From Candidatus Colwellbacteria bacterium (GTDB taxonomy: Bacteria; Patescibacteriota; Minisyncoccia; UBA6257; Colwellbacteraceae): a stretch of DNA of 64,000 nucleotides. The stretch spans positions 63,554 through 127,553 of the forward strand of contig JACOWZ010000003.1 of NCBI GenBank assembly GCA_016176525.1, read 5' to 3'. Each line of letters opens with the position of its first letter. Positions within the stretch are counted from its first letter, which is position 1. Under the pieces are notes generated by a model that saw nothing but the letters and a program-made list of their open reading frames with translations, had not been told where the DNA came from and ran no database searches. Of this stretch, positions 1 through 64,000 are shown in pieces. The translations under genes and the position numbers were made by a program.

Positions 1-26
1 TTAATTGAAAGGAGTGTTCCTTAAGA

Positions 27-608
27 ATGCAAGATGGGATTGGGAACGGAACAACCATAGTTGGGTTGGTAGCAAGAAGACAAGCGGGCAAGAACACATT
101 CTGTAAAATCGCCAAGCTTGTTTATGGCGAAGAGAATGTGCATGTAATAAGCACAAGTGAAGTACTGGGTAGGTCTCTTGACTACTGGAGAGTGCCGCGC
201 ACAAAAGAAAATCTGCAGAGGCATCGTGTGTTACTCGCGAACACATTCGGCGGAGACATAATTCTCCATAAAGTAGAAGCCGAGTTGATGGAAAACATCG
301 GCAAAAAGCGACTGATAATCCTTCTATGTGTTCTCCACTCAACAACGTTCGCACTCATCAAAGAGTACAAAGGTACGCTTATAGAAATCACCGCAGAGGA
401 TGAGGTTCGTTGGAAACGCGCAACCAAGAATGGTGAAGGGGGCATCACGCTTGAGCAGTTTAAAGCCAACGAAGAGAAAGAAACAGAGCAGCAGACCCCG
501 ATCTTTATGGATCAGGCAAACAAGCACATTCCAAACAACGGCACCATCAAGCAGTTTGAAACCGAGGCGCGAAAGGTATTCGCTAGCCTACAAGTAAAGC
601 AAAACTGA
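27..608 (+). CDS. hypothetical protein with a degenerate P-loop-like motif (possible small nucleotide kinase/NTPase-like)
   Basis: 193-aa ORF with ATG at 27 preceded by AAAGGAG. N-terminal GLVARRQAGKNT resembles a degenerate Walker-A motif. Followed by an intrinsic terminator. Function not recognised. Confidence 0.4.
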   Translation: MQDGIGNGTTIVGLVARRQAGKNTFCKIAKLVYGEENVHVISTSEVLGRSLDYWRVPRTKENLQRHRVLLANTFGGDIILHKVEAELMENIGKKRLIILLCVLHSTTFALIKEYKGTLIEITAEDEVRWKRATKNGEGGITLEQFKANEEKETEQQTPIFMDQANKHIPNNGTIKQFETEARKVFASLQVKQN

Positions 609-640
609 CCCAAGGGGTCAGTTATTTTTGTTTCTCAAAC
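606..640. terminator. bidirectional rho-independent terminator between the convergent 27..608 gene and typA
   Basis: Hairpin TGACCC-AAG-GGGTCA (606-620) followed by GTTATTTTTGTTT on plus; T-run also present on the minus side. Confidence 0.5.
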
Positions 641-2430
641 TTGCGCCTCTCGTTTTCTGAAAGAATCATTTTTCTCAAACGGATATTTTTCGGCGTTACT
701 TCAACAAGTTCGTCTTCCCCTATGTAATCAAGTGCGTCTTCCAAGCCCATTTCGCGAGGAACATCCAATGTTTCCTGGACGCCAAAATTCTTGGTTCTAA
801 AGTTTGTAAGTTGTTTCTCGCGGCAAATGTTTACTTTTATATCTTCCGCTTTTGCATTTTGCCCCACTACCATTCCTTCATATACCTTTGTACCTGGACT
901 GATAAAAAGCTGTCCGCGCGATTGCGCGTTTATTAGCCCGTAGCTGTTCGCCTCTCCACCCTCGCTTGCGATTAGCGACCCATGAGAATTAGAAGTAAAT
1001 TCTCCTTTATATTCTTCATAACCTAAAAATAAGCTGTTCATAATTCCAAGGCCCTTAGTTGAGGTCATAAATTCATTTCTAATACCGATAAGTCCGCGAG
1101 TAGGAATTGCAAAATCCATAAACGCAACTCCACGGTCAACTTTCATGTCTCTCATCACGCCAAGGCGCTTACCCATCATCTCAATTACAACTCCCTGATA
1201 TTTTTCCGGCACTTCTATTGATACGAGCTCCATCGGCTCATGTTTGCGACCGTCAACTTCCTTAAAAATAACCTGCGGCTTAGAAACTTCTAGCTCATAA
1301 CCCTCGCGCCGCATCTTTTCTATAAAAATTGCCAGGTGCAGTTCGCCCCGTCCGGCGACAACCCAACGGCTGTCGTTATCAGATGGAGTAATAGAAAGAG
1401 CAACGTCAGTTGCAAGCTCGCGATCCAAACGCTCTTTTAGGTTTCGCGATGTTGTAAACTCGCCGTCATTACCGACGAAAGGAGATGTGTTTACACCAAA
1501 GGTCATTTTAATTGTCGGATCATCAATTTTTATAGTTGGCAGCGCTATCGGGTTTTCGACATCCGCAATCGTCTCTCCGATTGAAATATCTGGAATCCCA
1601 GCAATTGCCAAAATATCGCCAGCCTCCGCCTCATCAACCTCAACGCGATTAAGCCCGTCAAAAGACATAATGTATGTAATTTGGGCTTTATTTATTTTTC
1701 CACTCCTATCAATATGCGCAACACGCATTGTCTTCTTTAATTTACCCGAGTAGAGCCGACCGATAGCAAGTTTGCCTTTGTAATTATCAGGCGCAAGATT
1801 AACAGTCAAAAATTGCAGCGGTTTATTACTGTCAATTTTTGGAGCTGGAATATAATCAATAATAGTTTTGAAAAGCGGCTCGATATCTTTCATCTTATTT
1901 AAGTCCGCTTCCGTGCCAGCCTTACCTTGAACACCTGCGGCATAAATTACCGGAAAGTGCGCCTGCTCATCTGTTGCACCAAGCTCAATAAATAAGTCGA
2001 AGGTTTGGTTTAGCGTCCAGTCTGGCCTCGCGTTGGGTTTGTCAATTTTATTAATTACCAAAATTATCTTGTGGCCGGCTTCAATCGCTTTTCGCAAAAC
2101 GAATTTGGTCTGCGGCATCGGGCCTTCTTTCGCATCAACCAATAAAAGCACACCATCAACCATGCGCATTATGCGTTCAACCTCGCCGCCGAAGTCGGCG
2201 TGGCCCGGGGTATCTACAATATTTATCTTGTAATCCTTATATTTAACGGCTGCGTTTTTAGCAAAAATAGTAATGCCGCGCTCTCTCTCAAGCTCGTTTG
2301 AATCCATTATTAGTTCGCTCGGCGCGTCAGTCTTTACTTTAAAATCTTCAGACTGCTTAAGAAGTGCGTCCACAAGGGTCGTTTTGCCGTGGTCAACGTG
2401 GGCAATTATTGCAATGTTACGTATATCCAT
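622..2430 (-). CDS. typA: translational GTPase TypA/BipA
   Basis: 602 aa. N-terminus MDIRNIAIIAHVDHGKTTLVDALL with DTPGHADF and NKIDK GTPase motifs, then an EF-G-like domain II/V architecture typical of BipA. Confidence 0.95.
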   Translation of the reverse strand: MDIRNIAIIAHVDHGKTTLVDALLKQSEDFKVKTDAPSELIMDSNELERERGITIFAKNAAVKYKDYKINIVDTPGHADFGGEVERIMRMVDGVLLLVDAKEGPMPQTKFVLRKAIEAGHKIILVINKIDKPNARPDWTLNQTFDLFIELGATDEQAHFPVIYAAGVQGKAGTEADLNKMKDIEPLFKTIIDYIPAPKIDSNKPLQFLTVNLAPDNYKGKLAIGRLYSGKLKKTMRVAHIDRSGKINKAQITYIMSFDGLNRVEVDEAEAGDILAIAGIPDISIGETIADVENPIALPTIKIDDPTIKMTFGVNTSPFVGNDGEFTTSRNLKERLDRELATDVALSITPSDNDSRWVVAGRGELHLAIFIEKMRREGYELEVSKPQVIFKEVDGRKHEPMELVSIEVPEKYQGVVIEMMGKRLGVMRDMKVDRGVAFMDFAIPTRGLIGIRNEFMTSTKGLGIMNSLFLGYEEYKGEFTSNSHGSLIASEGGEANSYGLINAQSRGQLFISPGTKVYEGMVVGQNAKAEDIKVNICREKQLTNFRTKNFGVQETLDVPREMGLEDALDYIGEDELVEVTPKNIRLRKMILSENERRKFEKQK

Positions 2431-2810
2431 TGGAATTAAAAAACCTCCGGAATCTTCGCGGAGGAAGTGTGGAAAAGATACCAGAGATTATCAGATACTG
2501 CAACTTGTGGTCATTATACGCTATTGGAATATATGCGTGAATTATCACAGAAACTCACTGAAAACCAAAGGATTTTGATTGAAACGTGCTCCAGTAAACT
2601 AGCAACATCTTTAAGGTAAATTGGCCTCGATTCTGGCATTCTCTTCAGAACTATTATTAATTGTAGGTGAAATAATCTTTTTACTAAAAAGACCCATTCT
2701 ATTTTTCCGTTAGGTTTACCAATTTCTCGGTAAATTGCTCCCCTGCCGCAGAATCGTTAGTAAGGAGCGAGACAGAAACTTTAATCCAGAAAGTATATAA
2801 TTATAAAATA

Positions 2811-3353
2811 ATGAAACGGCTTAATTTCGTAAGATTCATAGTGTTTTCTGCGGCGCTTACCCTGCTGTCGCAGGTTGCCCAACTTGCCCGCGCAGACCAC
2901 GAGGGCCCGGAGAGAATCGTCGAAGGTAAATATGCCATTTATCTTTCTATTATTCCTGAAGGAAGCGATTATTTGAATTTGCGTTTCTTTTTTAATGATG
3001 CGAAAACCGGTAAACGCGTGTCGGACATTATCCCCACTGTATCTATAAGCGACGAAGGCGGCGCGGCGATTTTAAGCAACCAGTCGCTTGGGGTAAAAAA
3101 CGGCGTGGCCGAGCTAAAATATGCATTTCCTCACAGTGGATTATTTAATGTGTATTTAAGTTTCGGGGTGGGAGGGGAGCCGGAAAAAGTATACAGCCCA
3201 GAGCTGTGGTCAATTTGGGTGCCTGGCGCAGATGGAGTCGGGGCTCAAGGCAAGTATCCGGTCGGATTATCCGAAATATCCGGCTTTGCCCTCGCCGCAC
3301 TTGCGCTCGTGCTCGTCATTTGGAGTTTTATATCAAACAGAAATCGGAAATGA
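2811..3353 (+). CDS. hypothetical secreted/membrane-anchored protein
   Basis: 180 aa with an N-terminal signal peptide (FIVFSAALTLLSQVAQLARA) and a C-terminal hydrophobic anchor. No recognisable domain. Confidence 0.5.
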   Translation: MKRLNFVRFIVFSAALTLLSQVAQLARADHEGPERIVEGKYAIYLSIIPEGSDYLNLRFFFNDAKTGKRVSDIIPTVSISDEGGAAILSNQSLGVKNGVAELKYAFPHSGLFNVYLSFGVGGEPEKVYSPELWSIWVPGADGVGAQGKYPVGLSEISGFALAALALVLVIWSFISNRNRK

Positions 3354-3367
3354 TATAATATGCGGGT

Positions 3368-4024
3368 ATGAAATTAGATTTAACATCTGACATAAACCGC
3401 GGGTATGAGGCCGGGCTCGGTTATCCCCAAACCGACAAGTTTATGATTGCCGTCCATTGGTGGTCCTTCGGCTTTATAGTGCTATTCGCTATTACAAACT
3501 CCGTTTTAAAAATTGCCTCGTACTACCCATCGCCCTTTTCTTGGAGGGTGATTTCAGCGCCGGAGGCGTGGGGCACCGTTATTATTGGTTTCTTGGCCGC
3601 GCTTTTGCCAACGCTTTTAATAGGAAAATTTAAAAACCATTACTACTGGCGCATTTTGGTAACCTCGACACTCACTGTTTTCGCATATCTCGCGGTTTTC
3701 ATAGCTGGCGGCTCTATAGAGATGCATTTCATTTTCTTCGCCATGATAGCGCTCGTAGCGATTTATGCCGACTGGCGATTGGGCTGGTTTATGCTCGTAC
3801 TTGTCGCCTTGCACCACGGCATATTGAATTATGTGACCCCGACATGGGTGTATTTCTACGGCCGAAATGACTTCTCGGTATTTGCCCACGCCTTTCCTGT
3901 TATAATCGCCGTAATATTCACAACTATAATTTGCAAAACGCACAGAACAACTATTCAACAGATAAAATCGTTAAGGGAAGACTTGCAAGCGATAAATAAG
4001 GATATAAAAGCGGGTAAAAAATAA
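3368..4024 (+). CDS. hypothetical polytopic membrane protein
   Basis: 218 aa with about 5-6 predicted TM helices, 15 nt downstream of the previous gene (likely co-transcribed). Confidence 0.5.
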   Translation: MKLDLTSDINRGYEAGLGYPQTDKFMIAVHWWSFGFIVLFAITNSVLKIASYYPSPFSWRVISAPEAWGTVIIGFLAALLPTLLIGKFKNHYYWRILVTSTLTVFAYLAVFIAGGSIEMHFIFFAMIALVAIYADWRLGWFMLVLVALHHGILNYVTPTWVYFYGRNDFSVFAHAFPVIIAVIFTTIICKTHRTTIQQIKSLREDLQAINKDIKAGKK

Positions 4025-4046
4025 CTCGCGGGTTTATTTTGTTTTG

Positions 4047-4117
4047 TGGACCTAGGCGGAATCGAACCGCCACCTCCTCCATGCCATGGAGGCGTTCTAC
4101 CACTATACTATAGGCCC
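4047..4117 (-). tRNA. tRNA-Ala (anticodon GGC)
   Basis: Minus-strand sequence GGGCCTATAGTATAGTGGTAGAACGCCTCCATGGCATGGAGGAGGTGGCGGTTCGATTCCGCCTAGGTCCA. G3:U70 Ala identity pair. Anticodon stem CCTCC/GGAGG with loop ATGGCAT. T-arm GGCGG-TTCGATT-CCGCC. Confidence 0.85.
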
Positions 4118-4222
4118 TTAATAACTATTAACTTATAACAAATAACCTATAACAAAACAATAGAAAAATAAATCCCCTCACCTTGAAAAGGTGCGGGGAT
4201 AAAGTTAGAATGCGAGTTGTTT

Positions 4223-4309
4223 GGAGGCGTGCGTGAGTGGTTGAAACGAACTGTCTTGAAAACAGTTATGCCAGCAATGGCATCGAAGGTTCGAATCCTT
4301 CCGCCTCCG
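4223..4309 (+). tRNA. tRNA-Ser (anticodon TGA), class II with long variable arm
   Basis: GGAGGCG acceptor stem. Anticodon stem-loop CTGTCTTGAAAACAG. Long variable arm TATGCCAGCAATGGCATC. T-arm GAAGGTTCGAATCCTTC. No encoded CCA. Confidence 0.85.
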
Positions 4310-4310
4310 C

Positions 4311-4344
4311 AAACAAAACCCCGCCTGTCCATGGACAGGCGGGG
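4311..4344 (-). terminator. rho-independent terminator for the 4356..6614 gene (hairpin could also act on plus after tRNA-Ser)
   Basis: Perfect palindrome CCCCGCCTGTCCATGGACAGGCGGGG (4319-4344) with TTTTGTTT immediately 3' on the minus strand. Confidence 0.5.
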
Positions 4345-4355
4345 TAAGTGTTCCC

Positions 4356-6614
4356 TTATTTTGTAGTGCCGCTGAAGTTTACTCTTTGGCTCTCGCCTGC
4401 AGAGTTTTTTGCTGATATCTGATATTGGCAAGTGCCGCTGCAAAGATTTTCGTAAACTCGCGGGTTAGAAGCAAGAATTGTAGCAACCCATTTATAAGAG
4501 CCATCTTTTAATTTATATATTAAGTATTCATCCGGTGCTCCACCAGAAATCGGTGGATCCCACAAAACTCTTATAGAACCTGATGTGCTAGTAGTCTGAA
4601 TATTTGTTGGCGCCCCTGGTACTTGAACGCTAACTTGCGGAGCCAATGTGGTAGCGCTAACACTTACCCGTGGACTTTCGCCAGCGGAATTCTTTGCGAA
4701 TATCTGGTAGTTATAAGTTGTATTGCTAGATAGCCCGGAGTTTGTATAAGTTCTTTGATTTTGTGCAAGAATTGTAGCAACCCATTTATACGAACCACTG
4801 TATAGCTTAAATATCTGGTACTCCGTCGGCACACCTCCAGTTGTAGGAGGATTCCACGTTAAAGTTACAGAACTAGATGTAGAGCTTGTAGACACCCCTG
4901 AAGGCTCACCCGGAATTTGAACAGTCGCAGGCGGTTGCTGAGCTGGAGGCTGTTCGACAGGCGGTTGCTGAGCCGGAGGCTGTTGTGCTGGAGGCTGTTG
5001 CGCAGGCGGCTGTTCGGCAGGCGGTTGCTGAGCCGGAGGCTGTTGTGCGGCAGGCGCTAAAGCAGCAGACACAGTGTTAGAAAACCCGCTCGTAGCCTGC
5101 GAGTTGCGCGCTCTTATTTTGTAATAATATGTAACTCCCCTATCAACCGCAGAATCATTATATGCAGAAGAATTGCCGGGCACCGAAGTGAGGAATATTT
5201 CGCAACCATTACAAATACCACGATATATTTGGAATTCAAGAACTGTTGAACTACCCTGTGAACCCTGCCCCCAAGCAAGAGCAATGCGGTTTTGTTCACC
5301 ACTAGCAGACAAGGACGGCGCGGCAGGAGCCCGAACAATAGGGTCTTGTACTGTATCTTCAAAGAATGTTGCCGCAACTAAATTTGAAAATCCGCTTGTA
5401 GCTTGTGAATTACGCGCTCTTATTTTGTAGTAATAAGTAATACCATCTGAAACATTAGAATCCGTAAAATTCCTTCTACTGCCAGAAACCGTTCTGTAAA
5501 ACGCCTCACACCCGTTGCAAAGGCCGCGGTATATCTGATATTCAATAATTGCAGAACTACCCTGTGAGCCGCGCGACCAGCTTAACTCTATGCCGTCATC
5601 ATCTGTAAAGACAGATAAGTTCGGCGCAGATGGAGCTTGCGCGTCAGCAGTTGAGGGTACAGCAGTTGTTACAGCCACTGTGGAAGCCGCAACTTCGTTC
5701 GATGCAGGCCCAGAGCCAACAGCGTTTGTCGCGCGCACCGTGTAGTAATAAATTACGCCTTGCACAACGTTAAAGTCCGTATATGTGTTTAGGCTGCCAG
5801 CGACTGTTGTAAGCGCGGTTCCAGTGCCAGGACTTGTGCCACGCAAAATAACATAAGAAATTATAGGCGAACTGCCAGCTGATGCAGATGGACTCCAATC
5901 TAATCTAATATTGTTTGAAAAACCGGTTACAGTTAGAAATCTTGGCGCGCTGGGTTGCGAAACAGTTGTAGTAATTTGCGGAGACACAACTGTTGTCGGC
6001 GGAACAGGCGGCGGAGGAATAACTTCCACTACACCCACACCTGGGATTGTCTTCATAATTTCCCCGCTTGGCGTTACGGTTATTATTCTTGAGTTCTCTC
6101 CATCGCCAATAGAAATAACAATATCAGAAGCAGCAATAACGCTGCCGTTGGATCTAAAAACAACAGACTCTGTCCCTCCCTCTACAGGGTTTATAAAAAA
6201 CATTCTATCTGGAAGATTCTGTGTTTTTTCTTCTTGTACAGAGTCGCTTATTGTGCAGGCAGCATCCGGAAAAACTATACCTGATGTTTTAACATAAAAA
6301 TCGCCGCCAACCGGGTTTCTAAAACATAGGCCCCAAAGATTGTTCGCCTCATCTCTAGATTTGGCTTTTATATCCTGCAAATCTTCTACAATAGCATCTA
6401 CAACCTCGTCTAATGTGGCGTCTTGGCCAAAAAAGCCAACTGTGCCAACCCCAAGCCTGCCCGTAAGGCCGGCGACAAGTATGGCTAAGGCAACCAATAC
6501 TGCAATAAAAATAATTGCGCTAATAGCCGAAATACCTGCCCTGTAAGTAGTTTTGTTCATATTCGTCTTTTTATGTAGTGAGCGAAGATTAGCAGAGTTT
6601 GACTGATATGTCAA
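4356..6614 (-). CDS. membrane-anchored surface protein with tandem fibronectin-III-like domains and PAQQP repeats
   Basis: 752 aa. N-terminal signal anchor. Duplicated ~100-aa modules (…ITYYYKIRARNSQATSGFSN… twice; …KWVATILA.N.R.Y…AKNSAGES… twice) typical of FN3-like beta-sandwich repeats. 8x tandem xQPPA linker. Confidence 0.7.
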   Translation of the reverse strand: MTYQSNSANLRSLHKKTNMNKTTYRAGISAISAIIFIAVLVALAILVAGLTGRLGVGTVGFFGQDATLDEVVDAIVEDLQDIKAKSRDEANNLWGLCFRNPVGGDFYVKTSGIVFPDAACTISDSVQEEKTQNLPDRMFFINPVEGGTESVVFRSNGSVIAASDIVISIGDGENSRIITVTPSGEIMKTIPGVGVVEVIPPPPVPPTTVVSPQITTTVSQPSAPRFLTVTGFSNNIRLDWSPSASAGSSPIISYVILRGTSPGTGTALTTVAGSLNTYTDFNVVQGVIYYYTVRATNAVGSGPASNEVAASTVAVTTAVPSTADAQAPSAPNLSVFTDDDGIELSWSRGSQGSSAIIEYQIYRGLCNGCEAFYRTVSGSRRNFTDSNVSDGITYYYKIRARNSQATSGFSNLVAATFFEDTVQDPIVRAPAAPSLSASGEQNRIALAWGQGSQGSSTVLEFQIYRGICNGCEIFLTSVPGNSSAYNDSAVDRGVTYYYKIRARNSQATSGFSNTVSAALAPAAQQPPAQQPPAEQPPAQQPPAQQPPAQQPPVEQPPAQQPPATVQIPGEPSGVSTSSTSSSVTLTWNPPTTGGVPTEYQIFKLYSGSYKWVATILAQNQRTYTNSGLSSNTTYNYQIFAKNSAGESPRVSVSATTLAPQVSVQVPGAPTNIQTTSTSGSIRVLWDPPISGGAPDEYLIYKLKDGSYKWVATILASNPRVYENLCSGTCQYQISAKNSAGESQRVNFSGTTK
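4921..5056 (-). repeat. tandem 15-nt coding repeat (PAQQP x ~8) inside the surface protein gene
   Basis: Direct nucleotide repeats ggcggttgctgagccggaggctgtt… translating to QQPPAQQPPAEQPPAQQPP…. Confidence 0.7.
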
Positions 6615-6615
6615 A

Positions 6616-6645
6616 TTGACATCTCAGCCATATCTATGCTATAAA
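6616..6645 (+). promoter_or_regulatory. candidate sigma70-like promoter for the 6727 gene (TTGACA-N18-TATAAA) in a divergent intergenic region
   Basis: TTGACA at 6616-6621 and TATAAA at 6640-6645. Adjacent inverted repeat TTTGAC-N6-GTCAAA at ~6603-6620. Confidence 0.35.
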
Positions 6646-6726
6646 AGACGAGAAGTTAGGTGTAAGTCTTACAGGCTTACGCCTTAAGACGACAGCACCT
6701 GAACAACTAAAAAGGGATGATAAGAA

Positions 6727-8100
6727 ATGGTAGAAGTGGAAGAAACAGGAGATGCAAGCGCAAAGCATGCGACAACGGTAAAGGTTCCGGTTGAAGACTT
6801 TCACCCAGACACGCACAACGTGAAAGTCTTGAAGCGCGACAACGGCATCATCGTAAGGACCAAACCTAAGGGTGATGTTGAAGAGGGCACCGAAGCGGAG
6901 ATCGTTACGGACGAAGACCACACAGAAACCGTACACACGCTTATAACAAAAGATACCTTCGTGCCTATTAAAGGCGAAGTTAGTCCGAAGGGCTCTTCTG
7001 TTGAAAGCAAAAAACATGTCGGTGAAGTTGAGGTAACCCTCACACCCATACCGGAAAAACCGGAATCCGAAACGGAGGAGGCACAAATGCCACCGGAACC
7101 AGAACCTGAAGAAACTAGAGAACCAACCGAGCAAGAACCCGAGCCGGAAACACAGGAACCGGAATTCCCGGTTCTTGATCTTGAAGAGCGGGTGGAAGCC
7201 GAACCAACCCCGGAAGAGCCCGAGGAACCTCCCGCAGAGGCACCACCGGAACCCGAACCGGAGCCTCCAGCGGAGCCCACACAAGCCCCGCCGGAGCCGA
7301 TTCCCGAGCCCGAACCCATTGAGCCACCTACGGAGCCAGCAGAACCCCCTGCTCCGCCGCCGGTGTTTGACATTACCGTCGAACCACCAGTGCCGAGACA
7401 GGAACGAGTGGAACCTACGCAGGCACCGCCAACTCCGGAACCAGCTCCAGTGCCGGAACCAGTTCCAGTACCAGCTGCACCACCGGCAAGGCCTTTCGTG
7501 CCAGCAGTACCGCGACCGCGCCGAGCAACACCAGAGCCGAGGCCAGTTCCAACACCGGAACCCCCTCAAGCGCCGCCTGCATTGGCACCACCAGCACAGG
7601 CACCGCCAGCAACGCAGTCTGCACCAGTGGCTCCACAGACGCCGGCGACTCCAGTACCGATACCTGTACCTCCTGAACAAACTCCGGAGGAGTCGCGACC
7701 TTGGTACAGAAGCAAGGTTGTGATCAAGACCGGCGTAGGTACACTCGGGGTAATTCTACTTCTAATAGTCGGAATACTATTAGGAGTATGGATCTTCGGC
7801 GGCGAACCGCCACAGGCTCCGCAACAGCAACCACCCGCAGCCCAAGATGGAGGGCAAGCCCTACCCATCTCGGGCACCGGCACAGTAACCTTGCCAACAA
7901 CCGGCTGGTCAAACTGGATTGGCGCGAAACCGGACGAGAGAGTGGCATACACTTTCTCAACACCGGTTGAGGCCATCGCCACAGACCAGTATGGAAACCG
8001 CTACTCAACCACAGAAGGAGTGGTTCTAGTAGGTCCGGTTTCTTTCTCCGGCCCAGCAGGCAACATCGTTACTGCATCCTGGGGACCTCCACCCGTCTAA
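6727..8100 (+). CDS. proline/glutamate-rich membrane-anchored protein (low complexity)
   Basis: 457 aa. Long PEPEPEP/PAPxP tracts. Single TM helix (GVGTLGVILLLIVGILLGVWIF) near residue 340. Short C-terminal domain. GC-rich because of Pro codons. Confidence 0.6.
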   Translation: MVEVEETGDASAKHATTVKVPVEDFHPDTHNVKVLKRDNGIIVRTKPKGDVEEGTEAEIVTDEDHTETVHTLITKDTFVPIKGEVSPKGSSVESKKHVGEVEVTLTPIPEKPESETEEAQMPPEPEPEETREPTEQEPEPETQEPEFPVLDLEERVEAEPTPEEPEEPPAEAPPEPEPEPPAEPTQAPPEPIPEPEPIEPPTEPAEPPAPPPVFDITVEPPVPRQERVEPTQAPPTPEPAPVPEPVPVPAAPPARPFVPAVPRPRRATPEPRPVPTPEPPQAPPALAPPAQAPPATQSAPVAPQTPATPVPIPVPPEQTPEESRPWYRSKVVIKTGVGTLGVILLLIVGILLGVWIFGGEPPQAPQQQPPAAQDGGQALPISGTGTVTLPTTGWSNWIGAKPDERVAYTFSTPVEAIATDQYGNRYSTTEGVVLVGPVSFSGPAGNIVTASWGPPPV

Positions 8101-8108
8101 AAGCACAT

Positions 8109-8139
8109 GAGCTCCGAAACCCATCGGAGCTCTTTTTTA
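8109..8139 (+). terminator. rho-independent terminator after the Pro-rich protein gene
   Basis: GAGCTCCGA-aaccca-TCGGAGCTC hairpin followed by TTTTTTAT. Confidence 0.7.
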
Positions 8140-8148
8140 TAACCCTAG

Positions 8149-10440
8149 TCAAACTACAAAGTTAATCAGTTTATTTTGTACGTATATTACTTTTTTAACT
8201 TCCTTGTTGGAAAGCGCGTTTCCAATCTTTTCGCTCTTTAGAGCAAGCTTGCGCGCATCACTCTCACTTAAACCAACTTGTGCGGCAACTTTAGCACGCA
8301 CCTTGCCGTTAACTTGAATTACTAAATCAAAATATTTTTGCATAATATGCCTTGCATTAAATTCGGGCCAAGATTCAGAATGTATAGATTTTTTATTGCC
8401 TAATTCTGACCAAAGCTCTTCTGTAATAAACGGCGCAAACGGCGCAAGAAGTTTTAAAAATACGTTAAAGTCCGCTTTAGTGCCGCCTTTCTCACTTAAA
8501 TTGTTTAAGAAAATCATAAGCTCCGAAATACATGTATTGTAATGTAAAGTTTCTATGTCCTCTGTTATTTTCTTTATGTGTGCATGAATCCAGTTACTTG
8601 TTACTTGTTGCTTGTTACCTGTTACTTGGTCACCCATTTTCCAGACGCGCTCTAAGAAGCGCGTGATTCCAGTGAGGCCTTCATCTCGCCACTCTCCACC
8701 ATCTTCAAATGGAGAGAGGAACATTAAATACATTCTTATGGCATCCGCGCCAAATTTTTTGATGTATTCGTCCGGGTTTATAACATTGCCTTTTGATTTA
8801 GACATCTTTGCACCGTCTTTCATTAAAAGCCCGTGTCCGCGAAATTGCTTAAAAGGCTCTTCAAAATCTACATATCCCCAGTCGTGCAGAGCGAGCGCCA
8901 CAAAGCGAACATATAACAAATGCAATACCGCATGTTCCGCCCCGCCTATATACATATCTACAGGAAGCCATCGTTTTATGCGTTTTGGATTAGATAGCCC
9001 ATTTTTATATTTCGGGTCTAGGTAGCGCAAGTAGTACCACGCTGAATCTAAGAATGTGTCTGAAACATCTGTTTCGCGCCGAGCTTTTTCTTTACAATTT
9101 GGGCATTTAACTTCGTAAAACTCTTTGTGTGTTGCAAGTGGAGATTTATCTGTGCCGGTTGGCCTAAAGTCTTTTATTTTTGGGAGTAAAACCGGCAAGT
9201 CTTTTTCTGGCACAGGCTGCCAGCCGCATTTATCGCAATAGATCATCGGGATTGGCGGCCCCCAATAGCGCTGGCGGGATATTAGCCAGTCTCGCAAGCG
9301 ATAATTTGTTGTGCGTTTTCCTTTTACTTTCTTTGTAATAACATCGGCATCTACAAGCGGGGCGTTGCTTACGGGCAGATTAAATTTCTTCGCAAACTCC
9401 ATATCACGCTCGTCGTGTGCGGGCACCCCCATAATTGCGCCTGTACCAACACCGGGTAAAACGTAGTTTACAACCCAAATAGGAATCTCCTCGCCCGTTG
9501 CCGGGTTAACTGCTTTTAGGCGAGAATCAATACCTTCTTTTTCTTTTATCGCCTCGGCGGCGGTGTCTCCCCTGCCCTTTATGGTTTTGTTGATAAATTC
9601 AACAACTTCTTTATTCTCGCTCCAACCAGCAGAAATCCACTCACGCGCAAGCTCGGGAGAAACAGCCAAAAATGTAGCGCCAAAAATAGTGTCGGGCCGA
9701 GTTGTAAAAACTTCAATGTTGTTTTGAAATTTAAAATTTGAAATTTTAAATTGAATCAACGATCCCGTTGATTTTCCTATCCAGTTGCGCTGGGCAATCT
9801 TTATTTTTTCGGACCAATCAAGTTTATCTAAATTCTTAAGTAGCCTGTCTGCATATTTTGTAATCTTAAAAAACCATTGCTCTAAATCTTTTTTAACTAC
9901 AATTGTCCCGCACCTCTCGCATTTGCCGCCCTCTACTTGCTCGTCTGCAAGCACGGTTTTGCAAGAGGGGCACCAGTTTACAGCCTGTTTTTTACGGTAA
10001 GCTAAACCGTTTTTATACATTTGAATAAATAGCCACTGTGTCCATTTGTAATATTCCGGATCGTAAGTCTCTAAGTGTTCATTCCAAGCAAAGCCATTAC
10101 CTATCATTTGTAATTGTTTGTAAAAATTCTTTTCGGAAACCTTAGCTTGCTCTGCAGGATGCTTGCCGATTTTAAGCGCATAGTTTTCCGAGTGTATGCC
10201 AAAACCATCCAAGCCCATCGGCTCGAAAACATCATTCCCACTCATGCGCTTGAAACGGCCGTAGATATCCGAACCAGTAAAGGCATACATATTGCCCACA
10301 TGCAGACCTTCTGCCGAGGGATACGGAAACATCATCAAGTTATAGAAAGGCTTTTTAGCCTTATCTAAATTAGGCTCGTAAACTTTAGATGTCTGCCACT
10401 TTTTACTCCACTTTGCCTCAATTTTTCTAAACGGATACAT
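8149..10440 (-). CDS. leuS: leucyl-tRNA synthetase
   Basis: 763 aa. Class I aaRS with a HxGx-type motif (…PYPSAEGLHVGNMYAF…) and a KMSKS motif (…AKMSKSKGNVINP…). Overall LeuRS architecture. Confidence 0.95.
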   Translation of the reverse strand: MYPFRKIEAKWSKKWQTSKVYEPNLDKAKKPFYNLMMFPYPSAEGLHVGNMYAFTGSDIYGRFKRMSGNDVFEPMGLDGFGIHSENYALKIGKHPAEQAKVSEKNFYKQLQMIGNGFAWNEHLETYDPEYYKWTQWLFIQMYKNGLAYRKKQAVNWCPSCKTVLADEQVEGGKCERCGTIVVKKDLEQWFFKITKYADRLLKNLDKLDWSEKIKIAQRNWIGKSTGSLIQFKISNFKFQNNIEVFTTRPDTIFGATFLAVSPELAREWISAGWSENKEVVEFINKTIKGRGDTAAEAIKEKEGIDSRLKAVNPATGEEIPIWVVNYVLPGVGTGAIMGVPAHDERDMEFAKKFNLPVSNAPLVDADVITKKVKGKRTTNYRLRDWLISRQRYWGPPIPMIYCDKCGWQPVPEKDLPVLLPKIKDFRPTGTDKSPLATHKEFYEVKCPNCKEKARRETDVSDTFLDSAWYYLRYLDPKYKNGLSNPKRIKRWLPVDMYIGGAEHAVLHLLYVRFVALALHDWGYVDFEEPFKQFRGHGLLMKDGAKMSKSKGNVINPDEYIKKFGADAIRMYLMFLSPFEDGGEWRDEGLTGITRFLERVWKMGDQVTGNKQQVTSNWIHAHIKKITEDIETLHYNTCISELMIFLNNLSEKGGTKADFNVFLKLLAPFAPFITEELWSELGNKKSIHSESWPEFNARHIMQKYFDLVIQVNGKVRAKVAAQVGLSESDARKLALKSEKIGNALSNKEVKKVIYVQNKLINFVV

Positions 10441-10469
10441 AACTATGGTATTATATCATCCGGTTCTAA

Positions 10470-10823
10470 ATGGGACACCAAGAAGATGCGAGGTTAGCAC
10501 TAGAAGTAGTGGAGAAAATGGTGCATGAGTTTGAGGAGTCTCTAAAAGAAGGGACCCCGCTCTACAACACCATTGCAAAAGAAGAGGAGCCCACGAACGT
10601 TAAAAACTACATAGTCGGCCGCGTGCTTGCGTTGGAAAGCGCCATAAACAGAGAGCTTGATATGCTCTGGAAGTTGATGTACGGCACCGAGAACCCAAAA
10701 AAGGTCAATGTGGCCACAATTGCAAATAAAAAGCGCATGGAACTGCGACAAGCCGCAATGGCTAGGCAAAATGCTCCGCAGCTTGTTGAAGTACCTGTTA
10801 AGGCGCTTACCAAGGCGCACTAA
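10470..10823 (+). CDS. hypothetical protein
   Basis: 117-aa ORF, probably helical and charged, divergent from leuS. Followed by a terminator hairpin. Confidence 0.4.
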   Translation: MGHQEDARLALEVVEKMVHEFEESLKEGTPLYNTIAKEEEPTNVKNYIVGRVLALESAINRELDMLWKLMYGTENPKKVNVATIANKKRMELRQAAMARQNAPQLVEVPVKALTKAH

Positions 10824-10827
10824 AACA

Positions 10828-10850
10828 AAACCCCATTTGGGGTTTATTTT
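10828..10850 (+). terminator. rho-independent terminator
   Basis: AAACCCCA-TT-TGGGGTTT hairpin followed by ATTTTTCT. Confidence 0.5.
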
Positions 10851-10987
10851 TCTAGAATGAAATTGACAAGCGTTCTTTTATATTGTAAAGTCTGGTTCAG
10901 AAACGCTCCTTAAAAACAGGAGGAATTACAACGGAAAAAACAGACACAAACCAGAAGATTCTGGAGTGTCTGAAAAACACTCCGGGG

Positions 10988-11431
10988 TTGCACAAAAAGG
11001 AGATAGCGGCGCGATTAGGTATCGGCCGGTTTAAAACCGCAAAGTGCCTTCGGCAATTAAAGCGAAGTAGCAAAATAGTTCGCATCCGCCGGATGCGCTA
11101 TACGCTATACTTCCTAGAATCGATGCCGCCGCCCAAACGCAAAGCAATCAGTTTTTTGCGAGTGCCACTTATTCGGCGCTTGGCTGAACACTTAGTAAAG
11201 TCTGAATCCGACTCCCTTGAGGTAATGTCGGAATCTGTAGGAGCAACCAAGCGCGTTGTGCGCCGCACGCTGCGGCGCCTAAAACGCGAAGATATGCTCC
11301 GATTCAGCTACGTTGGGCGAAACGGCACCACTAAAAGCAGTATCCATCTGCACCCAGACATGAGAGTAATCACAGTGCAGATAAGAGAAAATAACCTGCG
11401 ACAAGAAAAATCGCAGGTTTTTATATTTTGA
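10988..11431 (+). CDS. winged helix-turn-helix DNA-binding protein (MarR/ArsR-like fold)
   Basis: ORF-track start is TTG at 10988. The in-frame upstream extension from 10889 encodes TEKTDTNQKILECLKNTPGLHKKEIAARLG, the missing helix 1 of the wHTH, with a perfect AGGAGG at 10918-10923. True start is probably a non-canonical codon upstream (see findings). Confidence 0.55.
   Translation: MHKKEIAARLGIGRFKTAKCLRQLKRSSKIVRIRRMRYTLYFLESMPPPKRKAISFLRVPLIRRLAEHLVKSESDSLEVMSESVGATKRVVRRTLRRLKREDMLRFSYVGRNGTTKSSIHLHPDMRVITVQIRENNLRQEKSQVFIF
11394..11429 (+). terminator. rho-independent terminator at the end of the wHTH gene
   Basis: ACCTGCGA-caagaaaaa-TCGCAGGT followed by TTTTATATTTT. Confidence 0.45.
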
Positions 11432-12254
11432 AAATTCTTCTTGCGTTTGCTGTTGTCATTTTAGCAACAGTGTCGGTCGCAACACCCAAAATTTCTGCAA
11501 GTTTCTCTGCAACGTAAACAATATATGTTGGCTCGTTGCGCTTGCCGCGATGCGGCGTAGGGGCAACATAAGGCGCATCTGTCTCCAAAACAATTCTGTC
11601 TAACCCAATATATTTAATAACCTCGTCATAGTCCCGTGCAAATGTAGTTACACCGCCGAAAGAGAAAGAAAAACCCAGCTCCATTAGCGCTTTTGCGTCG
11701 TTTTTGGTGCCAGAGAAAAAGTGAACAACGCCCGGCAGATTAGTTAGTAGTTTATAGTTATTAGTGAGTAGTTTAATTAAATCAGGGAAGGCTTGGCGGC
11801 AGTGAATCATAAGCGGCTTTTGTAATTCGTGTGATAATTTAATTTGCGCTTCAAAAGCGGCAAATTGCTTTTTCTTTGTTTCTTGCGATGAACGATAGTA
11901 ATCCAACCCACACTCGCCTATTGCCACCACTTTGGAATGTTGCCCAACTTTTTTGTAATACTCGTAGTCAAATTCTTCACCGCGAGATGTAAATCCGCCA
12001 GTTGGCGGACCACCTAGCTCTTTCTCGTCGTGGTAAGACTTATCTGTGTGTATCGGGTGCAGGCCAATTGCAGCATATACGCCTTCTTTATAATCTCTTG
12101 CAACATCAATAGCGCGAATGGATGTATTTACTTGTGTGCCTACATTTATTATCCATACACCGCTCTCCAGCGCACGTACAATAACCTCGCGGCTATCTTT
12201 TTCGTAAGCCGCAAATTGTGTGTGCGTATGTACGTCAATAAGCCTAGGATTCAT
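11421..12254 (-). CDS. tatD: TatD-family metal-dependent DNase/hydrolase
   Basis: MNPRLIDVHTHTQF… is a canonical TatD N-terminus, and ..GECGLDYY.. is a canonical internal TatD motif. The ORF track extends the frame to a GTG at 12305, but ATG at 12254 matches the family N-terminus. Confidence 0.8.
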   Translation of the reverse strand: MNPRLIDVHTHTQFAAYEKDSREVIVRALESGVWIINVGTQVNTSIRAIDVARDYKEGVYAAIGLHPIHTDKSYHDEKELGGPPTGGFTSRGEEFDYEYYKKVGQHSKVVAIGECGLDYYRSSQETKKKQFAAFEAQIKLSHELQKPLMIHCRQAFPDLIKLLTNNYKLLTNLPGVVHFFSGTKNDAKALMELGFSFSFGGVTTFARDYDEVIKYIGLDRIVLETDAPYVAPTPHRGKRNEPTYIVYVAEKLAEILGVATDTVAKMTTANARRIFKI

Positions 12255-13680
12255 TGCGCGGGAAAAGAACGCCGATTTCTTTAGCCTGATTACCACTGAA
12301 TGCACCTAAAATTTTATCTGCTGTTTCAGGTAAAAATGGTTGTAGTGCAAGCGCTACTTCATAAACACCCTTTAATAATTGCTGTATATCCTTCTTCGCC
12401 TGCACAGTATCAGTTTTTATTTTTTTGAACGGCTGTTCAGTTTCTATAAAACCGTCTAATTCGCTTATCCAGACCCAGATAGCATTTGCAGCTTTTTGAA
12501 TTTCAAAATTGTCCAGAAACTCATTCTTTGGGTATTTAAGAAATTTAACTTTTTCGGGAATTTCTACTTTGTAGCTAACTGCCATTTTAAGAACGCGGCT
12601 CACCAAATTTCCTAATCCATTTGCGAGGTTTGCGTTGTAAGACTCTTTGAATTTGTCCATTATAACATCGAAATCTTCAAATTGAGCAACCTCGCGCGCT
12701 AGGTAATACCGCAGAGCGTCAATACTATATTCTTTAATAATAGTAATTGGATTAATTACATTACCTAAGCTTTTAGACATTTTGTGTCCGCCGCTTGTTA
12801 TAAAGCCGTGATAGAAAACGCTTTTCGTTGTAGAAATGTCAGCCGACATTAGCATCGCTTGCCACATAAGAGATTGAAAACGTACCTGGTCTTTGCCGGC
12901 AAATTGTATTGTTTCGCCTTTATCCCAGAATTTCTTAAATTTGCCTTCGGAATCATTCGGCCAACCAAGTGTTGAAATATAGTTGGTAAGTGCATCAAAC
13001 CAAACATACATTACCTGCGTATCATCCCCCGGCACAGGCACGCCCCACGCTAACCGGCTCTTCTCGCGCGAAATACTAAAGTCTTCTAGGCCGGATTTAA
13101 CAAAATCAATTGCTTCTTTTCTTCTCCACTCGGGTATTATTGCTTTGGGGTTATCCAAATATTCAAGTAACTTGTCGGCATATTTTGAGAACCTAAAAAA
13201 ATAATTTTCTTCTTTGAGAACCTGTGGAGGTTTTTTATGGATTGCGCAGCTCCCATCAACTATATCTTTCTCCGATAAAAACCTTTCACACCCGACGCAA
13301 TAGAGGCCTTCATACGCTTTTTTATAAATATCCCCTGCTTTGTCGCACAGCCGCCAAATTTCTTGCGCCGCCAATTTGTGGTTTGCATCCGTTGTGCGGA
13401 TAAATGCGTCGTTGGATAAACCTAATATATCTTTCAACTTTCTAAATTCCGCGGCGTAATAGTCAACGTAATCCTGTACATCTTTGCCTGCTTTTTGGGC
13501 CGCTTCAAAAATCTTTTGCCCGTGCTCATCCGTGCCGGTGTTAAAAAACACTTCCCTACCCAGCAAACGATTGTGGCGTGCAATAATATCAGCTTCCACA
13601 ATCTCCAGTGCAAAGCCTATATGCGGGTCTGCGTTTACGTAGGGCAGAGTGGTTGTAATATAGAGCGTGTTCTTGGTCAT
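12244..13680 (-). CDS. metG: methionyl-tRNA synthetase (short form)
   Basis: 478 aa. TTTLPYVNADPHIGFALE (HIGH-like motif), KMSKSLGNVI (KMSKS). Anticodon-binding helical C-terminus. Confidence 0.95.
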   Translation of the reverse strand: MTKNTLYITTTLPYVNADPHIGFALEIVEADIIARHNRLLGREVFFNTGTDEHGQKIFEAAQKAGKDVQDYVDYYAAEFRKLKDILGLSNDAFIRTTDANHKLAAQEIWRLCDKAGDIYKKAYEGLYCVGCERFLSEKDIVDGSCAIHKKPPQVLKEENYFFRFSKYADKLLEYLDNPKAIIPEWRRKEAIDFVKSGLEDFSISREKSRLAWGVPVPGDDTQVMYVWFDALTNYISTLGWPNDSEGKFKKFWDKGETIQFAGKDQVRFQSLMWQAMLMSADISTTKSVFYHGFITSGGHKMSKSLGNVINPITIIKEYSIDALRYYLAREVAQFEDFDVIMDKFKESYNANLANGLGNLVSRVLKMAVSYKVEIPEKVKFLKYPKNEFLDNFEIQKAANAIWVWISELDGFIETEQPFKKIKTDTVQAKKDIQQLLKGVYEVALALQPFLPETADKILGAFSGNQAKEIGVLFPRNES

Positions 13681-14948
13681 TAGCTAATTTGCAAAAGATA
13701 GCTTAGGTCTTTGTTCTGCGGCGCGCCGAGAGCCAAAAGATTTAATTTTTTCGGCACAAAAATATCGCGCGCGACGCTTTTTACTTCTTCTGCTGTTACT
13801 GATTTTACTTTTTGGATAATTTCTTCGGGAGTCAACATCTCTTTCTTTAAAATCTCCTGCAGTCCATAAAATGCAGCGAGCTCGTCAGAAGTTTCAAGCC
13901 CTAATATTAACTTGCCCTCTAAGCTGTTTTTCGCTTTTTGCAATTCCGGACCGAGCACAAGTTCGCTCTTTGCTTTTTGGAGCTCTGCCATAATAACTTT
14001 AACAGCCTCGCTAAATTTTGCTTTATCTAAACCGGCAAAAATAGTCATATACCCATGGTCTGTAAGAAAATCTGTTCCGGATTTTACATAATATGCCGCG
14101 CCAAGCTCCTCGCGCACTTTATGGAATAATCTGGAGCTCATTCCACCACCCATTATTTCTGACAAAACCTCCAATGCAAACCTGCGGTTATCAAAAACAT
14201 CAAAAGTTCGCACACCAAGCGCAATATGAATTTGGTCTAATGGCCTTTCTACTATAGAAAAGGCGGGTTTAGTCTGTGATTCAATAATTTGAAGCTTGCC
14301 TGCTTTCTTGCCACCTGGAACTTCCGCAAAAAATTTCTCCACCTTTTTTATAGTTTCTTCTTCGTTAAAACCACCGGCGATTACAACACTTGTTGCTCCA
14401 GCAACATAATGCTCGCCTTTATAACGCACAAAATCTTCGCGTGTTAAGTTCATAATATTCTCTTTAGGCCCGGCAATATCCCACCCAGCCGGCTGGTCGC
14501 CGTACAAAAGCCCGGTAAGCTGGTCTTGAACATGAATCATCGGGTTATCCGCTCGCATATCTATCTCGCCTATTATTACGCCGCGTTCTTTATTAATTTC
14601 TTTGGCATCAAAAACCTGATTTATGTAAATATCAGAAAGTAAGTCTAGTATTTTATCTATATGTTCGGAAGCAGCTTTAATGTAATAGCCTGTCACTTCT
14701 TCGGCAGTGAAAGCATTATGCTCGGAGCCGATTTCTGCCATCTCTGTTGCAATTTGGAGCGCTGTTGGCCTGCGTTTTGTGCCCTTAAAGCACATATGCT
14801 CTAAAAAGTGAGAAATGCCGTTTATTTTTTTGGTTTCGTACTTAGAGCCGGTTTCAACCAAAACTAAAACCGTAACCGCCAAACTGCCGGGTTGCGGAGC
14901 AGTAATAATACGGAGACCGTTTTTTAGCGTAGTTTTTTTAAAAGCCAT
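13680..14948 (-). CDS. M16-family zinc peptidase (insulinase/pitrilysin-like)
   Basis: 422 aa. HFLEHMCFKGT inverted zincin motif HxxEH near the N-terminus. Two-domain M16 architecture. Confidence 0.8.
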   Translation of the reverse strand: MAFKKTTLKNGLRIITAPQPGSLAVTVLVLVETGSKYETKKINGISHFLEHMCFKGTKRRPTALQIATEMAEIGSEHNAFTAEEVTGYYIKAASEHIDKILDLLSDIYINQVFDAKEINKERGVIIGEIDMRADNPMIHVQDQLTGLLYGDQPAGWDIAGPKENIMNLTREDFVRYKGEHYVAGATSVVIAGGFNEEETIKKVEKFFAEVPGGKKAGKLQIIESQTKPAFSIVERPLDQIHIALGVRTFDVFDNRRFALEVLSEIMGGGMSSRLFHKVREELGAAYYVKSGTDFLTDHGYMTIFAGLDKAKFSEAVKVIMAELQKAKSELVLGPELQKAKNSLEGKLILGLETSDELAAFYGLQEILKKEMLTPEEIIQKVKSVTAEEVKSVARDIFVPKKLNLLALGAPQNKDLSYLLQIS

Positions 14949-16369
14949 TCTTTAAGTTCTGTAATTTTTACTCTCTCTTGTTTTGCGGTGTCGCGGTCGC
15001 GGACTGTAACAGCCTCATCCTTTAAACTGTCAAAGTCCACCGTTACACAATACGGCGTGCCTGCTTCGTCTTGCGCATAGTACCGCTTACCAATATTACC
15101 GCGAGCATCCCACGCAACGGGCAACAGTGAGTAGTTAGTAGCAAGTAGTGAGTAAACTTCTTGGGCTTTTTTAACAAGCTCCGGCTTATTGGCAAGAAGC
15201 GGAAATACTGCAACCTTATATGGCGCAAGCGCGGGTTTTAGTTTAAGAACCACTCTATCCCCATCTTCGTGGTAACTATCAAGCAAAACTGCTAAAAGCG
15301 TGCGTTCGACACCGAATGTCGGCTCCACAACATGCGGGTAAGATTCTAAACCCTTAAAGTGGTTTTTAAGATCGTAGTCGCCGCGGTAAGCTAAACCATA
15401 GAGTTCGCTTTTACCGAAAGGAAAGTCATACTCAAAGTCCACCGTGCGTTTTGAGTAGTGTGCCCTTTCTCCATCTGGAATTTCTGTAAGACTAACTTTT
15501 TTGCGGTCAATACCAACCAAATCCAGCCACTTTAGCATTTCTTCTTGCCAATACTCAAAATGCTCGTTCCAATCGCCTTCTTTAGCATCAAAGAAATACT
15601 CAATCTCCATTTGCTCAAACTCGCGCGTGCGAAAAATAAAATTGCCGGGGGTAATTTCGTTGCGGAACGCCTTACCGATTTGCGCAACTCCGAAAGGCAG
15701 TTTTACGCGCGCGGAGTCCATAATGTTCTTAAAGTTTATAAAAATTCCCTGCGCAGTTTCGGGGCGGAAGTAAACTAACTCCTTATTAACTCTATCGAAT
15801 AGGTCATGGATTGATTTGAGATCTTTTTCTTCTCTAGAGTGTAAATATTTTGCATAGGCATTATAAATCTCATTAATTGGATCAACTGGCCCTAAAGCAG
15901 TATAAAGCATCAGGTTAAACATCTTCGGGGGGGTAAAATCAGCATCCTTATTGCAATTCGGACACTTTTCCCCTGGAGGAATTCCTCTACCCCAAGAATA
16001 CCCGCGATTACTTTTCTTTATTTCGTATCCAAGTTGATCCGCTCTGAAACGAACATGACAATGTTTGCACTCGACAAGTGGATCTGTAAATTCCTTCAGG
16101 TGTCCACTTGCACCCCAAACTTTTGGATTCATGATTATACCGGAATCAATGCCAACCATATCTTTGCGGCTTTGCACAAAGTTTTTCCACCAAAGATTTT
16201 TGATATTGTTTTTTAGCTCTACGCCAAGCGGGCCGTAGTCCCAAGAGTTTGCAAGCCCGCCATAAATTTCTGATCCCGGATATACAAAACCGCGCCTTTT
16301 ACAGAGCGAAACTATTTTTTCCATTAAATTGTTGTTCATTTTATTGTCTAACTTTCCCTTCTCCTTCAC
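14924..16369 (-). CDS. glyQS: glycyl-tRNA synthetase (alpha2 glyQS type)
   Basis: 481 aa. RGFVYPGSEIYGGLANSWDYGPLG is a hallmark GlyRS N-terminus. Class II motifs. Likely true start at MNNNLMEK (~16339). Confidence 0.9.
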   Translation of the reverse strand: MKEKGKLDNKMNNNLMEKIVSLCKRRGFVYPGSEIYGGLANSWDYGPLGVELKNNIKNLWWKNFVQSRKDMVGIDSGIIMNPKVWGASGHLKEFTDPLVECKHCHVRFRADQLGYEIKKSNRGYSWGRGIPPGEKCPNCNKDADFTPPKMFNLMLYTALGPVDPINEIYNAYAKYLHSREEKDLKSIHDLFDRVNKELVYFRPETAQGIFINFKNIMDSARVKLPFGVAQIGKAFRNEITPGNFIFRTREFEQMEIEYFFDAKEGDWNEHFEYWQEEMLKWLDLVGIDRKKVSLTEIPDGERAHYSKRTVDFEYDFPFGKSELYGLAYRGDYDLKNHFKGLESYPHVVEPTFGVERTLLAVLLDSYHEDGDRVVLKLKPALAPYKVAVFPLLANKPELVKKAQEVYSLLATNYSLLPVAWDARGNIGKRYYAQDEAGTPYCVTVDFDSLKDEAVTVRDRDTAKQERVKITELKEWLLKKLR

Positions 16370-18065
16370 TCACTGTTCGGTCATTCGGCAAGAGTGTAGT
16401 TATGCCGGGGGCCACTACTTCGATTTCAGAACCCGTCCAGTCATCCGTTGCAGTAAGCTTGGCTTCAAAAAGAATTTGTGCATATGTGCCCAGGTTATCT
16501 CCTGGCGGATTTATACGGATCTGGAAAACTGCGCTTGGCGCATCGGAGACAATGCCGGCAGTTGCAAAAACCTTATCCAGACGCCAAACCACTTCATTGG
16601 TTGACCCGTCATGCTCCGGCAAATAAGAACTGTTGCCTTTTACAACACCTGTAAACTCTGCTCTAAATGGGAGAAGAGCGCGCACTTCAACGTTTGAGAG
16701 ATCCGTGCTGTAATTTGTTATTTCCCAATGCACGGTAAACTCGGTGGCTTTATCTACCTCCGGCGGCCAAGGCCCGCTATTTACTATAAAAGACTCTGCA
16801 TCCCTATACAAACCAAACGCATTAATTTGTGTTTCCCCTGCTATTTTTGTTTCTAAAAATGCTGATGCTGTGCTCTTACTCTTTGCACTTGCCTCCACAC
16901 TAACTGCAAAGTTCTTATCATTTAATTTCCTTATCGGATAAGAATCTAAAAGTTGAATATTAAAATCTAAAACGCCAGATGCGCCCGGGTTTAAAACCTC
17001 TAAATCTGGACGAAGCTCGCTATTCCATTCCAAAACTTTTGTTCTTGGGTTCCAAACTGCGCCTTCGGTATCTAAGGTCTCAAAATTATACATCTCGCCC
17101 GAGAACTTTGCGCTTACAGTAATATCTTCCATGGCTTCTTTGGAGTTATTTTTAAACACGAGCTCATATTCCATTGTGTCTCCTGGGTGATACTCTCCGC
17201 CCTTATTAGATAGCTCTATATCTAAAGCAAGCACCGGCATATCCATTAAAACTGAAGCCGTAGATTCTACTAGAGCATAATCCTCCTCCAAAAACTCATC
17301 TAAAATACTTGCTTTTATAGCAAACTCTTCGCCCTGCCTTAAGTCCACCTTGCCATTTATTACAATTTTGCCCGACTCCCCCCGTGTAAGGCTTAGTTCC
17401 CAAATATTGTCAGTTGATGGTTTCGGCAGAGAAGATACAAGCGAAAATCTATTCGGAAAATCCATTTTAAGTTTTACAGATTCAAAATCCTCGTTGCCTA
17501 GGTTTTCGTAAAGCACAGATACCTCAAACGGAACGCCGGCAACAACAGTCTCCGGAGCCACAACTTCCAGAGATAGGTCGGCTTCACCAACATCTACATT
17601 GATGGTTCTTCTCTTCTCAAAAACGGTTTTTAGCGAACCTATACCATAATTTATGGATATTGGAATATCTCTTGTGTCCCTTTCTGTAGGCATGGCAACA
17701 AATTCTATAACCTCTGTGTGAGTTCCTTGCGAACGAATATCGCCAATTTCAAATACCTCTATAGCTCTGCCGCTTCTGCCTAAAATACTAATGCCATCTT
17801 GAACTTCAACGTGCAAATTAACATCGGTCATATCACTGTTTGTGTTATTAAAAACCTCCAATTTCACCTCAAAAGGCTTGCCAATTTCAATCTCTTCAGA
17901 GAGCACTTCTGCAGTAAAATCTATACCCACTTGCCGCAGATTCGCCTGCAGATAAAAAAGCGCGCCGGACAAAAGAATCCCTACTATAAGGATGATATAC
18001 CATTTTACTAATCTCTCTCTGGAAATCTTTTTTAGTTTTTTAAATTTTAACCAGTTTTTCAGCAT
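16341..18065 (-). CDS. hypothetical large membrane-anchored extracytoplasmic protein (repeated beta-sandwich-like modules)
   Basis: 574 aa. N-terminal TM (WYIILIVGILLSGALFYL). The rest is predicted extracellular with several ~100-aa repeats of similar composition. No enzyme motifs. Confidence 0.55.
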   Translation of the reverse strand: MLKNWLKFKKLKKISRERLVKWYIILIVGILLSGALFYLQANLRQVGIDFTAEVLSEEIEIGKPFEVKLEVFNNTNSDMTDVNLHVEVQDGISILGRSGRAIEVFEIGDIRSQGTHTEVIEFVAMPTERDTRDIPISINYGIGSLKTVFEKRRTINVDVGEADLSLEVVAPETVVAGVPFEVSVLYENLGNEDFESVKLKMDFPNRFSLVSSLPKPSTDNIWELSLTRGESGKIVINGKVDLRQGEEFAIKASILDEFLEEDYALVESTASVLMDMPVLALDIELSNKGGEYHPGDTMEYELVFKNNSKEAMEDITVSAKFSGEMYNFETLDTEGAVWNPRTKVLEWNSELRPDLEVLNPGASGVLDFNIQLLDSYPIRKLNDKNFAVSVEASAKSKSTASAFLETKIAGETQINAFGLYRDAESFIVNSGPWPPEVDKATEFTVHWEITNYSTDLSNVEVRALLPFRAEFTGVVKGNSSYLPEHDGSTNEVVWRLDKVFATAGIVSDAPSAVFQIRINPPGDNLGTYAQILFEAKLTATDDWTGSEIEVVAPGITTLLPNDRTVSEGEGKVRQ

Positions 18066-18582
18066 TTATAGAAAATTTGCCCGGCGCATCCGAGCATAAA
18101 AACATTATATCTGTGGCGGAGAAATACACAACCTGTGCCTTACCGCAGTCTGCACATTTCGCAAATTTAGGCCCCAAACCAAGTATTTCTAAAAACCGCC
18201 TATAAACTTTCTGCGGCGGAATACCTGAAGAGCATAAAAGGCGATTGGTAAGCACAAACTCGATAGCATGCCAAAGCCGCAAGTCCGGGTTGTGGTATGG
18301 CGTCATACTCTCTATAAAATCTAGGAATTGCATAATTTCGCGACTTACTTCCAGTTTTTGGGCAAGCGCGTCTAAAACCTGGAAATTTTCTTTTTTTGTT
18401 AGCCGCACGTCCACGATATCGCCAACATCTAAATGGCCTGCAAGTTTAGAGTGTATATTAAGCAAGCCCTTTGCACTTGCAGAAATTTTACCAAAGTCCC
18501 TAGTATATAGCACTAAATTTGCATCTGATTCTTTTTTGTGTGTTCTATTAAGAACAACAGCGCGGGTAAAATATTCAGCCAT
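18040..18582 (-). CDS. recO: DNA repair protein RecO (compact form)
   Basis: 180 aa. N-terminal OB-fold pattern (AVVLNRTHKKESDANLVLYTRDFGKISASAKG). C-terminal Cys cluster (CADCGK…FLC) like the RecO zinc finger. Confidence 0.55.
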   Translation of the reverse strand: MAEYFTRAVVLNRTHKKESDANLVLYTRDFGKISASAKGLLNIHSKLAGHLDVGDIVDVRLTKKENFQVLDALAQKLEVSREIMQFLDFIESMTPYHNPDLRLWHAIEFVLTNRLLCSSGIPPQKVYRRFLEILGLGPKFAKCADCGKAQVVYFSATDIMFLCSDAPGKFSINAEKLVKI

Positions 18583-18602
18583 AATGTTAATTGTACCCTA
18601 AC

Positions 18603-18630
18603 TTGACAAATGTAACCATTCTGTTATTAT
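18603..18630 (+). promoter_or_regulatory. candidate promoter (TTGACA-N16-TATTAT) for the 3D-domain gene
   Basis: TTGACA at 18603-18608 and TATTAT at 18625-18630. Followed by a leader hairpin CCCC-GAAA-GGGG plus T6 just before the ATG. Confidence 0.3.
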
Positions 18631-18659
18631 AACGTCATTATAAATGAACCCCGAAAGGG

Positions 18660-19109
18660 GTGTTTTTTATGAAAAAATACACAATTTTCGCCCTCATATT
18701 AGCACTATTTATTGCCCTTAAAATAGGCATATTAGTTGGAGAGGCACAAGATAAGACTCAAATAGAGCCGGAAAGCACGCTATATGACGCGGCGCTTACG
18801 GGCGTTGCTTCGCCCGGGCTATCCGGCGCCAAATATGCTGTTATAACAGCATATTCAAGCACACCGGGGCAAACAGATGATACACCCTTTATTACCGCCT
18901 CTGGAGAGCGAGTACGCGATGGAATTGTAGCCGCAAACTGGCTGCCGTTTGGCGCAGAAATTAGAATTCCCGAGCTCTTCGGAAACAAAGTGTTTATTGT
19001 TAAAGACAGAATGCACCGCAGATTCTCTGACCGCGTGGATATTTGGTTTGCAAACACAAAAGAGGCAAAAAAATTCGGCAAACAAACAGCCCTTATTGAG
19101 GTACTGTAG
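18660..19109 (+). CDS. 3D-domain protein (cell-wall binding / MltA-like lytic transglycosylase domain)
   Basis: Signal peptide then ITAYSS.PGQTDDTPFITASG…VAANWLPFGAEIRIPE…VKDRM…DIWF, the 3D (three-Asp) domain signature. Probable real start ATG at 18669. Confidence 0.8.
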   Translation: MFFMKKYTIFALILALFIALKIGILVGEAQDKTQIEPESTLYDAALTGVASPGLSGAKYAVITAYSSTPGQTDDTPFITASGERVRDGIVAANWLPFGAEIRIPELFGNKVFIVKDRMHRRFSDRVDIWFANTKEAKKFGKQTALIEVL

Positions 19110-20016
19110 AAAAAAGCGTTTGTAAAATCTCTTCAATATTTGTTGCGCCCTGCGGAACATCAATTGCAACAGGCTTGTTGTAGTTAGAAAAAGCAATAGA
19201 CAAACCTTCAGATTCGAGCTTATACAGTAAATGATCTGGCCTACCAACCCATAAATCCAGGTTCGGGAATTCCGCGCTCAATATGTCGTCTCTCATTTTG
19301 TCTAAAAATTCCGGCTGCGCTTCTTTTTTAACTGCCTCATCCGAACTTGCTTTAACTATTTCTGCATAAATCTCGGGCGCAGCTTTAGCTAGGCGCTCTT
19401 TATCTATATAAACTTTGTAGTGTGTAGTTGTAACATCACCCAGAACTTCTTCCCCAACCTCCTCTTCAACTCTAAAAATCTCACCGTTCTTAAAATGTTT
19501 TCCAATAATGCCTCGTATGGCTTTGTTTGCACTTAAATAATTCTCAATTTCTGCAGTATCAGTCTCTGGGTTAAATTTATTCAAATCACTGAATTCAATC
19601 TTTAACCATTGATTAGCGAACAAATTAACCAAAGCAAGTATGCCTTCTTGCGGCAGAGAATTACTCTTTAAGTTTAGGTATAAAATATCATCAATAAACC
19701 TTGATTCTAATTCCCCTGTTAGACTGCCTACAGTAGAACTTATATCTACACTAAAAACTCCCAAGAATTTTGGAGATTCAGAAGAATAATCAATTGCACC
19801 ATTTGCGCTTACGTTTTCTTCACCACTAGAGAAGTCTGCATTGTAAGCAAAAGACCTTGCGCTAAAGAAATTAGAAACGGCCTGTGCAACAATTTTATCC
19901 GGCGACTGCGGGGTAAGATAATTCCATGCAACCGCGCCGCCGGCAACCAGAATTGTCACGCCAATTAAAACTAAAATAGGGGCCACACCCCTGCGAGAAT
20001 GATTAATGTTTTCCAT
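19093..20016 (-). CDS. hypothetical membrane-anchored protein
   Basis: Probable start at MENINHSRRGVAPILVLIGVTILVAGG (signal anchor). The ORF track extends to 20118. No recognisable domain. Confidence 0.5.
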   Translation of the reverse strand: MENINHSRRGVAPILVLIGVTILVAGGAVAWNYLTPQSPDKIVAQAVSNFFSARSFAYNADFSSGEENVSANGAIDYSSESPKFLGVFSVDISSTVGSLTGELESRFIDDILYLNLKSNSLPQEGILALVNLFANQWLKIEFSDLNKFNPETDTAEIENYLSANKAIRGIIGKHFKNGEIFRVEEEVGEEVLGDVTTTHYKVYIDKERLAKAAPEIYAEIVKASSDEAVKKEAQPEFLDKMRDDILSAEFPNLDLWVGRPDHLLYKLESEGLSIAFSNYNKPVAIDVPQGATNIEEILQTLFSTVPQ

Positions 20017-20056
20017 ACAAATAATTATACCAAATAAAAACGGCGAATGATCGCCG

Positions 20057-20329
20057 TTAAACGGACACTTGAGGAATTTGCGTATTAGGCTCAATTCTCT
20101 TATATCCGTTAGTGCCAATGATTTTGCCGATTTGCGGTGTTTGCGGAGAGTTTCCGACTTTTTCTTGTTTTAGCCTGCACCCGTATGGATGCCCGCTAAA
20201 CCTTCCCCAACCGGGCTGGTTGCTTCTTATGTCATAGCCACAGCTAAGACAGCTGAAACATTCCGAATGGCATTGTTTTCTCATAGTCGCGCCGCAATGG
20301 CAAATAGGAGGAGGTGATAAAAGCGACAT
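20057..20329 (-). CDS. possible small Cys-rich zinc-ribbon-like protein
   Basis: 90-aa ORF with CHCG…C..C..C.C pattern. Weak: overlaps the 5' extension of the neighbouring ORF, and no RBS was checked. Confidence 0.2.
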   Translation of the reverse strand: MSLLSPPPICHCGATMRKQCHSECFSCLSCGYDIRSNQPGWGRFSGHPYGCRLKQEKVGNSPQTPQIGKIIGTNGYKRIEPNTQIPQVSV

Positions 20330-20458
20330 TAGCCTATTGCACCTCCTGCCCGATCTTAAGGCTTTGTGGTTTTATCTCTTTTACCAAGATTTTCACCTCA
20401 CTCCCAATTCTTAAGGAGCTTCGCCTACACCCTGCCATAGGCACTTATAGTTGTCAAA

Positions 20459-21799
20459 CTATTGAAGCCAATTGTATTCCCTAGTTAAAATTGTTTCGTT
20501 ATTTTGAGTATTTATTACTCTAAATGTTACGTTACTCCCCGGCTCTATATACATATTCTTAGCCCAGCTGCCCCAGTTGGTTTTATCCATTTTTAACCAC
20601 TGTCCATTTTCAATTCGCATATCTACCCACACCGGCCCCGGGTTATTGCCCATCCAAACCTCTGCCCACCATTTATTTATATTGGGAGAAAGCTCGAAAT
20701 TTACCCGCATAGTTTGCTGTTTTTGCTCTTGTTGTTCTTCGGGTTGTGTTTCAGGCTCTGGCGCAGGTGGAGGCGTATTTGTTTTGCGCACAGAAACGCT
20801 GCGTTCCGCTTTTATACCATCCTTCCAAACAAACCATGCCGGCTTTGGCGAGCCGTCGGCTTTAGCAAGACCCCAGTAACGTTCTCCCTCACCGTAATAA
20901 TTTGCAGTGTTTGCGCTCGGATTATCTTTATAAGTTCTGTAAATTAACCCTGCAACACCTTGAGCTTTAAAAGAATCTAAGTTCGCAAAAAAGTCGCGTA
21001 GTGCGTCTGTTTGATGCTTTTCGTGGCTCCACGTCGGATAACTACTTAACGCAACATCTGATATAAGAATAGGTTTCCCGAAAATACTCTTTAACATTCT
21101 TGCCGCGGTAAGAGTCGAATCCGCAACGCTGCGGTAACTTTCTATATTATTGTGCGTTGAACCACGGAGAGCCTGGATGCTCACCATATCTGATGCGCCA
21201 ACGCTCTCATCAAAATTACTCCAGTCACTACTGCCCCAATTGCCAAAACCCACAACAACTTTTGCAGCGGGGTATTTTGATTTTATAAATCTAGCCTTTT
21301 CAGCCAAGTAATCGTCAAATGGCTCGTAGTTTGTAATATTGCCTTTATTAAATTCTGTTTCTAAAATAATAACAGCTTGTTTACCCCGCATTTTTTTATT
21401 TAGGTGATCTGTAAGTTGCACAGCAAGTGTTTGCCAGTTTTGTTTGTTTTTCCAAGTATTGTGGAGGCTAGACCAACATCCGTTTTCTACACAATTTATG
21501 CTTATGTCATCTCCCCAATAGTAAAACTGTATAACTGGCGAAACGCCCTTTTTTACGGCAGTTTCTAAAAGCTTATCCGGACCTCCCCAACCGCTTGATA
21601 ATGTCCACGAGCCAATCCAAAACATGCCATAGTCGGGTTTTATGCCCGAGCTTTCTTGCACATCGATTGAGTTGATATCCATGCCGAACTTAACCGAATC
21701 CGCAAATGCCGCCGGTGGGCGGTTAAAAAGCAGAAAAATAAAAAGTACCGGCAATGCAAGCCATATAGCAACTATTAAATAACGCCTTAAAATTGTCAT
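20459..21799 (-). CDS. secreted glycoside-hydrolase-like TIM-barrel protein with C-terminal beta-sandwich (CBM-like) domain
   Basis: Probable start MTILRRYLIVAIWLALPVLFIF (signal). Central region with W/G-rich GH-A-clan-like pattern (…ILETEFNKG…). C-terminal ~100 aa W-rich module (NKWWAEVWMGNNPGPVWVDMRIENGQWLKMDKTNWGSW) resembling carbohydrate-binding modules. Family not assigned. Confidence 0.55.
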   Translation of the reverse strand: MTILRRYLIVAIWLALPVLFIFLLFNRPPAAFADSVKFGMDINSIDVQESSGIKPDYGMFWIGSWTLSSGWGGPDKLLETAVKKGVSPVIQFYYWGDDISINCVENGCWSSLHNTWKNKQNWQTLAVQLTDHLNKKMRGKQAVIILETEFNKGNITNYEPFDDYLAEKARFIKSKYPAAKVVVGFGNWGSSDWSNFDESVGASDMVSIQALRGSTHNNIESYRSVADSTLTAARMLKSIFGKPILISDVALSSYPTWSHEKHQTDALRDFFANLDSFKAQGVAGLIYRTYKDNPSANTANYYGEGERYWGLAKADGSPKPAWFVWKDGIKAERSVSVRKTNTPPPAPEPETQPEEQQEQKQQTMRVNFELSPNINKWWAEVWMGNNPGPVWVDMRIENGQWLKMDKTNWGSWAKNMYIEPGSNVTFRVINTQNNETILTREYNWLQ

Positions 21800-21878
21800 A
21801 TTCAATTGATATGACTGACAGAACGCGGCTTTACTACAAAATAAAAGGCCCGCCATAATTGGTGGGCCGTGCGGATCT

Positions 21879-22556
21879 TTAGACCGCGACTTGCCGGCGC
21901 CGTGCAAGGAACTCTTTGCCCTTGCCGACATCGACATTAACCGGAATCCCCTGCTCGCAAAGCGGACAGATTTCTTCCGGCCATATTCGGAGGTTTAAGT
22001 TCACGAGAGCCGTTAGAATCGGCACATCACCAACGTCTTCTGGCTTTACTCCGCCTCGGTTACAGAGAGCGCCAAGTCCGATAACTTTGCCGCCCAAAGA
22101 CTGCGCGACTTCAACAGTCTTCCTTGCTGACCCGCCGCTCGTTAATATGTCTTCTACTACGAGCACGCGCTTGCCGGTGAGAAGTTTATCGTAACCGCGC
22201 TTCACAACGAAACTGTCGCCGTCTTTTTCGGCAAATAATGCGAGAGTGGGACGATTGGTTTTAAGGCCTATATGGTGCGCCACCCACTGGGAAAGGATAA
22301 TACCACCTTTCTCCGGCGCGATGACTACTTCCACTTTCTTGTCCGCAAACCTCCGAGCAATCTCTCGACAGAGACTGGACACCTCTTCTGTATACGGATA
22401 AACCGCATCTTTGTTGACGTAAGTGTGGCCGTGGAACCATCCACTGGGGCACTCTCTGGTCGGATCTTTCTGTGTATAGACAAAGTGGCTGCCCTTAAGT
22501 ATAGCCTTTGTACGAGCAAAGATTTTGAGTATGTCTTCGTTGTTCGTGCTTTTCAC
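21879..22556 (-). CDS. pyrE: orotate phosphoribosyltransferase-like type I PRTase
   Basis: PRPP-binding motif VLVVEDILTSGGS. Adjacent to pyrF. Confidence 0.7.
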   Translation of the reverse strand: MKSTNNEDILKIFARTKAILKGSHFVYTQKDPTRECPSGWFHGHTYVNKDAVYPYTEEVSSLCREIARRFADKKVEVVIAPEKGGIILSQWVAHHIGLKTNRPTLALFAEKDGDSFVVKRGYDKLLTGKRVLVVEDILTSGGSARKTVEVAQSLGGKVIGLGALCNRGGVKPEDVGDVPILTALVNLNLRIWPEEICPLCEQGIPVNVDVGKGKEFLARRRQVAV

Positions 22557-22621
22557 CTCATATATTTCAAGGCGACTCCGTAAGCGACGGAATCTTCTGT
22601 GGAGGATATTAATATATAATT

Positions 22622-22652
22622 ACAAAAAATAAAAGTCCCGCGTTCACGGGAC
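22622..22652 (-). terminator. rho-independent terminator after pyrF
   Basis: GTCCCGTGAACGCGGGAC hairpin (22635-22652) followed on the minus strand by TTTTATTTTTTG. Confidence 0.6.
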
Positions 22653-22662
22653 AAATGTGCTT

Positions 22663-23439
22663 TTATGCGACCACTGCTTCTTGTTTGCGGCGATCTTCCA
22701 GACCTTGCCGAATTTCTTCGGCAATAAGATCTACAGCACGCTCCGGAGAACCAATCTCTGGTGGCGGATTTGTAATCGGCCTGCCGACTACAATATAATC
22801 GGCGCCAAGCGCGATTGCCTCGCGCGGGGTCATAACACGCTTCTGGTCGCCCTTTGCGGCCCATGCGGGCCTAACTCCAGGCGTTACCACAAGAAATTCC
22901 GGCTGGCAGTATCTGCGGATGATAGGCAGTTCGCGCGGTGAGGCAATAACCCCATCCAAACCAAGGTATCCGCCTTCCCAAGTTTCAAACTCTTGAGCAA
23001 AGAGAGCCAGATCTTTAACCAAAGTGCTTAACTCACGATCTTTAGCTTCTTGTAGCTCGGAGGGATTAGCTATGTTCATGGGCTCAAAAATGCCCATCTG
23101 TACAAAGTCGTCGTGGGAAAGGCTTGTAAGTGCGGTGACACCCAGGACAAGCGGAAAATTCTCGCCGGATTTCTTTGCAACTTTTAGCGCATCTTCCAGC
23201 ATCTTGGCCCCGCCCAACGTGTGGACGTTGAACATTTTGGCTCCCAGCTTAACCGGGGCCTTGGATGCGCCAGCGACTGTATTTGGAATATCCATAAACT
23301 TGCCGTCGTAAAAGAGTTGCTCTTTTGTAAGCCCGATTAGTTCGCGCAGGGCGTCAAGCTCACGTAGAGTCTGATCTTTTGGCGCTGTAGCAAACACCGC
23401 CAAGGTGTTGTGCATAAGCTCAAGCCCAATCTTGAACAT
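22663..23439 (-). CDS. pyrF: orotidine-5'-phosphate decarboxylase
   Basis: DGKFMDIPNTV and DYIVVGRPI motifs. The conserved N-terminus (RIIVALDVD…VGMFKIG) lies in-frame upstream of the first ATG, back to a stop at 23557-23559. Likely starts at CTG 23550 with GGAG 10 nt upstream (see findings). Confidence 0.85.
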   Translation of the reverse strand: MFKIGLELMHNTLAVFATAPKDQTLRELDALRELIGLTKEQLFYDGKFMDIPNTVAGASKAPVKLGAKMFNVHTLGGAKMLEDALKVAKKSGENFPLVLGVTALTSLSHDDFVQMGIFEPMNIANPSELQEAKDRELSTLVKDLALFAQEFETWEGGYLGLDGVIASPRELPIIRRYCQPEFLVVTPGVRPAWAAKGDQKRVMTPREAIALGADYIVVGRPITNPPPEIGSPERAVDLIAEEIRQGLEDRRKQEAVVA

Positions 23440-23632
23440 GCCGACACGGTCTTTTAGCTTTTCAACAATGCTTACAGCCTTTGACGGCAGGTCAACGTCT
23501 AGCGCTACGATGATGCGCTCTTGTGGTTCTAGATTTTCGGTTCGTTGCAGTTTTCCTCAACTCCTATTTTTGGAGGTTCTGCAAAGAGACTAGCATAAAA
23601 AGCCGGTGGATGTAAATTACCGCAAAGTGTTC

Positions 23633-24175
23633 TTATTCTGCTCCTGCTTCAATACCTCTGTCTATAATTTTGGAGCCAAGCTCTGTACTTTTTTGTCTTG
23701 CAATTTCTGCACGCGCAGCAACTGCACCCCTTATTTCAGAAACAGCTGCTTTTGCCTCTTCCTCTGCCTCTCCTTGTAGCCTGTCTAAAATACGTTCGTG
23801 GGCCATAAGTGACACAGCAAGGTTTGATGCAATATCCGCGGCCGCAGTTACATTACCCTTCTCTTCAAGCTCGGTGATATGCGCTTCTACACGATCTGCA
23901 TGCGCGGCAAAATTAGAACCTACCTGTGCACGAGCATCAGCGTTCATTCGGTTTTCTATTGTAAGTTGTTCGGCCTCTTCCAAGCGGCGTTCTAAAAGCC
24001 TTGTCGCCCACTTTGCTTTAGATGTTGCCCCAAATGCTAGAGCTCCGCGAACTTGCTCGTTAACGCCCACTTTTATTGGATAGAGAGCGTCTCCCGGCAA
24101 AGAATTCTCTGCGGCAAAGGATACTCCACCCACTGATAACGCAATTAATAATGTAATTATTGATAATAATTTCAT
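23633..24175 (-). CDS. secreted paralog of the anti-sigma periplasmic domain (DUF5667-like)
   Basis: Signal peptide then AENSLPGDALYPIKVGVNEQVRGALAFGA, identical to the extracytoplasmic domain start of the upstream 445-aa protein. The first 98 nt of this region are identical at nucleotide level. Confidence 0.6.
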   Translation of the reverse strand: MKLLSIITLLIALSVGGVSFAAENSLPGDALYPIKVGVNEQVRGALAFGATSKAKWATRLLERRLEEAEQLTIENRMNADARAQVGSNFAAHADRVEAHITELEEKGNVTAAADIASNLAVSLMAHERILDRLQGEAEEEAKAAVSEIRGAVAARAEIARQKSTELGSKIIDRGIEAGAE

Positions 24176-24194
24176 AAACTTATTATAACATAAT

Positions 24195-24219
24195 AAAAAC
24201 CCCGCAGTGCGGGGTTTTT
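24195..24219 (-). terminator. rho-independent (bidirectional-looking) terminator between the two paralogs
   Basis: AAAAA-CCCCGC-AGT-GCGGGG-TTTTT. Confidence 0.5.
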
Positions 24220-24222
24220 ATT

Positions 24223-25560
24223 TTAGAGACTGACCTCTGCTTCAACTTCGACTTCAGCTTCAGCTTCTGCGCTATCTGATTCTGTTTTAGTTTCGTTATT
24301 AGATTCTGCTTTAGCTTGAGATTTTGCTTCGCTGTTAGATTTACCTCTGGTATCGGATTCTGCTTCAATTTCAATTTCTGTTTCGCTTTCAAACTCAGTG
24401 TCGCTTTCAGTCTCAACTTCTGCATCGCCATCAGAATCTACCTCAACCTCGGCCTCCCCTTCTGTTCTAACTTCCGTTTTGATCTTACCGTTATTACTAT
24501 TTATTCTAATCTCAATTATTCCCGGAGGGCCCAAGAAACGGACCCGTGTGTCAATCTTTATAGATGCGTTTATAAGCGCTCTTGCTTCGTTTGCAACTCT
24601 AATCGCTTGGTTTGCGAGGTTAAACGCTTCTGCCTTAGCCTCTGCTTCCAGCTTTGCTTCTGCTTGAACTACCAAGCTTTCTGCAGTCGAGACGCGCGCC
24701 TCTGCGTCAGCTATAGCTTCTACATCTAAGCTATCTTGCTTTCTTTCAAGCTGGGACTTTACAGAAGCTATAACATTTTTTGCAGCATTTATTCCGCCGC
24801 GGGCTTCAACTTCAATTTTTGCCTTAACTTTTACGTCTTCATCAGCACCCTTCTTTACAACATCGGATTCAAGTTTCGTGCGCTTTTCCGCAGCAGTCTT
24901 ACCGCGAGCTTCAACTGAACCCTTTAGAGTGTTTACATGGAATTTAATTGACTCATCAACACTCGCCTGTAATCTTTCTAAGATTTGCTCGTGAGCTCTT
25001 AGTGATGCTTCAAAGCGGCTGGCAATATCAGCAGCGGAGGTAAAGTCATCTTTCTCTTCAAATTCGGCTATGCGAGCCTCCACGCGCTCAGCATGGGCTT
25101 TAAAGTTAGCTTCTATCCTTTCGCGCACATCAGCATCCATGCGCGTTTTTGCAGAAAGTTGTTCGGCCTCTTCAAGCCTGCGTGCTGCAAGCTGTGTGTC
25201 TAACTTTGCCTTTGCTTTAGCGCCAAATGCTAGAGCTCCGCGAACTTGCTCGTTAACGCCCACTTTTATTGGATAGAGAGCGTCTCCCGGCAAAGAATTC
25301 TCTGCGGCAAAGGATACTCCGCCGCTAAGTGATAATGCTATTAATAGTGCAATTATTGGCATTGGTATTATTCTTAAACTTCCTATTAAGCCTTCTAGTG
25401 AAAACTTCTTCGACCTTTCACTTATTAGACGTCTTGTTTCGGGAGCCCTTACATCACCTTGCATAAAGTTAACCAGATTCTCACGAATACGAGATTTACT
25501 CTCTTTAGAGAGTTTGGCTTCCGGCAAATTCTTAAATTTTTCAAAAAAATTCAGGTTCAT
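24223..25560 (-). CDS. putative anti-sigma factor: cytoplasmic N-domain, single TM, DUF5667-like extracytoplasmic domain, acidic tail
   Basis: 445 aa. ~70-aa cytoplasmic segment, TM (IIPMPIIALLIALSL), then the SLPGDALYPIK domain with long coiled regions. C-terminal E/D/S/T-rich tail. Starts 14 nt downstream of the ECF sigma gene. Confidence 0.6.
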   Translation of the reverse strand: MNLNFFEKFKNLPEAKLSKESKSRIRENLVNFMQGDVRAPETRRLISERSKKFSLEGLIGSLRIIPMPIIALLIALSLSGGVSFAAENSLPGDALYPIKVGVNEQVRGALAFGAKAKAKLDTQLAARRLEEAEQLSAKTRMDADVRERIEANFKAHAERVEARIAEFEEKDDFTSAADIASRFEASLRAHEQILERLQASVDESIKFHVNTLKGSVEARGKTAAEKRTKLESDVVKKGADEDVKVKAKIEVEARGGINAAKNVIASVKSQLERKQDSLDVEAIADAEARVSTAESLVVQAEAKLEAEAKAEAFNLANQAIRVANEARALINASIKIDTRVRFLGPPGIIEIRINSNNGKIKTEVRTEGEAEVEVDSDGDAEVETESDTEFESETEIEIEAESDTRGKSNSEAKSQAKAESNNETKTESDSAEAEAEVEVEAEVSL

Positions 25561-25574
25561 TTGTTTGTTTGATT

Positions 25575-26072
25575 CTACATATACTTGCGTAATTTTTTAA
25601 TTGCCCTGTTTAACTTTACGGAAACGTTGTTCGGGCTAATATCTAGAGCCTCTGCAATATCCTTTGGCTCTAGACCGTCTAGATAACGCAGGGTTATAAT
25701 CTCTCTCTCCCATTTATTAAGACGCAGCATCTTGTCCTTTATTTCAGACAAGACTGCTCCCGCTTCTGCCTTCTTGTCTCCCCTATCCGGCAGATTAAAG
25801 CCGACTTCTTCAATTAAGTAATCCAAGCTTTGTTCCTTGCGCTTACGCGAATCGTCAATAATAAGGTTTGTAAGGACCCTGTATAAAAAAGCGCGCATAT
25901 TTTTTACCTCTTTGCCTTCGCTTACATACTGCCAGGCTCGCATAAAAGTCTCTTGGGTAAGCTCCTCGGCGCGCGACTTCTCATATACCCTAAAGTAGCA
26001 ATGCTTATAAAGCGCATCGGCATACAGTTCGTAGGCCTCAAGGAATTCGCTTTTTTTGTCATTACTCAACAT
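25575..26072 (-). CDS. ECF (sigma-24 type) RNA polymerase sigma factor
   Basis: 165 aa with region 2 (ELTQETFMRAWQ) and region 4 HTH (ITLRYLDGLEPKDIAEALDISPNNVSVKLNRAIKKLR). Confidence 0.85.
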   Translation of the reverse strand: MLSNDKKSEFLEAYELYADALYKHCYFRVYEKSRAEELTQETFMRAWQYVSEGKEVKNMRAFLYRVLTNLIIDDSRKRKEQSLDYLIEEVGFNLPDRGDKKAEAGAVLSEIKDKMLRLNKWEREIITLRYLDGLEPKDIAEALDISPNNVSVKLNRAIKKLRKYM

Positions 26073-26106
26073 ATTAGACGTAGAAAGTCAAAGTTTCTTA
26101 CAAAAT

Positions 26107-26128
26107 TGGTGCGCGGGAGAGGATTTGA
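26107..26128 (-). repeat. direct repeat of the tRNA-Leu(GAG) 3' end (decayed tRNA fragment / possible att scar)
   Basis: TGGTGCGCGGGAGAGGATTTGA at 26107-26128 is identical to the 3' end (with CCA) of the intact tRNA-Leu at 26279-26300. Similarity continues ~8 nt with a 1-nt indel. The flanking GC-rich sequence does not fold as a tRNA. Confidence 0.5.
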
Positions 26129-26278
26129 CCTACAAGTCGCTCGTCGCCGTCGCTCCTCCCGCTCGCAGGCCGCCCCTCGCTCATTCGCGAGCTTGCGAAT
26201 TTCGCTGCGGTCGTTCAAATCCCGTCACACATAAGAAAAATATAACATCATATATAACATGTGTCATATTTACCTTCG

Positions 26279-26362
26279 TGGTGCGCGGGAGAGGATTTGA
26301 ACCTCCACGCCTTTCGGCGCTACCACCTCAAGGTAGTGCGTCTGCCGTTTCGCCACCCGCGC
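26279..26362 (-). tRNA. tRNA-Leu (anticodon GAG), class II, encoded CCA
   Basis: GCGCGGGTGGCGAAACGGCAGACGCACTACCTTGAGGTGGTAG-CGCCGAAAGGCGT-GGAGGTTCAAATCCTCTCCCGCGCACCA. Anticodon loop TTGAGGT. Confidence 0.85.
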
Positions 26363-26460
26363 GCAGAATAACTACATAACACAATAACTAAATAACTTAT
26401 AACGGTCAACGGAACTTCTATTAGATTATTATACTGTTACGTGGTTACTACGTTACGTAG

Positions 26461-26841
26461 TTACTTAGTCTCAAGTTTCGCGCGGGCGCCTTTTGCTGAG
26501 AGATTGCGCAAATAATAGAGCTTTGCTCGGCGCACTCTTTGCGGCGCGCTTACAATATCAACTCTAGAAATTAGAGGCGAATGTATTGGATAAACTTTTT
26601 CAACACCGACGCCGGCGACAGTCGCCCGCACCGTAAATGTTGCGCCTTGTTCCGAGCCGTGTTTGCGGGCAAGAATAATGCCCTCAAATTTGCTTATACG
26701 CTCTTTTGAGGATTTTGATTCCTTTTTTTCTTTACCCTTACCTTTCTCTTTCTTACCGGTTTCTAAATCAATAAGAACGCGCTCGTATACCCGCACTTTG
26801 GCTCCCGGCTTTAGCTTTGGCATAACTTTTATATCTATCAT
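26461..26841 (-). CDS. rplS: 50S ribosomal protein L19 with a lysine-rich insertion
   Basis: KFEGIILARKHGSEQGATFTVR…GVGVEKVYPIHSPLISRVDIV…RRAKLYYLRN matches L19. A ~20-aa K/E-rich insertion (TGKKEKGKGKEKKESKSSKE). Confidence 0.9.
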   Translation of the reverse strand: MIDIKVMPKLKPGAKVRVYERVLIDLETGKKEKGKGKEKKESKSSKERISKFEGIILARKHGSEQGATFTVRATVAGVGVEKVYPIHSPLISRVDIVSAPQRVRRAKLYYLRNLSAKGARAKLETK

Positions 26842-26859
26842 AGGATGCAGGCAAGTATA

Positions 26860-27591
26860 TTATTCAGAAGCTAATCTGTCAATAATATTAGACAAATCTT
26901 CGGGCATATCGGCCGATATCGTAACGCGCTTGCCAGATGCAAGCGGCAGCTCAAGAGAATCAGCGTGAAGAAAATGACGACCTAGCCCTAGACTGTCTTT
27001 TTTGCCACCGTATAATTTGTCCCCGACTACAGGGTGGCCAATTGATGCCAAGTGAACACGGATCTGGTGAGTACGGCCAGTTTTTGGATAACATTTGACT
27101 AAGGTGTATCTATCGCCAAAACTTTTCTGCACTTTATACTCGGTAATTGCTTCGCGTACCATTTTCGCGCCGCGCGACACATGCACTGTGCGACGCACTG
27201 TGCCGCCTTTTATGCCAATCGGCTTGTCTATTACTCCATTCTCTTTAACTTTGCCGTGGACTAATGTAATATAGGTTTTTTTAATTTTTTGAGCCTGAAA
27301 AAGCTCTTTAAGATATTCAAAAGTTTTTTGGTTTTTAGCGATTAACATTACACCGGAAGTCTCGCGATCAAGGCGGTGCACTAACCCCGGGCGGGGCACT
27401 TCGTCTTGGAGGTTTTTATCACCAATATTCTTAATTGACGGGTATTTTTGAATAAGCCAATCAACAAGAGTTTCTTCTTTTATCTGTGTGCCATCGCGAA
27501 AATGCTTGCCGCGCACTTCGTGCGCAATTAATCCGGCGGGTTTGTTTATGGCTAAAATATTCTCGTCTTCGTATATTACTTTAGGTTCCAC
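26860..27591 (-). CDS. RluA-family 23S rRNA/tRNA pseudouridine synthase
   Basis: Catalytic motif HRLDRETSGVMLIAKN. RluD-like core. GTG start 4 nt from the tRNA-Val 3' end. Confidence 0.85.
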   Translation of the reverse strand: MEPKVIYEDENILAINKPAGLIAHEVRGKHFRDGTQIKEETLVDWLIQKYPSIKNIGDKNLQDEVPRPGLVHRLDRETSGVMLIAKNQKTFEYLKELFQAQKIKKTYITLVHGKVKENGVIDKPIGIKGGTVRRTVHVSRGAKMVREAITEYKVQKSFGDRYTLVKCYPKTGRTHQIRVHLASIGHPVVGDKLYGGKKDSLGLGRHFLHADSLELPLASGKRVTISADMPEDLSNIIDRLASE

Positions 27592-27595
27592 TTTG

Positions 27596-27667
27596 TGCGC
27601 GGTAGAAGGATCGAACTTCTGACCTTTTCAATGTCAATGAAACGCTCTACCACTGAGCTAACCGCGC
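27596..27667 (-). tRNA. tRNA-Val (anticodon GAC)
   Basis: GCGCGGTTAGCTCAGTGGTAGAGCGTTTCATTGACATTGAAAAGGTCAGAAGTTCGATCCTTCTACCGCGCA. Confidence 0.85.
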
Positions 27668-27746
27668 AATTCCGAGCAATTATAACGAGAAAGTAAATGT
27701 ATTTGCAAATAAAAAAGCTCCGAACGAGTTCGGAGTATGGATATGC

Positions 27747-28292
27747 CTAAGCCCTTTGCATGATTTTGGTAAGCACAAGGTCCACAAATGGATTTAGGCT
27801 CTTCGCGGTAATCTCTGCCACTTGACGAGGATTTAAAAATCCAAACCTCATAGCAACAAGTACCATGGCCGCCTCATCTGCAAGCTCAGGCAGACCAGAG
27901 AAGGAAAAAATCCATCCGTTTGCGAAGATTGCTCCGCCCCATTGGTTTTTAGCGGGGTCTCTGCTCTGCCAGCTGCTCTTGTGCCCCATTGTTTTAATAT
28001 GTGCATCAAGGCGGTTCGCTTTTTCTTGCGCTAACTCAAAGTACTTCCTGGCCTTTACCGGATCTGTTATAGTCCCAATTTGTGAAACTACGACCGGTGC
28101 ACATTCCAATCCGAGCGGGCGAAGGCAAAAGTATCCTCCGCTCCGATGCTTCTCATCCGGCGGAAGAACCGCAAGGATCTTAGCGAATGCGTCTCTAAGC
28201 TCGGGAAGCAAGCTTGCGACAATCCAGTCTGCGGGCCCAGACTTAATAGGTGCTTCTTTCAGCATTTTTTCAACCTCGTTTTTAACGAACAC
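27747..28292 (-). CDS. hypothetical protein (no recognised family)
   Basis: 181-aa ORF between two near-identical tRNAs. Somewhat GC-richer than surroundings. No TM. No motif recognised. Confidence 0.45.
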   Translation of the reverse strand: MFVKNEVEKMLKEAPIKSGPADWIVASLLPELRDAFAKILAVLPPDEKHRSGGYFCLRPLGLECAPVVVSQIGTITDPVKARKYFELAQEKANRLDAHIKTMGHKSSWQSRDPAKNQWGGAIFANGWIFSFSGLPELADEAAMVLVAMRFGFLNPRQVAEITAKSLNPFVDLVLTKIMQRA

Positions 28293-28348
28293 TGGGATTT
28301 TCCCAGCCGCAATAACAATATAATAAAATCAAAATAAAGTCAACTTTG

Positions 28349-28420
28349 TGCGCGTGCCAAGGATCGAACTTGGGACCTTTTCATTATCAGTGAAACGCTC
28401 TACCACTGAGCTACACGCGC
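28349..28420 (-). tRNA. tRNA-Ile (anticodon GAT)
   Basis: GCGCGTGTAGCTCAGTGGTAGAGCGTTTCACTGATAATGAAAAGGTCCCAAGTTCGATCCTTGGCACGCGCA. ~85 % identical to the tRNA-Val 750 bp away. Confidence 0.85.
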
Positions 28421-28483
28421 AAAATAACCGAATAACATAATAACTAAATAACTAGCAACAATCAACAGTTTAAAAATTAGAAC

Positions 28484-28696
28484 TTATAGGTTTAATTTGT
28501 TGAACCCCTCTATGTCAAACTGTATTGGCACCACAACTTCTGCTTCCGCCGAAAAAGCATGCAGTAGATTGCCACTTAAAAAGAAAAGTGAATAAAACAC
28601 AACAAAGAACATCGCGATAAATAGCGCGAAACCGCTTGCAAGAAGAATTAGATTTACTCTATTTATAAGATTATCTGTCATTGAATAATATCTCAC
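28484..28696 (-). CDS. small hypothetical membrane protein
   Basis: 70-aa ORF with one TM. Overlaps the upstream gene end by 26 nt. Uncertain. Confidence 0.3.
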   Translation of the reverse strand: MRYYSMTDNLINRVNLILLASGFALFIAMFFVVFYSLFFLSGNLLHAFSAEAEVVVPIQFDIEGFNKLNL

Positions 28697-29195
28697 CCAA
28701 GAGCTTTGCGATATAAGCCTCGCCTTGGCCAGTAATGTCTACGCTTATAATGTTTAGTAATTTATAAGTGGACTCAAGCTCTTCTATAAAGCGCACGGTG
28801 TTAGTATAGGTTCCACGCGTGTTTATATCAAAACTTATTGCTATTAGATCTTCTGCAAGCGTTCTTTCTGCTCCAAAGCTAAAGTTTAAAGATAAGCTGT
28901 GCCTAGAGGCTAGATCAGAAAATCTCCTCTGTAGCAGAAGAATTTCGTCACGGCTCGGCAATGCGGAGTTTAGTTTTCCAACAAGCGGGTTTACTTCTTG
29001 GTAAACTGTTTTAAGTCGGGATAGTTCGCTTATATTTGCTAAACTAGAATTAAGCTGCGTGCGATTATTAAACACCGTATCTGATTTGCCGCTTATCTCT
29101 GTGCCCAAAAAAGCTAGACCTATTGTAAAAGCTATAATAATGCCGAAGCTTACAGAAACACTCAAGATTAGTTTTTGCTTAAAATTCTGAACCAC
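28671..29195 (-). CDS. hypothetical bitopic membrane protein (PilN/PilO-like topology, unconfirmed)
   Basis: 174 aa. N-terminal TM, then a coiled segment and a small alpha/beta region. Architecture reminiscent of type IV pilus alignment proteins, but no sequence motif confirms this. Confidence 0.4.
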   Translation of the reverse strand: MVQNFKQKLILSVSVSFGIIIAFTIGLAFLGTEISGKSDTVFNNRTQLNSSLANISELSRLKTVYQEVNPLVGKLNSALPSRDEILLLQRRFSDLASRHSLSLNFSFGAERTLAEDLIAISFDINTRGTYTNTVRFIEELESTYKLLNIISVDITGQGEAYIAKLLGEILFNDR

Positions 29196-29241
29196 TTTAT
29201 CCTAATAATACCACGAATAAAGAAATAGGCACGTAAAAAAA

Positions 29242-30132
29242 GTGAGAAATAAAATAAGAGAAATAAATTTAGAAACAAAGGAATATCCGCGCCTTTTGGC
29301 AGAAATTCCAGGACCACCAAAAAGGCTTTTTGTTGTTGGCGATATGGATATACGAGCGCCCTCCGTTGCAATAGTTGGCACCCGTAAAGCCGGCGCCCTA
29401 GGGCTTATTATTGCAGAGCAAATTGCCGAGGGCTTAGCCCGGAGCGGGTTAACTATAGTAAGCGGCCTTGCTATGGGGGTAGATTCCGCAGCGCACAGAG
29501 GCGCCTTAAAAGGGGGCGGTAAAACAATAGCAGTTTTGGGCAGTGGAATAACCGATATTTACCCTAAACAAAACACCGGGTTGGCAGAAAAGATATTAGA
29601 AACCGGAGGCGCTCTTATATCGGAATACTACGATTCAGTAGAAACTCATGTTGGCAGTTTTCCGGCGAGAAATAGAATAATAAGCGGCCTTTCGGTTGCA
29701 ACCGTGGTTGTAGAAGCTCCAGAGAAGTCCGGCGCCCTTATTACTGCAAGCCGCGCCGCAGAACAAGGCAGAACTGTTTTTGTTGTGCCTGGCCCCGTAA
29801 ACAATAGAAATTATAAAGGCTCACATGCATTAATTCGCGATGGAGGCACGCTCGCATCTTCTGCAGAAGATATATTAGAAGATCTTGGATTATTAAATAG
29901 CGTAGAGATAACCGAATCTAAGAACAAAACCAAAAAAAATATTTTAGAAAATCTGCAAAACTATGACAAAACAATTGTTGAAGCAATCTTAAAAATTGGA
30001 AGGCCTACAGATGCAGATGAGATAATAGAGTTAACCAAACTCTCGCCACAAATAGTGGGCGCTAGCCTTGCGGTTTTAACAATAGAAAATATCGTGGCAG
30101 AAAAAACGGGCAAATATACTATCATTGACTAG
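29242..30132 (+). CDS. dprA: DNA processing protein DprA (Smf)
   Basis: …VAIVGTRKAGALGLIIAEQIAEGLARSGLTIVSGLAMGVDSAAHRGAL… Rossmann-like DprA core plus C-terminal winged-helix-like extension. Confidence 0.9.
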   Translation: MRNKIREINLETKEYPRLLAEIPGPPKRLFVVGDMDIRAPSVAIVGTRKAGALGLIIAEQIAEGLARSGLTIVSGLAMGVDSAAHRGALKGGGKTIAVLGSGITDIYPKQNTGLAEKILETGGALISEYYDSVETHVGSFPARNRIISGLSVATVVVEAPEKSGALITASRAAEQGRTVFVVPGPVNNRNYKGSHALIRDGGTLASSAEDILEDLGLLNSVEITESKNKTKKNILENLQNYDKTIVEAILKIGRPTDADEIIELTKLSPQIVGASLAVLTIENIVAEKTGKYTIID

Positions 30133-30162
30133 ATACATTAAATACTGTAATAGTCTAAAGCT

Positions 30163-32328
30163 ATGAATCTAATGATAGTTGAATCCCCGACTAAAGCGAA
30201 AACAATATCTAAATATCTAGATAAAAGTTTTGCAATTGTTCCAAGTGTGGGGCATATAAGGGACTTACCCAAAAGCAACAAGAAAGCCGTGGATATTGCC
30301 GCCGGCTTTGTTCCACATTACGAAATAACAAAAGGAAAGGAAAAAGTAATTCAAGAAATAAAATCTAAATCTGCAAAGGCAGATAAGGTTTATCTTGCAA
30401 CCGACCCAGACAGAGAGGGTGAAGCGATAGCATGGCATATAAAAGAAGCTTGCGATATAAAGGACCCTAAAAGGGTTGTTTTCCACGAAATTACAGAAGA
30501 AGCGATTAAAGAGGCTCTAACACATCCGCGCGATATAGACATATCACTTAAAATTGCCCAAGAAGCACGACGTGTTTTAGATAGGCTTGTAGGATATGAC
30601 TTAAGCGGCCTTATATGGAAAAAGGTCCGCTACGGCTTATCTGCCGGGCGCGTACAATCACCGGCACTCCGCATAATTATGGAGCGCGAGCGTGAAATAC
30701 GCGCGTTTAAACCAGAGGAATACTGGGTTATAACGGGTGATTTTGAGACCGAAAGAAAAATAAAAATACAACTTACCTGCGATGAACAGCCTAAAAATAA
30801 AGAAAGGCTGGAATTTATATTAAACACTGCCAAAAATGGAGTGTGGCGTGCAGTAGAGGTAAAAGAAACAAAAACCAAACGTTCTCCTAAACCTCCTTAT
30901 ATAACTTCGACACTCCAACAAAGCGCAAGTTCTAGACTCGGATTCTCGCCGGCATTTACAATGTCTCTTGCCCAAAAACTATATGAGCTTGGGGCTATAA
31001 CCTACATGCGCACAGACAGTGTAAATATAAATAGAAATGCACTATCTGAAATACATAAAACAATAACAAGCAAATATGGGAAAGAGTACCTTGAGCCACG
31101 CGTATATTCTACTAAAAGCAAATTAGCCCAAGAGGCACACGAAGCCATACGTCCGACAAAGATTAGAGTTGAATCTGCCGGTAGTTCTGTAGAACAAAAG
31201 AAGCTCTATTCTCTTATATGGGAACGGGCCCTAAGTTCGCAAATGTCTGATGCAAAAATAATACGGACAAAAATATCTGCAAATATTAATAATGGTATAG
31301 ACTTCCCGAATTTCTCTACCACGGGCAGTGTAATAGTTTTTGACGGCTGGTTAAAGGTTGACACGCGAGCGCGTGGCGAAGATATAGAGCTACCGCAGAT
31401 AATCCTAAACGAAAACTTAGAACTAAAACAAATAAACAATGAAAGGAAAGAAACAGAACCACCAAAACGATACACAGAAGCAGGTCTAGTAAAAGAACTG
31501 GAAAAACGCGGCATAGGCAGACCATCAACATATGCAACAATAATAAAGACAATAGTGGACCGCGGATATGTTCTAAAAGTAAATAAAGCCCTGCACCCGA
31601 CAGATACAGGCGATGTTGTAAGCACATTTTTGGAAAAAAACTTCCAAAAGTATATAAGCGATTCTTTCACCGCAGAGATGGAAGATAAATTGGATAATAT
31701 CGCTTCCGGGAAAGCTGAATACGTAAAGACCTTAGAAAAATTCTACACTCCTTTCCATAAAGAAATTCAAGCCAAGGCTAAAACAACCGAGAAACTTACT
31801 ATACTTGGCCCAGCAGAACCGGAGTTTAAATGCCCTGTTTGCGGCAAAGATATGGTTGTAAAACTTGCTAAAAACGGAAAATTCTTAAGCTGCGCAAACT
31901 TCCCAAAATGCACAGGCGCGAGGCGCATAGATGGCAGAGAATTAGAGGGCCCGAAAGAAACTGGCGAAACCTGCCCAGAATGCGGCGGCAAATTAGTAGA
32001 ACGCGAGGGCAAGTTTGGTAAATTTATATCCTGCTCAAATTATCCAAAATGCAAATATATAAAGAATAGTCCCGAAGAAGAAGCAAAAATGAAAACGGGC
32101 GTAAAATGCCCAAAATGCGGCACCGGAGAAATGGTAGAGCGCCGCGGAAAATTCGGTCCATTTTACAGCTGTTCAAATTATCCGAAATGCGCAAATGCAA
32201 TTAAAGCGCGTCCAACTGGAGCACTATGTAATATGTGCGGATCATTAATGATGGAGGGAACAAAAACAATCCCAGAACGCTGCAGTAATAAAGGATGCCC
32301 CATGCATAACCCACACAAACTTGAATAA
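30163..32328 (+). CDS. topA: DNA topoisomerase I
   Basis: 721 aa. Toprim N-terminus (MIVESPTKAKTISKYL), active-site region, and C-terminal C4 zinc ribbons (CPVCGK…CANFPKC repeated 3x). Confidence 0.95.
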   Translation: MNLMIVESPTKAKTISKYLDKSFAIVPSVGHIRDLPKSNKKAVDIAAGFVPHYEITKGKEKVIQEIKSKSAKADKVYLATDPDREGEAIAWHIKEACDIKDPKRVVFHEITEEAIKEALTHPRDIDISLKIAQEARRVLDRLVGYDLSGLIWKKVRYGLSAGRVQSPALRIIMEREREIRAFKPEEYWVITGDFETERKIKIQLTCDEQPKNKERLEFILNTAKNGVWRAVEVKETKTKRSPKPPYITSTLQQSASSRLGFSPAFTMSLAQKLYELGAITYMRTDSVNINRNALSEIHKTITSKYGKEYLEPRVYSTKSKLAQEAHEAIRPTKIRVESAGSSVEQKKLYSLIWERALSSQMSDAKIIRTKISANINNGIDFPNFSTTGSVIVFDGWLKVDTRARGEDIELPQIILNENLELKQINNERKETEPPKRYTEAGLVKELEKRGIGRPSTYATIIKTIVDRGYVLKVNKALHPTDTGDVVSTFLEKNFQKYISDSFTAEMEDKLDNIASGKAEYVKTLEKFYTPFHKEIQAKAKTTEKLTILGPAEPEFKCPVCGKDMVVKLAKNGKFLSCANFPKCTGARRIDGRELEGPKETGETCPECGGKLVEREGKFGKFISCSNYPKCKYIKNSPEEEAKMKTGVKCPKCGTGEMVERRGKFGPFYSCSNYPKCANAIKARPTGALCNMCGSLMMEGTKTIPERCSNKGCPMHNPHKLE

Positions 32329-32360
32329 CTTTACAGCCACTACTATAATAACGGCGGAAT

Positions 32361-34049
32361 ATGGCAACTTTGGAAGGACTAAAAAACAAGTCGGACCTTG
32401 TTCGCCGGGCGTTAAAACTAGCAGATAAAATTAGTGCGGAGACAAAGCGCCCCAGCGGAAGCTCTTATTTAAAACATTATACTGCAGTTGCAGAACAGCT
32501 TGCCGCATGGGATATGGATGAAGCAACGGTAGCTGCAGGGCTTTTGCACGACATAACAGAAGATACATCTGTTACATTGCAAGACATAGAGTTGGAATTT
32601 GGAGAAGAAGTAAAAAACCTAGTAGAGGGTGTAACAAAACTTGGAAGAATAAAATCAAACGGCTCTAATATGCAGGCCGAAACCTTGCGTAAAATGATAA
32701 TAGCGATGGCAAAAGACTTGCGGGTTATATTTATAAAGCTTGTATCTCGACTGGATAACATGAAAACTCTAGGCAAATTAAGCCAAGAGCAAAAACAAAT
32801 ACATGCTAAAGAAACAATGGAGGTTTATGCTCCACTTGCACAGCGCTTGGGTATTCAGCGCTTGGCAGGCGAGTTGGAGGATTTATCATTTCCTCACTTG
32901 TATCCAGAAGAGCACAAATGGCTGCTAGAAAATGTGCAGGACCGCTACGAAGAAAGAGAAAAATACTTATCAGAAATAAAGCCGCTTGTAATTCGGACAT
33001 TAAGAAAGGTTGGGATAAAAAACGCGAATATCGATTTTAGGGCAAAGCGATACGCGAGCTTATATAAAAAACTTCTACGCTACGATATGGATATAGATAA
33101 AATATATGACCTTGTCGCCTTTAGGATAATAGTAAACGACACAAAAGAATGTTACGAAGCACTAGGAGCAATACATAACCTTTGGCATCCAATGCCGGGC
33201 AGAATTAAGGATTATATTGCCTCTCCGAAAGCAAACGGATACCAAAGCATACACACCACAGTAATAGGACCGGACCTTAAAGCGATAGAATTTCAGATAA
33301 GAACCAGAGACATGCACAAGCGCGTAGAAAATGGCGCAGCAGCACAGTGGGCTTACGAGCAAATAAAAGGAAGTAAAAAATATATTAAAAGAAGGGCGGA
33401 GTCAGTAGCTCCTAGCGAAATAGCATGGGTAGAAAAACTGCGCGCCTGGCAAAAAGAATACCAAAACCCCCAAGAATTTTTGGATGCCCTAAAGATTGAT
33501 TTTTTCAAAGACAGGATATTCGTATTAACGCCAAAGGGGGAGGTTATAGACCTGCCGCAGGGTGCAACACTTATTGATTTCGCCTATGCAATACATTCGG
33601 ATATCGGCAATCAATGTGTCGGAGCAAAAGTTAACGGCAAAATTGTGCCCTTAGATTACAAGTTAAAATCGCAAGATATAGTAGAAATAATAACAAGAAA
33701 GAATAAAAAACCCTCTACCTCCTGGTTAGACTTTGTAGTTACAGCCAACGCAAAATCTCAAATTAAGAAAGCAATACGCAGAAAAAACGACAGTTTAATT
33801 GTAAGTCGCATGCAAACAGAGTTAAAAATGACAATAGAAGACAGAATAGGGCTCTTAAAAGATATAAGCTCTGTAATCTCGAGATCTCATATAAACATAA
33901 CTGGCATTACTTCATCGCAGATGGGAGGCGGCAAATATCAAGCGCTTAAAATAAAGTGCAGTACAGCGGATAAAGACAAAGTGTGGAAGCTTATATTAAA
34001 ACTTAAAAAAATAAAAGAGATTAAAGAGATAGATTATCGTTTTGTCTGA
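32361..34049 (+). CDS. bifunctional (p)ppGpp synthetase/hydrolase (Rel/SpoT homolog), compact form
   Basis: HD-domain motif (LLHDITEDT), synthetase region (…YQSIHTTV…), TGS domain and C-terminal ACT-like domain. 562 aa. Confidence 0.9.
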   Translation: MATLEGLKNKSDLVRRALKLADKISAETKRPSGSSYLKHYTAVAEQLAAWDMDEATVAAGLLHDITEDTSVTLQDIELEFGEEVKNLVEGVTKLGRIKSNGSNMQAETLRKMIIAMAKDLRVIFIKLVSRLDNMKTLGKLSQEQKQIHAKETMEVYAPLAQRLGIQRLAGELEDLSFPHLYPEEHKWLLENVQDRYEEREKYLSEIKPLVIRTLRKVGIKNANIDFRAKRYASLYKKLLRYDMDIDKIYDLVAFRIIVNDTKECYEALGAIHNLWHPMPGRIKDYIASPKANGYQSIHTTVIGPDLKAIEFQIRTRDMHKRVENGAAAQWAYEQIKGSKKYIKRRAESVAPSEIAWVEKLRAWQKEYQNPQEFLDALKIDFFKDRIFVLTPKGEVIDLPQGATLIDFAYAIHSDIGNQCVGAKVNGKIVPLDYKLKSQDIVEIITRKNKKPSTSWLDFVVTANAKSQIKKAIRRKNDSLIVSRMQTELKMTIEDRIGLLKDISSVISRSHINITGITSSQMGGGKYQALKIKCSTADKDKVWKLILKLKKIKEIKEIDYRFV

Positions 34050-35007
34050 TTATCTTGTCTATAATAGACTGAAGTTCTTCTTTTGAGTAAAAGTTGATTG
34101 TAATCCTACCTCTGTCCCCTTCTTCACGCAGCTCTACTTTAGTGCCAAGAAGCTCCTCTAATTTCTCTTTTATCGCTAAAGTCTCCGGGTTCATCGGTGT
34201 CTGCACCGGTTGCGGAGCCTTATTTTTAACACTCTCTGGTTTAGAGCGCAAAACACGCAATTTAAGCTCACGTACACTTAGATTATCGCGCAAAATTTCT
34301 TGAAACATGCGTTCTTGTTCCATAATATCTGGAATTGACAAGAGTATTCGCGCTTGACTCTCGCCAATACGCCTTTCTGAAACCGCAGCTTGGATATTCG
34401 AAGGCAAGTTAAGCAAACGCACTGCGTTTGCCACTACCTCGCGGCTTTTACCCAAACGCGCGCCTATTTCCCTTTGCGTAAGTCCGAATTCGTCTTGTAG
34501 GCGCGCAAATGCCCTAGCAGTCTCAATTGGGTTTAAATCTTCTCTTTGGATATTTTCAATAACCGCGAGCTCCAATTTTTCACGGGCTCCCCCCTCGCGC
34601 CGCACAACCGCCGGTACTGTGCGCAAACCCGCAAGTTTTGAAGCCATTAACCTTCGTTCACCCGCAATAAGCTCGTAGTTCACAACATGGCCAGTTTCTG
34701 TTTCACGCTCAATTTTTGATACAACAAGGGGTTGTATAACGCCGTGCTCCCTAATAGAGCTTGCCAATTCCCTTAAGGCTTCTTCGTTAAAATCGCGCCT
34801 CGGTTGGTGCGGATTCGGCACGATTTTATCAACTTCTATATGGAATACAGCCTCACCTGCGCGCGCTTGCACATCTTGAGTTGTTTTAATAGGTGGTTGT
34901 TCTACTGGAGTAGGCTGTTGCTGCTGTGGTATAGGAGTATCAACAGGCTCGGAATGTAGCATAGCCGGCGGCGGGTGCGAACCTTCCTTTAGATTATTAT
35001 CGTCCAT
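34021..35007 (-). CDS. parB: chromosome partitioning protein ParB/Spo0J
   Basis: GVIQPLVV and YELIAGERR ParB-box motifs. HTH region. Pro/Gln-rich N-terminal extension. Confidence 0.9.
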   Translation of the reverse strand: MDDNNLKEGSHPPPAMLHSEPVDTPIPQQQQPTPVEQPPIKTTQDVQARAGEAVFHIEVDKIVPNPHQPRRDFNEEALRELASSIREHGVIQPLVVSKIERETETGHVVNYELIAGERRLMASKLAGLRTVPAVVRREGGAREKLELAVIENIQREDLNPIETARAFARLQDEFGLTQREIGARLGKSREVVANAVRLLNLPSNIQAAVSERRIGESQARILLSIPDIMEQERMFQEILRDNLSVRELKLRVLRSKPESVKNKAPQPVQTPMNPETLAIKEKLEELLGTKVELREEGDRGRITINFYSKEELQSIIDKIIRQNDNLSL

Positions 35008-35045
35008 TATTAATTAATTATGCCTCTAGTAGGCTCTATTTTCAA

Positions 35046-35074
35046 TTGAAAAACAGGCAAAATAAATTTATACT
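35046..35074 (+). promoter_or_regulatory. candidate sigma70-like promoter (TTGAAA-N17-TATACT) 11 nt upstream of tRNA-Leu(CAA)
   Basis: TTGAAA at 35046-35051, TATACT at 35069-35074, tRNA 5' end at 35086. Confidence 0.4.
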
Positions 35075-35085
35075 GTAAGATAGTT

Positions 35086-35168
35086 GCCGCGGTGGCGGAA
35101 TGGCAGACGCGTTGGACTCAAAATCCAATGGCCGCAAGGCTGTGAGAGTTCGAGTCTCTCCCGCGGCA
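35086..35168 (+). tRNA. tRNA-Leu (anticodon CAA), class II
   Basis: GCCGCGGTGGCGGAATGGCAGACGCGTTGGACTCAAAATCCAATGGCCGCAAGGCTGTGAGAGTTCGAGTCTCTCCCGCGGCA. Anticodon loop CTCAAAA. Confidence 0.85.
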
Positions 35169-35172
35169 CAAA

Positions 35173-35706
35173 TTAGGATTTTTTAACATCTATTCCTCCT
35201 TTTTTAAGGAGAAATACGGACGTGTAGAAAGTTAACGTACCCAAAGCGAGGCCTGCCAAAATATCCAGCGGCCAGTGGACCCCAGCTCCAATTCGGCCAA
35301 GACCTATTAGCACAACGCCTATTACAAACCACTGCCCTGCCCTTTTTGAAAGATAAAATGCGGATAGCGCAAGAGGGACAGTAAACATCATATGCCTTGA
35401 TGGCATAGAGGAACTTGCTTCGTGTGCAATTAGAGATTCAACACCAAGTTCAAGAAAGGGCCTCTCGTTTGGAATAAGCGAGTTTATTAAAGGCACAAGT
35501 ATGCCTAAGCCTAATATAAAAGAAAGTGTGAGTGCCGAAACCAGATAAAATTTATGCTTGCCGCTTAGAGATTGTACAAATAAAAGCCATATAAATACGC
35601 CAATAAGAATAAAGATTAAATATTTAGCAAAAAATATAGAGAAATATCGGCCCGCTGCGGAAGCTGAGCCAACCATATATATAAATTCAAAGATTGTCTG
35701 ATTCAT
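35173..35706 (-). CDS. PAP2-family membrane phosphatase (undecaprenyl-diphosphatase/PgpB-like)
   Basis: 177 aa, polytopic. PAP2 signature pieces PSRH and GVHWPLDILAG. Confidence 0.7.
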   Translation of the reverse strand: MNQTIFEFIYMVGSASAAGRYFSIFFAKYLIFILIGVFIWLLFVQSLSGKHKFYLVSALTLSFILGLGILVPLINSLIPNERPFLELGVESLIAHEASSSMPSRHMMFTVPLALSAFYLSKRAGQWFVIGVVLIGLGRIGAGVHWPLDILAGLALGTLTFYTSVFLLKKGGIDVKKS

Positions 35707-35709
35707 TAC

Positions 35710-35922
35710 CTATCTTCTAACGTAAGGCAGTAGCCCCATAAAGCGCGCACGCTTTATAGCTCGAGCTAGAGCGCGCTGATGTTTGGCACAGGTTGAAGTG
35801 TGCAAAGGGTCAATAATTTTTGCCTGTGAAGAAATAAAGCGCTTCAATAGCTCTACTTCTTTATAATCAATATCGGATAAATTTTGCGAGCAAAAAAAAC
35901 ATTGAGTTTTCTTGTAAGCCAT
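35710..35922 (-). CDS. rpsR: 30S ribosomal protein S18
   Basis: CFFC…[14 protein letters not shown]…KII…[27 protein letters not shown]. Confidence 0.9.
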   Translation of the reverse strand: [70 protein letters not shown]

Positions 35923-35927
35923 GGTGA

Positions 35928-36356
35928 TTAAAATGGTAAATCTTCTGGTTTTACTTCTTCAGAGTTCAAATCTATAACCGGCATTTCTTCTTTACCTTTA
36001 GGCGCAGGCCCGCCGGCAGCGCCTGGACTCTTTCTCGGGCCAAACTGAACACGCTCTGCAATAATTTCTGTAGAATACCTTTTAGAGCCATCCTGTGCAT
36101 CCCAAGAGCGAGTCTGTATGCGGCCTTCAACTAAAGCCAAACTGCCCTTTGTAAGATATTGGTGGATAGTCTCTCCCTGCTTGCCAAATGCGACAATATT
36201 ATGGAACTGCGTGTCTTGTTGATTTTCGCCCTGCTGGTTTTTCCAAACTCTATTTGTGGCGAGGCCGAAAGAAACAACAGATGTGCCAGAAGGCAGCGAC
36301 TTTAGTTCTGGATCTCTTGTTAGGTTGCCTATCAGAAATACTTTGTTTAAATTCAC
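35928..36356 (-). CDS. ssb: single-stranded DNA-binding protein
   Basis: OB-fold N-terminus MNLNKVFLIGNLTRDPELK…, Gly/Pro-rich linker and acidic C-terminal tail ending DLPF. Confidence 0.9.
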   Translation of the reverse strand: MNLNKVFLIGNLTRDPELKSLPSGTSVVSFGLATNRVWKNQQGENQQDTQFHNIVAFGKQGETIHQYLTKGSLALVEGRIQTRSWDAQDGSKRYSTEIIAERVQFGPRKSPGAAGGPAPKGKEEMPVIDLNSEEVKPEDLPF

Positions 36357-36358
36357 GG

Positions 36359-36802
36359 TTATATCTTATCAGTTGTATTGTTGTTTTGCAACGCGGCAAT
36401 TTCTGCCTGTAATGCTTCGTTAGAAAGCTGCGGCCCAGCCTTTACCGTTTTCTTTTTAGATGACGCGGCAGCGCTCTTATATTTAGAAGTTCTCTGTGTT
36501 GGGGGAGAAGTAATTATAAGATAGCGCAAAATATCTGCATCAAGTCTTAGTTTTTTATCGAGCTCAACTGCATTTACTGCGCTAGAGTCAAACCGAATAT
36601 AACCAAAATAAGCTTGGTTTCTCTTTAGAATAGGATAAGCAAGTTGAATTAAAGAAACCGGGCTTGCAACAATAACCGCTACATCCATTTTAGAAAGAAT
36701 ATCGCCAATGTGCCGAGCACCGTCTTCCGAGGCGGCTAAAAAGGAAATTTCGTATTCTTTTTTAATTTCTTCGGACATGAAATTGTAGATAGTTGATATC
36801 AA
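36359..36802 (-). CDS. rpsF: 30S ribosomal protein S6 with extended C-terminus
   Basis: EYEISFLA… S6-like N-terminal fold. Conserved rpsF-ssb-rpsR order. Confidence 0.75.
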   Translation of the reverse strand: MISTIYNFMSEEIKKEYEISFLAASEDGARHIGDILSKMDVAVIVASPVSLIQLAYPILKRNQAYFGYIRFDSSAVNAVELDKKLRLDADILRYLIITSPPTQRTSKYKSAAASSKKKTVKAGPQLSNEALQAEIAALQNNNTTDKI

Positions 36803-39800
36803 ATAATATCTGAAGAGTCAACCCCCTCGGAACCTTTTGCCATGCGACCAATTGGCAATTCTCTCCCGATAATAACATTTTCTTTGAGTCCGCGCAGATA
36901 ATCTATTCTGCCCTCGCTTGAAGCACCAATTAAAACTCTTGATGTTTCTTGGAAAGACGCAGCGGATAAGAAACCATCGGCAGTAAGCGCCGTACGTGTT
37001 AGCCCAAGCAAGGCTTCCGCACCCTTAGCCACGGTTTTGTGAGCGTCCTTAACTTTTTTATTTACTTCAGTAAACCTTGACTTGTCTACTATGTCGCCCA
37101 CTACAAAGCCTGAGTCGCCGGACAAAGTTACAATAACTCTGTTAAACATCTGGCGAACTACTATCTCTATATGTTTGTTGTTAACAGGGCTGCCTTCAGA
37201 AACATACACTCGCTGAATCTCTTTGATAATATACCTATAGCACTCCTCTTTGCCTTTAAGCCTGAAAAGTTCACGTAAATCCAAACTGCCCGCGCTTAAA
37301 ACATCTCCCTCTTTTACAGCATCGCCGACTTTTACATATAAAGAATTAGTGCGAGTCACCGGATACTCAATATATTTTGCTTCTTTGGCTTTCTTAGTTT
37401 TCTTAGCTTTCTTCTCAGAGGAAGCTGGAGTAATGTAAACTGTGCGCAGAAGATCTTTGTCTTCAATTTTAGCAACTGCGCCGTCAACTTCTGTTATAAT
37501 CGCTTTACCTTTCGGAGACCTTACCTCCAAGAGCTCTTCAACACGCGGCAAACCGGATGTAATGTCTCTGCCTGCTGCACCTCCTGCGTGCTTTGTGCGG
37601 AGTGTCAGCTGTGTACCCGGCTCACCAATGGATTGTGCAGCCACAATACCAACTGCCTCGCCAACTTTTATGGGCTCGTTATTACCCAGGTCTAACCCAT
37701 AGCACATTGCGCATATTCCATATAAAGTCTTACATTTAATCGGAGAGCGGACTTCAACAGAAGCGATATCAGACGCTTGGATCTCTTCTGCCGCTTTGTG
37801 GCCTATTATCTCGCCTTCTGCTACAACCACCTTTTTGCTAACCTTAATATCTTTTAAGGCGGTTCTTGAGAAAAGCCTTGTTGCAAAATCATGCCCAAAA
37901 TCAAGGCCGTCTTGCCGCCAAATTATAATACCTTCTTTAGTTTTGCAATTTTCTTCGCGAATAATTACATCTTGCGCAGTATCAATAAGGCGGCGTGTTA
38001 GGTAACCGGCGTCCGCTGTCTTTAGAGCAGTGTCTACTAATCCTTTTCTGGAACCGTGAGTAGAAATAAAGTATTCCAAAACAGAGTGGCCTTCTTTTAA
38101 TGATGTCCTTATCGGCAGTTCTATAATTTCCCCCTTCGGGTTTGCAACTAATCCTTTCATGCCCATCATTTGCATAGGCTGTGCCCAGCTGCCACGAGCG
38201 CCAGAATCAATCATCATATAAACAGAGCTTTTTTCGGAAAGCGTATTCGGAATAGTTTTAGCAATTGTTTTGTGCGCCTCGCCCCAAATCTCAATTACTC
38301 TTGACTCTCGCTCATCGTTTGTAAGAAGACCTTCGTTGTATTCTTCTTTAATTTGCGCCTCTTTCTTTTCGGCTTCGGCAATATGGCGCTCTCTCTCCGC
38401 CGGAATAGTAAGGTCGTCCATACCCCAACTAAGCCCTGATTTTGTGGCATAGCGAAACCCTAATAGCTTAATGCTGTCTAAAACATCTTTTGCCTTCTTT
38501 GAGCCATACATGCTAATTAGTTTTGCAGTTAGTTTGGCAAGTGCTTTTTTATTTAATGTCTCATTTACAAAATCCATCCCCGGCGGAAGCACCTCATTAA
38601 AAAGGACTCTGCCGTAGGTAGTTTCTAATTTGCCTACTTTTATCTGCGCATTTAGAGAGATAAAGTGGTTAGCGTAAGCGAGCATTGCCTCATCGTAAGA
38701 AGCGAAAACAGAGCCGGAGCCGGTTGCATCAGATTCAACATGCGTAAGGTAATAGCAGCCAAGTACTATATCTTGCGAAGGCGTTGCAATAGGGTCGCCG
38801 GAAGCCGGCTTCAAAAGCGTATTTTCGCCGGAGAGCATAAGCGTCACTGCCTCCGATTGCGCTTCTTCAGAAAGAGGCAAGTGCACAGCCATCAAGTCCC
38901 CATCAAAGTCAGCGTTAAACGCTGCACAGACCATAGGCGGGATCTGAATAACTAAGTCTTCTACAAGCACGGGGTAAAACGCCTGTACAGAAAGCCTGTG
39001 CAAGGTTGGCTGGCGGTTTAAGAGGATAACTTTATTTCTTATAACTTCTTCCAATATTTCCCAAATTTCTGGCGGAGCTTCTTCTATAAGCCTATTGGAA
39101 TTGCGAATATTGTGCGCAAGCCCTCTTTCAATAACTTTAGAGATTACAAAGGGCCTAAAAATCTCTAAAGCCATTCTTTTTGGAATACCGCATTCGTTTA
39201 GCCTCATATTCGGGCCAACAACAATAACCGAGCGGCCAGAATAGTCTACTCTTTTACCCAAAAGGTTTTGCCTAAACCTGCCTTGTTTGCCTTTTAACAT
39301 ATCGGCTAAAGACCGCAATGCTCTTCTCCTAGCAGGGCCGGTTGCGGTTTTACTCTCTGGGTTATCAATAAGGGCATCAACCGCCTCTTGTAGCATTCTT
39401 TTTTCGTTTACAACAATCACATCCGGCGCGCGTAGTTCCAAAAGTTTCTTTAAGCGGTTGTTTCTATTTATAACTCTTCTATATAAGTCGTTTAAATCAG
39501 ACGTAGCGTATCTACCGCCGTCTAATGCAACCATCGGCCGCAGATCAGGAGGTAGCACTGGAAGTATGGCCAAAACCATCCACTCAGGGTTTATTTTATT
39601 TTTCTGCATTGACTTTGCGAGCTTCAATCTGCGCAGAAGTTTTTTAAGTTTTAATTTATTGCCATCTTTCTCTAATTCTTTCTCTACATCTTCGGCAATT
39701 TTACCCAAATTTAAATTCTTTAAGCACGCGCGTATTCCCTCGGCGCCGCGCTGTGCAGTAAACACATTGCCAAATCTCTGTGCTAGGCGTAGGTATCCAA

Positions 39801-40341
39801 CCTCATCCAGAATCTTGCCTACATCAAGGCTTTTTAAAGATTCTTTTGTCTCTTGGGCGGTCGCCTTAAGACTTTCGTCATTGCGGCTCTTATATTCTTT
39901 ATCAACATCTTCTATAGCATGCTTAATCTTTTCTAAATCAACAGAAGTTACAATATAAGATGCATAATATGCAACTTTTTCAAGTTTTAATGGCGGTGCG
40001 TCTAATATTAAGCTAATTTGGGTTTTTAAAAACCACGGATGCACAACAGGCGCTGCAAGTTTTATGTGGCCTAATCGCTCTCTGCGGACTATTGAGCGCG
40101 TTACTTCAACACCACACTTGTCGCAAATAATGCCTTTATACCTTATTTTAGAGTATTTACCGCAATAACACTCCCAGTCTTTAGTGGGGCCGAATATTCT
40201 CTCCGAGAAAAGTCCATCTTTTTCCGGCCTTTGAGTTCTATAGTTTATAGTTTCCGGTTTTAGAACCTCGCCATGAGACCAAGACAAAATATCCTCAGGT
40301 GAAGCAATTCTTATTTTGAGCGCTTTAAAATCTGTATCCAT
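36799..40341 (-). CDS. rpoC: DNA-directed RNA polymerase subunit beta'
   Basis: 1180 aa. Zinc-binding CxxC…CxxC N-terminus. NADFDGD catalytic motif. Trigger-loop and bridge-helix regions. Confidence 0.97.
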   Translation of the reverse strand: MDTDFKALKIRIASPEDILSWSHGEVLKPETINYRTQRPEKDGLFSERIFGPTKDWECYCGKYSKIRYKGIICDKCGVEVTRSIVRRERLGHIKLAAPVVHPWFLKTQISLILDAPPLKLEKVAYYASYIVTSVDLEKIKHAIEDVDKEYKSRNDESLKATAQETKESLKSLDVGKILDEVGYLRLAQRFGNVFTAQRGAEGIRACLKNLNLGKIAEDVEKELEKDGNKLKLKKLLRRLKLAKSMQKNKINPEWMVLAILPVLPPDLRPMVALDGGRYATSDLNDLYRRVINRNNRLKKLLELRAPDVIVVNEKRMLQEAVDALIDNPESKTATGPARRRALRSLADMLKGKQGRFRQNLLGKRVDYSGRSVIVVGPNMRLNECGIPKRMALEIFRPFVISKVIERGLAHNIRNSNRLIEEAPPEIWEILEEVIRNKVILLNRQPTLHRLSVQAFYPVLVEDLVIQIPPMVCAAFNADFDGDLMAVHLPLSEEAQSEAVTLMLSGENTLLKPASGDPIATPSQDIVLGCYYLTHVESDATGSGSVFASYDEAMLAYANHFISLNAQIKVGKLETTYGRVLFNEVLPPGMDFVNETLNKKALAKLTAKLISMYGSKKAKDVLDSIKLLGFRYATKSGLSWGMDDLTIPAERERHIAEAEKKEAQIKEEYNEGLLTNDERESRVIEIWGEAHKTIAKTIPNTLSEKSSVYMMIDSGARGSWAQPMQMMGMKGLVANPKGEIIELPIRTSLKEGHSVLEYFISTHGSRKGLVDTALKTADAGYLTRRLIDTAQDVIIREENCKTKEGIIIWRQDGLDFGHDFATRLFSRTALKDIKVSKKVVVAEGEIIGHKAAEEIQASDIASVEVRSPIKCKTLYGICAMCYGLDLGNNEPIKVGEAVGIVAAQSIGEPGTQLTLRTKHAGGAAGRDITSGLPRVEELLEVRSPKGKAIITEVDGAVAKIEDKDLLRTVYITPASSEKKAKKTKKAKEAKYIEYPVTRTNSLYVKVGDAVKEGDVLSAGSLDLRELFRLKGKEECYRYIIKEIQRVYVSEGSPVNNKHIEIVVRQMFNRVIVTLSGDSGFVVGDIVDKSRFTEVNKKVKDAHKTVAKGAEALLGLTRTALTADGFLSAASFQETSRVLIGASSEGRIDYLRGLKENVIIGRELPIGRMAKGSEGVDSSDII

Positions 40342-40345
40342 TTTA

Positions 40346-43300
40346 TTATTGTTCTTCCTCGTCTTTTACCGGCTCAACGACTAAGCCCAGTGCTTTTAAT
40401 TCATTCAACATTACCTTAAACGAAGCCGGGATGTTAGGCCTTTTAATTTTTTCTCCTCTTATTATAGATTCGTACGCTGCCGAGCGGCCCAAAACATCGT
40501 CAGATTTAATAGTTAGCATTTCCTGCAGAGTGTGCGCTGCTCCATAGCCTTCCAGAGCCCAGACCTCCATTTCTCCAAACCTTTGCCCTCCCTGTTGGGC
40601 TTTTCCACCAAGAGGCTGCTGGGTAATTAGAGAATACGGCCCAATTGAGCGCATATTAATTTTATCTACCACCAAGTGGTTAAGTTTCATCATATAAACA
40701 ACCCCTACTGTTGCGGCTCTATCAAAAGGTTCGCCGCTTCTACCATCATAAAGAATAACTTGGCCTGATTCCGGCAAGCCTGCGCTCTTCAACTCCTCCT
40801 TAATTTGTTCTTCAGAAGCACCCGCAAAAACCGGTGTTATTGCTCTGTAACCTAATTTCTTTGCAGCCCAACCCAAGTGCGTTTCTAATATTTGCCCCAA
40901 GTTCATACGAGATACAACACCTAATGGGTTTAAAACTATATCCACTGGCGTGCCGTCTTCCAAGTAGGGCATATCTTCTACTGGGCGCACGGTTGAAACA
41001 ACACCTTTGTTGCCGTGGCGACCAGCCATTTTATCTCCCGCTTGAATATTGCGAAGCTCTGCAACTTGTATCTGAATGCGCGAAATTATACCGGCATCTA
41101 ACTTATCTCCTTTGTCGCGCGAAAAGATTTTTACCCCAACAATACGCCCCGCCTTGCCGTGCGGCAATTCAAGAGATGTATCTTTAACATCACGGACTTT
41201 CTCGCCGAATATTGCGCGCAAAAGCCTCTCCTCGGCCGTAAGTTCACTCTCTCCTTTAGGAGAAATTTTGCCGACAAGTATGTCTCCACCGCGCACTTCG
41301 GCGCCGATGCGGACTATACCTTCTTCGTCTAAGTTGCGCAGTTTTTCTTCTGAAACATTTGGAATATCCGGGGTAGTAAGCTCTGGACCAAGTTTTGTAT
41401 CGCGGACGTCAACTTCAAACTCCTCAATATGCACAGAAGTGAATAAATCTTTTCTCTGCACAGCCTCCGAAAGAATAATAGCATCCTCAAAGTTGGCTCC
41501 TTCAAAAGACAAAAAAGCAACAACCAAGTTCTGGCCAAGCGCTAATTCGCCGTTGTCTATAGACTGGCCATCAGAGAGGGGTGTTCCCTTCTTAACTTTG
41601 TCGCCTTTACGCACAATCGGCCTTTGCGAAATAGACATATACTGGTTAGACATCTTAAATTTTGAGAGTTGGTACTCATCTTTTTTACCAGAGTCGGTTT
41701 TTACAACTACATGCAAGCCGTCCACCTCTACTACTGTGCCCGCATTTTTTGCGGTTACAATACTGCCTGAATTTTTAGCAACTACGCTCTCCATACCGGT
41801 TGAAACATAAGGCGCATCTGGCCTTACACAAGGCACAGCTTGCCTCTGCATGTTAGAGGCCATAAGCGCACGGTTTGCATCGTCGTGCTCCAAAAAAGGA
41901 ATTAAAGATGTAGCAACGCTTGTAAACTGGTTTGGCGCAACGTCTATAAAATCAATTTCTTCGGCTGGACATATACCAGGAGAACCGTAGATTCTCGCAT
42001 CAACGGTTTTGTCTAAAATCTTGCCATCGTCGCCAATTTTTACATTTGCAATAGCAATTTTATGTTTCTGTTCTGTAAGCGCGTCAAGCCAATGCAGATC
42101 TTTTGTTAATTTGCCCTTTTCTACTTTAATGTATGGGGTGACTAAAAAACCAAGCTCGTTTACTTTAACATAGCCAGCAAGCTGGTTTACCAAACCGATG
42201 TTTGCACCCTCTGGAGACTGAATAGGGCAAATTCTACCGTAGTAAGAAGTATGTACATCGCGCACCTCCATACCCGCCCGCTCACGTGTAAGCCCTCCGG
42301 GGCCCAAAAAAGTAATACGCCTTTTATGCTCCAATTCATCAAGAGGATTAACCTGTTGCATAAACTGCGACATTTGCGAAGAAGAAAAGAATTCTTTTAC
42401 AACAGATATTAAGGGCCTTGAGTTTACTAGTTGAACCGGCGTTACAGATTCTAAATCTGCTGTGGACATTCTATCTTGTATATTTCTTCTCATTCTGGAA
42501 AAACCAAGGCGCAGCCTTGACTGTAAAAGTTCGCCAACTGCCCTCACGCGCCTATTGCCTAAGTGGTCTATATCATCCGCTTCAGCTTTTGTATCTGCAT
42601 TCAACCGTATTATTTCACGGATAATTGCTACAATATCACCTGCTTCTAGGTTTTTGTTTTTTGATGTTGTCCCAAGCCTCTGGTTTAATTTAAATCTGCC
42701 TACTTTTGATAAGTCATATCTCTCTTCAGACAAAAGCATGCCGTCAATAAGTTTTTTAGCATCTTCCGCAGTTGCTAAATCTCCGGGGCGAATTCTTTTA
42801 TAAATCTCAATATAGGCGCTTTCTGCATCTTTTGCTGAATCTTTCTCTAAAGTAAGCCGTAACTCCTCACCAAACTCGCGCTTTATATCCGCCTCACTCA
42901 AACCAAAAACACGAAGAAGCGAAGTTACTGCAACTTTTCTGTGGCGGTCAATTTTAACCCCTATAAAACCCGAATAATCCGTTTCAAACTCAAGCCATGC
43001 TCCGCGACTTGGTATTAGCTTTGCTCCAAATAATTTTTTGCCTTTGTAAACATTCTCAACAAAATAAACACCTGGAGATCTTACAAGTTGCGAAATAACA
43101 ATGCGCTCCACGCCGTTTATAATAAATGTTCCGCGCGGTGTCATAATAGGGAAATCGCCAAAGTATATTTCCTGCTCTTTATTGTCTTTTGATTGTTTAT
43201 TTACAAGTTTAACTTTAACGCGCAGTGGTGCTTCGTATGTTATGCCTTTTGACACAGCTTCTTCTTCGGAGTATTTAGGGGAGTCAAAAAAATAATCTGT

Positions 43301-43480
43301 AAAATATAGCTCCAAATTTCGGCCTGCGTAGTCTTTTATGGCAGAAATTTCTTCGCAAAGCTCTTTTAAACCGGTTTTCAAGAACCACTCGTAAGACTCA
43401 AGTTGAATGTCAACTAAACCCGGCTGGGGCGTAAGCGGCCCTTTATACGAAGAGAAGTTTTTAACTTGTAGTTTTGGCAT
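40346..43480 (-). CDS. rpoB: DNA-directed RNA polymerase subunit beta
   Basis: 1044 aa with the conserved rif region, GEMEVWALEGYGAA and C-terminal clamp. Immediately upstream of rpoC. Confidence 0.97.
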   Translation of the reverse strand: MPKLQVKNFSSYKGPLTPQPGLVDIQLESYEWFLKTGLKELCEEISAIKDYAGRNLELYFTDYFFDSPKYSEEEAVSKGITYEAPLRVKVKLVNKQSKDNKEQEIYFGDFPIMTPRGTFIINGVERIVISQLVRSPGVYFVENVYKGKKLFGAKLIPSRGAWLEFETDYSGFIGVKIDRHRKVAVTSLLRVFGLSEADIKREFGEELRLTLEKDSAKDAESAYIEIYKRIRPGDLATAEDAKKLIDGMLLSEERYDLSKVGRFKLNQRLGTTSKNKNLEAGDIVAIIREIIRLNADTKAEADDIDHLGNRRVRAVGELLQSRLRLGFSRMRRNIQDRMSTADLESVTPVQLVNSRPLISVVKEFFSSSQMSQFMQQVNPLDELEHKRRITFLGPGGLTRERAGMEVRDVHTSYYGRICPIQSPEGANIGLVNQLAGYVKVNELGFLVTPYIKVEKGKLTKDLHWLDALTEQKHKIAIANVKIGDDGKILDKTVDARIYGSPGICPAEEIDFIDVAPNQFTSVATSLIPFLEHDDANRALMASNMQRQAVPCVRPDAPYVSTGMESVVAKNSGSIVTAKNAGTVVEVDGLHVVVKTDSGKKDEYQLSKFKMSNQYMSISQRPIVRKGDKVKKGTPLSDGQSIDNGELALGQNLVVAFLSFEGANFEDAIILSEAVQRKDLFTSVHIEEFEVDVRDTKLGPELTTPDIPNVSEEKLRNLDEEGIVRIGAEVRGGDILVGKISPKGESELTAEERLLRAIFGEKVRDVKDTSLELPHGKAGRIVGVKIFSRDKGDKLDAGIISRIQIQVAELRNIQAGDKMAGRHGNKGVVSTVRPVEDMPYLEDGTPVDIVLNPLGVVSRMNLGQILETHLGWAAKKLGYRAITPVFAGASEEQIKEELKSAGLPESGQVILYDGRSGEPFDRAATVGVVYMMKLNHLVVDKINMRSIGPYSLITQQPLGGKAQQGGQRFGEMEVWALEGYGAAHTLQEMLTIKSDDVLGRSAAYESIIRGEKIKRPNIPASFKVMLNELKALGLVVEPVKDEEEQ

Positions 43481-44194
43481 TTATTTTAAGTATTTGAAAA
43501 CATTTACATTGTGTTCATCTAAAGTTGTTGCAAAAATTGCTCGTTTGGTTTCTGGGTGTGTAATATAAAATAAAAAATTAGACTCCAGTGGGTCACTAGA
43601 AGCCGTAATTGATTCAATGCCGGGATTTGCAATGGGTGTCGGCGGCAACCCTTTGTACATATAGGTGTTGTACAGTGAATCAATCTCAAAATCCTTTTTC
43701 AAAATTGGGTGGCATGGGAGGGGCTTAACATAGCATATTGTTGCATCAACATGCAGAGCCTCATTCCTTCGCAAACGTTCTAAAAGAATGCCTGCAACCA
43801 ACCGTTTATCCTCTAAAGTTATAACTTCTTTTTCAAGAAGAGAGGCTAGAATAAGGGTTTCGTATTCATTTGATTCTGCAAGCAGGGGTGCGGCTTTTTT
43901 ATCAAAATTCTCTTTAAACCTAGCTAGCACTACCTCTGCGGTAGAGAATAAATAAAATTCGTAGGTATCAGGCAAAAGATAGCCTTCACTAGAGGAGGGT
44001 ATTACTTCCCCTTCGCGAAGAACATCCTCTGTAATAAGAAGATCGTTAATCTCCTGCGCTGTCATACCTTCTCTTATTAGTACAGATTTTACCGCGGCTA
44101 AGCTTGGGCCCCTTACTCCAAAATCTAAAAGCAGTAAAAGAACAATTGTGGCCAAAAGAACAGCCAGTTTAACAGAGGTTTTAGACATTATCAA
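43481..44194 (-). CDS. mltG: endolytic murein transglycosylase MltG (YceG family)
   Basis: N-terminal TM. EGYLLPDTYEF and NTYMYKGLPPTPIANPG family motifs. Confidence 0.8.
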   Translation of the reverse strand: MIMSKTSVKLAVLLATIVLLLLLDFGVRGPSLAAVKSVLIREGMTAQEINDLLITEDVLREGEVIPSSSEGYLLPDTYEFYLFSTAEVVLARFKENFDKKAAPLLAESNEYETLILASLLEKEVITLEDKRLVAGILLERLRRNEALHVDATICYVKPLPCHPILKKDFEIDSLYNTYMYKGLPPTPIANPGIESITASSDPLESNFLFYITHPETKRAIFATTLDEHNVNVFKYLK

Positions 44195-45267
44195 TACCCT
44201 GCGCGTCTTTTGGCAGTATGGAGTATGATACCTGTGAGGATTGCCACTGTCAAGAGGCTTGAACCGCCAAAGCTTATAAGCGGCAAAGTTATCCCTGTAA
44301 CCGGCAAAAGACCTAAATTAGAACCGATATTAACTATAAAATGGATTAAAAGCATAACACTTGTGCCTATAGATATAAACTTAAAAAAATTATTGTCCGA
44401 GGCCATGCCAATCTTCAAAATTCTAAAAATAAAGAAAACAAAAAGCGACACTAGAATAAAAGCGCCAAAAATCCCCCACTCTTCAACAAAAGCGGCAAAA
44501 GGAAAATCGGTTGCAGCGTTAGGCAAAAACCCGAGCTGGGCTTGAGTCCCCTGCCCAAAACCTTTGCCAAAAAAACCCGCAGAACCTATGGCAATCTTAG
44601 ACTGTATAACATTGTAGCTTATGCCAAGTGGGTCAATCTCTGGGTTTAAGAGGGCCATTACTCTGTCTTTCTGATAATCAGCAAGTCCGAAATTCCACAT
44701 AAAAATACCCAAGATAAAAAACGCTACAAGCATAATAAGAACAAACTTTGCCGGAATCTCGCTTGTAAGCAAAAATCCTGCCCAAATGCCAAGAATCATC
44801 AACGCAGTGCCCATGTCTGGGCCTAAAGCCGTAAATATGACAGCCGGCAAGAGATATATAAGTGAAATTACAATAATGCTTGGCCGTTTTATTGCAACGT
44901 GGCGCGAAGCAAAAAATTTAGCGAACAAAAGTATAAGAGCAATCTTCATAAATTCAGACGGTTGCAAACGAAAGTCTCCCACCGCAAACCACCTTTTAGT
45001 GCCCGCTATCTCTGGCGCAAAAAAATAAGCTGAGATTAATAAGAGAAGCGCTATAAAATAAACCCCGAATATTACCCATCTGTAGCTCAATATAGCCTTA
45101 AGATTAAAAATCGGCAGAGTAAGCACTATAAAAAAGGCAATTGCGGCAGATATTAATTGTTTTTGGAACAGCTCTATATTAAGAGATAGAAGATTTACAA
45201 GCCCAATGCTTAAAAGTAAAAGAAAGGAAACTAAAAGCCAGATGTCGTAATTCCTAATAAAATTCAT
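44191..45267 (-). CDS. FtsW/RodA/SpoVE-family peptidoglycan glycosyltransferase (SEDS)
   Basis: 358 aa, ~10 TM. Conserved …GSAGFFGKGFGQGTQ…LPNAATDFPFAAFVEEWG… SEDS loop. Confidence 0.85.
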   Translation of the reverse strand: MNFIRNYDIWLLVSFLLLLSIGLVNLLSLNIELFQKQLISAAIAFFIVLTLPIFNLKAILSYRWVIFGVYFIALLLLISAYFFAPEIAGTKRWFAVGDFRLQPSEFMKIALILLFAKFFASRHVAIKRPSIIVISLIYLLPAVIFTALGPDMGTALMILGIWAGFLLTSEIPAKFVLIMLVAFFILGIFMWNFGLADYQKDRVMALLNPEIDPLGISYNVIQSKIAIGSAGFFGKGFGQGTQAQLGFLPNAATDFPFAAFVEEWGIFGAFILVSLFVFFIFRILKIGMASDNNFFKFISIGTSVMLLIHFIVNIGSNLGLLPVTGITLPLISFGGSSLLTVAILTGIILHTAKRRAGY

Positions 45268-45277
45268 CTAACTAAAT

Positions 45278-46021
45278 TTATCTCGGAGGTACCTCGACCG
45301 CCGTATTAATATTAACTATATCGCGGCCTTGGAGTATTATACTAAACTCTAAATTCGCAAAAGCTTCAAGTGTAGGCGGCTCTAAAATTGAAGCGCTGAC
45401 AATAATGCCTTCGGCATTTAGCCCAACCACTATTATTTGCAATTTCTCATAAGCAACTGCTTCAATATTTACTACTTCTCCGGAAACAGTCGCTCCAGCA
45501 TCACTCTTATTAAGATTCAAATTAATAACATTTACCTCTGGCTGTGGTTTTACCTCATCTTTAGGCACCCAATTAGGTGAAGTTACAGTAAAGTCAATCC
45601 TGCCCACATCGGCGCTGTTGATATTAAAAAGCGGCATAGCAATATATTTCTGTGCCCTCGGTAAAAGCGACGTAACACCACCTAGGTTTGTAAGGCGCGG
45701 GCCAAATTTATGAAAAACCTCCAAATTATACTCCAATAAATTAGAGCCATAATTTTCACTTGGGTTTGAAATTCTAAGAAGAATTAATGTATCTCTCTCG
45801 CCTAGAGCGAAAGCTAAAACCTCGGAGCTTTCTACTTTAAGATTTTTTAGCTCGCATGGAATACATGGCCCGCCGCAATCAACATCAACTTCCTTCTGGT
45901 TTTTAATATTGTCAGAACACGAAGGGCTCTCATAAGAAATAGTATAGTAAATTCCAAAACCAATAAGAGATAATACTCCAGCAAAAAATAAGCCATAAAG
46001 AAGCTGTTTTATAAGTCTCAC
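45278..46021 (-). CDS. hypothetical membrane-anchored protein
   Basis: 247 aa with N-terminal signal anchor. Cys cluster CSDN…CGGPCIPC. No recognised domain. Confidence 0.5.
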   Translation of the reverse strand: MRLIKQLLYGLFFAGVLSLIGFGIYYTISYESPSCSDNIKNQKEVDVDCGGPCIPCELKNLKVESSEVLAFALGERDTLILLRISNPSENYGSNLLEYNLEVFHKFGPRLTNLGGVTSLLPRAQKYIAMPLFNINSADVGRIDFTVTSPNWVPKDEVKPQPEVNVINLNLNKSDAGATVSGEVVNIEAVAYEKLQIIVVGLNAEGIIVSASILEPPTLEAFANLEFSIILQGRDIVNINTAVEVPPR

Positions 46022-46033
46022 TTAAATATTATA

Positions 46034-48985
46034 CTACGGAATTACCAGAACGTGCGTGCCGGCAGTACTACCTACAACAGCATTTGTAGAAGGATCTGTG
46101 GCAGTTGCTTGAATAGAGATTGTGTAAGCGCCCGAGTCAACGCCGCTGCCTACAACAACTCCCATTGTGTAAGTGCAAGGCGATGAGAGCGATGGCTCAC
46201 AACCGCTAGTTGAGCCAAATGAAACAGTGATGTCTTCTGTGGGCGATACAGAACCAGCTAGAGATATATTAACAAAACCAAGCGTGCGCTTTGTTACATG
46301 TATGTTTGTAAGATACGCGCCAGATGTCGTTTGAATTTTTATTGCTGGGTCTGACGCAACAGTAAGGTTAGAAGAAACCACTAGAGTAAATGTTGTTTCC
46401 CCGCTTGCGCCAGTGCCAGCTTCCGTAGCGCTTAACGTAACAGAGTAAGTGCCAGGCAAAACATCTGCCGCTGTATTAATGGTCACTTCACGCGCGCATG
46501 GGTCCGTCGGGTCTAGAGAACAAGTTGAATTCGGCGAGAAGCTAACCGTTATGCCCGGGTTAGCCGGCGAAACAGTTGCAGACAAGCTTGCCGTCGAAGG
46601 CTCTGTTGTAATTTTTGTTACAGTAAGATTAGTCGAAGTAGATGAACCCTGCATTATTGTGTCTGACGGCGGATCCGCAAATATAACTATGCCGGAAGAT
46701 ACAACCAACTCAAATGTAGCAGCGCCTTTCTGTGTAGCATCACCAGACCCAAGAACCGTAATTGCATAGGTGCCAACAGGGGTTGCTGCGGTTGTTGTGA
46801 CGTTCAGGTCAATAGAACATGTAGGCGTGCAACTGGTTTCTGAAAGAGTCGCTGTAATCGTAGGTTCTGCAGGGTTAACTTGTGTAGATAGCGCCACCGG
46901 ACCTTGAGCTCCAGTAAGTTCGGCTACTGTAACAGAAGTTTCAGCGCTTCCACCGGAGGAAACCGTTGCAAGCGGCGGAACAGAAGCCATTACAATAGTT
47001 GAAGGGTTAACTGTAAGTTCATATACCGCTTCTGCCGTAGCGCCAGACCCAGCTTCAACCGCACTAACTTTTATTGTGTAGGCGCCGGCAGGAGTAAGAG
47101 CGGAAGTAATTATATTAATTGCAGATGCGCATGACTGCTCTGCCCCACCAGGCGTACATGTTGTTGGAGAAAATGTTGTAGAAATTGAAGGCTCTGCAGG
47201 GAAAACGCCGGCGGAGAAAGTAACTAATTGCGGAGAACCAGTAAGCTTTGTAACAGTAACCTCTGCTGAAGAGCTGCCGCCTTGGTCAATATTCCCTGCC
47301 ACGGGGTCAACTGTTGCGACAAGAGTTGAGCTTACAACCGCAAGCGTATAAGTGGTACTGCCGGTGTCTGTTCCACCAACGCCATTTCCGGTGATTGTAA
47401 TAGTGTACTGACCCATCGGCGTCTCTGGTGTTGTTGCAACAACCATATCTGAAGTGCAGTCAGGCTCTGGGTCGCAGCTAACCGGCGCAAGCGAAACTGC
47501 AACGGTTGATTCTGCAGGCAATACACTGCTTGTAAGAGAAACGTCCGCAGACTCCCCTGTAACTTGGTGGACACCTATGATAGATGCAGTAAACTCGCCT
47601 GCCACAACTGAACCGTGTGAAGGGCTAGAGTCTAAAACTATTGTCGCGGGTTCAATAACCAATGCATATGTTGTCTCTTTCGTATTACCGTTCGGATCGG
47701 TGCCTATAATTGTAATGTCATACGAACCCGCTGGGGTTTCTGGTTCGGTTGTAAGAAGCATTATAGATGCGCAACTATTTACAGCTGGATCTAGTGGATC
47801 ATTAGGAGTGCACGATACAGGGTTAAATGTTACACCTACGGTAGGTTCAGTGGGTAAGATGTTCGCAGAAAACCCAACCGCTGCAGGTAACCCTTGCAGT
47901 CTTGTAACGACAACGCTACTTGTTACATCACTACCTTGGCCAACTTCCGAAGTTGACGGGTCAGCTTCAATACTAAAATCAAAACTGTTGACGGTTAGGG
48001 TGTAGACTGCAGACTGGTACTCGCCGCTTGTCGCCTCTGTGCCAGTAATTGTAATATCATAGTTGCCCGGAGGGGTAAGCGTTGTTGTTGAAACTGTCGC
48101 GTTAGAGGTGCAGGGTATTTCTATTGTCGGCATGCAAGAAGAAGGGTCAAATGCAACAGATACGCTAGCTTCTACAGGACTTACTTCGTATGAAAATGCC
48201 ACACTCTGCGGTACACCCGTGAGTTTGGCCACTGTTACTGTTGTATCTGCACTCTCTCCCGGATCAACAGATTCCCCGGATGGATCAACCGAAATTATAA
48301 ATGTTGAGGGCTCATAGAAACCTTCGTAGTAGCTTTGGTAGTAGCCTTGGCCATAGTAATAGCCTTGGCTGTAGTAGTAGCCTTGGTAGTAGCCCTGATA
48401 ATAACCTTGGCTGTAGTAGTAGCCTTGGCCATAGTAATAGCCCTGATAATAGCCTTGAGAGTAATAGTAGCCTTGGCCATAGTAATAGCCCTGATAATAG
48501 CCTTGAGAGTAATAGTAGCCTTGAGAGTAATAGTAGCCTTGGTAGTATCCCTGATAATAGCCTTGATAATAGCCCTGCGTGTAGTAAACACCCTCGGAGT
48601 AATAAAGGGCTTGGTAATAACCTTGATAGTAGCCTTGGGTGTAGTAAACGCCTTGGGTGTAGTAGATACCCTGGTAATAGCCTTCGGAGTAATAAAGGGC
48701 TTGGTAATAACCCTCATAAAGACCTTCGTAGTAGCCTTGAGAATAGCCGCCTCCACCTCCTCCTCCGCCTCCACCTCCTCCGCACCCGAGCTCAAACATT
48801 CTACCTGCTGAATCTCCATCAGTTTCACCATCAGTAGTAAGGGCTAAAAACTCTATATTATCATCGCATTCTATTAAAACCGCCTCAGCAGTATTAACCG
48901 CGGTTGTAACCGCGGCTAAAAAAGAGAGAGAAACAACGCCTAAAAATGCAAATCGTATTAGCGTTGTATTCTTTTTGAGCTTCAT
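46034..48985 (-). CDS. giant secreted surface protein: signal peptide, Gly12 tract, Tyr/Gly/Gln-rich repeat domain, then ~8 tandem Ig-like beta-sandwich domains
   Basis: 983 aa. Residues 69-80 are GGGGGGGGGGGG. Residues 81-226 are (G/S/Q)YY(Q/E/S)G-type repeats with ~45 % Tyr. Downstream ~90-aa modules recur with pattern …VTV.KLTG.PQ.V.FS…P.EP.I…F.P..CTP…C…T….G.Y.ITI…. Confidence 0.75.
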   Translation of the reverse strand: MKLKKNTTLIRFAFLGVVSLSFLAAVTTAVNTAEAVLIECDDNIEFLALTTDGETDGDSAGRMFELGCGGGGGGGGGGGGYSQGYYEGLYEGYYQALYYSEGYYQGIYYTQGVYYTQGYYQGYYQALYYSEGVYYTQGYYQGYYQGYYQGYYYSQGYYYSQGYYQGYYYGQGYYYSQGYYQGYYYGQGYYYSQGYYQGYYQGYYYSQGYYYGQGYYQSYYEGFYEPSTFIISVDPSGESVDPGESADTTVTVAKLTGVPQSVAFSYEVSPVEASVSVAFDPSSCMPTIEIPCTSNATVSTTTLTPPGNYDITITGTEATSGEYQSAVYTLTVNSFDFSIEADPSTSEVGQGSDVTSSVVVTRLQGLPAAVGFSANILPTEPTVGVTFNPVSCTPNDPLDPAVNSCASIMLLTTEPETPAGSYDITIIGTDPNGNTKETTYALVIEPATIVLDSSPSHGSVVAGEFTASIIGVHQVTGESADVSLTSSVLPAESTVAVSLAPVSCDPEPDCTSDMVVATTPETPMGQYTITITGNGVGGTDTGSTTYTLAVVSSTLVATVDPVAGNIDQGGSSSAEVTVTKLTGSPQLVTFSAGVFPAEPSISTTFSPTTCTPGGAEQSCASAINIITSALTPAGAYTIKVSAVEAGSGATAEAVYELTVNPSTIVMASVPPLATVSSGGSAETSVTVAELTGAQGPVALSTQVNPAEPTITATLSETSCTPTCSIDLNVTTTAATPVGTYAITVLGSGDATQKGAATFELVVSSGIVIFADPPSDTIMQGSSTSTNLTVTKITTEPSTASLSATVSPANPGITVSFSPNSTCSLDPTDPCAREVTINTAADVLPGTYSVTLSATEAGTGASGETTFTLVVSSNLTVASDPAIKIQTTSGAYLTNIHVTKRTLGFVNISLAGSVSPTEDITVSFGSTSGCEPSLSSPCTYTMGVVVGSGVDSGAYTISIQATATDPSTNAVVGSTAGTHVLVIP
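48305..48781 (-). repeat. tandem 12-18-nt coding microsatellite-like repeats (Tyr/Gly/Gln domain plus Gly12 tract)
   Basis: Iterated units such as tagtagccttggccatagtaatagccctgataatagccttgagagtaa… on the plus strand, translating to GYYQGYYYSQGYYY… on the minus strand. Confidence 0.75.
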
Positions 48986-49112
48986 AATAGTTAAAACTTA
49001 AATTTTAAGCTCTATGAACGTAAGCCTATACCAAATGTTTAATATAGGTCAACAAACACATGTGGATAACTTCTTTAGTATATTAATTTATAAATGTTTT
49101 TCCGGTTTTTAA

Positions 49113-49142
49113 TAAAAAATGCCCCAATAATTTTATTGGGGC
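49113..49142 (-). terminator. rho-independent terminator after the metalloprotease gene
   Basis: TGCCCCAATAA-tttt-TTATTGGGGCA hairpin followed on the minus strand by TTTTTTATT. Confidence 0.55.
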
Positions 49143-49158
49143 AGATGGGTAGATAGGG

Positions 49159-50415
49159 CTAGAACCTCTTCATGCCTTCCGGAATACATGTTGATGTCCA
49201 GCTCGTTTTGGGAATGAAGACTTCGTCGTCGTACAGCTTGTCGTTTTTGATCGGTTCCCGCCAGTCGTATGCTTCGGCCAGCGCGAACAGATCAAGGTTC
49301 GACAGGCAATTGCGTTCATTCCACTTGTGGCCGGTCATTACGTCGTCCGGTTGGTTTTTGAAACAGCCATAGCGCGGAGAGCAGTGGGTGGTTTCAGGCC
49401 AAGCTCCAGAGTGTCCGGCGCCGATGCAGTGGCCGAATTCATGGAGAACCAAGTTGCGTAGATCCACCGGCTGTTGGCTGTTTTGGTACTCGCCGATACC
49501 CTCGTGTTTGGTGATGCAGACTGGTTTTCCGGAATTCAGAGGGTTGCTTTCCCAGCGCGCTTCCCCGCTATGTTTTACGAAAGGGATTGGATCTCCGACC
49601 ATCGCGATAGCGATTAGAATGTCGGCGGTCCTCACCTCTTCCGGCCCAGCGTTGTATCCGGCAACCTTGATTGTCCAGGAAAGGCCGGAGAGCTGGGTGA
49701 ATTGCTGGGAGTTTTCAGCCAGGAACCATTCCCAGTATTCCGCCGCTTCCATGGCGGCTTGAACCGCGGGGTGCCGATAGGTCGCATCCGGTCCGATCCA
49801 GCTCTGGTTTTGGACCATTGCTCGGACCGAAAAATATGCGGGGGGCAAGATGACAACCTTCAGACCAACCGGTTGCACGGGGATTTTGTAGCCCCACATG
49901 TACCAGTGTGTCTCGGGCGACAGAATCTTGATTTTGATCTCCGCGTTTGCGGTTTGATCAAATTCATCTTCTGCTGAGACTTGTACGATGTAGTCACCCG
50001 CCTCTGCATAGGTATACGTCGGCTCCTTGTCGGTCGCGGTTTCTCCGTCGCCGAAGTTCCATCGAATTGTCGTTATCTTCGACGATAAGGTTTCGGCTCG
50101 GAACAGCACATTTTTCCCCTGCAATGCGGTGTATCCGTCGATATCGCGCATGATATCAGTTCCGATGACCGCTAGATTTAAGACTAGCGGTTGCACTACC
50201 GGTACACTTTCTGGCGTCTTGGGTGTTTCTACCTCCGGTGTATCGGGAGGCGGCTTCGTAATCTGTTCTTCCGGCTCCTCCGGTGGCAATACAGGTTCTG
50301 CAGTTTCTGTCTTCTCTGTGACAATGATTTCGGGTTTGCTTCCCACACAACCGCTCAAGAGCGCCTGTGCAAGAAAAACCGCAAAGACCACCGCACAAAT
50401 GTTTTTCTGGTTCAT
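49159..50415 (-). CDS. lipoprotein with PKD domain and C-terminal metzincin-type zinc metalloprotease domain (matrixin/serralysin-like HExxHxxGxxH)
   Basis: Lipobox LLSGC. PKD signature IRWNFGDGETATDKEPTYTYAEAGDYIVQVSAED. Zinc motif VLHEFGHCIGAGHS. Gene is conspicuously GC-rich versus flanks, and many spurious ORFs overlap it on both strands. Confidence 0.75.
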   Translation of the reverse strand: MNQKNICAVVFAVFLAQALLSGCVGSKPEIIVTEKTETAEPVLPPEEPEEQITKPPPDTPEVETPKTPESVPVVQPLVLNLAVIGTDIMRDIDGYTALQGKNVLFRAETLSSKITTIRWNFGDGETATDKEPTYTYAEAGDYIVQVSAEDEFDQTANAEIKIKILSPETHWYMWGYKIPVQPVGLKVVILPPAYFSVRAMVQNQSWIGPDATYRHPAVQAAMEAAEYWEWFLAENSQQFTQLSGLSWTIKVAGYNAGPEEVRTADILIAIAMVGDPIPFVKHSGEARWESNPLNSGKPVCITKHEGIGEYQNSQQPVDLRNLVLHEFGHCIGAGHSGAWPETTHCSPRYGCFKNQPDDVMTGHKWNERNCLSNLDLFALAEAYDWREPIKNDKLYDDEVFIPKTSWTSTCIPEGMKRF

Positions 50416-50523
50416 TCAGGTTTCACCCTTGTTAAGAAAACTAAGTATAGGCTAGCACATTACATGTGTTTTGTCAAAGTATTGACCGATTTTTTTTAGG
50501 GTGATACTATTTAAAAATCAAAA

Positions 50524-50976
50524 ATGAAAAACAAATTATTAATATTTTCAGGTTTGGCGCTCATCGCAATTTTTCTAGGGCTTTTTATCACAATTGGACC
50601 GGCTTTAAATAACAACACATCCGACGGCCCCAAAGTAACAGATGTATTAAATACTCCCGGGCAAGACGCAACCGACGAGGAAAGGCGGCAACATTTTGAA
50701 CTCGCCGCAATGTTGGCAGAAGAAGCAGATTTGCTTGATATTACTGGCTGCAAAGCAGACCCAGTTGTACTTAAACTTACAGACCAAGAAACTTTTGGAG
50801 TAAAAAATGATGATATTGTCCCACACGTTTTGAGAATAAGCGACGAAATAGAGTTTACAGTAGAGGCAAACTCTACGACTGGGCTTAAAGCAGACTTTGG
50901 GCATGGAGTTGGGCTCTATGGTTATGGATGTGATGGATCCACCGGCGCAATAGGGCTTTTTTTGGTAACTTTCTAA
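50524..50976 (+). CDS. small membrane-anchored protein with cupredoxin-like beta-sandwich domain (putative)
   Basis: 150 aa. N-terminal TM. Region CKADPVVLKLTDQETFGVKNDDIVPHVLRISDEIEFTVEAN…FGHGVGLYGYGCDG resembles the cupredoxin-like N-domains of the two downstream paralogs. Confidence 0.45.
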   Translation: MKNKLLIFSGLALIAIFLGLFITIGPALNNNTSDGPKVTDVLNTPGQDATDEERRQHFELAAMLAEEADLLDITGCKADPVVLKLTDQETFGVKNDDIVPHVLRISDEIEFTVEANSTTGLKADFGHGVGLYGYGCDGSTGAIGLFLVTF

Positions 50977-50985
50977 AAAATATCT

Positions 50986-52251
50986 TTGGATATGCCGAAC
51001 CCATCGCAAAAGAATAAAAGCGGGGCAACGGCAATGTCGCTTCTTATATCTTCTGTAAGCATAATAATTCTTGCAGAAGTCTGGATGCTTTTGGGGTTTA
51101 AAATACCTATTCCCTTTTTTGACACTGCAACTCTCTATGCTTCGGAAATTAAATATTTAGAAGATAACAATCTCTCTTTTTACGAACTTGCAAAATATTT
51201 TACAAAAATCTCTAATGAAGAAGGCGCAGAATATGCCTATAATCTATTAAAAATTGCGCCAATCCCACCAAATACGGATATGCACCTCCTTGGGCATGTT
51301 GTTAGCGATGAATTATACAAACAAAAAGGCAGCGAGGGCATAAAAATTTGTACGCCGGACTTTAGAAATGCATGCTCGCACTCAATCGTGGTTGGGTTAT
51401 TACTAGAAAAAGGCGATTCCGCAATGGACGAAATATCCGAAGCGTGCCGCCTTGCGCCCGGGGGCAGGGGCGCATACACTATGTGCTTCCACGGTTTGGG
51501 CCATGGCGTGCTTGCCTACAGCGACTATGACATGCAGGATGCTGTTGAGCTTTGCGCAACAACCGGCACAAAGGAATATCTCCAAAGAGAATATATTGAG
51601 TGCGTTGGCGGAACAGTTATGGAAATTGTCGGCGGCGGATTCCATAACCAAGAATTGTGGCAAAAAAAATCGGATGAATATTTAAGTGTGTCTGACCCGC
51701 TTTATCTATGCTCAAAAGAAATAATGCCCGAAATAGCGCAAGCACAGTGTTATACATATTTAACTCCGCATCTTTTTAAACGCGCTGGCGGCAGTTTAAG
51801 TAATTTAACTCCCGATGTTTATGAGCGCGCGTTTGTATATTGCGAAGGCATACCAAAGAGTGAAGCTTCTTTAAGGGCAAGTTGCTATGGTGGATTTGGC
51901 AAGGAATTCGTTGTGCTCGCAAAAGCGCGAGATGTTCGCCAAATTGGCAATATGACAGACGAAGAACTTGCGAAGGTGTACGAATGGTGCAGTTTAGCGC
52001 CGCATAGCGAGGGTATAAACGCGTGTATTAATACATCCGCGGCTTCAATATTTTGGGGCGGCGAAAATGAACCTGTTGCTGTTATTAAATTTTGCAGTAT
52101 TGTGGAGGACACTTCTATACAGCAAGAATGTTTTGCGAACCTCTTTAATTCCGTAAAGTATTACATAAATGACCTTGCTTATTTAGAAAATTTTTGTGCA
52201 AAAGTACCGAATAATTATAAAGGCACTTGCGAAGAAAAATTAGTAAACTAG
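50986..52251 (+). CDS. Cys/His-rich membrane-anchored paralog 1 (CxHGxGHG family, unknown function)
   Basis: 421 aa. TM at ~17-38 (alternative start ~51034). Motifs HLLGHVVSDELY, ACSHSIVVGLL, MCFHGLGHGVLAY. Many paired Cys. Confidence 0.65.
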   Translation: MDMPNPSQKNKSGATAMSLLISSVSIIILAEVWMLLGFKIPIPFFDTATLYASEIKYLEDNNLSFYELAKYFTKISNEEGAEYAYNLLKIAPIPPNTDMHLLGHVVSDELYKQKGSEGIKICTPDFRNACSHSIVVGLLLEKGDSAMDEISEACRLAPGGRGAYTMCFHGLGHGVLAYSDYDMQDAVELCATTGTKEYLQREYIECVGGTVMEIVGGGFHNQELWQKKSDEYLSVSDPLYLCSKEIMPEIAQAQCYTYLTPHLFKRAGGSLSNLTPDVYERAFVYCEGIPKSEASLRASCYGGFGKEFVVLAKARDVRQIGNMTDEELAKVYEWCSLAPHSEGINACINTSAASIFWGGENEPVAVIKFCSIVEDTSIQQECFANLFNSVKYYINDLAYLENFCAKVPNNYKGTCEEKLVN

Positions 52252-52255
52252 AGAT

Positions 52256-53299
52256 ATGAAAGCATATAAAATATTAGGAATAGCTGGAGCAGTGGTTTTT
52301 ATAATTTTAGGTTTTTTTGCAGTTATAAATTTTAGCACAAACTCTCACGATAAATACCCCTTATCTTCCGGTACGGCAAGTTCTAATGGAGCGATGAACC
52401 CGGTAGAAGAACGCAATAAGTGGGCAGGGCTTATTGATAAATTTGGGCCGGAGTATGCATACGCCGAATTTAAAAAAGAATATGCACCTACCCACTTTGG
52501 AATTCAGCACGCCGCCGCGCACTTGGTTGGAGAATTACTGTACGACAAACTTGGCGTAGATGGAGTAACGGTTTGCGACTCCACTTTTGCATTCGGGTGC
52601 TACCACAGCTTTTTTGGCAAAGCTCTTGCAGTAAATGGATTGAGTATAATTAAAAAACTTGATGAGGCATGCATTCAAGCATACGGCCCGCTTGGCACAG
52701 GATGCACGCACGGCATAGGCCACGGGCTGGTGGAATATTTTGGCCACCAACAATTAATTAAAGCACTTGAGGCTTGTACGCTTACAACGCAGGTAAAAAA
52801 GCTCTTTGGCTGCACATCTGGCGTATTTATGGAATACAACGTGCCAATTGTGTTTGATGGCCCAACTGCGAAAACAGAAATTAGAGAACTTAATGCCGCA
52901 AATCCGCACGAGCCGTGTAATACAATTGTGCCGGAGAAATTCAGAGAATCTTGCTACTACGAAATGGGCCAATGGTGGGATAAAGTTTTTAATAAAGATT
53001 ACAAACACATTGGACTCTTATGCGAAGAAGCGCAATCTGAATACAGAGAACCGTGTTATTTAGGTATAGGCAATGTTGCCGCGCCGTCAAATGAATATAA
53101 TGTACAAGAAACTATAAATACATGTCTTCTTATGCCAAATGAAGATGCAAAACTCTTATGTAGGGCAGGGGCATCTTGGAGTTTCTTTGCAGTGCCCGAG
53201 CAGAGGCAACTATCCCCTAAACTTTGCGAAGGTTTGGTAAGCGCAGAAACACACAGGTGCGCGCAAAAAGCCGACCTTATTGGAGTTGGAAGAACATAA
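52256..53299 (+). CDS. Cys/His-rich membrane-anchored paralog 2
   Basis: 347 aa. N-terminal TM. QHAAAHLVGELLY, GCYHSFFGKALA, GCTHGIGHGLVEY in the same order as paralog 1. Confidence 0.65.
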   Translation: MKAYKILGIAGAVVFIILGFFAVINFSTNSHDKYPLSSGTASSNGAMNPVEERNKWAGLIDKFGPEYAYAEFKKEYAPTHFGIQHAAAHLVGELLYDKLGVDGVTVCDSTFAFGCYHSFFGKALAVNGLSIIKKLDEACIQAYGPLGTGCTHGIGHGLVEYFGHQQLIKALEACTLTTQVKKLFGCTSGVFMEYNVPIVFDGPTAKTEIRELNAANPHEPCNTIVPEKFRESCYYEMGQWWDKVFNKDYKHIGLLCEEAQSEYREPCYLGIGNVAAPSNEYNVQETINTCLLMPNEDAKLLCRAGASWSFFAVPEQRQLSPKLCEGLVSAETHRCAQKADLIGVGRT

Positions 53300-53304
53300 A
53301 TAAA

Positions 53305-54513
53305 ATGCTAAAACGTTACCTTATAACCGGCCTCTTAATAATACCAATCAGTTTAATTGGATTTTTGTCTTACCAAAATGGAGGCACGGCTTATGTTGTA
53401 AGCCCTTTACAGCTTGAAGCTTATGCCAACGAAGTGATAGAAATATGTACGAATGATTCTTACAGGCCGTCTTGCTATGACAAAGAGATACCAAAGCTGA
53501 TGGACAATATATCTATGGAAGATGCTTTTAAAGTTACTGTAATTATTCAGCAAAAAGACACATCATACCCGTACTGCCACGTACTTGGGCATAACTTAAG
53601 TGCAAGAGAAGTACAAAAAGACCCATCCAACTGGAAAGAAGTCTTAGCGCGATGCCCCAGTGGAGTTTGCTCAAACGGATGTTTACACGGCGGCTTGCAG
53701 GAAAAATTCCGCGGTGAATACCCAACAGAAGAAGAATTGGTAGCTCTAAAGCCGGACCTCTTCAACATTTGTGAGAAAAAAGAAAACTGGAACCCTACCG
53801 GCCTTGAGCAAGCGTCTTGCTACCATGCCCTCGGGCACTTATCTATGTATCTTACAAAGGCTGATATTTATAAATCTCTAGATCTTTGCAAAGAGATGGC
53901 GCTAAAACCCGACGGTAGAGATTATCAGCAACTTTGCTTTGACGGGGCATTTATGCAGATCTTTCAGCCGTTGGAACCGGAAGATTTTGCGCTTGTTGAG
54001 GGCAAAGAGCCGGCGAAAGAAGAAGTATATTCTTTTTGCAGCAAGTTTACAGGACAGCAAAGAGGTTCGTGCTGGAGTGAGACTTGGCCTTTATTTAGAG
54101 AGGAACTGCAAAAACCGGAAGGCCTTGTGGCGCACTGTGAGAAATCAGATCTGGCTGAACGACAGAGATGCTACAATGCGCTTGTTTATGTTCTAACTGC
54201 ACAATTCAGTTTTGATTCGGAACGCATTAAAAACTACTGCTCTGGCCTTCCTGCAGGCACGAGAGAACTCTGTTTTGCAAACGCTTCGTCACGAATGATA
54301 GAAACTGACTACAGGAACATAGACTTAGCGGTACAACTCTGCAGCGAAGCAGCGCTATTTGATAAAGATGGTGAGTGCTTCCAAGAACTTATTAAATATT
54401 CAACATTTAATTTCCATGCCGGATCTGAACAATTCTTTAAAATATGCAACGCTATGCCAGAACCTTGGAGTAGTAAGTGTTTAAACAACCCAAACGCTAA
54501 TTATGCCAATTAA
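53305..54513 (+). CDS. Cys/His-rich membrane-anchored paralog 3
   Basis: Probable start MLKRYLITGLLIIPISLIGFL at 53305 (ORF track 53224 overlaps paralog 2). YCHVLGHNLSAREV, GCLHGGLQEKF, SCYHALGHLSMYL. Confidence 0.65.
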   Translation: MLKRYLITGLLIIPISLIGFLSYQNGGTAYVVSPLQLEAYANEVIEICTNDSYRPSCYDKEIPKLMDNISMEDAFKVTVIIQQKDTSYPYCHVLGHNLSAREVQKDPSNWKEVLARCPSGVCSNGCLHGGLQEKFRGEYPTEEELVALKPDLFNICEKKENWNPTGLEQASCYHALGHLSMYLTKADIYKSLDLCKEMALKPDGRDYQQLCFDGAFMQIFQPLEPEDFALVEGKEPAKEEVYSFCSKFTGQQRGSCWSETWPLFREELQKPEGLVAHCEKSDLAERQRCYNALVYVLTAQFSFDSERIKNYCSGLPAGTRELCFANASSRMIETDYRNIDLAVQLCSEAALFDKDGECFQELIKYSTFNFHAGSEQFFKICNAMPEPWSSKCLNNPNANYAN

Positions 54514-55966
54514 ATTAATAGCCGCTATATTTGTACCGGCAATAATAGGAATAGGATTCTTGGCAATGCCCGATCCAGAAAACAAGACCAACCTAACCAA
54601 TAATGTTTATATAGTAGAGCTTAAAGATGATGGATTTTACCCAATGGAGATTACTGTACAAAAGGGCGACTCGGTAAAATTTATAAGTGATGCATACGAT
54701 TATTTCTGGCCTGCAAGCGACCCGCACCCAACCCACGAGTTTTTAGGCGGCTTTGACCCAGAAACTGCAATTGAACGCGGTGAAAGCTGGGCTTACACTT
54801 TCAATGAAACCGGATCTTGGAACTACCATGACCACATCCACGTATCATTTAAAGGGACTATAAATGTTGTGAGTAATTCTTCGCAACAAGAAACTTCGCT
54901 TACAGAAGATTGCGAATCCGTAACAGACGAGAATAAGAAAGCATATTGCTGGTACGAAGCCATTAAAGATAAGGCGAAAAATCAGAGTATTGACGCAGCA
55001 TTTTCATTATTTACAAAAGTTTATGCAGAGGGAGCTCCCCTAGGCTGCCACTGGACATCGCACTTAATTGGAGAAGAAGCTTTTAAGAAATTTATAGAAG
55101 GCGAAAGGTTCCAAATTACGAACGCAACATCTTATTGCGGGTATGGCTTTTACCACGGCTTTATGGAGCCGTTGCTCCGTAAAAATCCAGATACAAAGCT
55201 TGCCATTGATTTTTGCGAAGAAGTAGCGCGGCAATTGGGAGACGACGGCAGAAACAACTGCTACCATGGCATCGGCCACGGCTTTAGCGAAGACCCGCCG
55301 CCAGCGGAGACTTTTGGGAACGCGAACCTAATGGCGAGGCCGGGCTTAAGCGTTTGCGAAGGTTTATTTGAAAAAGTTTCCCAGAGGTATTTGGAAACTT
55401 GCGCAACTGGCGTATACACTGTTGTCGCCCATTTTATAGAAGAAGGGCTCTATGGGTTGGAGAAGCTGGATCACCACGACCCGTTTAAATTTTGCAGAAC
55501 ACAACCCAAAAAATATGAAGTTGCATGCCATGGAGAATTTGCTCCAAAATTAGACTTAATAACAAACTGGGATGTTTCAAAAGTGCCAAGCTTTATAGGC
55601 GAACTAGAGGATGTATACACTAAAGAAATAGTAATAAGAGGAGCAGTTGGAGCAATGATGCAAAGGGACGTAGCTAAAAAAGATCATACAGCTTATATTC
55701 TAGGCTGTAGAACATTTCCAGAAGACCTACGCATTATTTGCCTTAAGGGTATTGTTTGGGGATTTATGATGCACGGATTACCCGAACAAGAGTACATAAA
55801 ACTATTGAAATTCTGCGAATCACCGATGACAAAAGTTGAAGAAAACTTCTGCTATACAGAAAGCTTTTCCAGATTCAAGGCAGTTTATGCCCCGGGAAAA
55901 TTCCAGACGATATGCTCTCTAGACGACAAATATAAAGAGTATTGCAACACAGCAAATGAAAACTAA
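54503..55966 (+). CDS. Cys/His-rich paralog 4 with N-terminal cupredoxin-like domain
   Basis: 487 aa. TM, then ~95-aa beta-sandwich-like domain (FYPMEITVQKGDSVKFISDAYDYFWPASDPHPTHEF…WNYHDHIHVSFKGTINVV). Then GCHWTSHLIGEEAF, YCGYGFYHGFMEPLL, NCYHGIGHGFSED. Confidence 0.65.
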   Translation: MPIKLIAAIFVPAIIGIGFLAMPDPENKTNLTNNVYIVELKDDGFYPMEITVQKGDSVKFISDAYDYFWPASDPHPTHEFLGGFDPETAIERGESWAYTFNETGSWNYHDHIHVSFKGTINVVSNSSQQETSLTEDCESVTDENKKAYCWYEAIKDKAKNQSIDAAFSLFTKVYAEGAPLGCHWTSHLIGEEAFKKFIEGERFQITNATSYCGYGFYHGFMEPLLRKNPDTKLAIDFCEEVARQLGDDGRNNCYHGIGHGFSEDPPPAETFGNANLMARPGLSVCEGLFEKVSQRYLETCATGVYTVVAHFIEEGLYGLEKLDHHDPFKFCRTQPKKYEVACHGEFAPKLDLITNWDVSKVPSFIGELEDVYTKEIVIRGAVGAMMQRDVAKKDHTAYILGCRTFPEDLRIICLKGIVWGFMMHGLPEQEYIKLLKFCESPMTKVEENFCYTESFSRFKAVYAPGKFQTICSLDDKYKEYCNTANEN

Positions 55967-57386
55967 AGCTATATTTGTAATTGCGGGTTTAATAGCGATT
56001 ACAGTTGCGGGAATATACGCAACCGACATTCAATCTCTAAAGCAAGGAGAGCGCGTGATTGAGTTCCGTGAAGACGGCTTTTCCCCCAACGAGCTAATGA
56101 TAAAGCTCGGCGAAAGTGTTACTTTTGTCGGGAAAATTGACAGGGCTTTTTGGCCGGCCTCCGACATGCACCCAACACACCTTAAATACCCGGAATTTGA
56201 CCCCAAAGAACCGCTACCTCCGTTTGGCAGCTGGTCGTTTAAGTTTACTCAAGCCGGAGATTGGGCTCTCCACGACCATCTAGCGCCATATTTTACCGGC
56301 GTTATACATGTAAAAGCTGAAAGTGAGTCTAGTAAAAGCGACCCTTGCGCGGAGAACTCAAATTCTTTGGACTGCTCGGAAAAATTAATACTCTCTACTA
56401 TAAGAGCAAAGGGGCTGGAGCCTGCTTTTGATTTGCTTGCTCGGATATACGATCAAAACCCTGAATTCCCAGGGTCGTGCCACACCGTTACACACAATAT
56501 GGGAATAGTTGCATATAAAAACTTTCTTAAAGACAAAGATGCTGTTATAACCCCTAAAACCGCTTTTTGTGCAAGCGGATTTTACCACGGTTTTATGGAA
56601 GCGCTTTTAACTGCTAATAGAGATCCAATAGCTGCAAAAGAATTCTGCGCTTATATAGATGAAAGATTGAGTGTATCTGCGCCTGACGCGGCGCTTCAAT
56701 GCTATCATGGCATCGGCCACGGCGCGATGGACATTGCAATATTGTCTGCTGTGGATAAAAGCGAAGAATCACTCATAGAACCGGCTTTAAGGCTTTGCGA
56801 AAAAACTTCGGATTCTGAAGAACAGTTGTATAGATGTTCATCTGGAATTTTTAACGGTATAGCTAACTTTTACATTACCGGCGAGCACGGATTATCTGCG
56901 AACAAAAAAAATCCTGCATGGGTTTGCGATAAACAGCCGGATACATATAAAGAAAGCTGTTATGGAAATATGAACTCCGTAATGTTGTGGGCTGCCGGCA
57001 ATGAATTTAGTGACGCTATAAAGTTTGTGGAAAATATTAAAAATGATTTGTATGCAATACCATCCGCCAGATATTTGGCAGGGCTCGCTGCTCTAAAGTT
57101 TTCAAACAACTACGACCAAGCCATAACTGCCTGCAGAGCAACGCAAGAAAGGCTCTACAAATCTTGCATAGAAGGCTTTGCGCACGGATTTTTAGAACAT
57201 GGAACTCCCGGGCTTGAATATAAAGATGCTTTTAGTTTTTGCAAAGCCGAATTAATGAGCCTAAACGAAAGAGAGGTATGTTTTAAATATGTTTTATCTA
57301 ATATACACGGATGGTATGCCGCAGAAAAAGCAAAAAACATTTGCGAATCTACAGAAGTAAATTACAAACACTACTGTAAGAGTTAG
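55956..57386 (+). CDS. Cys/His-rich paralog 5 with N-terminal cupredoxin-like domain
   Basis: 476 aa. TM, then (FSPNELMIKLGESVTFVGKIDRAFWPASDMHPTHLKY…WALHDHLAPYFTGVIHV). Then SCHTVTHNMGIVAY, FCASGFYHGFMEALL, QCYHGIGHGAMDIA. 11-nt overlap with paralog 4. Confidence 0.65.
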   Translation: MKTKAIFVIAGLIAITVAGIYATDIQSLKQGERVIEFREDGFSPNELMIKLGESVTFVGKIDRAFWPASDMHPTHLKYPEFDPKEPLPPFGSWSFKFTQAGDWALHDHLAPYFTGVIHVKAESESSKSDPCAENSNSLDCSEKLILSTIRAKGLEPAFDLLARIYDQNPEFPGSCHTVTHNMGIVAYKNFLKDKDAVITPKTAFCASGFYHGFMEALLTANRDPIAAKEFCAYIDERLSVSAPDAALQCYHGIGHGAMDIAILSAVDKSEESLIEPALRLCEKTSDSEEQLYRCSSGIFNGIANFYITGEHGLSANKKNPAWVCDKQPDTYKESCYGNMNSVMLWAAGNEFSDAIKFVENIKNDLYAIPSARYLAGLAALKFSNNYDQAITACRATQERLYKSCIEGFAHGFLEHGTPGLEYKDAFSFCKAELMSLNEREVCFKYVLSNIHGWYAAEKAKNICESTEVNYKHYCKS

Positions 57387-57417
57387 TGCAGACGGCACTT
57401 TTACGAAAATCTTTGAA

Positions 57418-57529
57418 TTGCTGGCAAAACCTACTTTCGCCGATAAACAACTATCATCGGCACGCAACACTTTCACTTCTCTGTTCGGAATGGGAAGAGG
57501 TGGGCCATATTGCGTTAAATCACCAGCAA
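57418..57529 (-). rRNA. rrf: 5S ribosomal RNA
   Basis: Minus-strand sequence TTGCTGGTGATTTAACGCAATATGGCCCACCTCTTCCCATTCCGAACAGAGAAGTGAAAGTGTTGCGTGCCGATGATAGT…GCCAGCAA matches the 5S consensus (CCCACCTGATCCCATGCCGAACTCAGAAGTGAAAC…GCCGATGGTAGT) with terminal helix I pairing. Confidence 0.8.
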
Positions 57530-57580
57530 ATCAAAGATTTCCAAATTTAGAACAAACATTGTAATGACCAGTTTCTCACT

Positions 57581-60678
<3,098 letters not shown>

Positions 60679-61003
60679 TGAGAAACTGATCATTACAATG
60701 CTTGTTCTGCCTCGATTCCACAAAGACCCTTAATCTTAATTAGAATCGAGCTATATAGGACCTCCCCTGAAAATATAATTAATGTATCGCGGCTAACTAT
60801 ATTTTCAGGGTAGGTCCAGGTTTTTAATAATCAGTCTTCCAGGAATTTAAAAAACCCCTAGAGTAGGGGCTCTAAAAGACGCGAAAAAACGCGCCTCAGA
60901 TCCCCGCCTTAAGTGTTTTTGTTACAAATATCATCTCCAGTTGTATTGTCATTATAAAAGATAGAGTTTTAATGTCAAGAGGTATGCAAGCCAAAAACAA
61001 AAA

Positions 61004-61060
61004 GCCCCGTCCTGTCTTGCTAAGCCCTCACTGCTTAGCAAAACAGAAACGGAACTTTTT
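61004..61060 (-). terminator. candidate terminator downstream of the 61100..61798 gene
   Basis: TTGCTAAGC-AGTGAGG-GCTTAGCAA hairpin on minus followed by GACAGGACGGGGCTTTTTGTTTTTGG. A second hairpin CCCCTA-CTC-TAGGGG + TTTTTT lies at 60849-60870. Confidence 0.35.
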
Positions 61061-61099
61061 ACATGAAACATTATAGCACACCCCGCACTGCGGGAGAGG

Positions 61100-61798
61100 C
61101 TATCTTTTTGATTCCATTTGGTCTCTAAACCTAGAGAGCAAGTGAGCAGCATATTCTTTGCCGCCCAAACCAAATGCTATACCTCCTGCCAAAGCTAACA
61201 TAGCTATTACGCCGGTCACTAGGGTCTGTATTATCTCAACAGCGATACCAAGCTGTATTAAAGCAGCTCCAATACCGGTGATTATAATAGCCCACCACGC
61301 AACCGAACCCAAAGTTTTGCCTGCCTGCAGTTTTGCTCCCATTACAGAAGCTTGAATAATTCCCTTCAAGAAGCTGCCCAAAAGGACTGCTCCAAGAAGA
61401 ATTATAACTGCCGCTACAACTCTTGGGATATACGTAAGAAGAGGTGCAACTAACGCAGAGACTGTGCCGCTGCCGAACAAAATGTCGGTAACCGCCAAAA
61501 CTGTTACGATGACGAAGAACCAGTAAGTTAATCGTCCAAAAAATCTGGAAATGCTAAGGCGCAAACCAGACCTTTCAAACTCTTTATCTAACCCAGTTCT
61601 CCCTACTATAGAATCAACTTTTGTGGCAACCAACACTCTTTCAACCAAGTGGCCTAAACCAGAAGCAACTATTAAACCTACAATGAAAATTAAAAGGCCT
61701 CCAAAAAGCACAGGAACATACATAGCAATTATCTGCCAAACTTCCAATAAAGAGGCCGATACAGCTTCTGTCCAGTCCTGAAATGACGTTGTAACCAT
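61100..61798 (-). CDS. hypothetical polytopic membrane protein with internal duplication (mechanosensitive-channel-like TM repeats?)
   Basis: 232 aa, ~5 TM helices. Two halves with similar G/A/I/L-rich helices. No catalytic motif. Confidence 0.55.
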   Translation of the reverse strand: MVTTSFQDWTEAVSASLLEVWQIIAMYVPVLFGGLLIFIVGLIVASGLGHLVERVLVATKVDSIVGRTGLDKEFERSGLRLSISRFFGRLTYWFFVIVTVLAVTDILFGSGTVSALVAPLLTYIPRVVAAVIILLGAVLLGSFLKGIIQASVMGAKLQAGKTLGSVAWWAIIITGIGAALIQLGIAVEIIQTLVTGVIAMLALAGGIAFGLGGKEYAAHLLSRFRDQMESKR

Positions 61799-61975
61799 AA
61801 TCTATATTTTATATTCTAGAATTTTGTTTCGACCTTTTTGATTATAACGGTTTAAATTATAGCAAAAAATGCCCAAAAAACGGGTTTTTAAGTGTGGATA
61901 ACTAAAAAGCGCTATTTTGCCCCGAACCACAAAATAAACACACCTCCTCGCGCCTTAAACTAGCTAAAATTTAGC

Positions 61976-63361
61976 TCAAACGCCGTTCGCGGCTATTTTG
62001 TGGTTCGGGGCTGGATCAAATATTGATTTAGGCAGCTTTTTACCTTGCAAAAACAAAGATATACGTTTGCCGCCGTAAATTGACGGGAGAATCCCTACGC
62101 CATTACACCCCAAGTTATACATCAGAACAGGATTTAGCGGCTCGGGACCGATAATGCGCAGGCCCGAAGGCGTGTAACCCATAAGTCCGTGCCATTTAAA
62201 TTTGTATTCAATGTTATTTTTAGGAGCGTATTTATAGGTTTTATGTATAAACTGGTCTATATCGTCTTCCATCTCTTTTGGAAAATCATGATTTTGCGGT
62301 TGATAAAATCGGGTATCTTCCATTACCGCTTCTGGGCCGCCAATAGAAACAAGATTATGTCCATTATCTTTCTCACCTTCATATGGCCTACGCGTAAGAT
62401 AGTAATATACTGGATCTTCAGAAGTTTTTAAGTAACTGATTGCAGTCGGCGGCTTGCTTGGTTTCTCTAAAAAGCCCGCCATGTAACCGACGGCACCTAC
62501 AACACTCTTATGAAACTTGGAATTAATATCTGGGCCTTGGTTGTTTACAATATCAATTTTCTCAAACCCGTTAGTGCAGAGCACAACCTTGCCCACTATT
62601 ATTTTCCGGTTATCTAAAATTAACTCTGCATTATTTTTATTTAACGTTATTTGAGAAACAGGCGCCTTTTCGCCTAAATAAAAACGTCCCGGGTATTTTG
62701 TAATCAAGTACCCTACAAGCTCTTCGGTAAACGAAGCGCTATTCATAACTCCCTTCCTGGTAGCCACTGCGGCCACATAGCTCTTATCCTCCGTTTCCAG
62801 CCGCGCAAGAATTTCTTTATGTGGAACCAAAACACAAAAATCTTTTAATTCATTCGGAAGTTTCTCTGTAATAACTGTGTCGCCACTAACAAGCACATGC
62901 TCAAAATTAATGCCAGCATCCAGGCTATATTTTCTGTTTTTTAAATGAATTATAAGCTCTTCTAAATCTTTAATGCCAGCGTATCCAGTAAATTGAGAAA
63001 AATGGGTTTTAAGTCTCGCTTCGTTGTAAATTTCTTCGAGCAACAACCAAGCTGAATCAATATCATCTTGTGCGCGCGCAGCAAGTTTTAATCCAAATTT
63101 TTCTACAAGTCTTGCAAATTGCTGCTCAAAGTAACTCACAATCTGCCCGGCATTGTGGCCTGTTGCACCATGAGCTACATAGCCTGCTTCAAGGAGTAAT
63201 ACTTTCTTGTCTGTATTATTTTTCAGCGTAAAATAAGCAGTAGAAACGCCAGCAATCCCGCCCCCTATAATAGCAACATCTGGTTTAATCTCTTTTGGCA
63301 ATTCCGCCGGTGGGCGCGTGCGCTTTAATTGTTTTATCCAAGGCGAATTATTAATAATCAT
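61976..63361 (-). CDS. FAD-dependent oxidoreductase (DAO/glycine-oxidase-like family)
   Basis: N-terminal dinucleotide-binding motif DVAIIGGGIAGVSTAY. 461 aa. Confidence 0.8.
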   Translation of the reverse strand: MIINNSPWIKQLKRTRPPAELPKEIKPDVAIIGGGIAGVSTAYFTLKNNTDKKVLLLEAGYVAHGATGHNAGQIVSYFEQQFARLVEKFGLKLAARAQDDIDSAWLLLEEIYNEARLKTHFSQFTGYAGIKDLEELIIHLKNRKYSLDAGINFEHVLVSGDTVITEKLPNELKDFCVLVPHKEILARLETEDKSYVAAVATRKGVMNSASFTEELVGYLITKYPGRFYLGEKAPVSQITLNKNNAELILDNRKIIVGKVVLCTNGFEKIDIVNNQGPDINSKFHKSVVGAVGYMAGFLEKPSKPPTAISYLKTSEDPVYYYLTRRPYEGEKDNGHNLVSIGGPEAVMEDTRFYQPQNHDFPKEMEDDIDQFIHKTYKYAPKNNIEYKFKWHGLMGYTPSGLRIIGPEPLNPVLMYNLGCNGVGILPSIYGGKRISLFLQGKKLPKSIFDPAPNHKIAANGV

Positions 63362-63364
63362 ACT

Positions 63365-63435
63365 GTGGACCTAGCCAGAATCGAACTGGCGTCTCTACAA
63401 TGCGAATGTAGCGTCTTACCACTGGACCATAGGCC
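63365..63435 (-). tRNA. tRNA-Ala (anticodon CGC)
   Basis: GGGCCTATGGTCCAGTGGTAAGACGCTACATTCGCATTGTAGAGACGCCAGTTCGATTCTGGCTAGGTCCA. G3:U70 pair. Anticodon loop TTCGCAT. Confidence 0.85.
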
Positions 63436-63499
63436 CGAACGAGATTATATTACCAGATTCTTTGACTAAGTGAAGCTCACTTTGTAATATTTAAGGGTT

Positions 63500-64000
63500 A
63501 TGGATTTACACATAGCAACCCAAAATAAGCCCAACAACAAAATTGTCCGAGACTATGACAAGCTTTTAAAAGTTGTTGAGGGCCTGCGGTTAATCGGCTT
63601 GAAGATAGTTGTAACAATCGGCTCTTGGGATTTGCTGCATATCGGCCACGTTAGGTACTTGCTAAGAGGCAAGTCACACGGTGATGTGTTAATTGTAGGT
63701 GTGGACACAGATCAAGCAGTGCGCGCGTATAAAGGGCCGCTGCGCCCGGTTGTGCCAGAAGGTGAACGGTGTGAAATGCTCTCGTATCAAAGCTGCGTTG
63801 ATTTAATAACAATGGTGGACGATGTAGAGAAAGGCGGCAAGTGGAACTACGGTTTAATAAAAAAAATAAAACCAGACGTCTTTATAGCTGTCGAAGACAG
63901 TTATCCTCCAAAACAACTTAAAGAAATTAAAAAATACTGCAAGCGTGTTGTTGTACTGCCAAGACAAGCAGAGAAAACTTCTACAACGCAGATGATTCAA
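63500..64000 (+). CDS. cytidylyl/adenylyltransferase-like protein (RfaE domain II / glycerol-3-phosphate cytidylyltransferase family), 3'-truncated by window end
   Basis: ATG at 63500, open through 64000 (167 codons). Nucleotidyltransferase HxGH motif in VVTIGSWDLLHIGHVRYL…GDVLIVGVDTDQAV. Not in the ORF track because no stop lies within the window. Confidence 0.7.
   Translation, partial: MDLHIATQNKPNNKIVRDYDKLLKVVEGLRLIGLKIVVTIGSWDLLHIGHVRYLLRGKSHGDVLIVGVDTDQAVRAYKGPLRPVVPEGERCEMLSYQSCVDLITMVDDVEKGGKWNYGLIKKIKPDVFIAVEDSYPPKQLKEIKKYCKRVVVLPRQAEKTSTTQMIQ

What the first reader, a model, noticed from the sequence alone, without database searches (positions are those of the whole stretch)
49110..50420. 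GC-rich island encoding a lipoprotein PKD-metzincin metalloprotease, likely horizontally acquired
The ~1.3 kb minus-strand gene has visibly higher GC and GC3 than everything around it. Sequence stretches such as ggccggttgcacggggattttgtagcccc and ccggcgccgatgcagtggccgaattcatgg illustrate this. As a result, both strands are littered with spurious long ORFs.

The protein combines three elements:
- a lipobox (LLSGC);
- a PKD domain;
- a HEFGHCIGAGHS zinc site (HExxHxxGxxH = metzincin).

It is bounded downstream by a clean terminator (49113-49142) and upstream by ordinary AT-rich intergenic DNA.

This architecture (PKD N-terminal to a matrixin-like catalytic domain, lipid-anchored) is unusual. The compositional contrast argues for recent HGT.
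Basis: partly seen in the sequence, partly recalled or inferred. Interest (0 to 1): 0.55.

Follow-up and report, generated by a model that had tools for sequence, protein, structure and literature searches.

The report
Foreign matrixin-like protease gene in CPR bacterium
A tiny-genome (CPR) bacterium carries one GC-rich gene for a predicted surface-anchored zinc protease whose few relatives are almost all in GC-rich Thermoplasmatota archaea, so it is a well-supported case of horizontal gene transfer of an unnamed, uncharacterised branch of the metzincin proteases rather than a new kind of system.

Summary
The ORF at 49159-50415 (-) encodes 418 aa: signal peptide with lipobox LSGC (Cys23), a Pro/Glu-rich linker, a PKD domain (Pfam E 1.9e-12), and a 251-aa domain with HEFGHCIGAGH. 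A hairpin terminator follows. GC3 is 0.61 against 0.405 expected from host codon usage (z = 9.3), the window's strongest outlier.

HGT is supported. Apart from one other CPR genome, every named homolog is Thermoplasmatota. Carriers have GC 0.54-0.72, and the gene matches its host's composition wherever neighbours could be compared. The second CPR copy is also a GC island. The nearest non-CPR relative, P0027, already has lipobox, linker, PKD and catalytic domain, so the architecture was imported whole. Three related CPR genomes keep the adjacent operon but lack the gene. A 16-nt direct repeat (15/16) brackets gene and terminator.

Activity, substrate, lipidation and the immediate donor are untested. 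Interest is moderate.

The parts
49159..50415 (-). Complete ORF, 418 aa plus stop (49159-49161): a predicted lipoprotein with a PKD domain and a matrixin-like metzincin domain
   Evidence: 100% identical to P0001, 'PKD domain-containing protein [Candidatus Colwellbacteria bacterium]'. GC3 0.616, z = 9.3 against host codon usage.
50347..50415 (-). Signal peptide aa 1-23 (MNQKNICAVVFAVFLAQALLSGC). The lipobox L20-S21-G22-C23 lies at 50347-50358.
   Evidence: Read directly from the sequence. It is the only lipobox among 41 long ORFs of the window. Lipidation itself is inferred, not shown.
50161..50346 (-). Pro/Glu/Thr-rich low-complexity linker, about aa 24-85: the presumed stalk between the membrane anchor and the folded domains
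   Evidence: Translation. P0027 has an equivalent acidic/Pro-rich linker. The boundaries are approximate.
49915..50160 (-). PKD (Ig-like beta-sandwich) domain, about aa 86-167. The Pfam match covers aa 99-160.
   Evidence: PKD_4 E 1.9e-12 and PKD E 9e-12. PDB sequence hits to the ColH/ColG collagenase PKD domains, E 1e-8.
49162..49914 (-). Catalytic domain, aa 168-418: a metzincin fold from an unnamed, divergent M10-like family
49411..49443 (-). Extended zinc-binding motif H325-E-F-G-H329-C-I-G-A-G-H335 (HExxHxxGxxH)
   Evidence: Sequence. H325, E326, H329, H335 and C330 are invariant in 33 of 33 homologs. The motif lies on and just after helix 150-163 of the model.
49336..49344 (-). D358-V359-M360: the candidate Met-turn, 25 residues after the third zinc His and just before the C-terminal helix
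   Evidence: D358 is invariant (33/33). M360 is Met in 28 homologs and Leu in 5. It sits in the loop between the hairpin at 177-185 and helix 206-215 of the model. The turn geometry was not measured.
49110..49143 (-). Intrinsic terminator: 10-bp stem TGCCCCAATA / TATTGGGGCA (49120-49143), a 4-nt loop, then a T-run
   Evidence: RNA fold dG -16 kcal/mol, z -2.7, 0 of 200 shuffles as stable.
49092..49107 (.). Left copy of the flanking direct repeat, AAATGTTTTTCCGGTT, immediately 3' of the terminator
   Evidence: family D11. The 16-mer occurs only at these two sites in 64 kb at up to 2 mismatches. A 15/16 match was reached in 0 of 300 shuffles and 0 of 300 random spaced pairs.
50397..50412 (.). 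Right copy of the flanking direct repeat, AAATGTTTTTCTGGTT. It overlaps codons 2-6 of the ORF.
   Evidence: Its meaning as a recombination or insertion scar is inferred, not shown.
50416..50523 (.). AT-rich (GC about 0.3) intergenic region between the metzincin gene and the divergently transcribed, conserved CPR operon that starts at 50524. It is the synteny breakpoint.
   Evidence: The operon is conserved in L044, L045 and L046, where the upstream neighbour differs in each and no metzincin is present. No consensus promoter was found on the minus strand.

Best explanation
The gene encodes a cell-surface zinc endopeptidase of the metzincin type, and it reached this Candidatus Colwellbacteria (CPR/Patescibacteria) genome by horizontal transfer.

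Proposed working:
- The Sec signal peptide is cleaved at the lipobox, and Cys23 is lipidated. This tethers the protein to the outer face of the cytoplasmic membrane.
- A Pro/Glu-rich stalk of about 60 aa projects a PKD beta-sandwich, which is a binding or spacer module.
- A 251-aa catalytic domain follows. His325, His329 and His335 hold a zinc ion and Glu326 acts as general base.
- Met360 (or Leu in a few homologs) packs under the metal site, and conserved cysteines form disulfides.
- The likely role is degradation of extracellular or host-surface proteins, for peptide scavenging or for interaction with a host cell. The substrate is unknown.

Origin:
- The whole cassette (signal/lipobox, linker, PKD, protease) comes from a GC-richer donor. 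This donor belongs to a small family centred on Thermoplasmatota archaea, and the transfer may have passed through another, GC-richer CPR.
- The gene inserted at the boundary between a surface-protein gene and a conserved CPR operon.
- It has not yet ameliorated to host composition.

Shown: the ORF, the motifs, the PKD domain, the fold, the composition anomaly, the phyletic distribution, the tree, the synteny break and the reproducibility of the assembly.

Inferred: catalysis, lipidation, disulfides, substrate, donor identity and the mode of insertion.
For: Protease identity:
- HExxHxxGxxH is invariant in 33 of 33 homologs. D358 is invariant, and M360 is Met in 28 of 33.
- Model pLDDT 92, with the order b1-aA-b2-b3-b4-b5-aB(HExxH)-loop(Met)-aC.
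- Foldseek: the top 23 hits are nearly all MMP catalytic domains.
- Of 34 distant relatives, 22 match Peptidase_M10 at E <= 1e-3. P0033 (35.5 bits) and P0036 (25.1 bits) pass the cut-off of 24.
- PKD E 1.9e-12.

Transfer:
- GC3 0.614 observed against 0.405 +/- 0.022 expected (z 9.3).
- Only 16 of 1.84 billion representatives match at E <= 1e-30.
- All named family members are Thermoplasmatota except the 2 CPR proteins.
- Contigs of P0005 and P0012 carry archaeal markers: aIF2-beta, an archaeal CCA-adding enzyme and EMC6_arch.
- Non-CPR carriers have GC 0.535-0.72. On the five contigs with called neighbours, the gene matches host composition.
- The second CPR copy (L001) is also a GC island: GC3 0.54 against 0.31-0.37 in its neighbours.
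- NJ tree: (P0027,(window,P0002)), with bootstraps of 100% and 97%.
- P0027 aligns from the lipobox Cys to the C-terminus (34% identity over 404 aa, E 3e-68). It has a PKD domain above Pfam's threshold.
- Four-fold degenerate sites between the two CPR copies are 26% identical, which is chance level. Long shared residence in low-GC hosts should therefore have erased the GC3 excess.
- The upstream 421-aa neighbour has 1,122 CPR homologs.
- Its operon is conserved in three CPR genomes, with no metzincin in the 10 kb held on each side where the contig allows.
- A flanking 15/16 direct repeat is unique in the window.

Not an assembly artefact:
- An independent 9-kb assembly is 100% identical across both junctions.

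Not expression-linked codon bias:
- The other GC3-high ORFs are pyrE-like and pyrF genes, an ECF sigma factor and hypotheticals.
- Ribosomal protein genes in L001 have low GC3.

Precedent:
- HGT into Patescibacteria, including inter-domain transfer of membrane-associated proteins, has been reported (PMC12455944).
Against: - No Pfam or NCBIfam protease model reaches its threshold for this protein.
- Only about 140 of 251 residues superpose on MMPs, with Foldseek TM about 0.37 (query-normalised) and 0.5 (target-normalised).
- The Met-turn Met is Leu in 5 of 33 homologs, and the turn geometry was not measured.
- No prodomain or cysteine switch is recognisable, so the mode of latency and activation is unknown.
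- No other lipobox protein occurs in the window, and lgt/lspA were not looked for. Lipidation is therefore unproven.
- Deep nodes of the tree are unsupported (16-22%), so nesting within the archaeal sequences is not formally shown.
- P0027's contig is only probably archaeal: it has an AF0891-family gene, GC 0.65 and an HTH gene near the metzincin as in L005.
- One full-length but frameshifted copy sits in a MAG labelled delta-proteobacterium, with bacterial-looking neighbours.
- GC-rich CPR genomes exist (L045, GC 0.57), so the immediate donor could be a CPR.
- No clean empty site was found, because synteny upstream of the operon is not conserved among the available relatives.
- No mobile-element gene lies next to the island.
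Confidence: 0.8

Rival explanations
1. The immediate donor was another bacterium, most plausibly a GC-richer CPR, and not an archaeon. On this view the clade (P0027, window, P0002) has circulated among bacteria. Any archaeal link is older, or runs in the opposite direction for that clade.
For: - Most HGT detected in Patescibacteria is between Patescibacteria (PMC12455944).
- CPR genomes with GC 0.57 exist (L045).
- The two CPR copies are monophyletic at 97% bootstrap, yet saturated at synonymous sites. That fits a longer history within CPR followed by later CPR-to-CPR moves.
- A canonical bacterial lipobox is present.
- P0027's contig has no decisive archaeal marker.
- A delta-proteobacterial MAG carries a copy.
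Against: - All named close family members other than the two CPR proteins are Thermoplasmatota.
- P0027's contig has an AF0891-family gene and a Peptidase_S15 gene, like the archaeal contig L003, and its double-HTH regulator has a 27% match next to the metzincin in L005.
- No third CPR copy was found in 5.8 billion clusters or 1.84 billion representatives.
Confidence: 0.25
2. The gene is native and vertically inherited in this CPR lineage. On this view its high GC3 reflects gene-specific selection, such as codon adaptation or mRNA structure, and the archaeal homologs received it from CPR.
For: - The two CPR copies group together.
- Each gene has a host-style AT-rich hairpin terminator.
Against: - The GC3 excess, z 9.3, is nearly twice that of any other ORF. 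The other GC3-high ORFs are not highly expressed genes.
- Only 2 CPR carriers exist, against 1,122 homologs for the neighbouring gene.
- The gene is absent beside the conserved operon in three relatives.
- The two CPR copies lie in unrelated contexts: a surface-protein/operon boundary here, and upstream of infC-rpmI-rplT in L001.
- The gene's composition matches the archaeal hosts and not the CPR hosts.
- Family diversity is far greater outside CPR.
Confidence: 0.04
3. The island is a metagenome assembly or binning chimera: a foreign fragment joined to a CPR contig.
For: - GC steps are sharp at both ends.
- Two Logan contigs end close to the island's edges.
Against: - An independent 9,006-bp assembly from another run is 100% identical from 48494 to 57499. 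It spans both junctions and native genes on both sides.
- A third run reproduces the upstream junction (L042).
- The contig breaks near the island are untrimmed Nextera adapters and not graph branches.
- NCBI holds the gene on a 644,793-bp contig.
- The flanks have host-like AT-rich intergenic DNA and a terminator.
Confidence: 0.01
4. The protein has a metzincin fold but does not work as a general protease at the cell surface. It could be a secreted toxin or effector against a host cell, a specific processing enzyme for the neighbouring surface proteins, or a peptidoglycan or pseudomurein peptidase.
For: - The substrate is entirely unknown.
- Its neighbours are a 983-aa Gly/Tyr-rich, Ig-repeat surface protein and an operon of secreted Cys-rich proteins.
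- CPR bacteria are episymbionts, and some attach to archaea (bioRxiv 10.1101/2022.04.20.488981, listed).
Against: - The neighbours are not co-inherited with the gene. The archaeal homologs and the second CPR copy have different neighbours.
- Nothing in the sequence distinguishes these roles from bulk proteolysis.
Confidence: 0.2

Closest known systems
Matrixins (MMPs; MEROPS M10, Pfam PF00413 Peptidase_M10)
   Same: - The HExxHxxGxxH motif, followed by Ser in this protein, as in MMPs.
- The same order of secondary-structure elements.
- Distant relatives of the family pass the Pfam M10 threshold.
- Extracellular location.
   Different: - The score against PF00413 is 16.6-17.7 bits, below the cut-off of 24.
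- The domain is about 90 residues larger (251 aa against about 160), and only about 140 residues superpose.
- There is no PRCGxPD cysteine-switch prodomain, no hemopexin domain and no recognisable second-zinc or calcium-site motifs.
- The residue after the third His is Thr in most family members.
- Family-specific invariants: Cys right after the second His (HEFGHC), R-x-C-L-S-N-L-N, E-A-x-x-Y-W-x-W, and a C-terminal C-x-P.
Snapalysin (M7) and other minimal bacterial metzincins
   Same: - Prokaryotic secreted metzincin.
- One distant relative hits Peptidase_M7.
   Different: - Snapalysin has about 130 residues and uses Asp as its third zinc ligand, according to the metzincin literature (my own knowledge).
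- This protein has a third His, is twice the size, and carries PKD and lipobox modules.
Adamalysins / reprolysins (M12B; ADAM17, atrolysin)
   Same: - Sub-threshold Reprolysin_2/3/4/5 hits in 12-26 of 33 members.
- Multiple disulfides in the catalytic domain.
   Different: - No adamalysin Pfam model reaches its threshold.
- Sequence identity is 12-13%.
- There is no Asp after the third His (own knowledge of the family motif).
- There are no disintegrin or Cys-rich domains.
PKD-bearing bacterial collagenases (ColG/ColH, M9)
   Same: - They combine a zinc endopeptidase with PKD modules.
- The PKD domain here is most similar to the ColH and ColG PKD domains among solved structures (E 1e-8).
   Different: - The M9 catalytic domain is a gluzincin and not a metzincin (own knowledge).
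- In collagenases the PKD domains lie C-terminal to the catalytic domain. Here the PKD domain is N-terminal.
Reported horizontal gene transfer into Patescibacteria
   Same: Single genes or small islands of atypical composition, including inter-domain exchange of membrane-associated proteins (PMC12455944).
   Different: - That study names DPANN archaea (Micrarchaeota, Nanoarchaeota) as the archaeal partners of Patescibacteria in the passages retrieved, with Patescibacteria as predicted donors.
- Here the family is centred on Thermoplasmatota, and the CPR genome is the recipient.
- In that paper the words 'peptidase' and 'protease' do not occur at all.

Membership tests
Metzincin clan (Bode et al. 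1993 definition, as cited in PMC1867822) | Extended zinc-binding motif HEXXHXXGXXH/D | tested here: met
   HEFGHCIGAGH at aa 325-335. H325, E326, H329 and H335 are invariant in 33 of 33 homologs. Definition: PMC1867822.
Metzincin clan | A conserved Met in a tight turn (Met-turn) beneath the zinc site, between the third ligand and the C-terminal helix | tested here: inconclusive
   M360 lies 25 residues after H335, in the loop before helix 206-215 of the model, and follows the invariant D358. It is Met in 28 homologs and Leu in 5.
Metzincin clan | Common fold: a five-stranded sheet, backing helix A and active-site helix B in the upper subdomain, and C-terminal helix C in the lower subdomain | tested here: met
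   [not shown]
Metzincin clan | Zinc-dependent endopeptidase activity | not testable with these tools
   This needs an enzyme assay. All catalytic residues are intact.
Matrixins (Pfam PF00413 Peptidase_M10 / MEROPS M10A) | Sequence match to the family model at or above its curated threshold | tested here: not met
   16.6 bits (full length) and 17.7 bits (catalytic domain), against a cut-off of 24. The match covers only the motif region. None of the 33 close homologs does better than E 0.0016. Distant relatives P0033 (35.5 bits) and P0036 (25.1 bits) do pass.
Matrixins | Pro-domain with a cysteine switch (PRCGxPD) that keeps the enzyme latent | tested here: not met
   No such motif occurs in the 418-aa sequence. 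In most homologs the catalytic domain follows directly after the signal peptide, and here it follows the PKD domain. The motif itself is from my own knowledge.
Matrixins | Catalytic-domain fold closest to MMPs | tested here: met
   [not shown]
Bacterial lipoproteins (Lgt/LspA pathway) | N-terminal signal peptide ending in a lipobox [LVI][ASTVI][GAS]C | tested here: met
   MNQKNICAVVFAVFLAQALL-S-G-C23.
Bacterial lipoproteins (Lgt/LspA pathway) | The host encodes Lgt and LspA, and the protein is actually acylated | not tested
   Only the 64-kb window was available. No other lipobox protein occurs among its 41 long ORFs, and the window's ORFs were not all scanned for Lgt or LspA.
PKD domain (Pfam PF00801 / PF18911) | Sequence match above the curated threshold | tested here: met
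   PKD_4 47.5 bits (cut-off 27) and PKD 45.3 bits (cut-off 23.5), aa 99-160.
Horizontally acquired gene / genomic islet | Composition deviates from the host beyond what the amino-acid content explains | tested here: met
   GC3 z = 9.3; largest codon-usage distance in the window.
Horizontally acquired gene / genomic islet | Patchy distribution in the recipient lineage, with closest relatives in another lineage of matching composition | tested here: met
   2 CPR carriers against about 30 Thermoplasmatota-type homologs, in carriers with GC 0.54-0.72. The gene is absent beside the conserved operon in 3 CPR genomes.
Horizontally acquired gene / genomic islet | An empty site in a close relative, or mobility genes or att sites at the borders | tested here: inconclusive
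   No sufficiently close relative was available: orthologs of the neighbour are 55-63% identical and upstream synteny is not conserved. There is no integrase or transposase. A 15/16 direct repeat of 16 nt brackets the gene and its terminator, but its role is unproven.

The most novel reading that the evidence does not exclude
The cassette was transferred directly from a Thermoplasmatota archaeon to Parcubacteria-type CPR bacteria, and this happened more than once. Both CPR copies are still GC-rich although their synonymous sites are saturated relative to each other. Repeated transfer would point to a physical episymbiont-host association between these CPR lineages and Thermoplasmatota archaea. 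In that case the surface-anchored PKD-metzincin would act on the archaeal cell surface, in attachment or in S-layer or host-protein degradation. This would be a new, testable CPR-archaeon host link, and a founding functional assignment for an unnamed metzincin family.
Probability: 0.1. Interest if true: 0.65.

Novelty: new variant of a known kind. Interest (0 to 1): 0.35.

Why it matters
1. Public annotation calls this protein only 'PKD domain-containing protein', and its archaeal relatives 'hypothetical protein'. The work here identifies them as an unnamed, divergent matrixin-like metzincin family. It has about 33 close members, and about 100 clusters at 50% identity match its profile at E <= 0.001. 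The family has its own invariant motifs and would merit a family model.

2. CPR bacteria have minimal genomes and depend on host cells, so extracellular hydrolases acquired by HGT are candidate tools for nutrient scavenging or host interaction. A gene with archaeal affinities hints at ecological contact with archaea.

3. The case is a clean, quantified example of an un-ameliorated single-gene islet in a CPR genome. Two independent lines are useful for calibrating HGT detection in streamlined genomes: a second CPR copy that is also a GC island, and saturated synonymous sites between the two copies.

None of this overturns current understanding.

Tried and rejected
- Contig ends as evidence of population heterogeneity. 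Logan contigs L042 and L043 end almost at the island's borders. The unaligned 13-19 nt at each end are Nextera adapter sequence (CTGTCTCTTATACACATCT), so this is an artefact.
- Empty-site test. Orthologs of the upstream 421-aa neighbour were traced to three CPR genomes. The operon is conserved, but what lies upstream differs in each, so no precise empty site could be aligned.
- Calibrating host divergence between the two CPR carriers. L001 and the window share no genes.
- A shared cassette boundary between the two CPR copies. The 3' flanks show no similarity, and each has its own hairpin terminator.
- Expression-linked codon bias as the cause of high GC3. The other GC3-high ORFs are pyrE-like and pyrF genes, an ECF sigma factor and hypotheticals.
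- Sequence-level link to solved structures. The single sequence found only PKD domains. The family profile found only motif-level matches (myroilysin E 0.011, MMPs E 0.4-2).
- NCBIfam. No protease family matched; the best hit was a myxosortase-dependent metalloprotease motif at E 0.07.
- Promoter scan. No sigma-70-like site on the minus strand upstream of the gene.
- AFDB50 fold search. The library was not available.
- Literature searches for the sample accessions found nothing, and searches for a described family of this type found nothing relevant.
- Proving that P0027's contig is archaeal. Only weak matches (27-30% identity) to named archaeal loci were found.
- The first Biopython bootstrap run timed out. 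It was redone with a faster NJ and 200 replicates.
Full report
**1. What is there**

The window comes from a Candidatus Colwellbacteria (CPR/Patescibacteria) genome. The ORF's product is 100% identical to an NCBI protein from that organism, which lies on a 644,793-bp contig. The window also carries bacterial 23S and 5S rRNA genes and seven tRNAs.

The finding corresponds to a single minus-strand ORF at 49159..50415, encoding 418 aa. Its parts are:
- a signal peptide ending in the lipobox L-S-G-C23;
- a Pro/Glu/Thr-rich linker of about 60 residues;
- a PKD domain (Pfam PKD_4 E 1.9e-12 and PKD E 9e-12, aa 99-160);
- a 251-aa C-terminal domain carrying HEFGHCIGAGH at aa 325-335 (nt 49411-49443).

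Downstream lies a 10-bp-stem hairpin with a T-run (49110-49143). Its dG is -16 kcal/mol, and none of 200 shuffles folds as well.

**2. Is the composition really anomalous?**

Yes.
- Gene GC is 0.532 and GC3 is 0.616. The mean GC3 over 42 long ORFs is 0.40, SD 0.069.
- Holding the amino-acid sequence fixed and drawing codons from the window's own usage predicts GC3 0.405 +/- 0.022. The observed value is 9.3 SD above that, and the runner-up ORF reaches 5.2.
- Codon-usage distance is also the largest in the window.
- The excess runs along the whole ORF: 0.50 in the signal peptide and linker, 0.60 in the PKD domain, and 0.66 in the catalytic domain. GC drops to 0.25-0.33 in both flanks.
- Ten ORFs of at least 60 aa overlap the gene, against 4.5 +/- 1.9 for equal-sized tiles. 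That confirms the 'spurious ORFs' remark.
- In raw GC the gene is not the window's maximum. A Pro/Glu-rich ORF at 6727-8100 and the 23S rRNA are as high or higher. It is the maximum in GC3.
- The other GC3-elevated ORFs are a pyrE-like/pyrF pair, an ECF sigma factor and hypotheticals. None is a highly expressed gene, so expression-linked codon bias is an unlikely explanation.

**3. Is it an assembly artefact?**

No.
- An independent 9,006-bp Logan assembly from another sequencing run is 100% identical to window 48494-57499. It spans both junctions and native genes on both sides.
- Two shorter contigs end near the island's edges, but their unaligned tips are Nextera adapters.

**4. What is the C-terminal domain?**

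Sequence searches alone do not name it.
- No protease family in Pfam or NCBIfam reaches its threshold. Peptidase_M10 scores 16.6-17.7 bits against a cut-off of 24.
- The PDB sequence search finds only PKD domains.
- A profile of 33 homologs gives only motif-level hits to solved metzincins.

The family is tiny.
- There were 11 homologs in the first search and 33 with a profile.
- In an exhaustive HMMER scan of 1.84 billion representatives, 16 matched at E <= 1e-30 and 103 at E <= 1e-3.

Conserved residues across the 33 close members:
- H325, E326, H329, H335, D358, C330, C370 and C410 are invariant.
- C300 is conserved in 32 of 33.
- M360, in the D-V-M-S/T motif 25 residues after the third His, is Met in 28 and Leu in 5.

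Structure prediction supports a metzincin fold.
- The 12-sequence alignment gave a mediocre model (pLDDT 64). The 33-sequence alignment gave pLDDT 92 and pTM 0.91.
- The order of elements is strand 18-22, helix 49-67, strands 80-85, 99-106, 114-123 and 131-140, helix 150-163 (carrying HExxH), a hairpin at 177-185 that contains the window protein's Cys345 and Cys351, a loop with Met360, and helix 206-215. This is the metzincin topology.
- Foldseek's top 23 hits are nearly all MMP catalytic domains, with E from 7e-4 and target-normalised TM about 0.5.

More distant relatives link the family to M10. Of 34 such relatives, which share the family's VxIxPPA, HEFGHCxGxGH and CxSNLN signatures, 22 match Peptidase_M10 at E <= 1e-3. 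P0033 (35.5 bits) and P0036 (25.1 bits) pass the cut-off.

Conclusion: this is a divergent matrixin-like metzincin from an unnamed family.
- It meets the clan's motif and fold criteria (definition: Bode 1993, as cited in PMC1867822).
- The Met-turn criterion is only partly tested.
- It fails the M10 model threshold and has no cysteine-switch prodomain, so I do not file it as a matrixin.

**5. Where does it come from?**

Family distribution and composition:
- Every named close homolog is from Thermoplasmatota, apart from one partial protein from a second CPR genome. That protein is P0002, 56% identical, from a Candidatus Paceibacterota bacterium.
- A scan of GTDB species representatives found full-length or partial relatives mostly in Thermoplasmatota, Thermoplasmatales and 'Halobacteriales' MAGs. 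It also found one frameshifted copy in a MAG labelled delta-proteobacterium.
- Contigs of P0005 and P0012 carry archaeal markers: aIF2-beta/eIF-5, an archaeal CCA-adding enzyme and EMC6_arch.
- All non-CPR carriers are GC-rich (0.535-0.72). On the five contigs where neighbours could be compared, the gene matches its host. Examples: L003 gene 0.684 against contig 0.699; L005 0.544 against 0.535; L039 0.646 against 0.648.
- In the second CPR genome the homolog is again a GC island: GC 0.509 and GC3 0.543, against neighbours at 0.34-0.38 and 0.31-0.37. Those neighbours include infC, rpmI and rplT.

Phylogeny and architecture:
- A neighbour-joining tree (256 columns, 200 bootstraps) groups the two CPR proteins at 97% and makes P0027 their sister at 100%. 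Deeper nodes are unsupported.
- P0027 sits on a GC 0.65 contig with an AF0891-family gene and a Peptidase_S15 gene, as in the archaeal L003. Its double-HTH regulator gene has a weak (27%) match next to the metzincin in L005.
- P0027 aligns with the window protein from the lipobox Cys to the C-terminus: 34% identity over 404 aa, E 3e-68.
- P0027 has its own PKD domain above Pfam's threshold. Its reading frame is open upstream, which would supply an Arg-rich n-region.
- The 'unusual' lipobox-linker-PKD-protease architecture was therefore imported as a unit. That agrees with the raised GC3 along the whole ORF.

**6. Timing and number of events**

- Four-fold degenerate sites at identical residues are 26% identical between the two CPR copies. 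Chance expectation is 27%, so synonymous sites are saturated.
- If both copies descended vertically from one ancient acquisition in low-GC hosts, their GC3 should have relaxed to host values. It has not.
- The simplest reading is that each copy has resided only briefly in its present genome, compared with the divergence between the two copies. That implies separate acquisitions from related, unsampled, GC-richer donors. These could be archaea, or GC-richer CPR such as the GC 0.57 genome seen in L045.
- The two copies also lie in unrelated genomic contexts.

**7. Insertion site**

- The upstream neighbour (421 aa) belongs to a CPR-wide family with 1,122 hits.
- It is part of an operon of paralogous Cys-rich proteins (50524-57386) that is conserved in three other CPR genomes at 41-59% identity.
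- None of those genomes has the metzincin in the DNA held around the operon (10 kb on each side where the contig allows). What lies upstream of the operon differs in each.
- The gene therefore occupies a synteny breakpoint, but no base-precise empty site is available.
- A 16-nt direct repeat, AAATGTTTTTC[C/T]GGTT, lies at 49092-49107 (just 3' of the terminator) and at 50397-50412 (codons 2-6). It is 15/16 identical and brackets the unit.
- The 16-mer occurs nowhere else in the 64 kb at up to 2 mismatches.
- A match this good between the two borders was reached in 0 of 300 shuffles and 0 of 300 random spaced pairs.
- It may be a scar of microhomology-mediated or site-specific insertion. This is an inference only, and no integrase or transposase is nearby.

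**8. How it most likely works**

Shown: a secretory/lipobox signal, a PKD domain, a metzincin fold and intact catalytic residues.

Inferred:
- export by Sec, then lipidation at Cys23 and tethering to the outside of the membrane;
- a flexible stalk;
- the PKD domain acting as a binding or spacer module, as in the clostridial collagenases whose PKD domains are its nearest solved relatives;
- zinc held by His325, His329 and His335, with Glu326 as general base and Met360 under the site;
- disulfide stabilisation.

The substrate is unknown. Scavenging of extracellular protein, or action on a host cell surface, are the obvious options for an episymbiotic, auxotrophic CPR bacterium. No other lipobox protein occurs among 41 long ORFs of the window. 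Whether the host lipidates proteins was not tested.

**9. Comparison with what is known, and novelty**

- HGT into Patescibacteria is documented, including inter-domain exchange of membrane-associated proteins (PMC12455944).
- Some Parcubacteria live attached to archaea (bioRxiv 10.1101/2022.04.20.488981, listed).
- Metzincins with accessory PKD domains are common.
- What is new is modest. The family is unnamed and unannotated: public names are 'PKD domain-containing protein' and 'hypothetical protein'. It shows a Thermoplasmatota-to-CPR distribution, and it is a well-quantified, un-ameliorated single-gene islet.
- I rate it a new variant of a known kind, with interest about 0.35.

**10. Confidence**

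| Claim | Confidence |
|---|---|
| The domain has a metzincin fold with a functional-looking active site | about 0.9 |
| The gene was horizontally acquired by this CPR genome | about 0.85 |
| The family's centre of diversity, and the ultimate source, is Thermoplasmatota-type archaea | about 0.6 |
| Direct archaeon-to-CPR transfer that reflects a physical association | about 0.1 |

Noticed in passing
window 46034-48985 (-): A 983-aa secreted protein lies immediately downstream of the metzincin. It has a signal peptide, a run of 13 Gly, and about 190 aa of Gly/Tyr/Gln-rich low-complexity repeats (GYYQGYYYSQ...), whose DNA repeats lie at 48400-48750. About eight tandem Ig-like modules of roughly 85 aa follow, each with two Cys. 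Its only Pfam hit is a weak FlgD_ig match.
   Followed up: partly
window 21879-23439 (-): A pyrE-like (phosphoribosyltransferase) and pyrF (OMP decarboxylase) gene pair forms a second compositional island. GC is about 0.51 and GC3 0.51-0.54, with z of 4.0-5.2 against host codon usage. It is possibly another acquired segment.
   Followed up: partly
window 6727-8100 (+): The highest raw-GC kilobase of the window (0.597, AT-skew 0.375) lies here. The 457-aa ORF encodes an extremely Pro/Glu-rich protein (PEPEPE... and APP repeats) with one transmembrane segment near its C-terminus. It has no Pfam match. The high GC comes from GC1 and GC2, that is, from amino-acid content, and not from GC3.
   Followed up: partly
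window 50524-57386 (+): An operon of a small 150-aa protein followed by several paralogous, Cys-rich, membrane-anchored or secreted proteins of about 350-490 aa. It is conserved in order across distant CPR genomes (L044, L045, L046). The 421-aa member has 1,122 homologs, none of them with a Pfam domain. This is a widespread CPR-specific surface system of unknown function.
   Followed up: partly
window 57419-60665 (-): The 23S and 5S rRNA genes are adjacent, but no 16S rRNA gene is in the window. The 23S match spans 3,021 nt against a 2,925-position model, so it may carry a small insertion.
   Followed up: no
L009 9920-10770: The family member in a MAG labelled 'uncultured delta proteobacterium' (a long-read Microflora Danica assembly, GC 0.68) is split between two reading frames. 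This is either a pseudogene or a homopolymer sequencing error. Its neighbours look bacterial: a phosphoesterase and an adenylate-cyclase/AAA regulator.
   Followed up: partly
L005 5721-7341; L039 6136-8779; L007 3678-5227: In several archaeal-type contigs an ArsR/MarR-type HTH regulator gene lies next to or near the metzincin gene. This hints at dedicated regulation in the donor lineage. No such regulator accompanies the CPR copies.
   Followed up: no
L042 and L043 contig ends: These Logan contigs end in untrimmed Nextera adapter sequence, which mimics contig breaks at the island's borders.
   Followed up: yes
alignment A1/A2, window protein residues Cys345 and Cys351: By eye in the 12-sequence alignment A1, the Cys pair in H-C-S-P-R-Y-G-C-F appears to be present or absent together across homologs. 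Several archaeal members seem to lack both. In the model the two residues sit on the two strands of a hairpin, which suggests a facultative disulfide. A column count was attempted, but it used the wrong columns, so the covariation has not been quantified.
   Followed up: partly

Follow-up and report, generated by a model that had tools for sequence, protein, structure and literature searches.

The array lies at positions 50524-57386 of the window (the whole 64,000-nucleotide stretch analysed, from a Candidatus Colwellbacteria MAG), where ORF calling confirmed six co-oriented genes, all on the plus strand and all deposited as “hypothetical protein”. The leader, P0 (50524..50976, 150 aa, MBI2013342.1), encodes an N-terminal anchor helix and a degenerate cupredoxin-like domain. 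It is followed by P1 (50986..52251, 421 aa, MBI2013343.1), in which an anchor helix (aa 12-36) precedes a putatively disulfide-stapled alpha-solenoid with 8 Cys pairs; P2 (52256..53299, 347 aa, MBI2013344.1), a shorter paralog with 7 Cys pairs and without the last repeat; and P3 (53305..54513, 402 aa, MBI2013345.1), a paralog with 10 Cys pairs. The last two genes encode fusions: in P4 (54503..55966, 487 aa, MBI2013346.1), an anchor helix, a 4-His cupredoxin domain (54599..54871, aa 33-123, with the motifs WPASDPHPTH and YHDH) and then a solenoid, and in P5 (55956..57386, 476 aa, MBI2013347.1), a second cupredoxin-solenoid fusion whose cupredoxin domain spans nt 56043-56315 (about aa 30-120). 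Intergenic spacings from P0 to P5 are +9, +4, +5, -11 and -11 nt, bearing out the values of the first-pass annotation. P1 starts with TTG (an alternative ATG at 50992 would give 419 aa), and the longest P3 ORF begins at 53224, whereas independent gene calls and NCBI place its start at 53305. The array takes up about 1% of the 645-kb contig.

A consensus scan placed a promoter-like site just 5' of P0 (50482..50510, plus strand; TTGACC, 17-nt spacer, TACTAT, upstream TG), which is weak evidence only, as the scan found fewer sites than expected from shuffling; it found no terminator-like site on the plus strand within the array. The reported adjacency to the 5S-23S rRNA is real, but the 5S (57419-57527) and 23S genes lie on the minus strand and converge with the array rather than following it in the same orientation. 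Likewise, the upstream island described as GC-rich does have a higher GC content, but only modestly so (0.48 vs about 0.42-0.44). Neighbouring genes in the window encode surface proteins, namely a PKD-metzincin and an Ig-repeat protein, the metzincin-like gene being divergent from the array.

Anchored helical-repeat proteins with paired cysteines

Each protein has only one hydrophobic segment, at its N-terminus, preceded by a short K/R tail in all except P4; this supports the proposed membrane anchoring, and we infer that the array products are tethered by this helix with their bulk outside the cytoplasm. The AlphaFold2 model of P1 is all-alpha (pLDDT 94.6, pTM 0.87), and that of P4 (pLDDT 91.6, pTM 0.87) is beta-stranded over aa 35-123 and helical from aa 143 onwards, the pTM of this two-domain model suggesting a fixed domain arrangement. 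Repeats within the chain show homology to one another, their Cys falling in register (E 6e-6 and 4e-4).

The Cys counts of P1-P5 are all even (16, 14, 20, 16 and 16). In P1 they fall into the pairs (122,130), (154,167), (190,206), (242,255), (286,300), (335,347), (370,382) and (404,415), that is, spaced 8-16 residues apart, bracketing inter-helix loops and recurring with the helical repeat. Across 793 domains, the Cys of one class-specific pair are both present in 341, both absent in 449 and mixed in 3, and those of another are both present in 500, both absent in 258 and mixed in 35, a near-perfect co-occurrence indicating that class-specific Cys are acquired and dropped as pairs rather than singly. 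Given their loop-bracketing positions, repeat periodicity and paired gain and loss, the Cys of P1-P5 are best read from sequence as structural disulfide staples; CxxC motifs are absent from the Cys-rich proteins of the array.

That the family could not be recognised at first pass holds up: the Cys/His domain matches no Pfam-A, NCBIfam or PDB family by sequence, and fold searches with the models, including the comparison with ARM/HEAT-type alpha-solenoids, returned only generic or designed helical repeats from the PDB. Nor did anything else that would have undercut the initial description emerge, since no characterised family was matched, the motifs align and the reading frames are intact in relatives. 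Membership of the Sel1-like repeat proteins was rejected, since at E <= 1 none of the five paralogs matched a Sel1, TPR or HEAT family in Pfam. In design the domain resembles the Helicobacter cysteine-rich proteins, which are secreted alpha/alpha repeats (Sel1-like) with one disulfide staple each. This is an analogy and not membership: the array proteins have no Sel1/TPR Pfam match (E <= 1) and differ in Cys spacing and repeat length, and the Helicobacter proteins have neither a His stripe nor an association with cupredoxins.

Ordered histidine motifs

The three His-centred motifs noted earlier are present verbatim and in order, and align across the five paralogs far beyond chance. In P1 they occupy aa 99-173 (51280..51504, plus strand) as H100-x3-H104, C130-x-H132 and C167-x-H169-x3-H173. 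H100, H104, H132, C154, C167, H169, G172 and H173 (P1 numbering), together with nine further Cys, are invariant in all five paralogs, so that five His and at least 12 Cys align although P1-P5 share only 18-26% identity; between paralogs, conservation is limited to His, Cys and Gly, with no carboxylate ligand conserved in the alignment of P1-P5. Motif 1 varies (HLLGH, HAAAH, HVLGH, HWTSH and HTVTH in P1-P5) and never includes a Glu, and the P3 motifs read YCHVLGH, CSNGCLH and SCYHALGH. Among 405 relatives, H100, H104, H169 and H173 are conserved at 81-100% in every paralog class, and a motif scan places H132 at a single homologous position across all classes. The 115 P4-type fusions share invariant H75, H78, H109, H111, C182, H183, H187, C212, H218, C238, C253 and H255, with H259 nearly invariant (at least 90%), giving nine His that are invariant or nearly so.

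Covariation, which is shallow (Meff about 375) and noisy, couples the P1 helices 99-110, 125-137 and 162-175 at repeat-length offsets (contacts 103-129, 107-132, 108-133, 106-136, 135-170 and 139-175); taken with the Cys co-occurrence, it suggests that the five His sit on three adjacent helices. If the class-specific Cys are bonded, the residue beside H100 would be linked to the point where the H132 helix begins; P3 has both staple types (C-H-x3-H and C-x-H), and C182-C212 is one of the predicted pairs in P4. Other covarying pairs (116-138, 118-134 and 112-142) are compatible with a plain hairpin, which would leave H132 far from the other four His, and the DSSP strings of the P1 model show long “continuous” helices at 99-121 and 127-155. 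In the AlphaFold2 model of P4, a 16-residue crossover connects the two separate helices that carry motifs 1 and 2.

Helix-borne His sites are known from type-3 copper proteins (the CuB “HxxxH...H”), hemerythrin (five His) and the three “His boxes” of membrane desaturases. By analogy only, the array domain has several ordered His motifs, including HxxxH, on what appear to be neighbouring helices, and its count of five equals that of hemerythrin. It differs from these dimetal sites in lacking any sequence or fold match to them, in being a solenoid and not a four-helix bundle, in having no conserved carboxylates, and in being apparently extracytoplasmic and disulfide-stapled. A type-3 copper protein (tyrosinase, hemocyanin) was rejected, with no Pfam match at E <= 1 and no relevant PDB profile match, as was the corresponding 6-His (2 x 3) four-helix bundle, with only five conserved His and only generic repeats in the fold search. 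A zincin metalloprotease was also rejected, since motif 1 lacks the Glu of HExxH and no peptidase Pfam family matched.

Cupredoxin-derived domains and conserved gene order

The N-terminal beta domain of P4 and P5, described at first pass as cupredoxin-like without Cys/Met ligands, is indeed a cupredoxin: it is a Greek-key beta-sandwich, the profile of the P4/P5-type domain (A3) matches amicyanin (E 1.5e-9), and relatives score above the Pfam cutoff (38.6-46.4 bits), single P4 and P5 sequences remaining under it (21.2 and 15.4 bits vs 27). In the A3 profile, Asp stands in place of the type-1 Cys and the downstream His and Met are absent. Unlike the small blue copper proteins (amicyanin, plastocyanin; PF13473, PF00127), the domain instead has invariant H43, H46, H77, D78 and H79, forming the motifs H-P-x-H and H-D-H, and is fused to or lies beside a solenoid. 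With the type-1 ligand set (His...Cys-x(n)-His-x(n)-Met) missing, a blue copper electron carrier was rejected as an identity, and such a role is not expected from the sequence. As at the interface copper sites of multicopper oxidases and NirK, His flank the type-1 Cys position (H-D-H vs H-C-H), and A3 aligns locally, if weakly, with laccase domain 1 at its WYHSH stretch (E 3e-4 to 0.03). Membership of these enzymes was nevertheless rejected: P4 and P5 each have one cupredoxin domain without a type-1 Cys, not two or more with four HxH-type motifs, HxxH replaces the first HxH, and the partner domain is helical. Structural neighbours include FtrB/EfeO-type cupredoxins, but the arrays have no Ftr1/EfeU permease in their vicinity. 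In covariation between the domains (Meff about 151), the cupredoxin is positioned on the first helices of the solenoid, and the cupredoxin and solenoid His clusters are not seen to face each other.

P0 had been taken for a stand-alone version of the P4/P5 domain, which a profile comparison contradicts (probability 0.3%). Its sequence points rather to a cupredoxin-like subtype of its own, at the margin of detection: no Pfam family matches P0 itself and one homolog reaches Cupredoxin_1 under the cutoff (E 3.8e-4), while the family profile (A5) matches plastocyanins and cupredoxins over the whole domain (E 8e-4 to 2e-3), its top 15 matches all being cupredoxins. C76 and C136 are invariant in the P0 family; C136 aligns with the Cys of a type-1 site, and neither the second His nor the Met is present. 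A CupA-like Cu(I) chaperone, which an anchor and two invariant Cys might recall, was rejected, since the Cys...CxMxM ligands of CupA from S. pneumoniae differ from the array motifs, P0 has no CxMxM, and the partner CopA is wanting, with no P-type ATPase or other canonical copper gene within 10 kb in 80 arrays. More broadly, no canonical Cu or Zn homeostasis gene was found near any array.

The family comprises 5,688 clusters at 50% identity, its credibly named hits are all Patescibacteria (CPR), as are the 555 close relatives of P4 where named, and the gene cluster is apparently confined to CPR. Gene order recurs across 80 reference loci: p0 comes first, followed by P1-like, P2-like and P3-like genes and finally a cupredoxin, either fused or free. 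In most loci the P1 class is succeeded by the P2 class, and P0 homologs occur in 31/80, mostly immediately upstream of the P1-like gene. The cupredoxin association likewise recurs in hundreds of relatives, with fusions at N-terminal, C-terminal or internal positions or as neighbouring genes (74 fused and 39 stand-alone copies in 80 arrays). P1-P5 are paralogs, as the proposed diversification by duplication would have it, but P1 is 42-59% identical to its counterparts in other CPR genomes and only 18-23% identical to its array neighbours; with the order kept in 80 loci, this argues for old, distinct subunits and against a recent local expansion. Loci hold 3-11 copies, and giant relatives carry 5-7 tandem domains (up to 7). 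Twenty-three related loci also encode a protein with an invariant His at its predicted mature N-terminus, a position typical of histidine-brace copper proteins. Related loci also have genes for Ig-like, PG-binding and HINT proteins nearby.

A putative extracytoplasmic metal module

We tentatively read the array products, at somewhat less than even confidence, as an extracytoplasmic, His-ligated metal module, most likely for copper; of the two roles suggested at first pass, Cu/Zn handling and thiol redox, a His-ligated metal role is still the best reading and the latter is unlikely. The array would then be one instance of an envelope gene cluster that is conserved and apparently restricted to CPR, with a single N-terminal helix holding each product to the outside of the cytoplasmic membrane. 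The previously undescribed P1-P5 domain would be an alpha-solenoid of about eight helical-hairpin repeats, each with one disulfide clamp, providing a rigid scaffold fit for extracellular conditions. In the first three repeats the generic position “C-[YF]-x-G” would be swapped for His, so that five His (H100/H104, H132, H169/H173) would line up as a stripe, most likely across three parallel helices that neighbour each other; the stripe may bind one or two metal ions, probably copper. This stripe may cooperate with cupredoxin-derived modules, fused or neighbouring, of a 4-His/Asp type (P4/P5) and a Cys-His-Cys type (P0), which would have lost the blue-copper electron-transfer site and kept other potential ligands. 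That the order p0-P1-P2-P3-cupredoxin is conserved suggests that distinct subunits work together in a hetero-oligomer or as a relay, which could capture, hold or use metal at the cell surface. Against this reading, known cuproenzymes are few in CPR bacteria, the arrays have no canonical copper gene nearby, P1-P5 share no conserved carboxylate ligand, and a plain hairpin in P1 would separate H132 from the other His. If the stripe does bind copper, its metal-binding architecture would be new, as would its partnership with cupredoxin-derived domains.

The high copy investment (3-11 per locus in genomes possibly <1 Mb) and the giant relatives look more like a structural or surface function than metal homeostasis, and alpha-solenoids are typical protein-binding scaffolds. 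It is therefore conceivable, if on balance unlikely, that the stapled solenoids form a structural or adhesive surface scaffold, in the cell envelope or in the host attachment and uptake apparatus of epibionts, with the His structural (for example, Zn cross-links) or binding a non-metal ligand. The share of the genome devoted to the array (about 1%), the PKD-metzincin and Ig-repeat neighbours in the window, the Ig-like, PG-binding and HINT proteins beside related loci, and conservation restricted to His, Cys and Gly, which leaves surfaces free to diverge, would all suit such a scaffold. A purely structural role, however, leaves unexplained both the five near-invariant His at fixed positions and their repeated, specific coupling to His-rich cupredoxin-derived domains, and the strict order and orthology of P1, P2 and P3 across CPR loci contrast with variable adhesins. 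More doubtful still is a copper-dependent redox enzyme of a new kind, active at the cell surface as an oxidase, ferroxidase or superoxide/peroxide scavenger, in which the four cupredoxin His (HPxH, HDH) and five solenoid His would build an inter-domain multinuclear copper centre, with P1-P3 as related subunits. In multicopper oxidases and NirK, the His flanking the H-C-H Cys bind catalytic copper at the domain interface, and the H-D-H at that very position, the laccase match, the nine (nearly) invariant His of the 115 fusions, the pTM of P4 with its suggestion of rigidity and the FtrB/EfeO-type neighbours are all consistent with such an enzyme. Against it, there is no type-1 site for electron supply, the window holds no membrane electron-transfer partner, P1-P3 have no cupredoxin domain, inter-domain covariation does not set the His clusters face to face, and the helical side offers only five His and no tyrosinase or hemocyanin match. 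In its boldest and most speculative form, which we consider improbable, P4/P5 would house an unknown multinuclear copper centre of about nine His, and the p0-P1-P2-P3-cupredoxin(-NH) cluster would form surface machinery peculiar to CPR, acting as an oxidase or in the handling of oxygen/ROS and bringing copper-based extracellular redox chemistry to supposedly respiration-less ultra-small bacteria.

A thiol-disulfide redox system with redox-active Cys is very improbable: the richness in Cys, one relative (P0269) fused to a DCC1-like thiol-disulfide oxidoreductase and DsbA-like genes near 5 arrays would fit it, but CxxC motifs are lacking, the Cys show the spacing over loops, fold repetition and pairwise gain and loss of structural disulfides, and the DsbA/DCC neighbours are better explained as helpers forming the disulfides of array proteins. 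Equally improbable is a metallohydrolase with a catalytic His cluster, for instance a nuclease, phospholipase or peptidase dependent on Zn, serving to scavenge material from the host. CPR bacteria rely on scavenging, the proteins appear to be extracellular, all-alpha, disulfide-containing and His-rich, and the divergent neighbour is metzincin-like; yet there is no conserved Glu/Asp to serve as general base or bridging ligand, HxxxH differs from HExxH, neither fold nor sequence matches zinc-dependent phospholipase C, P1 nuclease or zincins, and the coupling to cupredoxins would be left unexplained.

A large share of bacterial diversity belongs to CPR/Patescibacteria, which have tiny genomes and are mostly uncultured, and many of their conserved genes lack an assigned function. 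Whichever role it serves, the gene cluster is likely important to CPR biology, given the contig share it occupies, its thousands of sequence clusters and an order kept across distant lineages, and the very confident structure models make experiments feasible. Annotation pipelines label the P4/P5-type domain “plastocyanin”, and CPR “plastocyanin” and “cupredoxin” annotations without blue-copper ligands are abundant; as these ligands are missing, metabolic reconstructions should not count such proteins as electron carriers. In one published model, NirK is proposed to receive electrons from CPR cupredoxins (PMC5581439).

Organization and conservation of the gene array

The array comprises six same-direction ORFs on the plus strand, within 50524-57386 of the window, on a 644,793-bp Candidatus Colwellbacteria MAG contig: P0 (150 aa), the first ORF, followed by P1 (421 aa), P2 (347 aa), P3 (402 aa with its start at 53305, as given by independent gene callers and NCBI), P4 (487 aa), and P5 (476 aa). 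All carry the database name “hypothetical protein” (HYS87_00700-00725, MBI2013342.1-MBI2013347.1). From P0 to P5, intergenic spacing is +9, +4, +5, −11, and −11 nt, with a promoter-like site directly 5′ of P0 (weak consensus evidence) and no plus-strand terminator-like site seen inside the array in a scan that is itself weak evidence. Each protein carries a single N-terminal hydrophobic segment, from which we infer that its bulk lies outside the cytoplasm; in five of the six, this segment is preceded by a short tail with two Lys/Arg residues, while the two-residue tail of P4 has none. The first-pass annotation placed the array immediately upstream of the 5S-23S rRNA, and the rRNA genes do follow it, but they are encoded on the minus strand. 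Within this rRNA region (57419-60665, minus strand), the 23S match covers 3,021 nt against a 2,925-position model, so that the gene probably contains insertions; the 5S gene adjoins it, and the last 3.3 kb of the window contain no 16S gene, which would fit unlinked rRNA genes.

Although P1-P5 share only 18-26% pairwise identity, every His motif quoted for them in the first-pass annotation was found. Invariant across the aligned paralogs are H100 and H104 (motif 1; P1 numbering), H132 (motif 2), C154, C167, H169, G172, and H173 (H169/H173 being motif 3), together with nine further Cys. P1 shares 42-59% identity with counterparts in other Patescibacteria (CPR) genomes but only 18-23% with its own array neighbors; the duplications behind P1-P5 are thus old, and the paralogs are distinct conserved components.

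Synteny was analyzed with local HMMs in 80 related loci from reference genomes, 73 of which hold 3-11 family members each. The recurring order starts with P0 or with an unrelated secreted protein of ~237 aa in three copies and continues through P1-like, P2-like, and P3-like genes to cupredoxin-fused members and/or a stand-alone cupredoxin of ~130 aa; in the window it is p0-1-2-3-c4-c5. The secreted protein (“x4”; L072:7992-8702 and 16 other loci) had no family match, typically occurs as three tandem copies directly 5′ of the P1-like gene, and is mostly found in loci without P0.

Identity, fold, and Cys/His layout of the solenoid domain

Scanning all six proteins against Pfam-A and NCBIfam returned no match to the Cys/His-rich domain even at E ≤ 1, and its profile found only noise among all PDB sequences; weak matches to MGS, PilY1, Peptidase_S28, and Herpeto_peptide were under cutoff, local, and unrelated. 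A highly confident AlphaFold2 model of P1 built from 113 sequences (pLDDT 94.6, pTM 0.87) has an anchor helix and then about 20 helices, a predicted alpha-solenoid architecture without a specific relative. Tyrosinase, hemerythrin, desaturase, and zincin were considered as identities, with no match to any, and are analogies at most. Full-text literature on CPR combined with cupredoxin, plastocyanin, cysteine-rich families, or copper contained no description of the family or its gene cluster, and we rate both as falling outside any described kind of system, with a function that we can only infer.

The family is large: an exhaustive HMMER search covering 1.84 billion cluster representatives recovered 5,688 at E ≤ 1e-3 and 4,048 at E ≤ 1e-10. 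Up to seven whole-domain copies occur in one protein; giant relatives with 4-7 complete copies per polypeptide are P0121 (3,580 aa), P0126 (2,143 aa), P0143, P0147, and P0157. Organism-named matches are almost all from Patescibacteria/CPR (Colwell-, Nomura-, Kaiser-, Yanofsky-, Taylor-, Sung-, Davies-, Gottesman-, Curtiss-, and Doudnabacteria, among others), to which the family is apparently restricted. A few array-bearing MAGs are labeled Gammaproteobacteria, Nanoarchaeia, or Bacteroidetes (L005, L011, L017, L019, L036, and others), and we suspect these to be mislabeled or misbinned CPR contigs.

The number of Cys in P1-P5 is even (16, 14, 20, 16, and 16), with pairs 8-16 residues apart that each flank an inter-helix loop. 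Profile-profile comparison of non-overlapping parts of the P1 domain showed its repeats to be truly internal, with Cys in register: residues 186-300 matched 330-421 (E 6e-6), and residues 92-192 matched 282-384 (E 4e-4), pairing C130/C300, C154/C335, C167/C347, and C190/C370. The “C-x-H” motifs are thus a generic repeat position, “C-[YF]-x-G”, with His substituted. Class-specific Cys are also gained and lost together. Among 793 domains that are not identical, 341 have both the Cys adjacent to H100 and the one six positions ahead of H132, 449 have neither, and 3 have only one of them; for the C130-type and C122-type Cys, the corresponding counts are 500, 258, and 35, with P values inflated by shared ancestry. 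Since Cys repeat with the fold and co-occur in this way, they behave as structural disulfide staples would. In P3, P4, and P5, the class-specific Cys, if bonded, would tie the motif-1 and motif-2 helices together at their starts.

Mean-field DCA of 391 domains (Meff about 375), with invariant columns (artefactual uniform scores) ignored, gave contacts at repeat-length offsets (69-105, 76-109; 103-129, 107-132, 108-133, 106-136; 135-170, 139-175; 170-208, 176-214; 208-254; 304-351; 353-389), the pattern of equivalent solenoid helices stacked in parallel. The P4 model puts the first two motifs on separate helices (182-198 and 215-227) with a 16-residue crossover between them. Taken together, the DCA contacts, Cys pairing, and P4 helix layout suggest a stripe of H100/H104, H132, and H169/H173 over three adjacent helices, a geometry that would suit one or two metal ions with His ligands. 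Some DCA pairs match a plain hairpin, which would leave H132 far from the other His. The model DSSP strings show long unbroken helices, which probably hide kinks, as in P4 231-260, since that helix includes a segment rich in Gly and Asp as well as two paired Cys spaced by 15 residues.

Cupredoxin-like modules and associated proteins

The N-terminal domain of P4 and P5 is a distinct conserved cupredoxin subtype with an invariant P-A-S-x-x-H-P-x-H ... H-D-H signature (hereafter 4-His), whose profile matched amicyanin (E 1.5e-9) as well as plastocyanins. In the alignment, Asp occupies the type-1 Cys ligand position, and neither the His nor the Met ligand expected downstream is present; the P4 model (pLDDT 91.6, pTM 0.87) places eight beta strands at aa 35-123. 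The subtype has at least 2,660 matches, mostly stand-alone proteins of ~125 aa and, where organism-named, from CPR, and its fusions to the solenoid are N-terminal, C-terminal, and internal. CPR “cupredoxins” have been proposed as electron donors to NirK (PMC5581439); the 4-His subtype lacks the ligands needed for that role. Stand-alone members (P0286, P0296, P0303, and others) are automatically named “plastocyanin” despite missing the type-1 Cys and Met ligands, which could mislead metabolic reconstructions of CPR genomes. Covariation across 173 fusions (Meff about 151) positioned the cupredoxin next to the first helices of the solenoid (I50-K157, I120-A153) and close to the loop that follows motif 3; this set was too shallow to place a His-His interface.

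P0 had been read as a stand-alone version of the P4/P5 domain, a view that hhalign contradicts, finding no similarity to that subtype. Its family, present in 31 of the 80 loci, has invariant C76, P80, N95, C136, and G144. It aligns with plastocyanins along the full domain (E about 1e-3), and C136 then falls on the position of the Cys ligand; one of the loci encodes a solenoid fused to a P0-like domain.

A further protein, “NH” (~175 aa), occurs in 23 of the 80 loci (alignment A4; L003:18172-18714 and 22 others), mostly as the final gene of the array, and is absent from the window. At the array end, it usually neighbors a stand-alone 4-His cupredoxin, which it most often follows directly. An invariant His comes immediately after its predicted signal-peptide cleavage site; E38 is likewise invariant and W82 nearly so, and the protein has an Ig-like body and an anchor helix at its C-terminus. 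The N-terminal His is reminiscent of histidine-brace copper proteins, by analogy only, as there is no sequence match; assignment to the YcnI, CopC, or histidine-brace families found no Pfam, NCBIfam, or PDB match beyond weak Ig-like ones.

Candidate functions and neighboring genes

As the best-supported reading, held at somewhat short of even confidence, we tentatively posit that the array products form an extracytoplasmic, membrane-tethered, multi-subunit module, in which rigid disulfide-stapled solenoids would offer a metal site with His ligands and act together with domains of cupredoxin origin whose blue electron-transfer site is gone. Copper would be the most likely metal, in view of this cupredoxin origin, of ligand sets made up of His only, and of the neighbor with an N-terminal His. 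Within such a metal module, trafficking or sequestration cannot be separated from catalysis. Among the main rivals, a new copper redox enzyme whose His cluster would lie between domains seems quite unlikely to us.

High copy number and the existence of giant multi-domain relatives favor a further rival, a structural or adhesive surface scaffold, which we regard as unlikely. A thiol-redox system is highly improbable, and we give a metallohydrolase equally little credence. No P-type ATPase was found within 10 kb of the arrays in the 80 loci. Recurrent neighbor genes had no Pfam/NCBIfam match, bar DsbA-like genes in five loci (e.g., L048:8294-9163) and one DCC1-like thiol-disulfide oxidoreductase-solenoid fusion (P0269), which are plausible helpers in making the array disulfides. 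A recurrent polytopic membrane protein of 325 aa (“x5”; L069:12692-13669 and nine other loci), without a family match, is another candidate disulfide helper.

Two minus-strand genes ahead of the array were also noted. The first (46034-48985) encodes a predicted surface protein of 983 aa. Besides a signal peptide and a poly-Gly run, it has a low-complexity stretch of ~190 aa, rich in Gly and Tyr and built of “GYYQGYY(Y)SQ” repeats; long ORFs on both strands over this repeat look like repeat artefacts. After the stretch come repeated modules of ~90 aa, at least seven as counted by eye and mostly with paired Cys, that we read as Ig-like and whose only Pfam match is a sub-threshold one to FlgD Ig-like. 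The second (49159-50415; 418 aa) combines a PKD domain with a metzincin-type HEFGHCIGAGH motif (Peptidase_M10, E 0.007, below cutoff) and is transcribed divergently from the array, an arrangement that is the same in the near-identical Logan contig L001.
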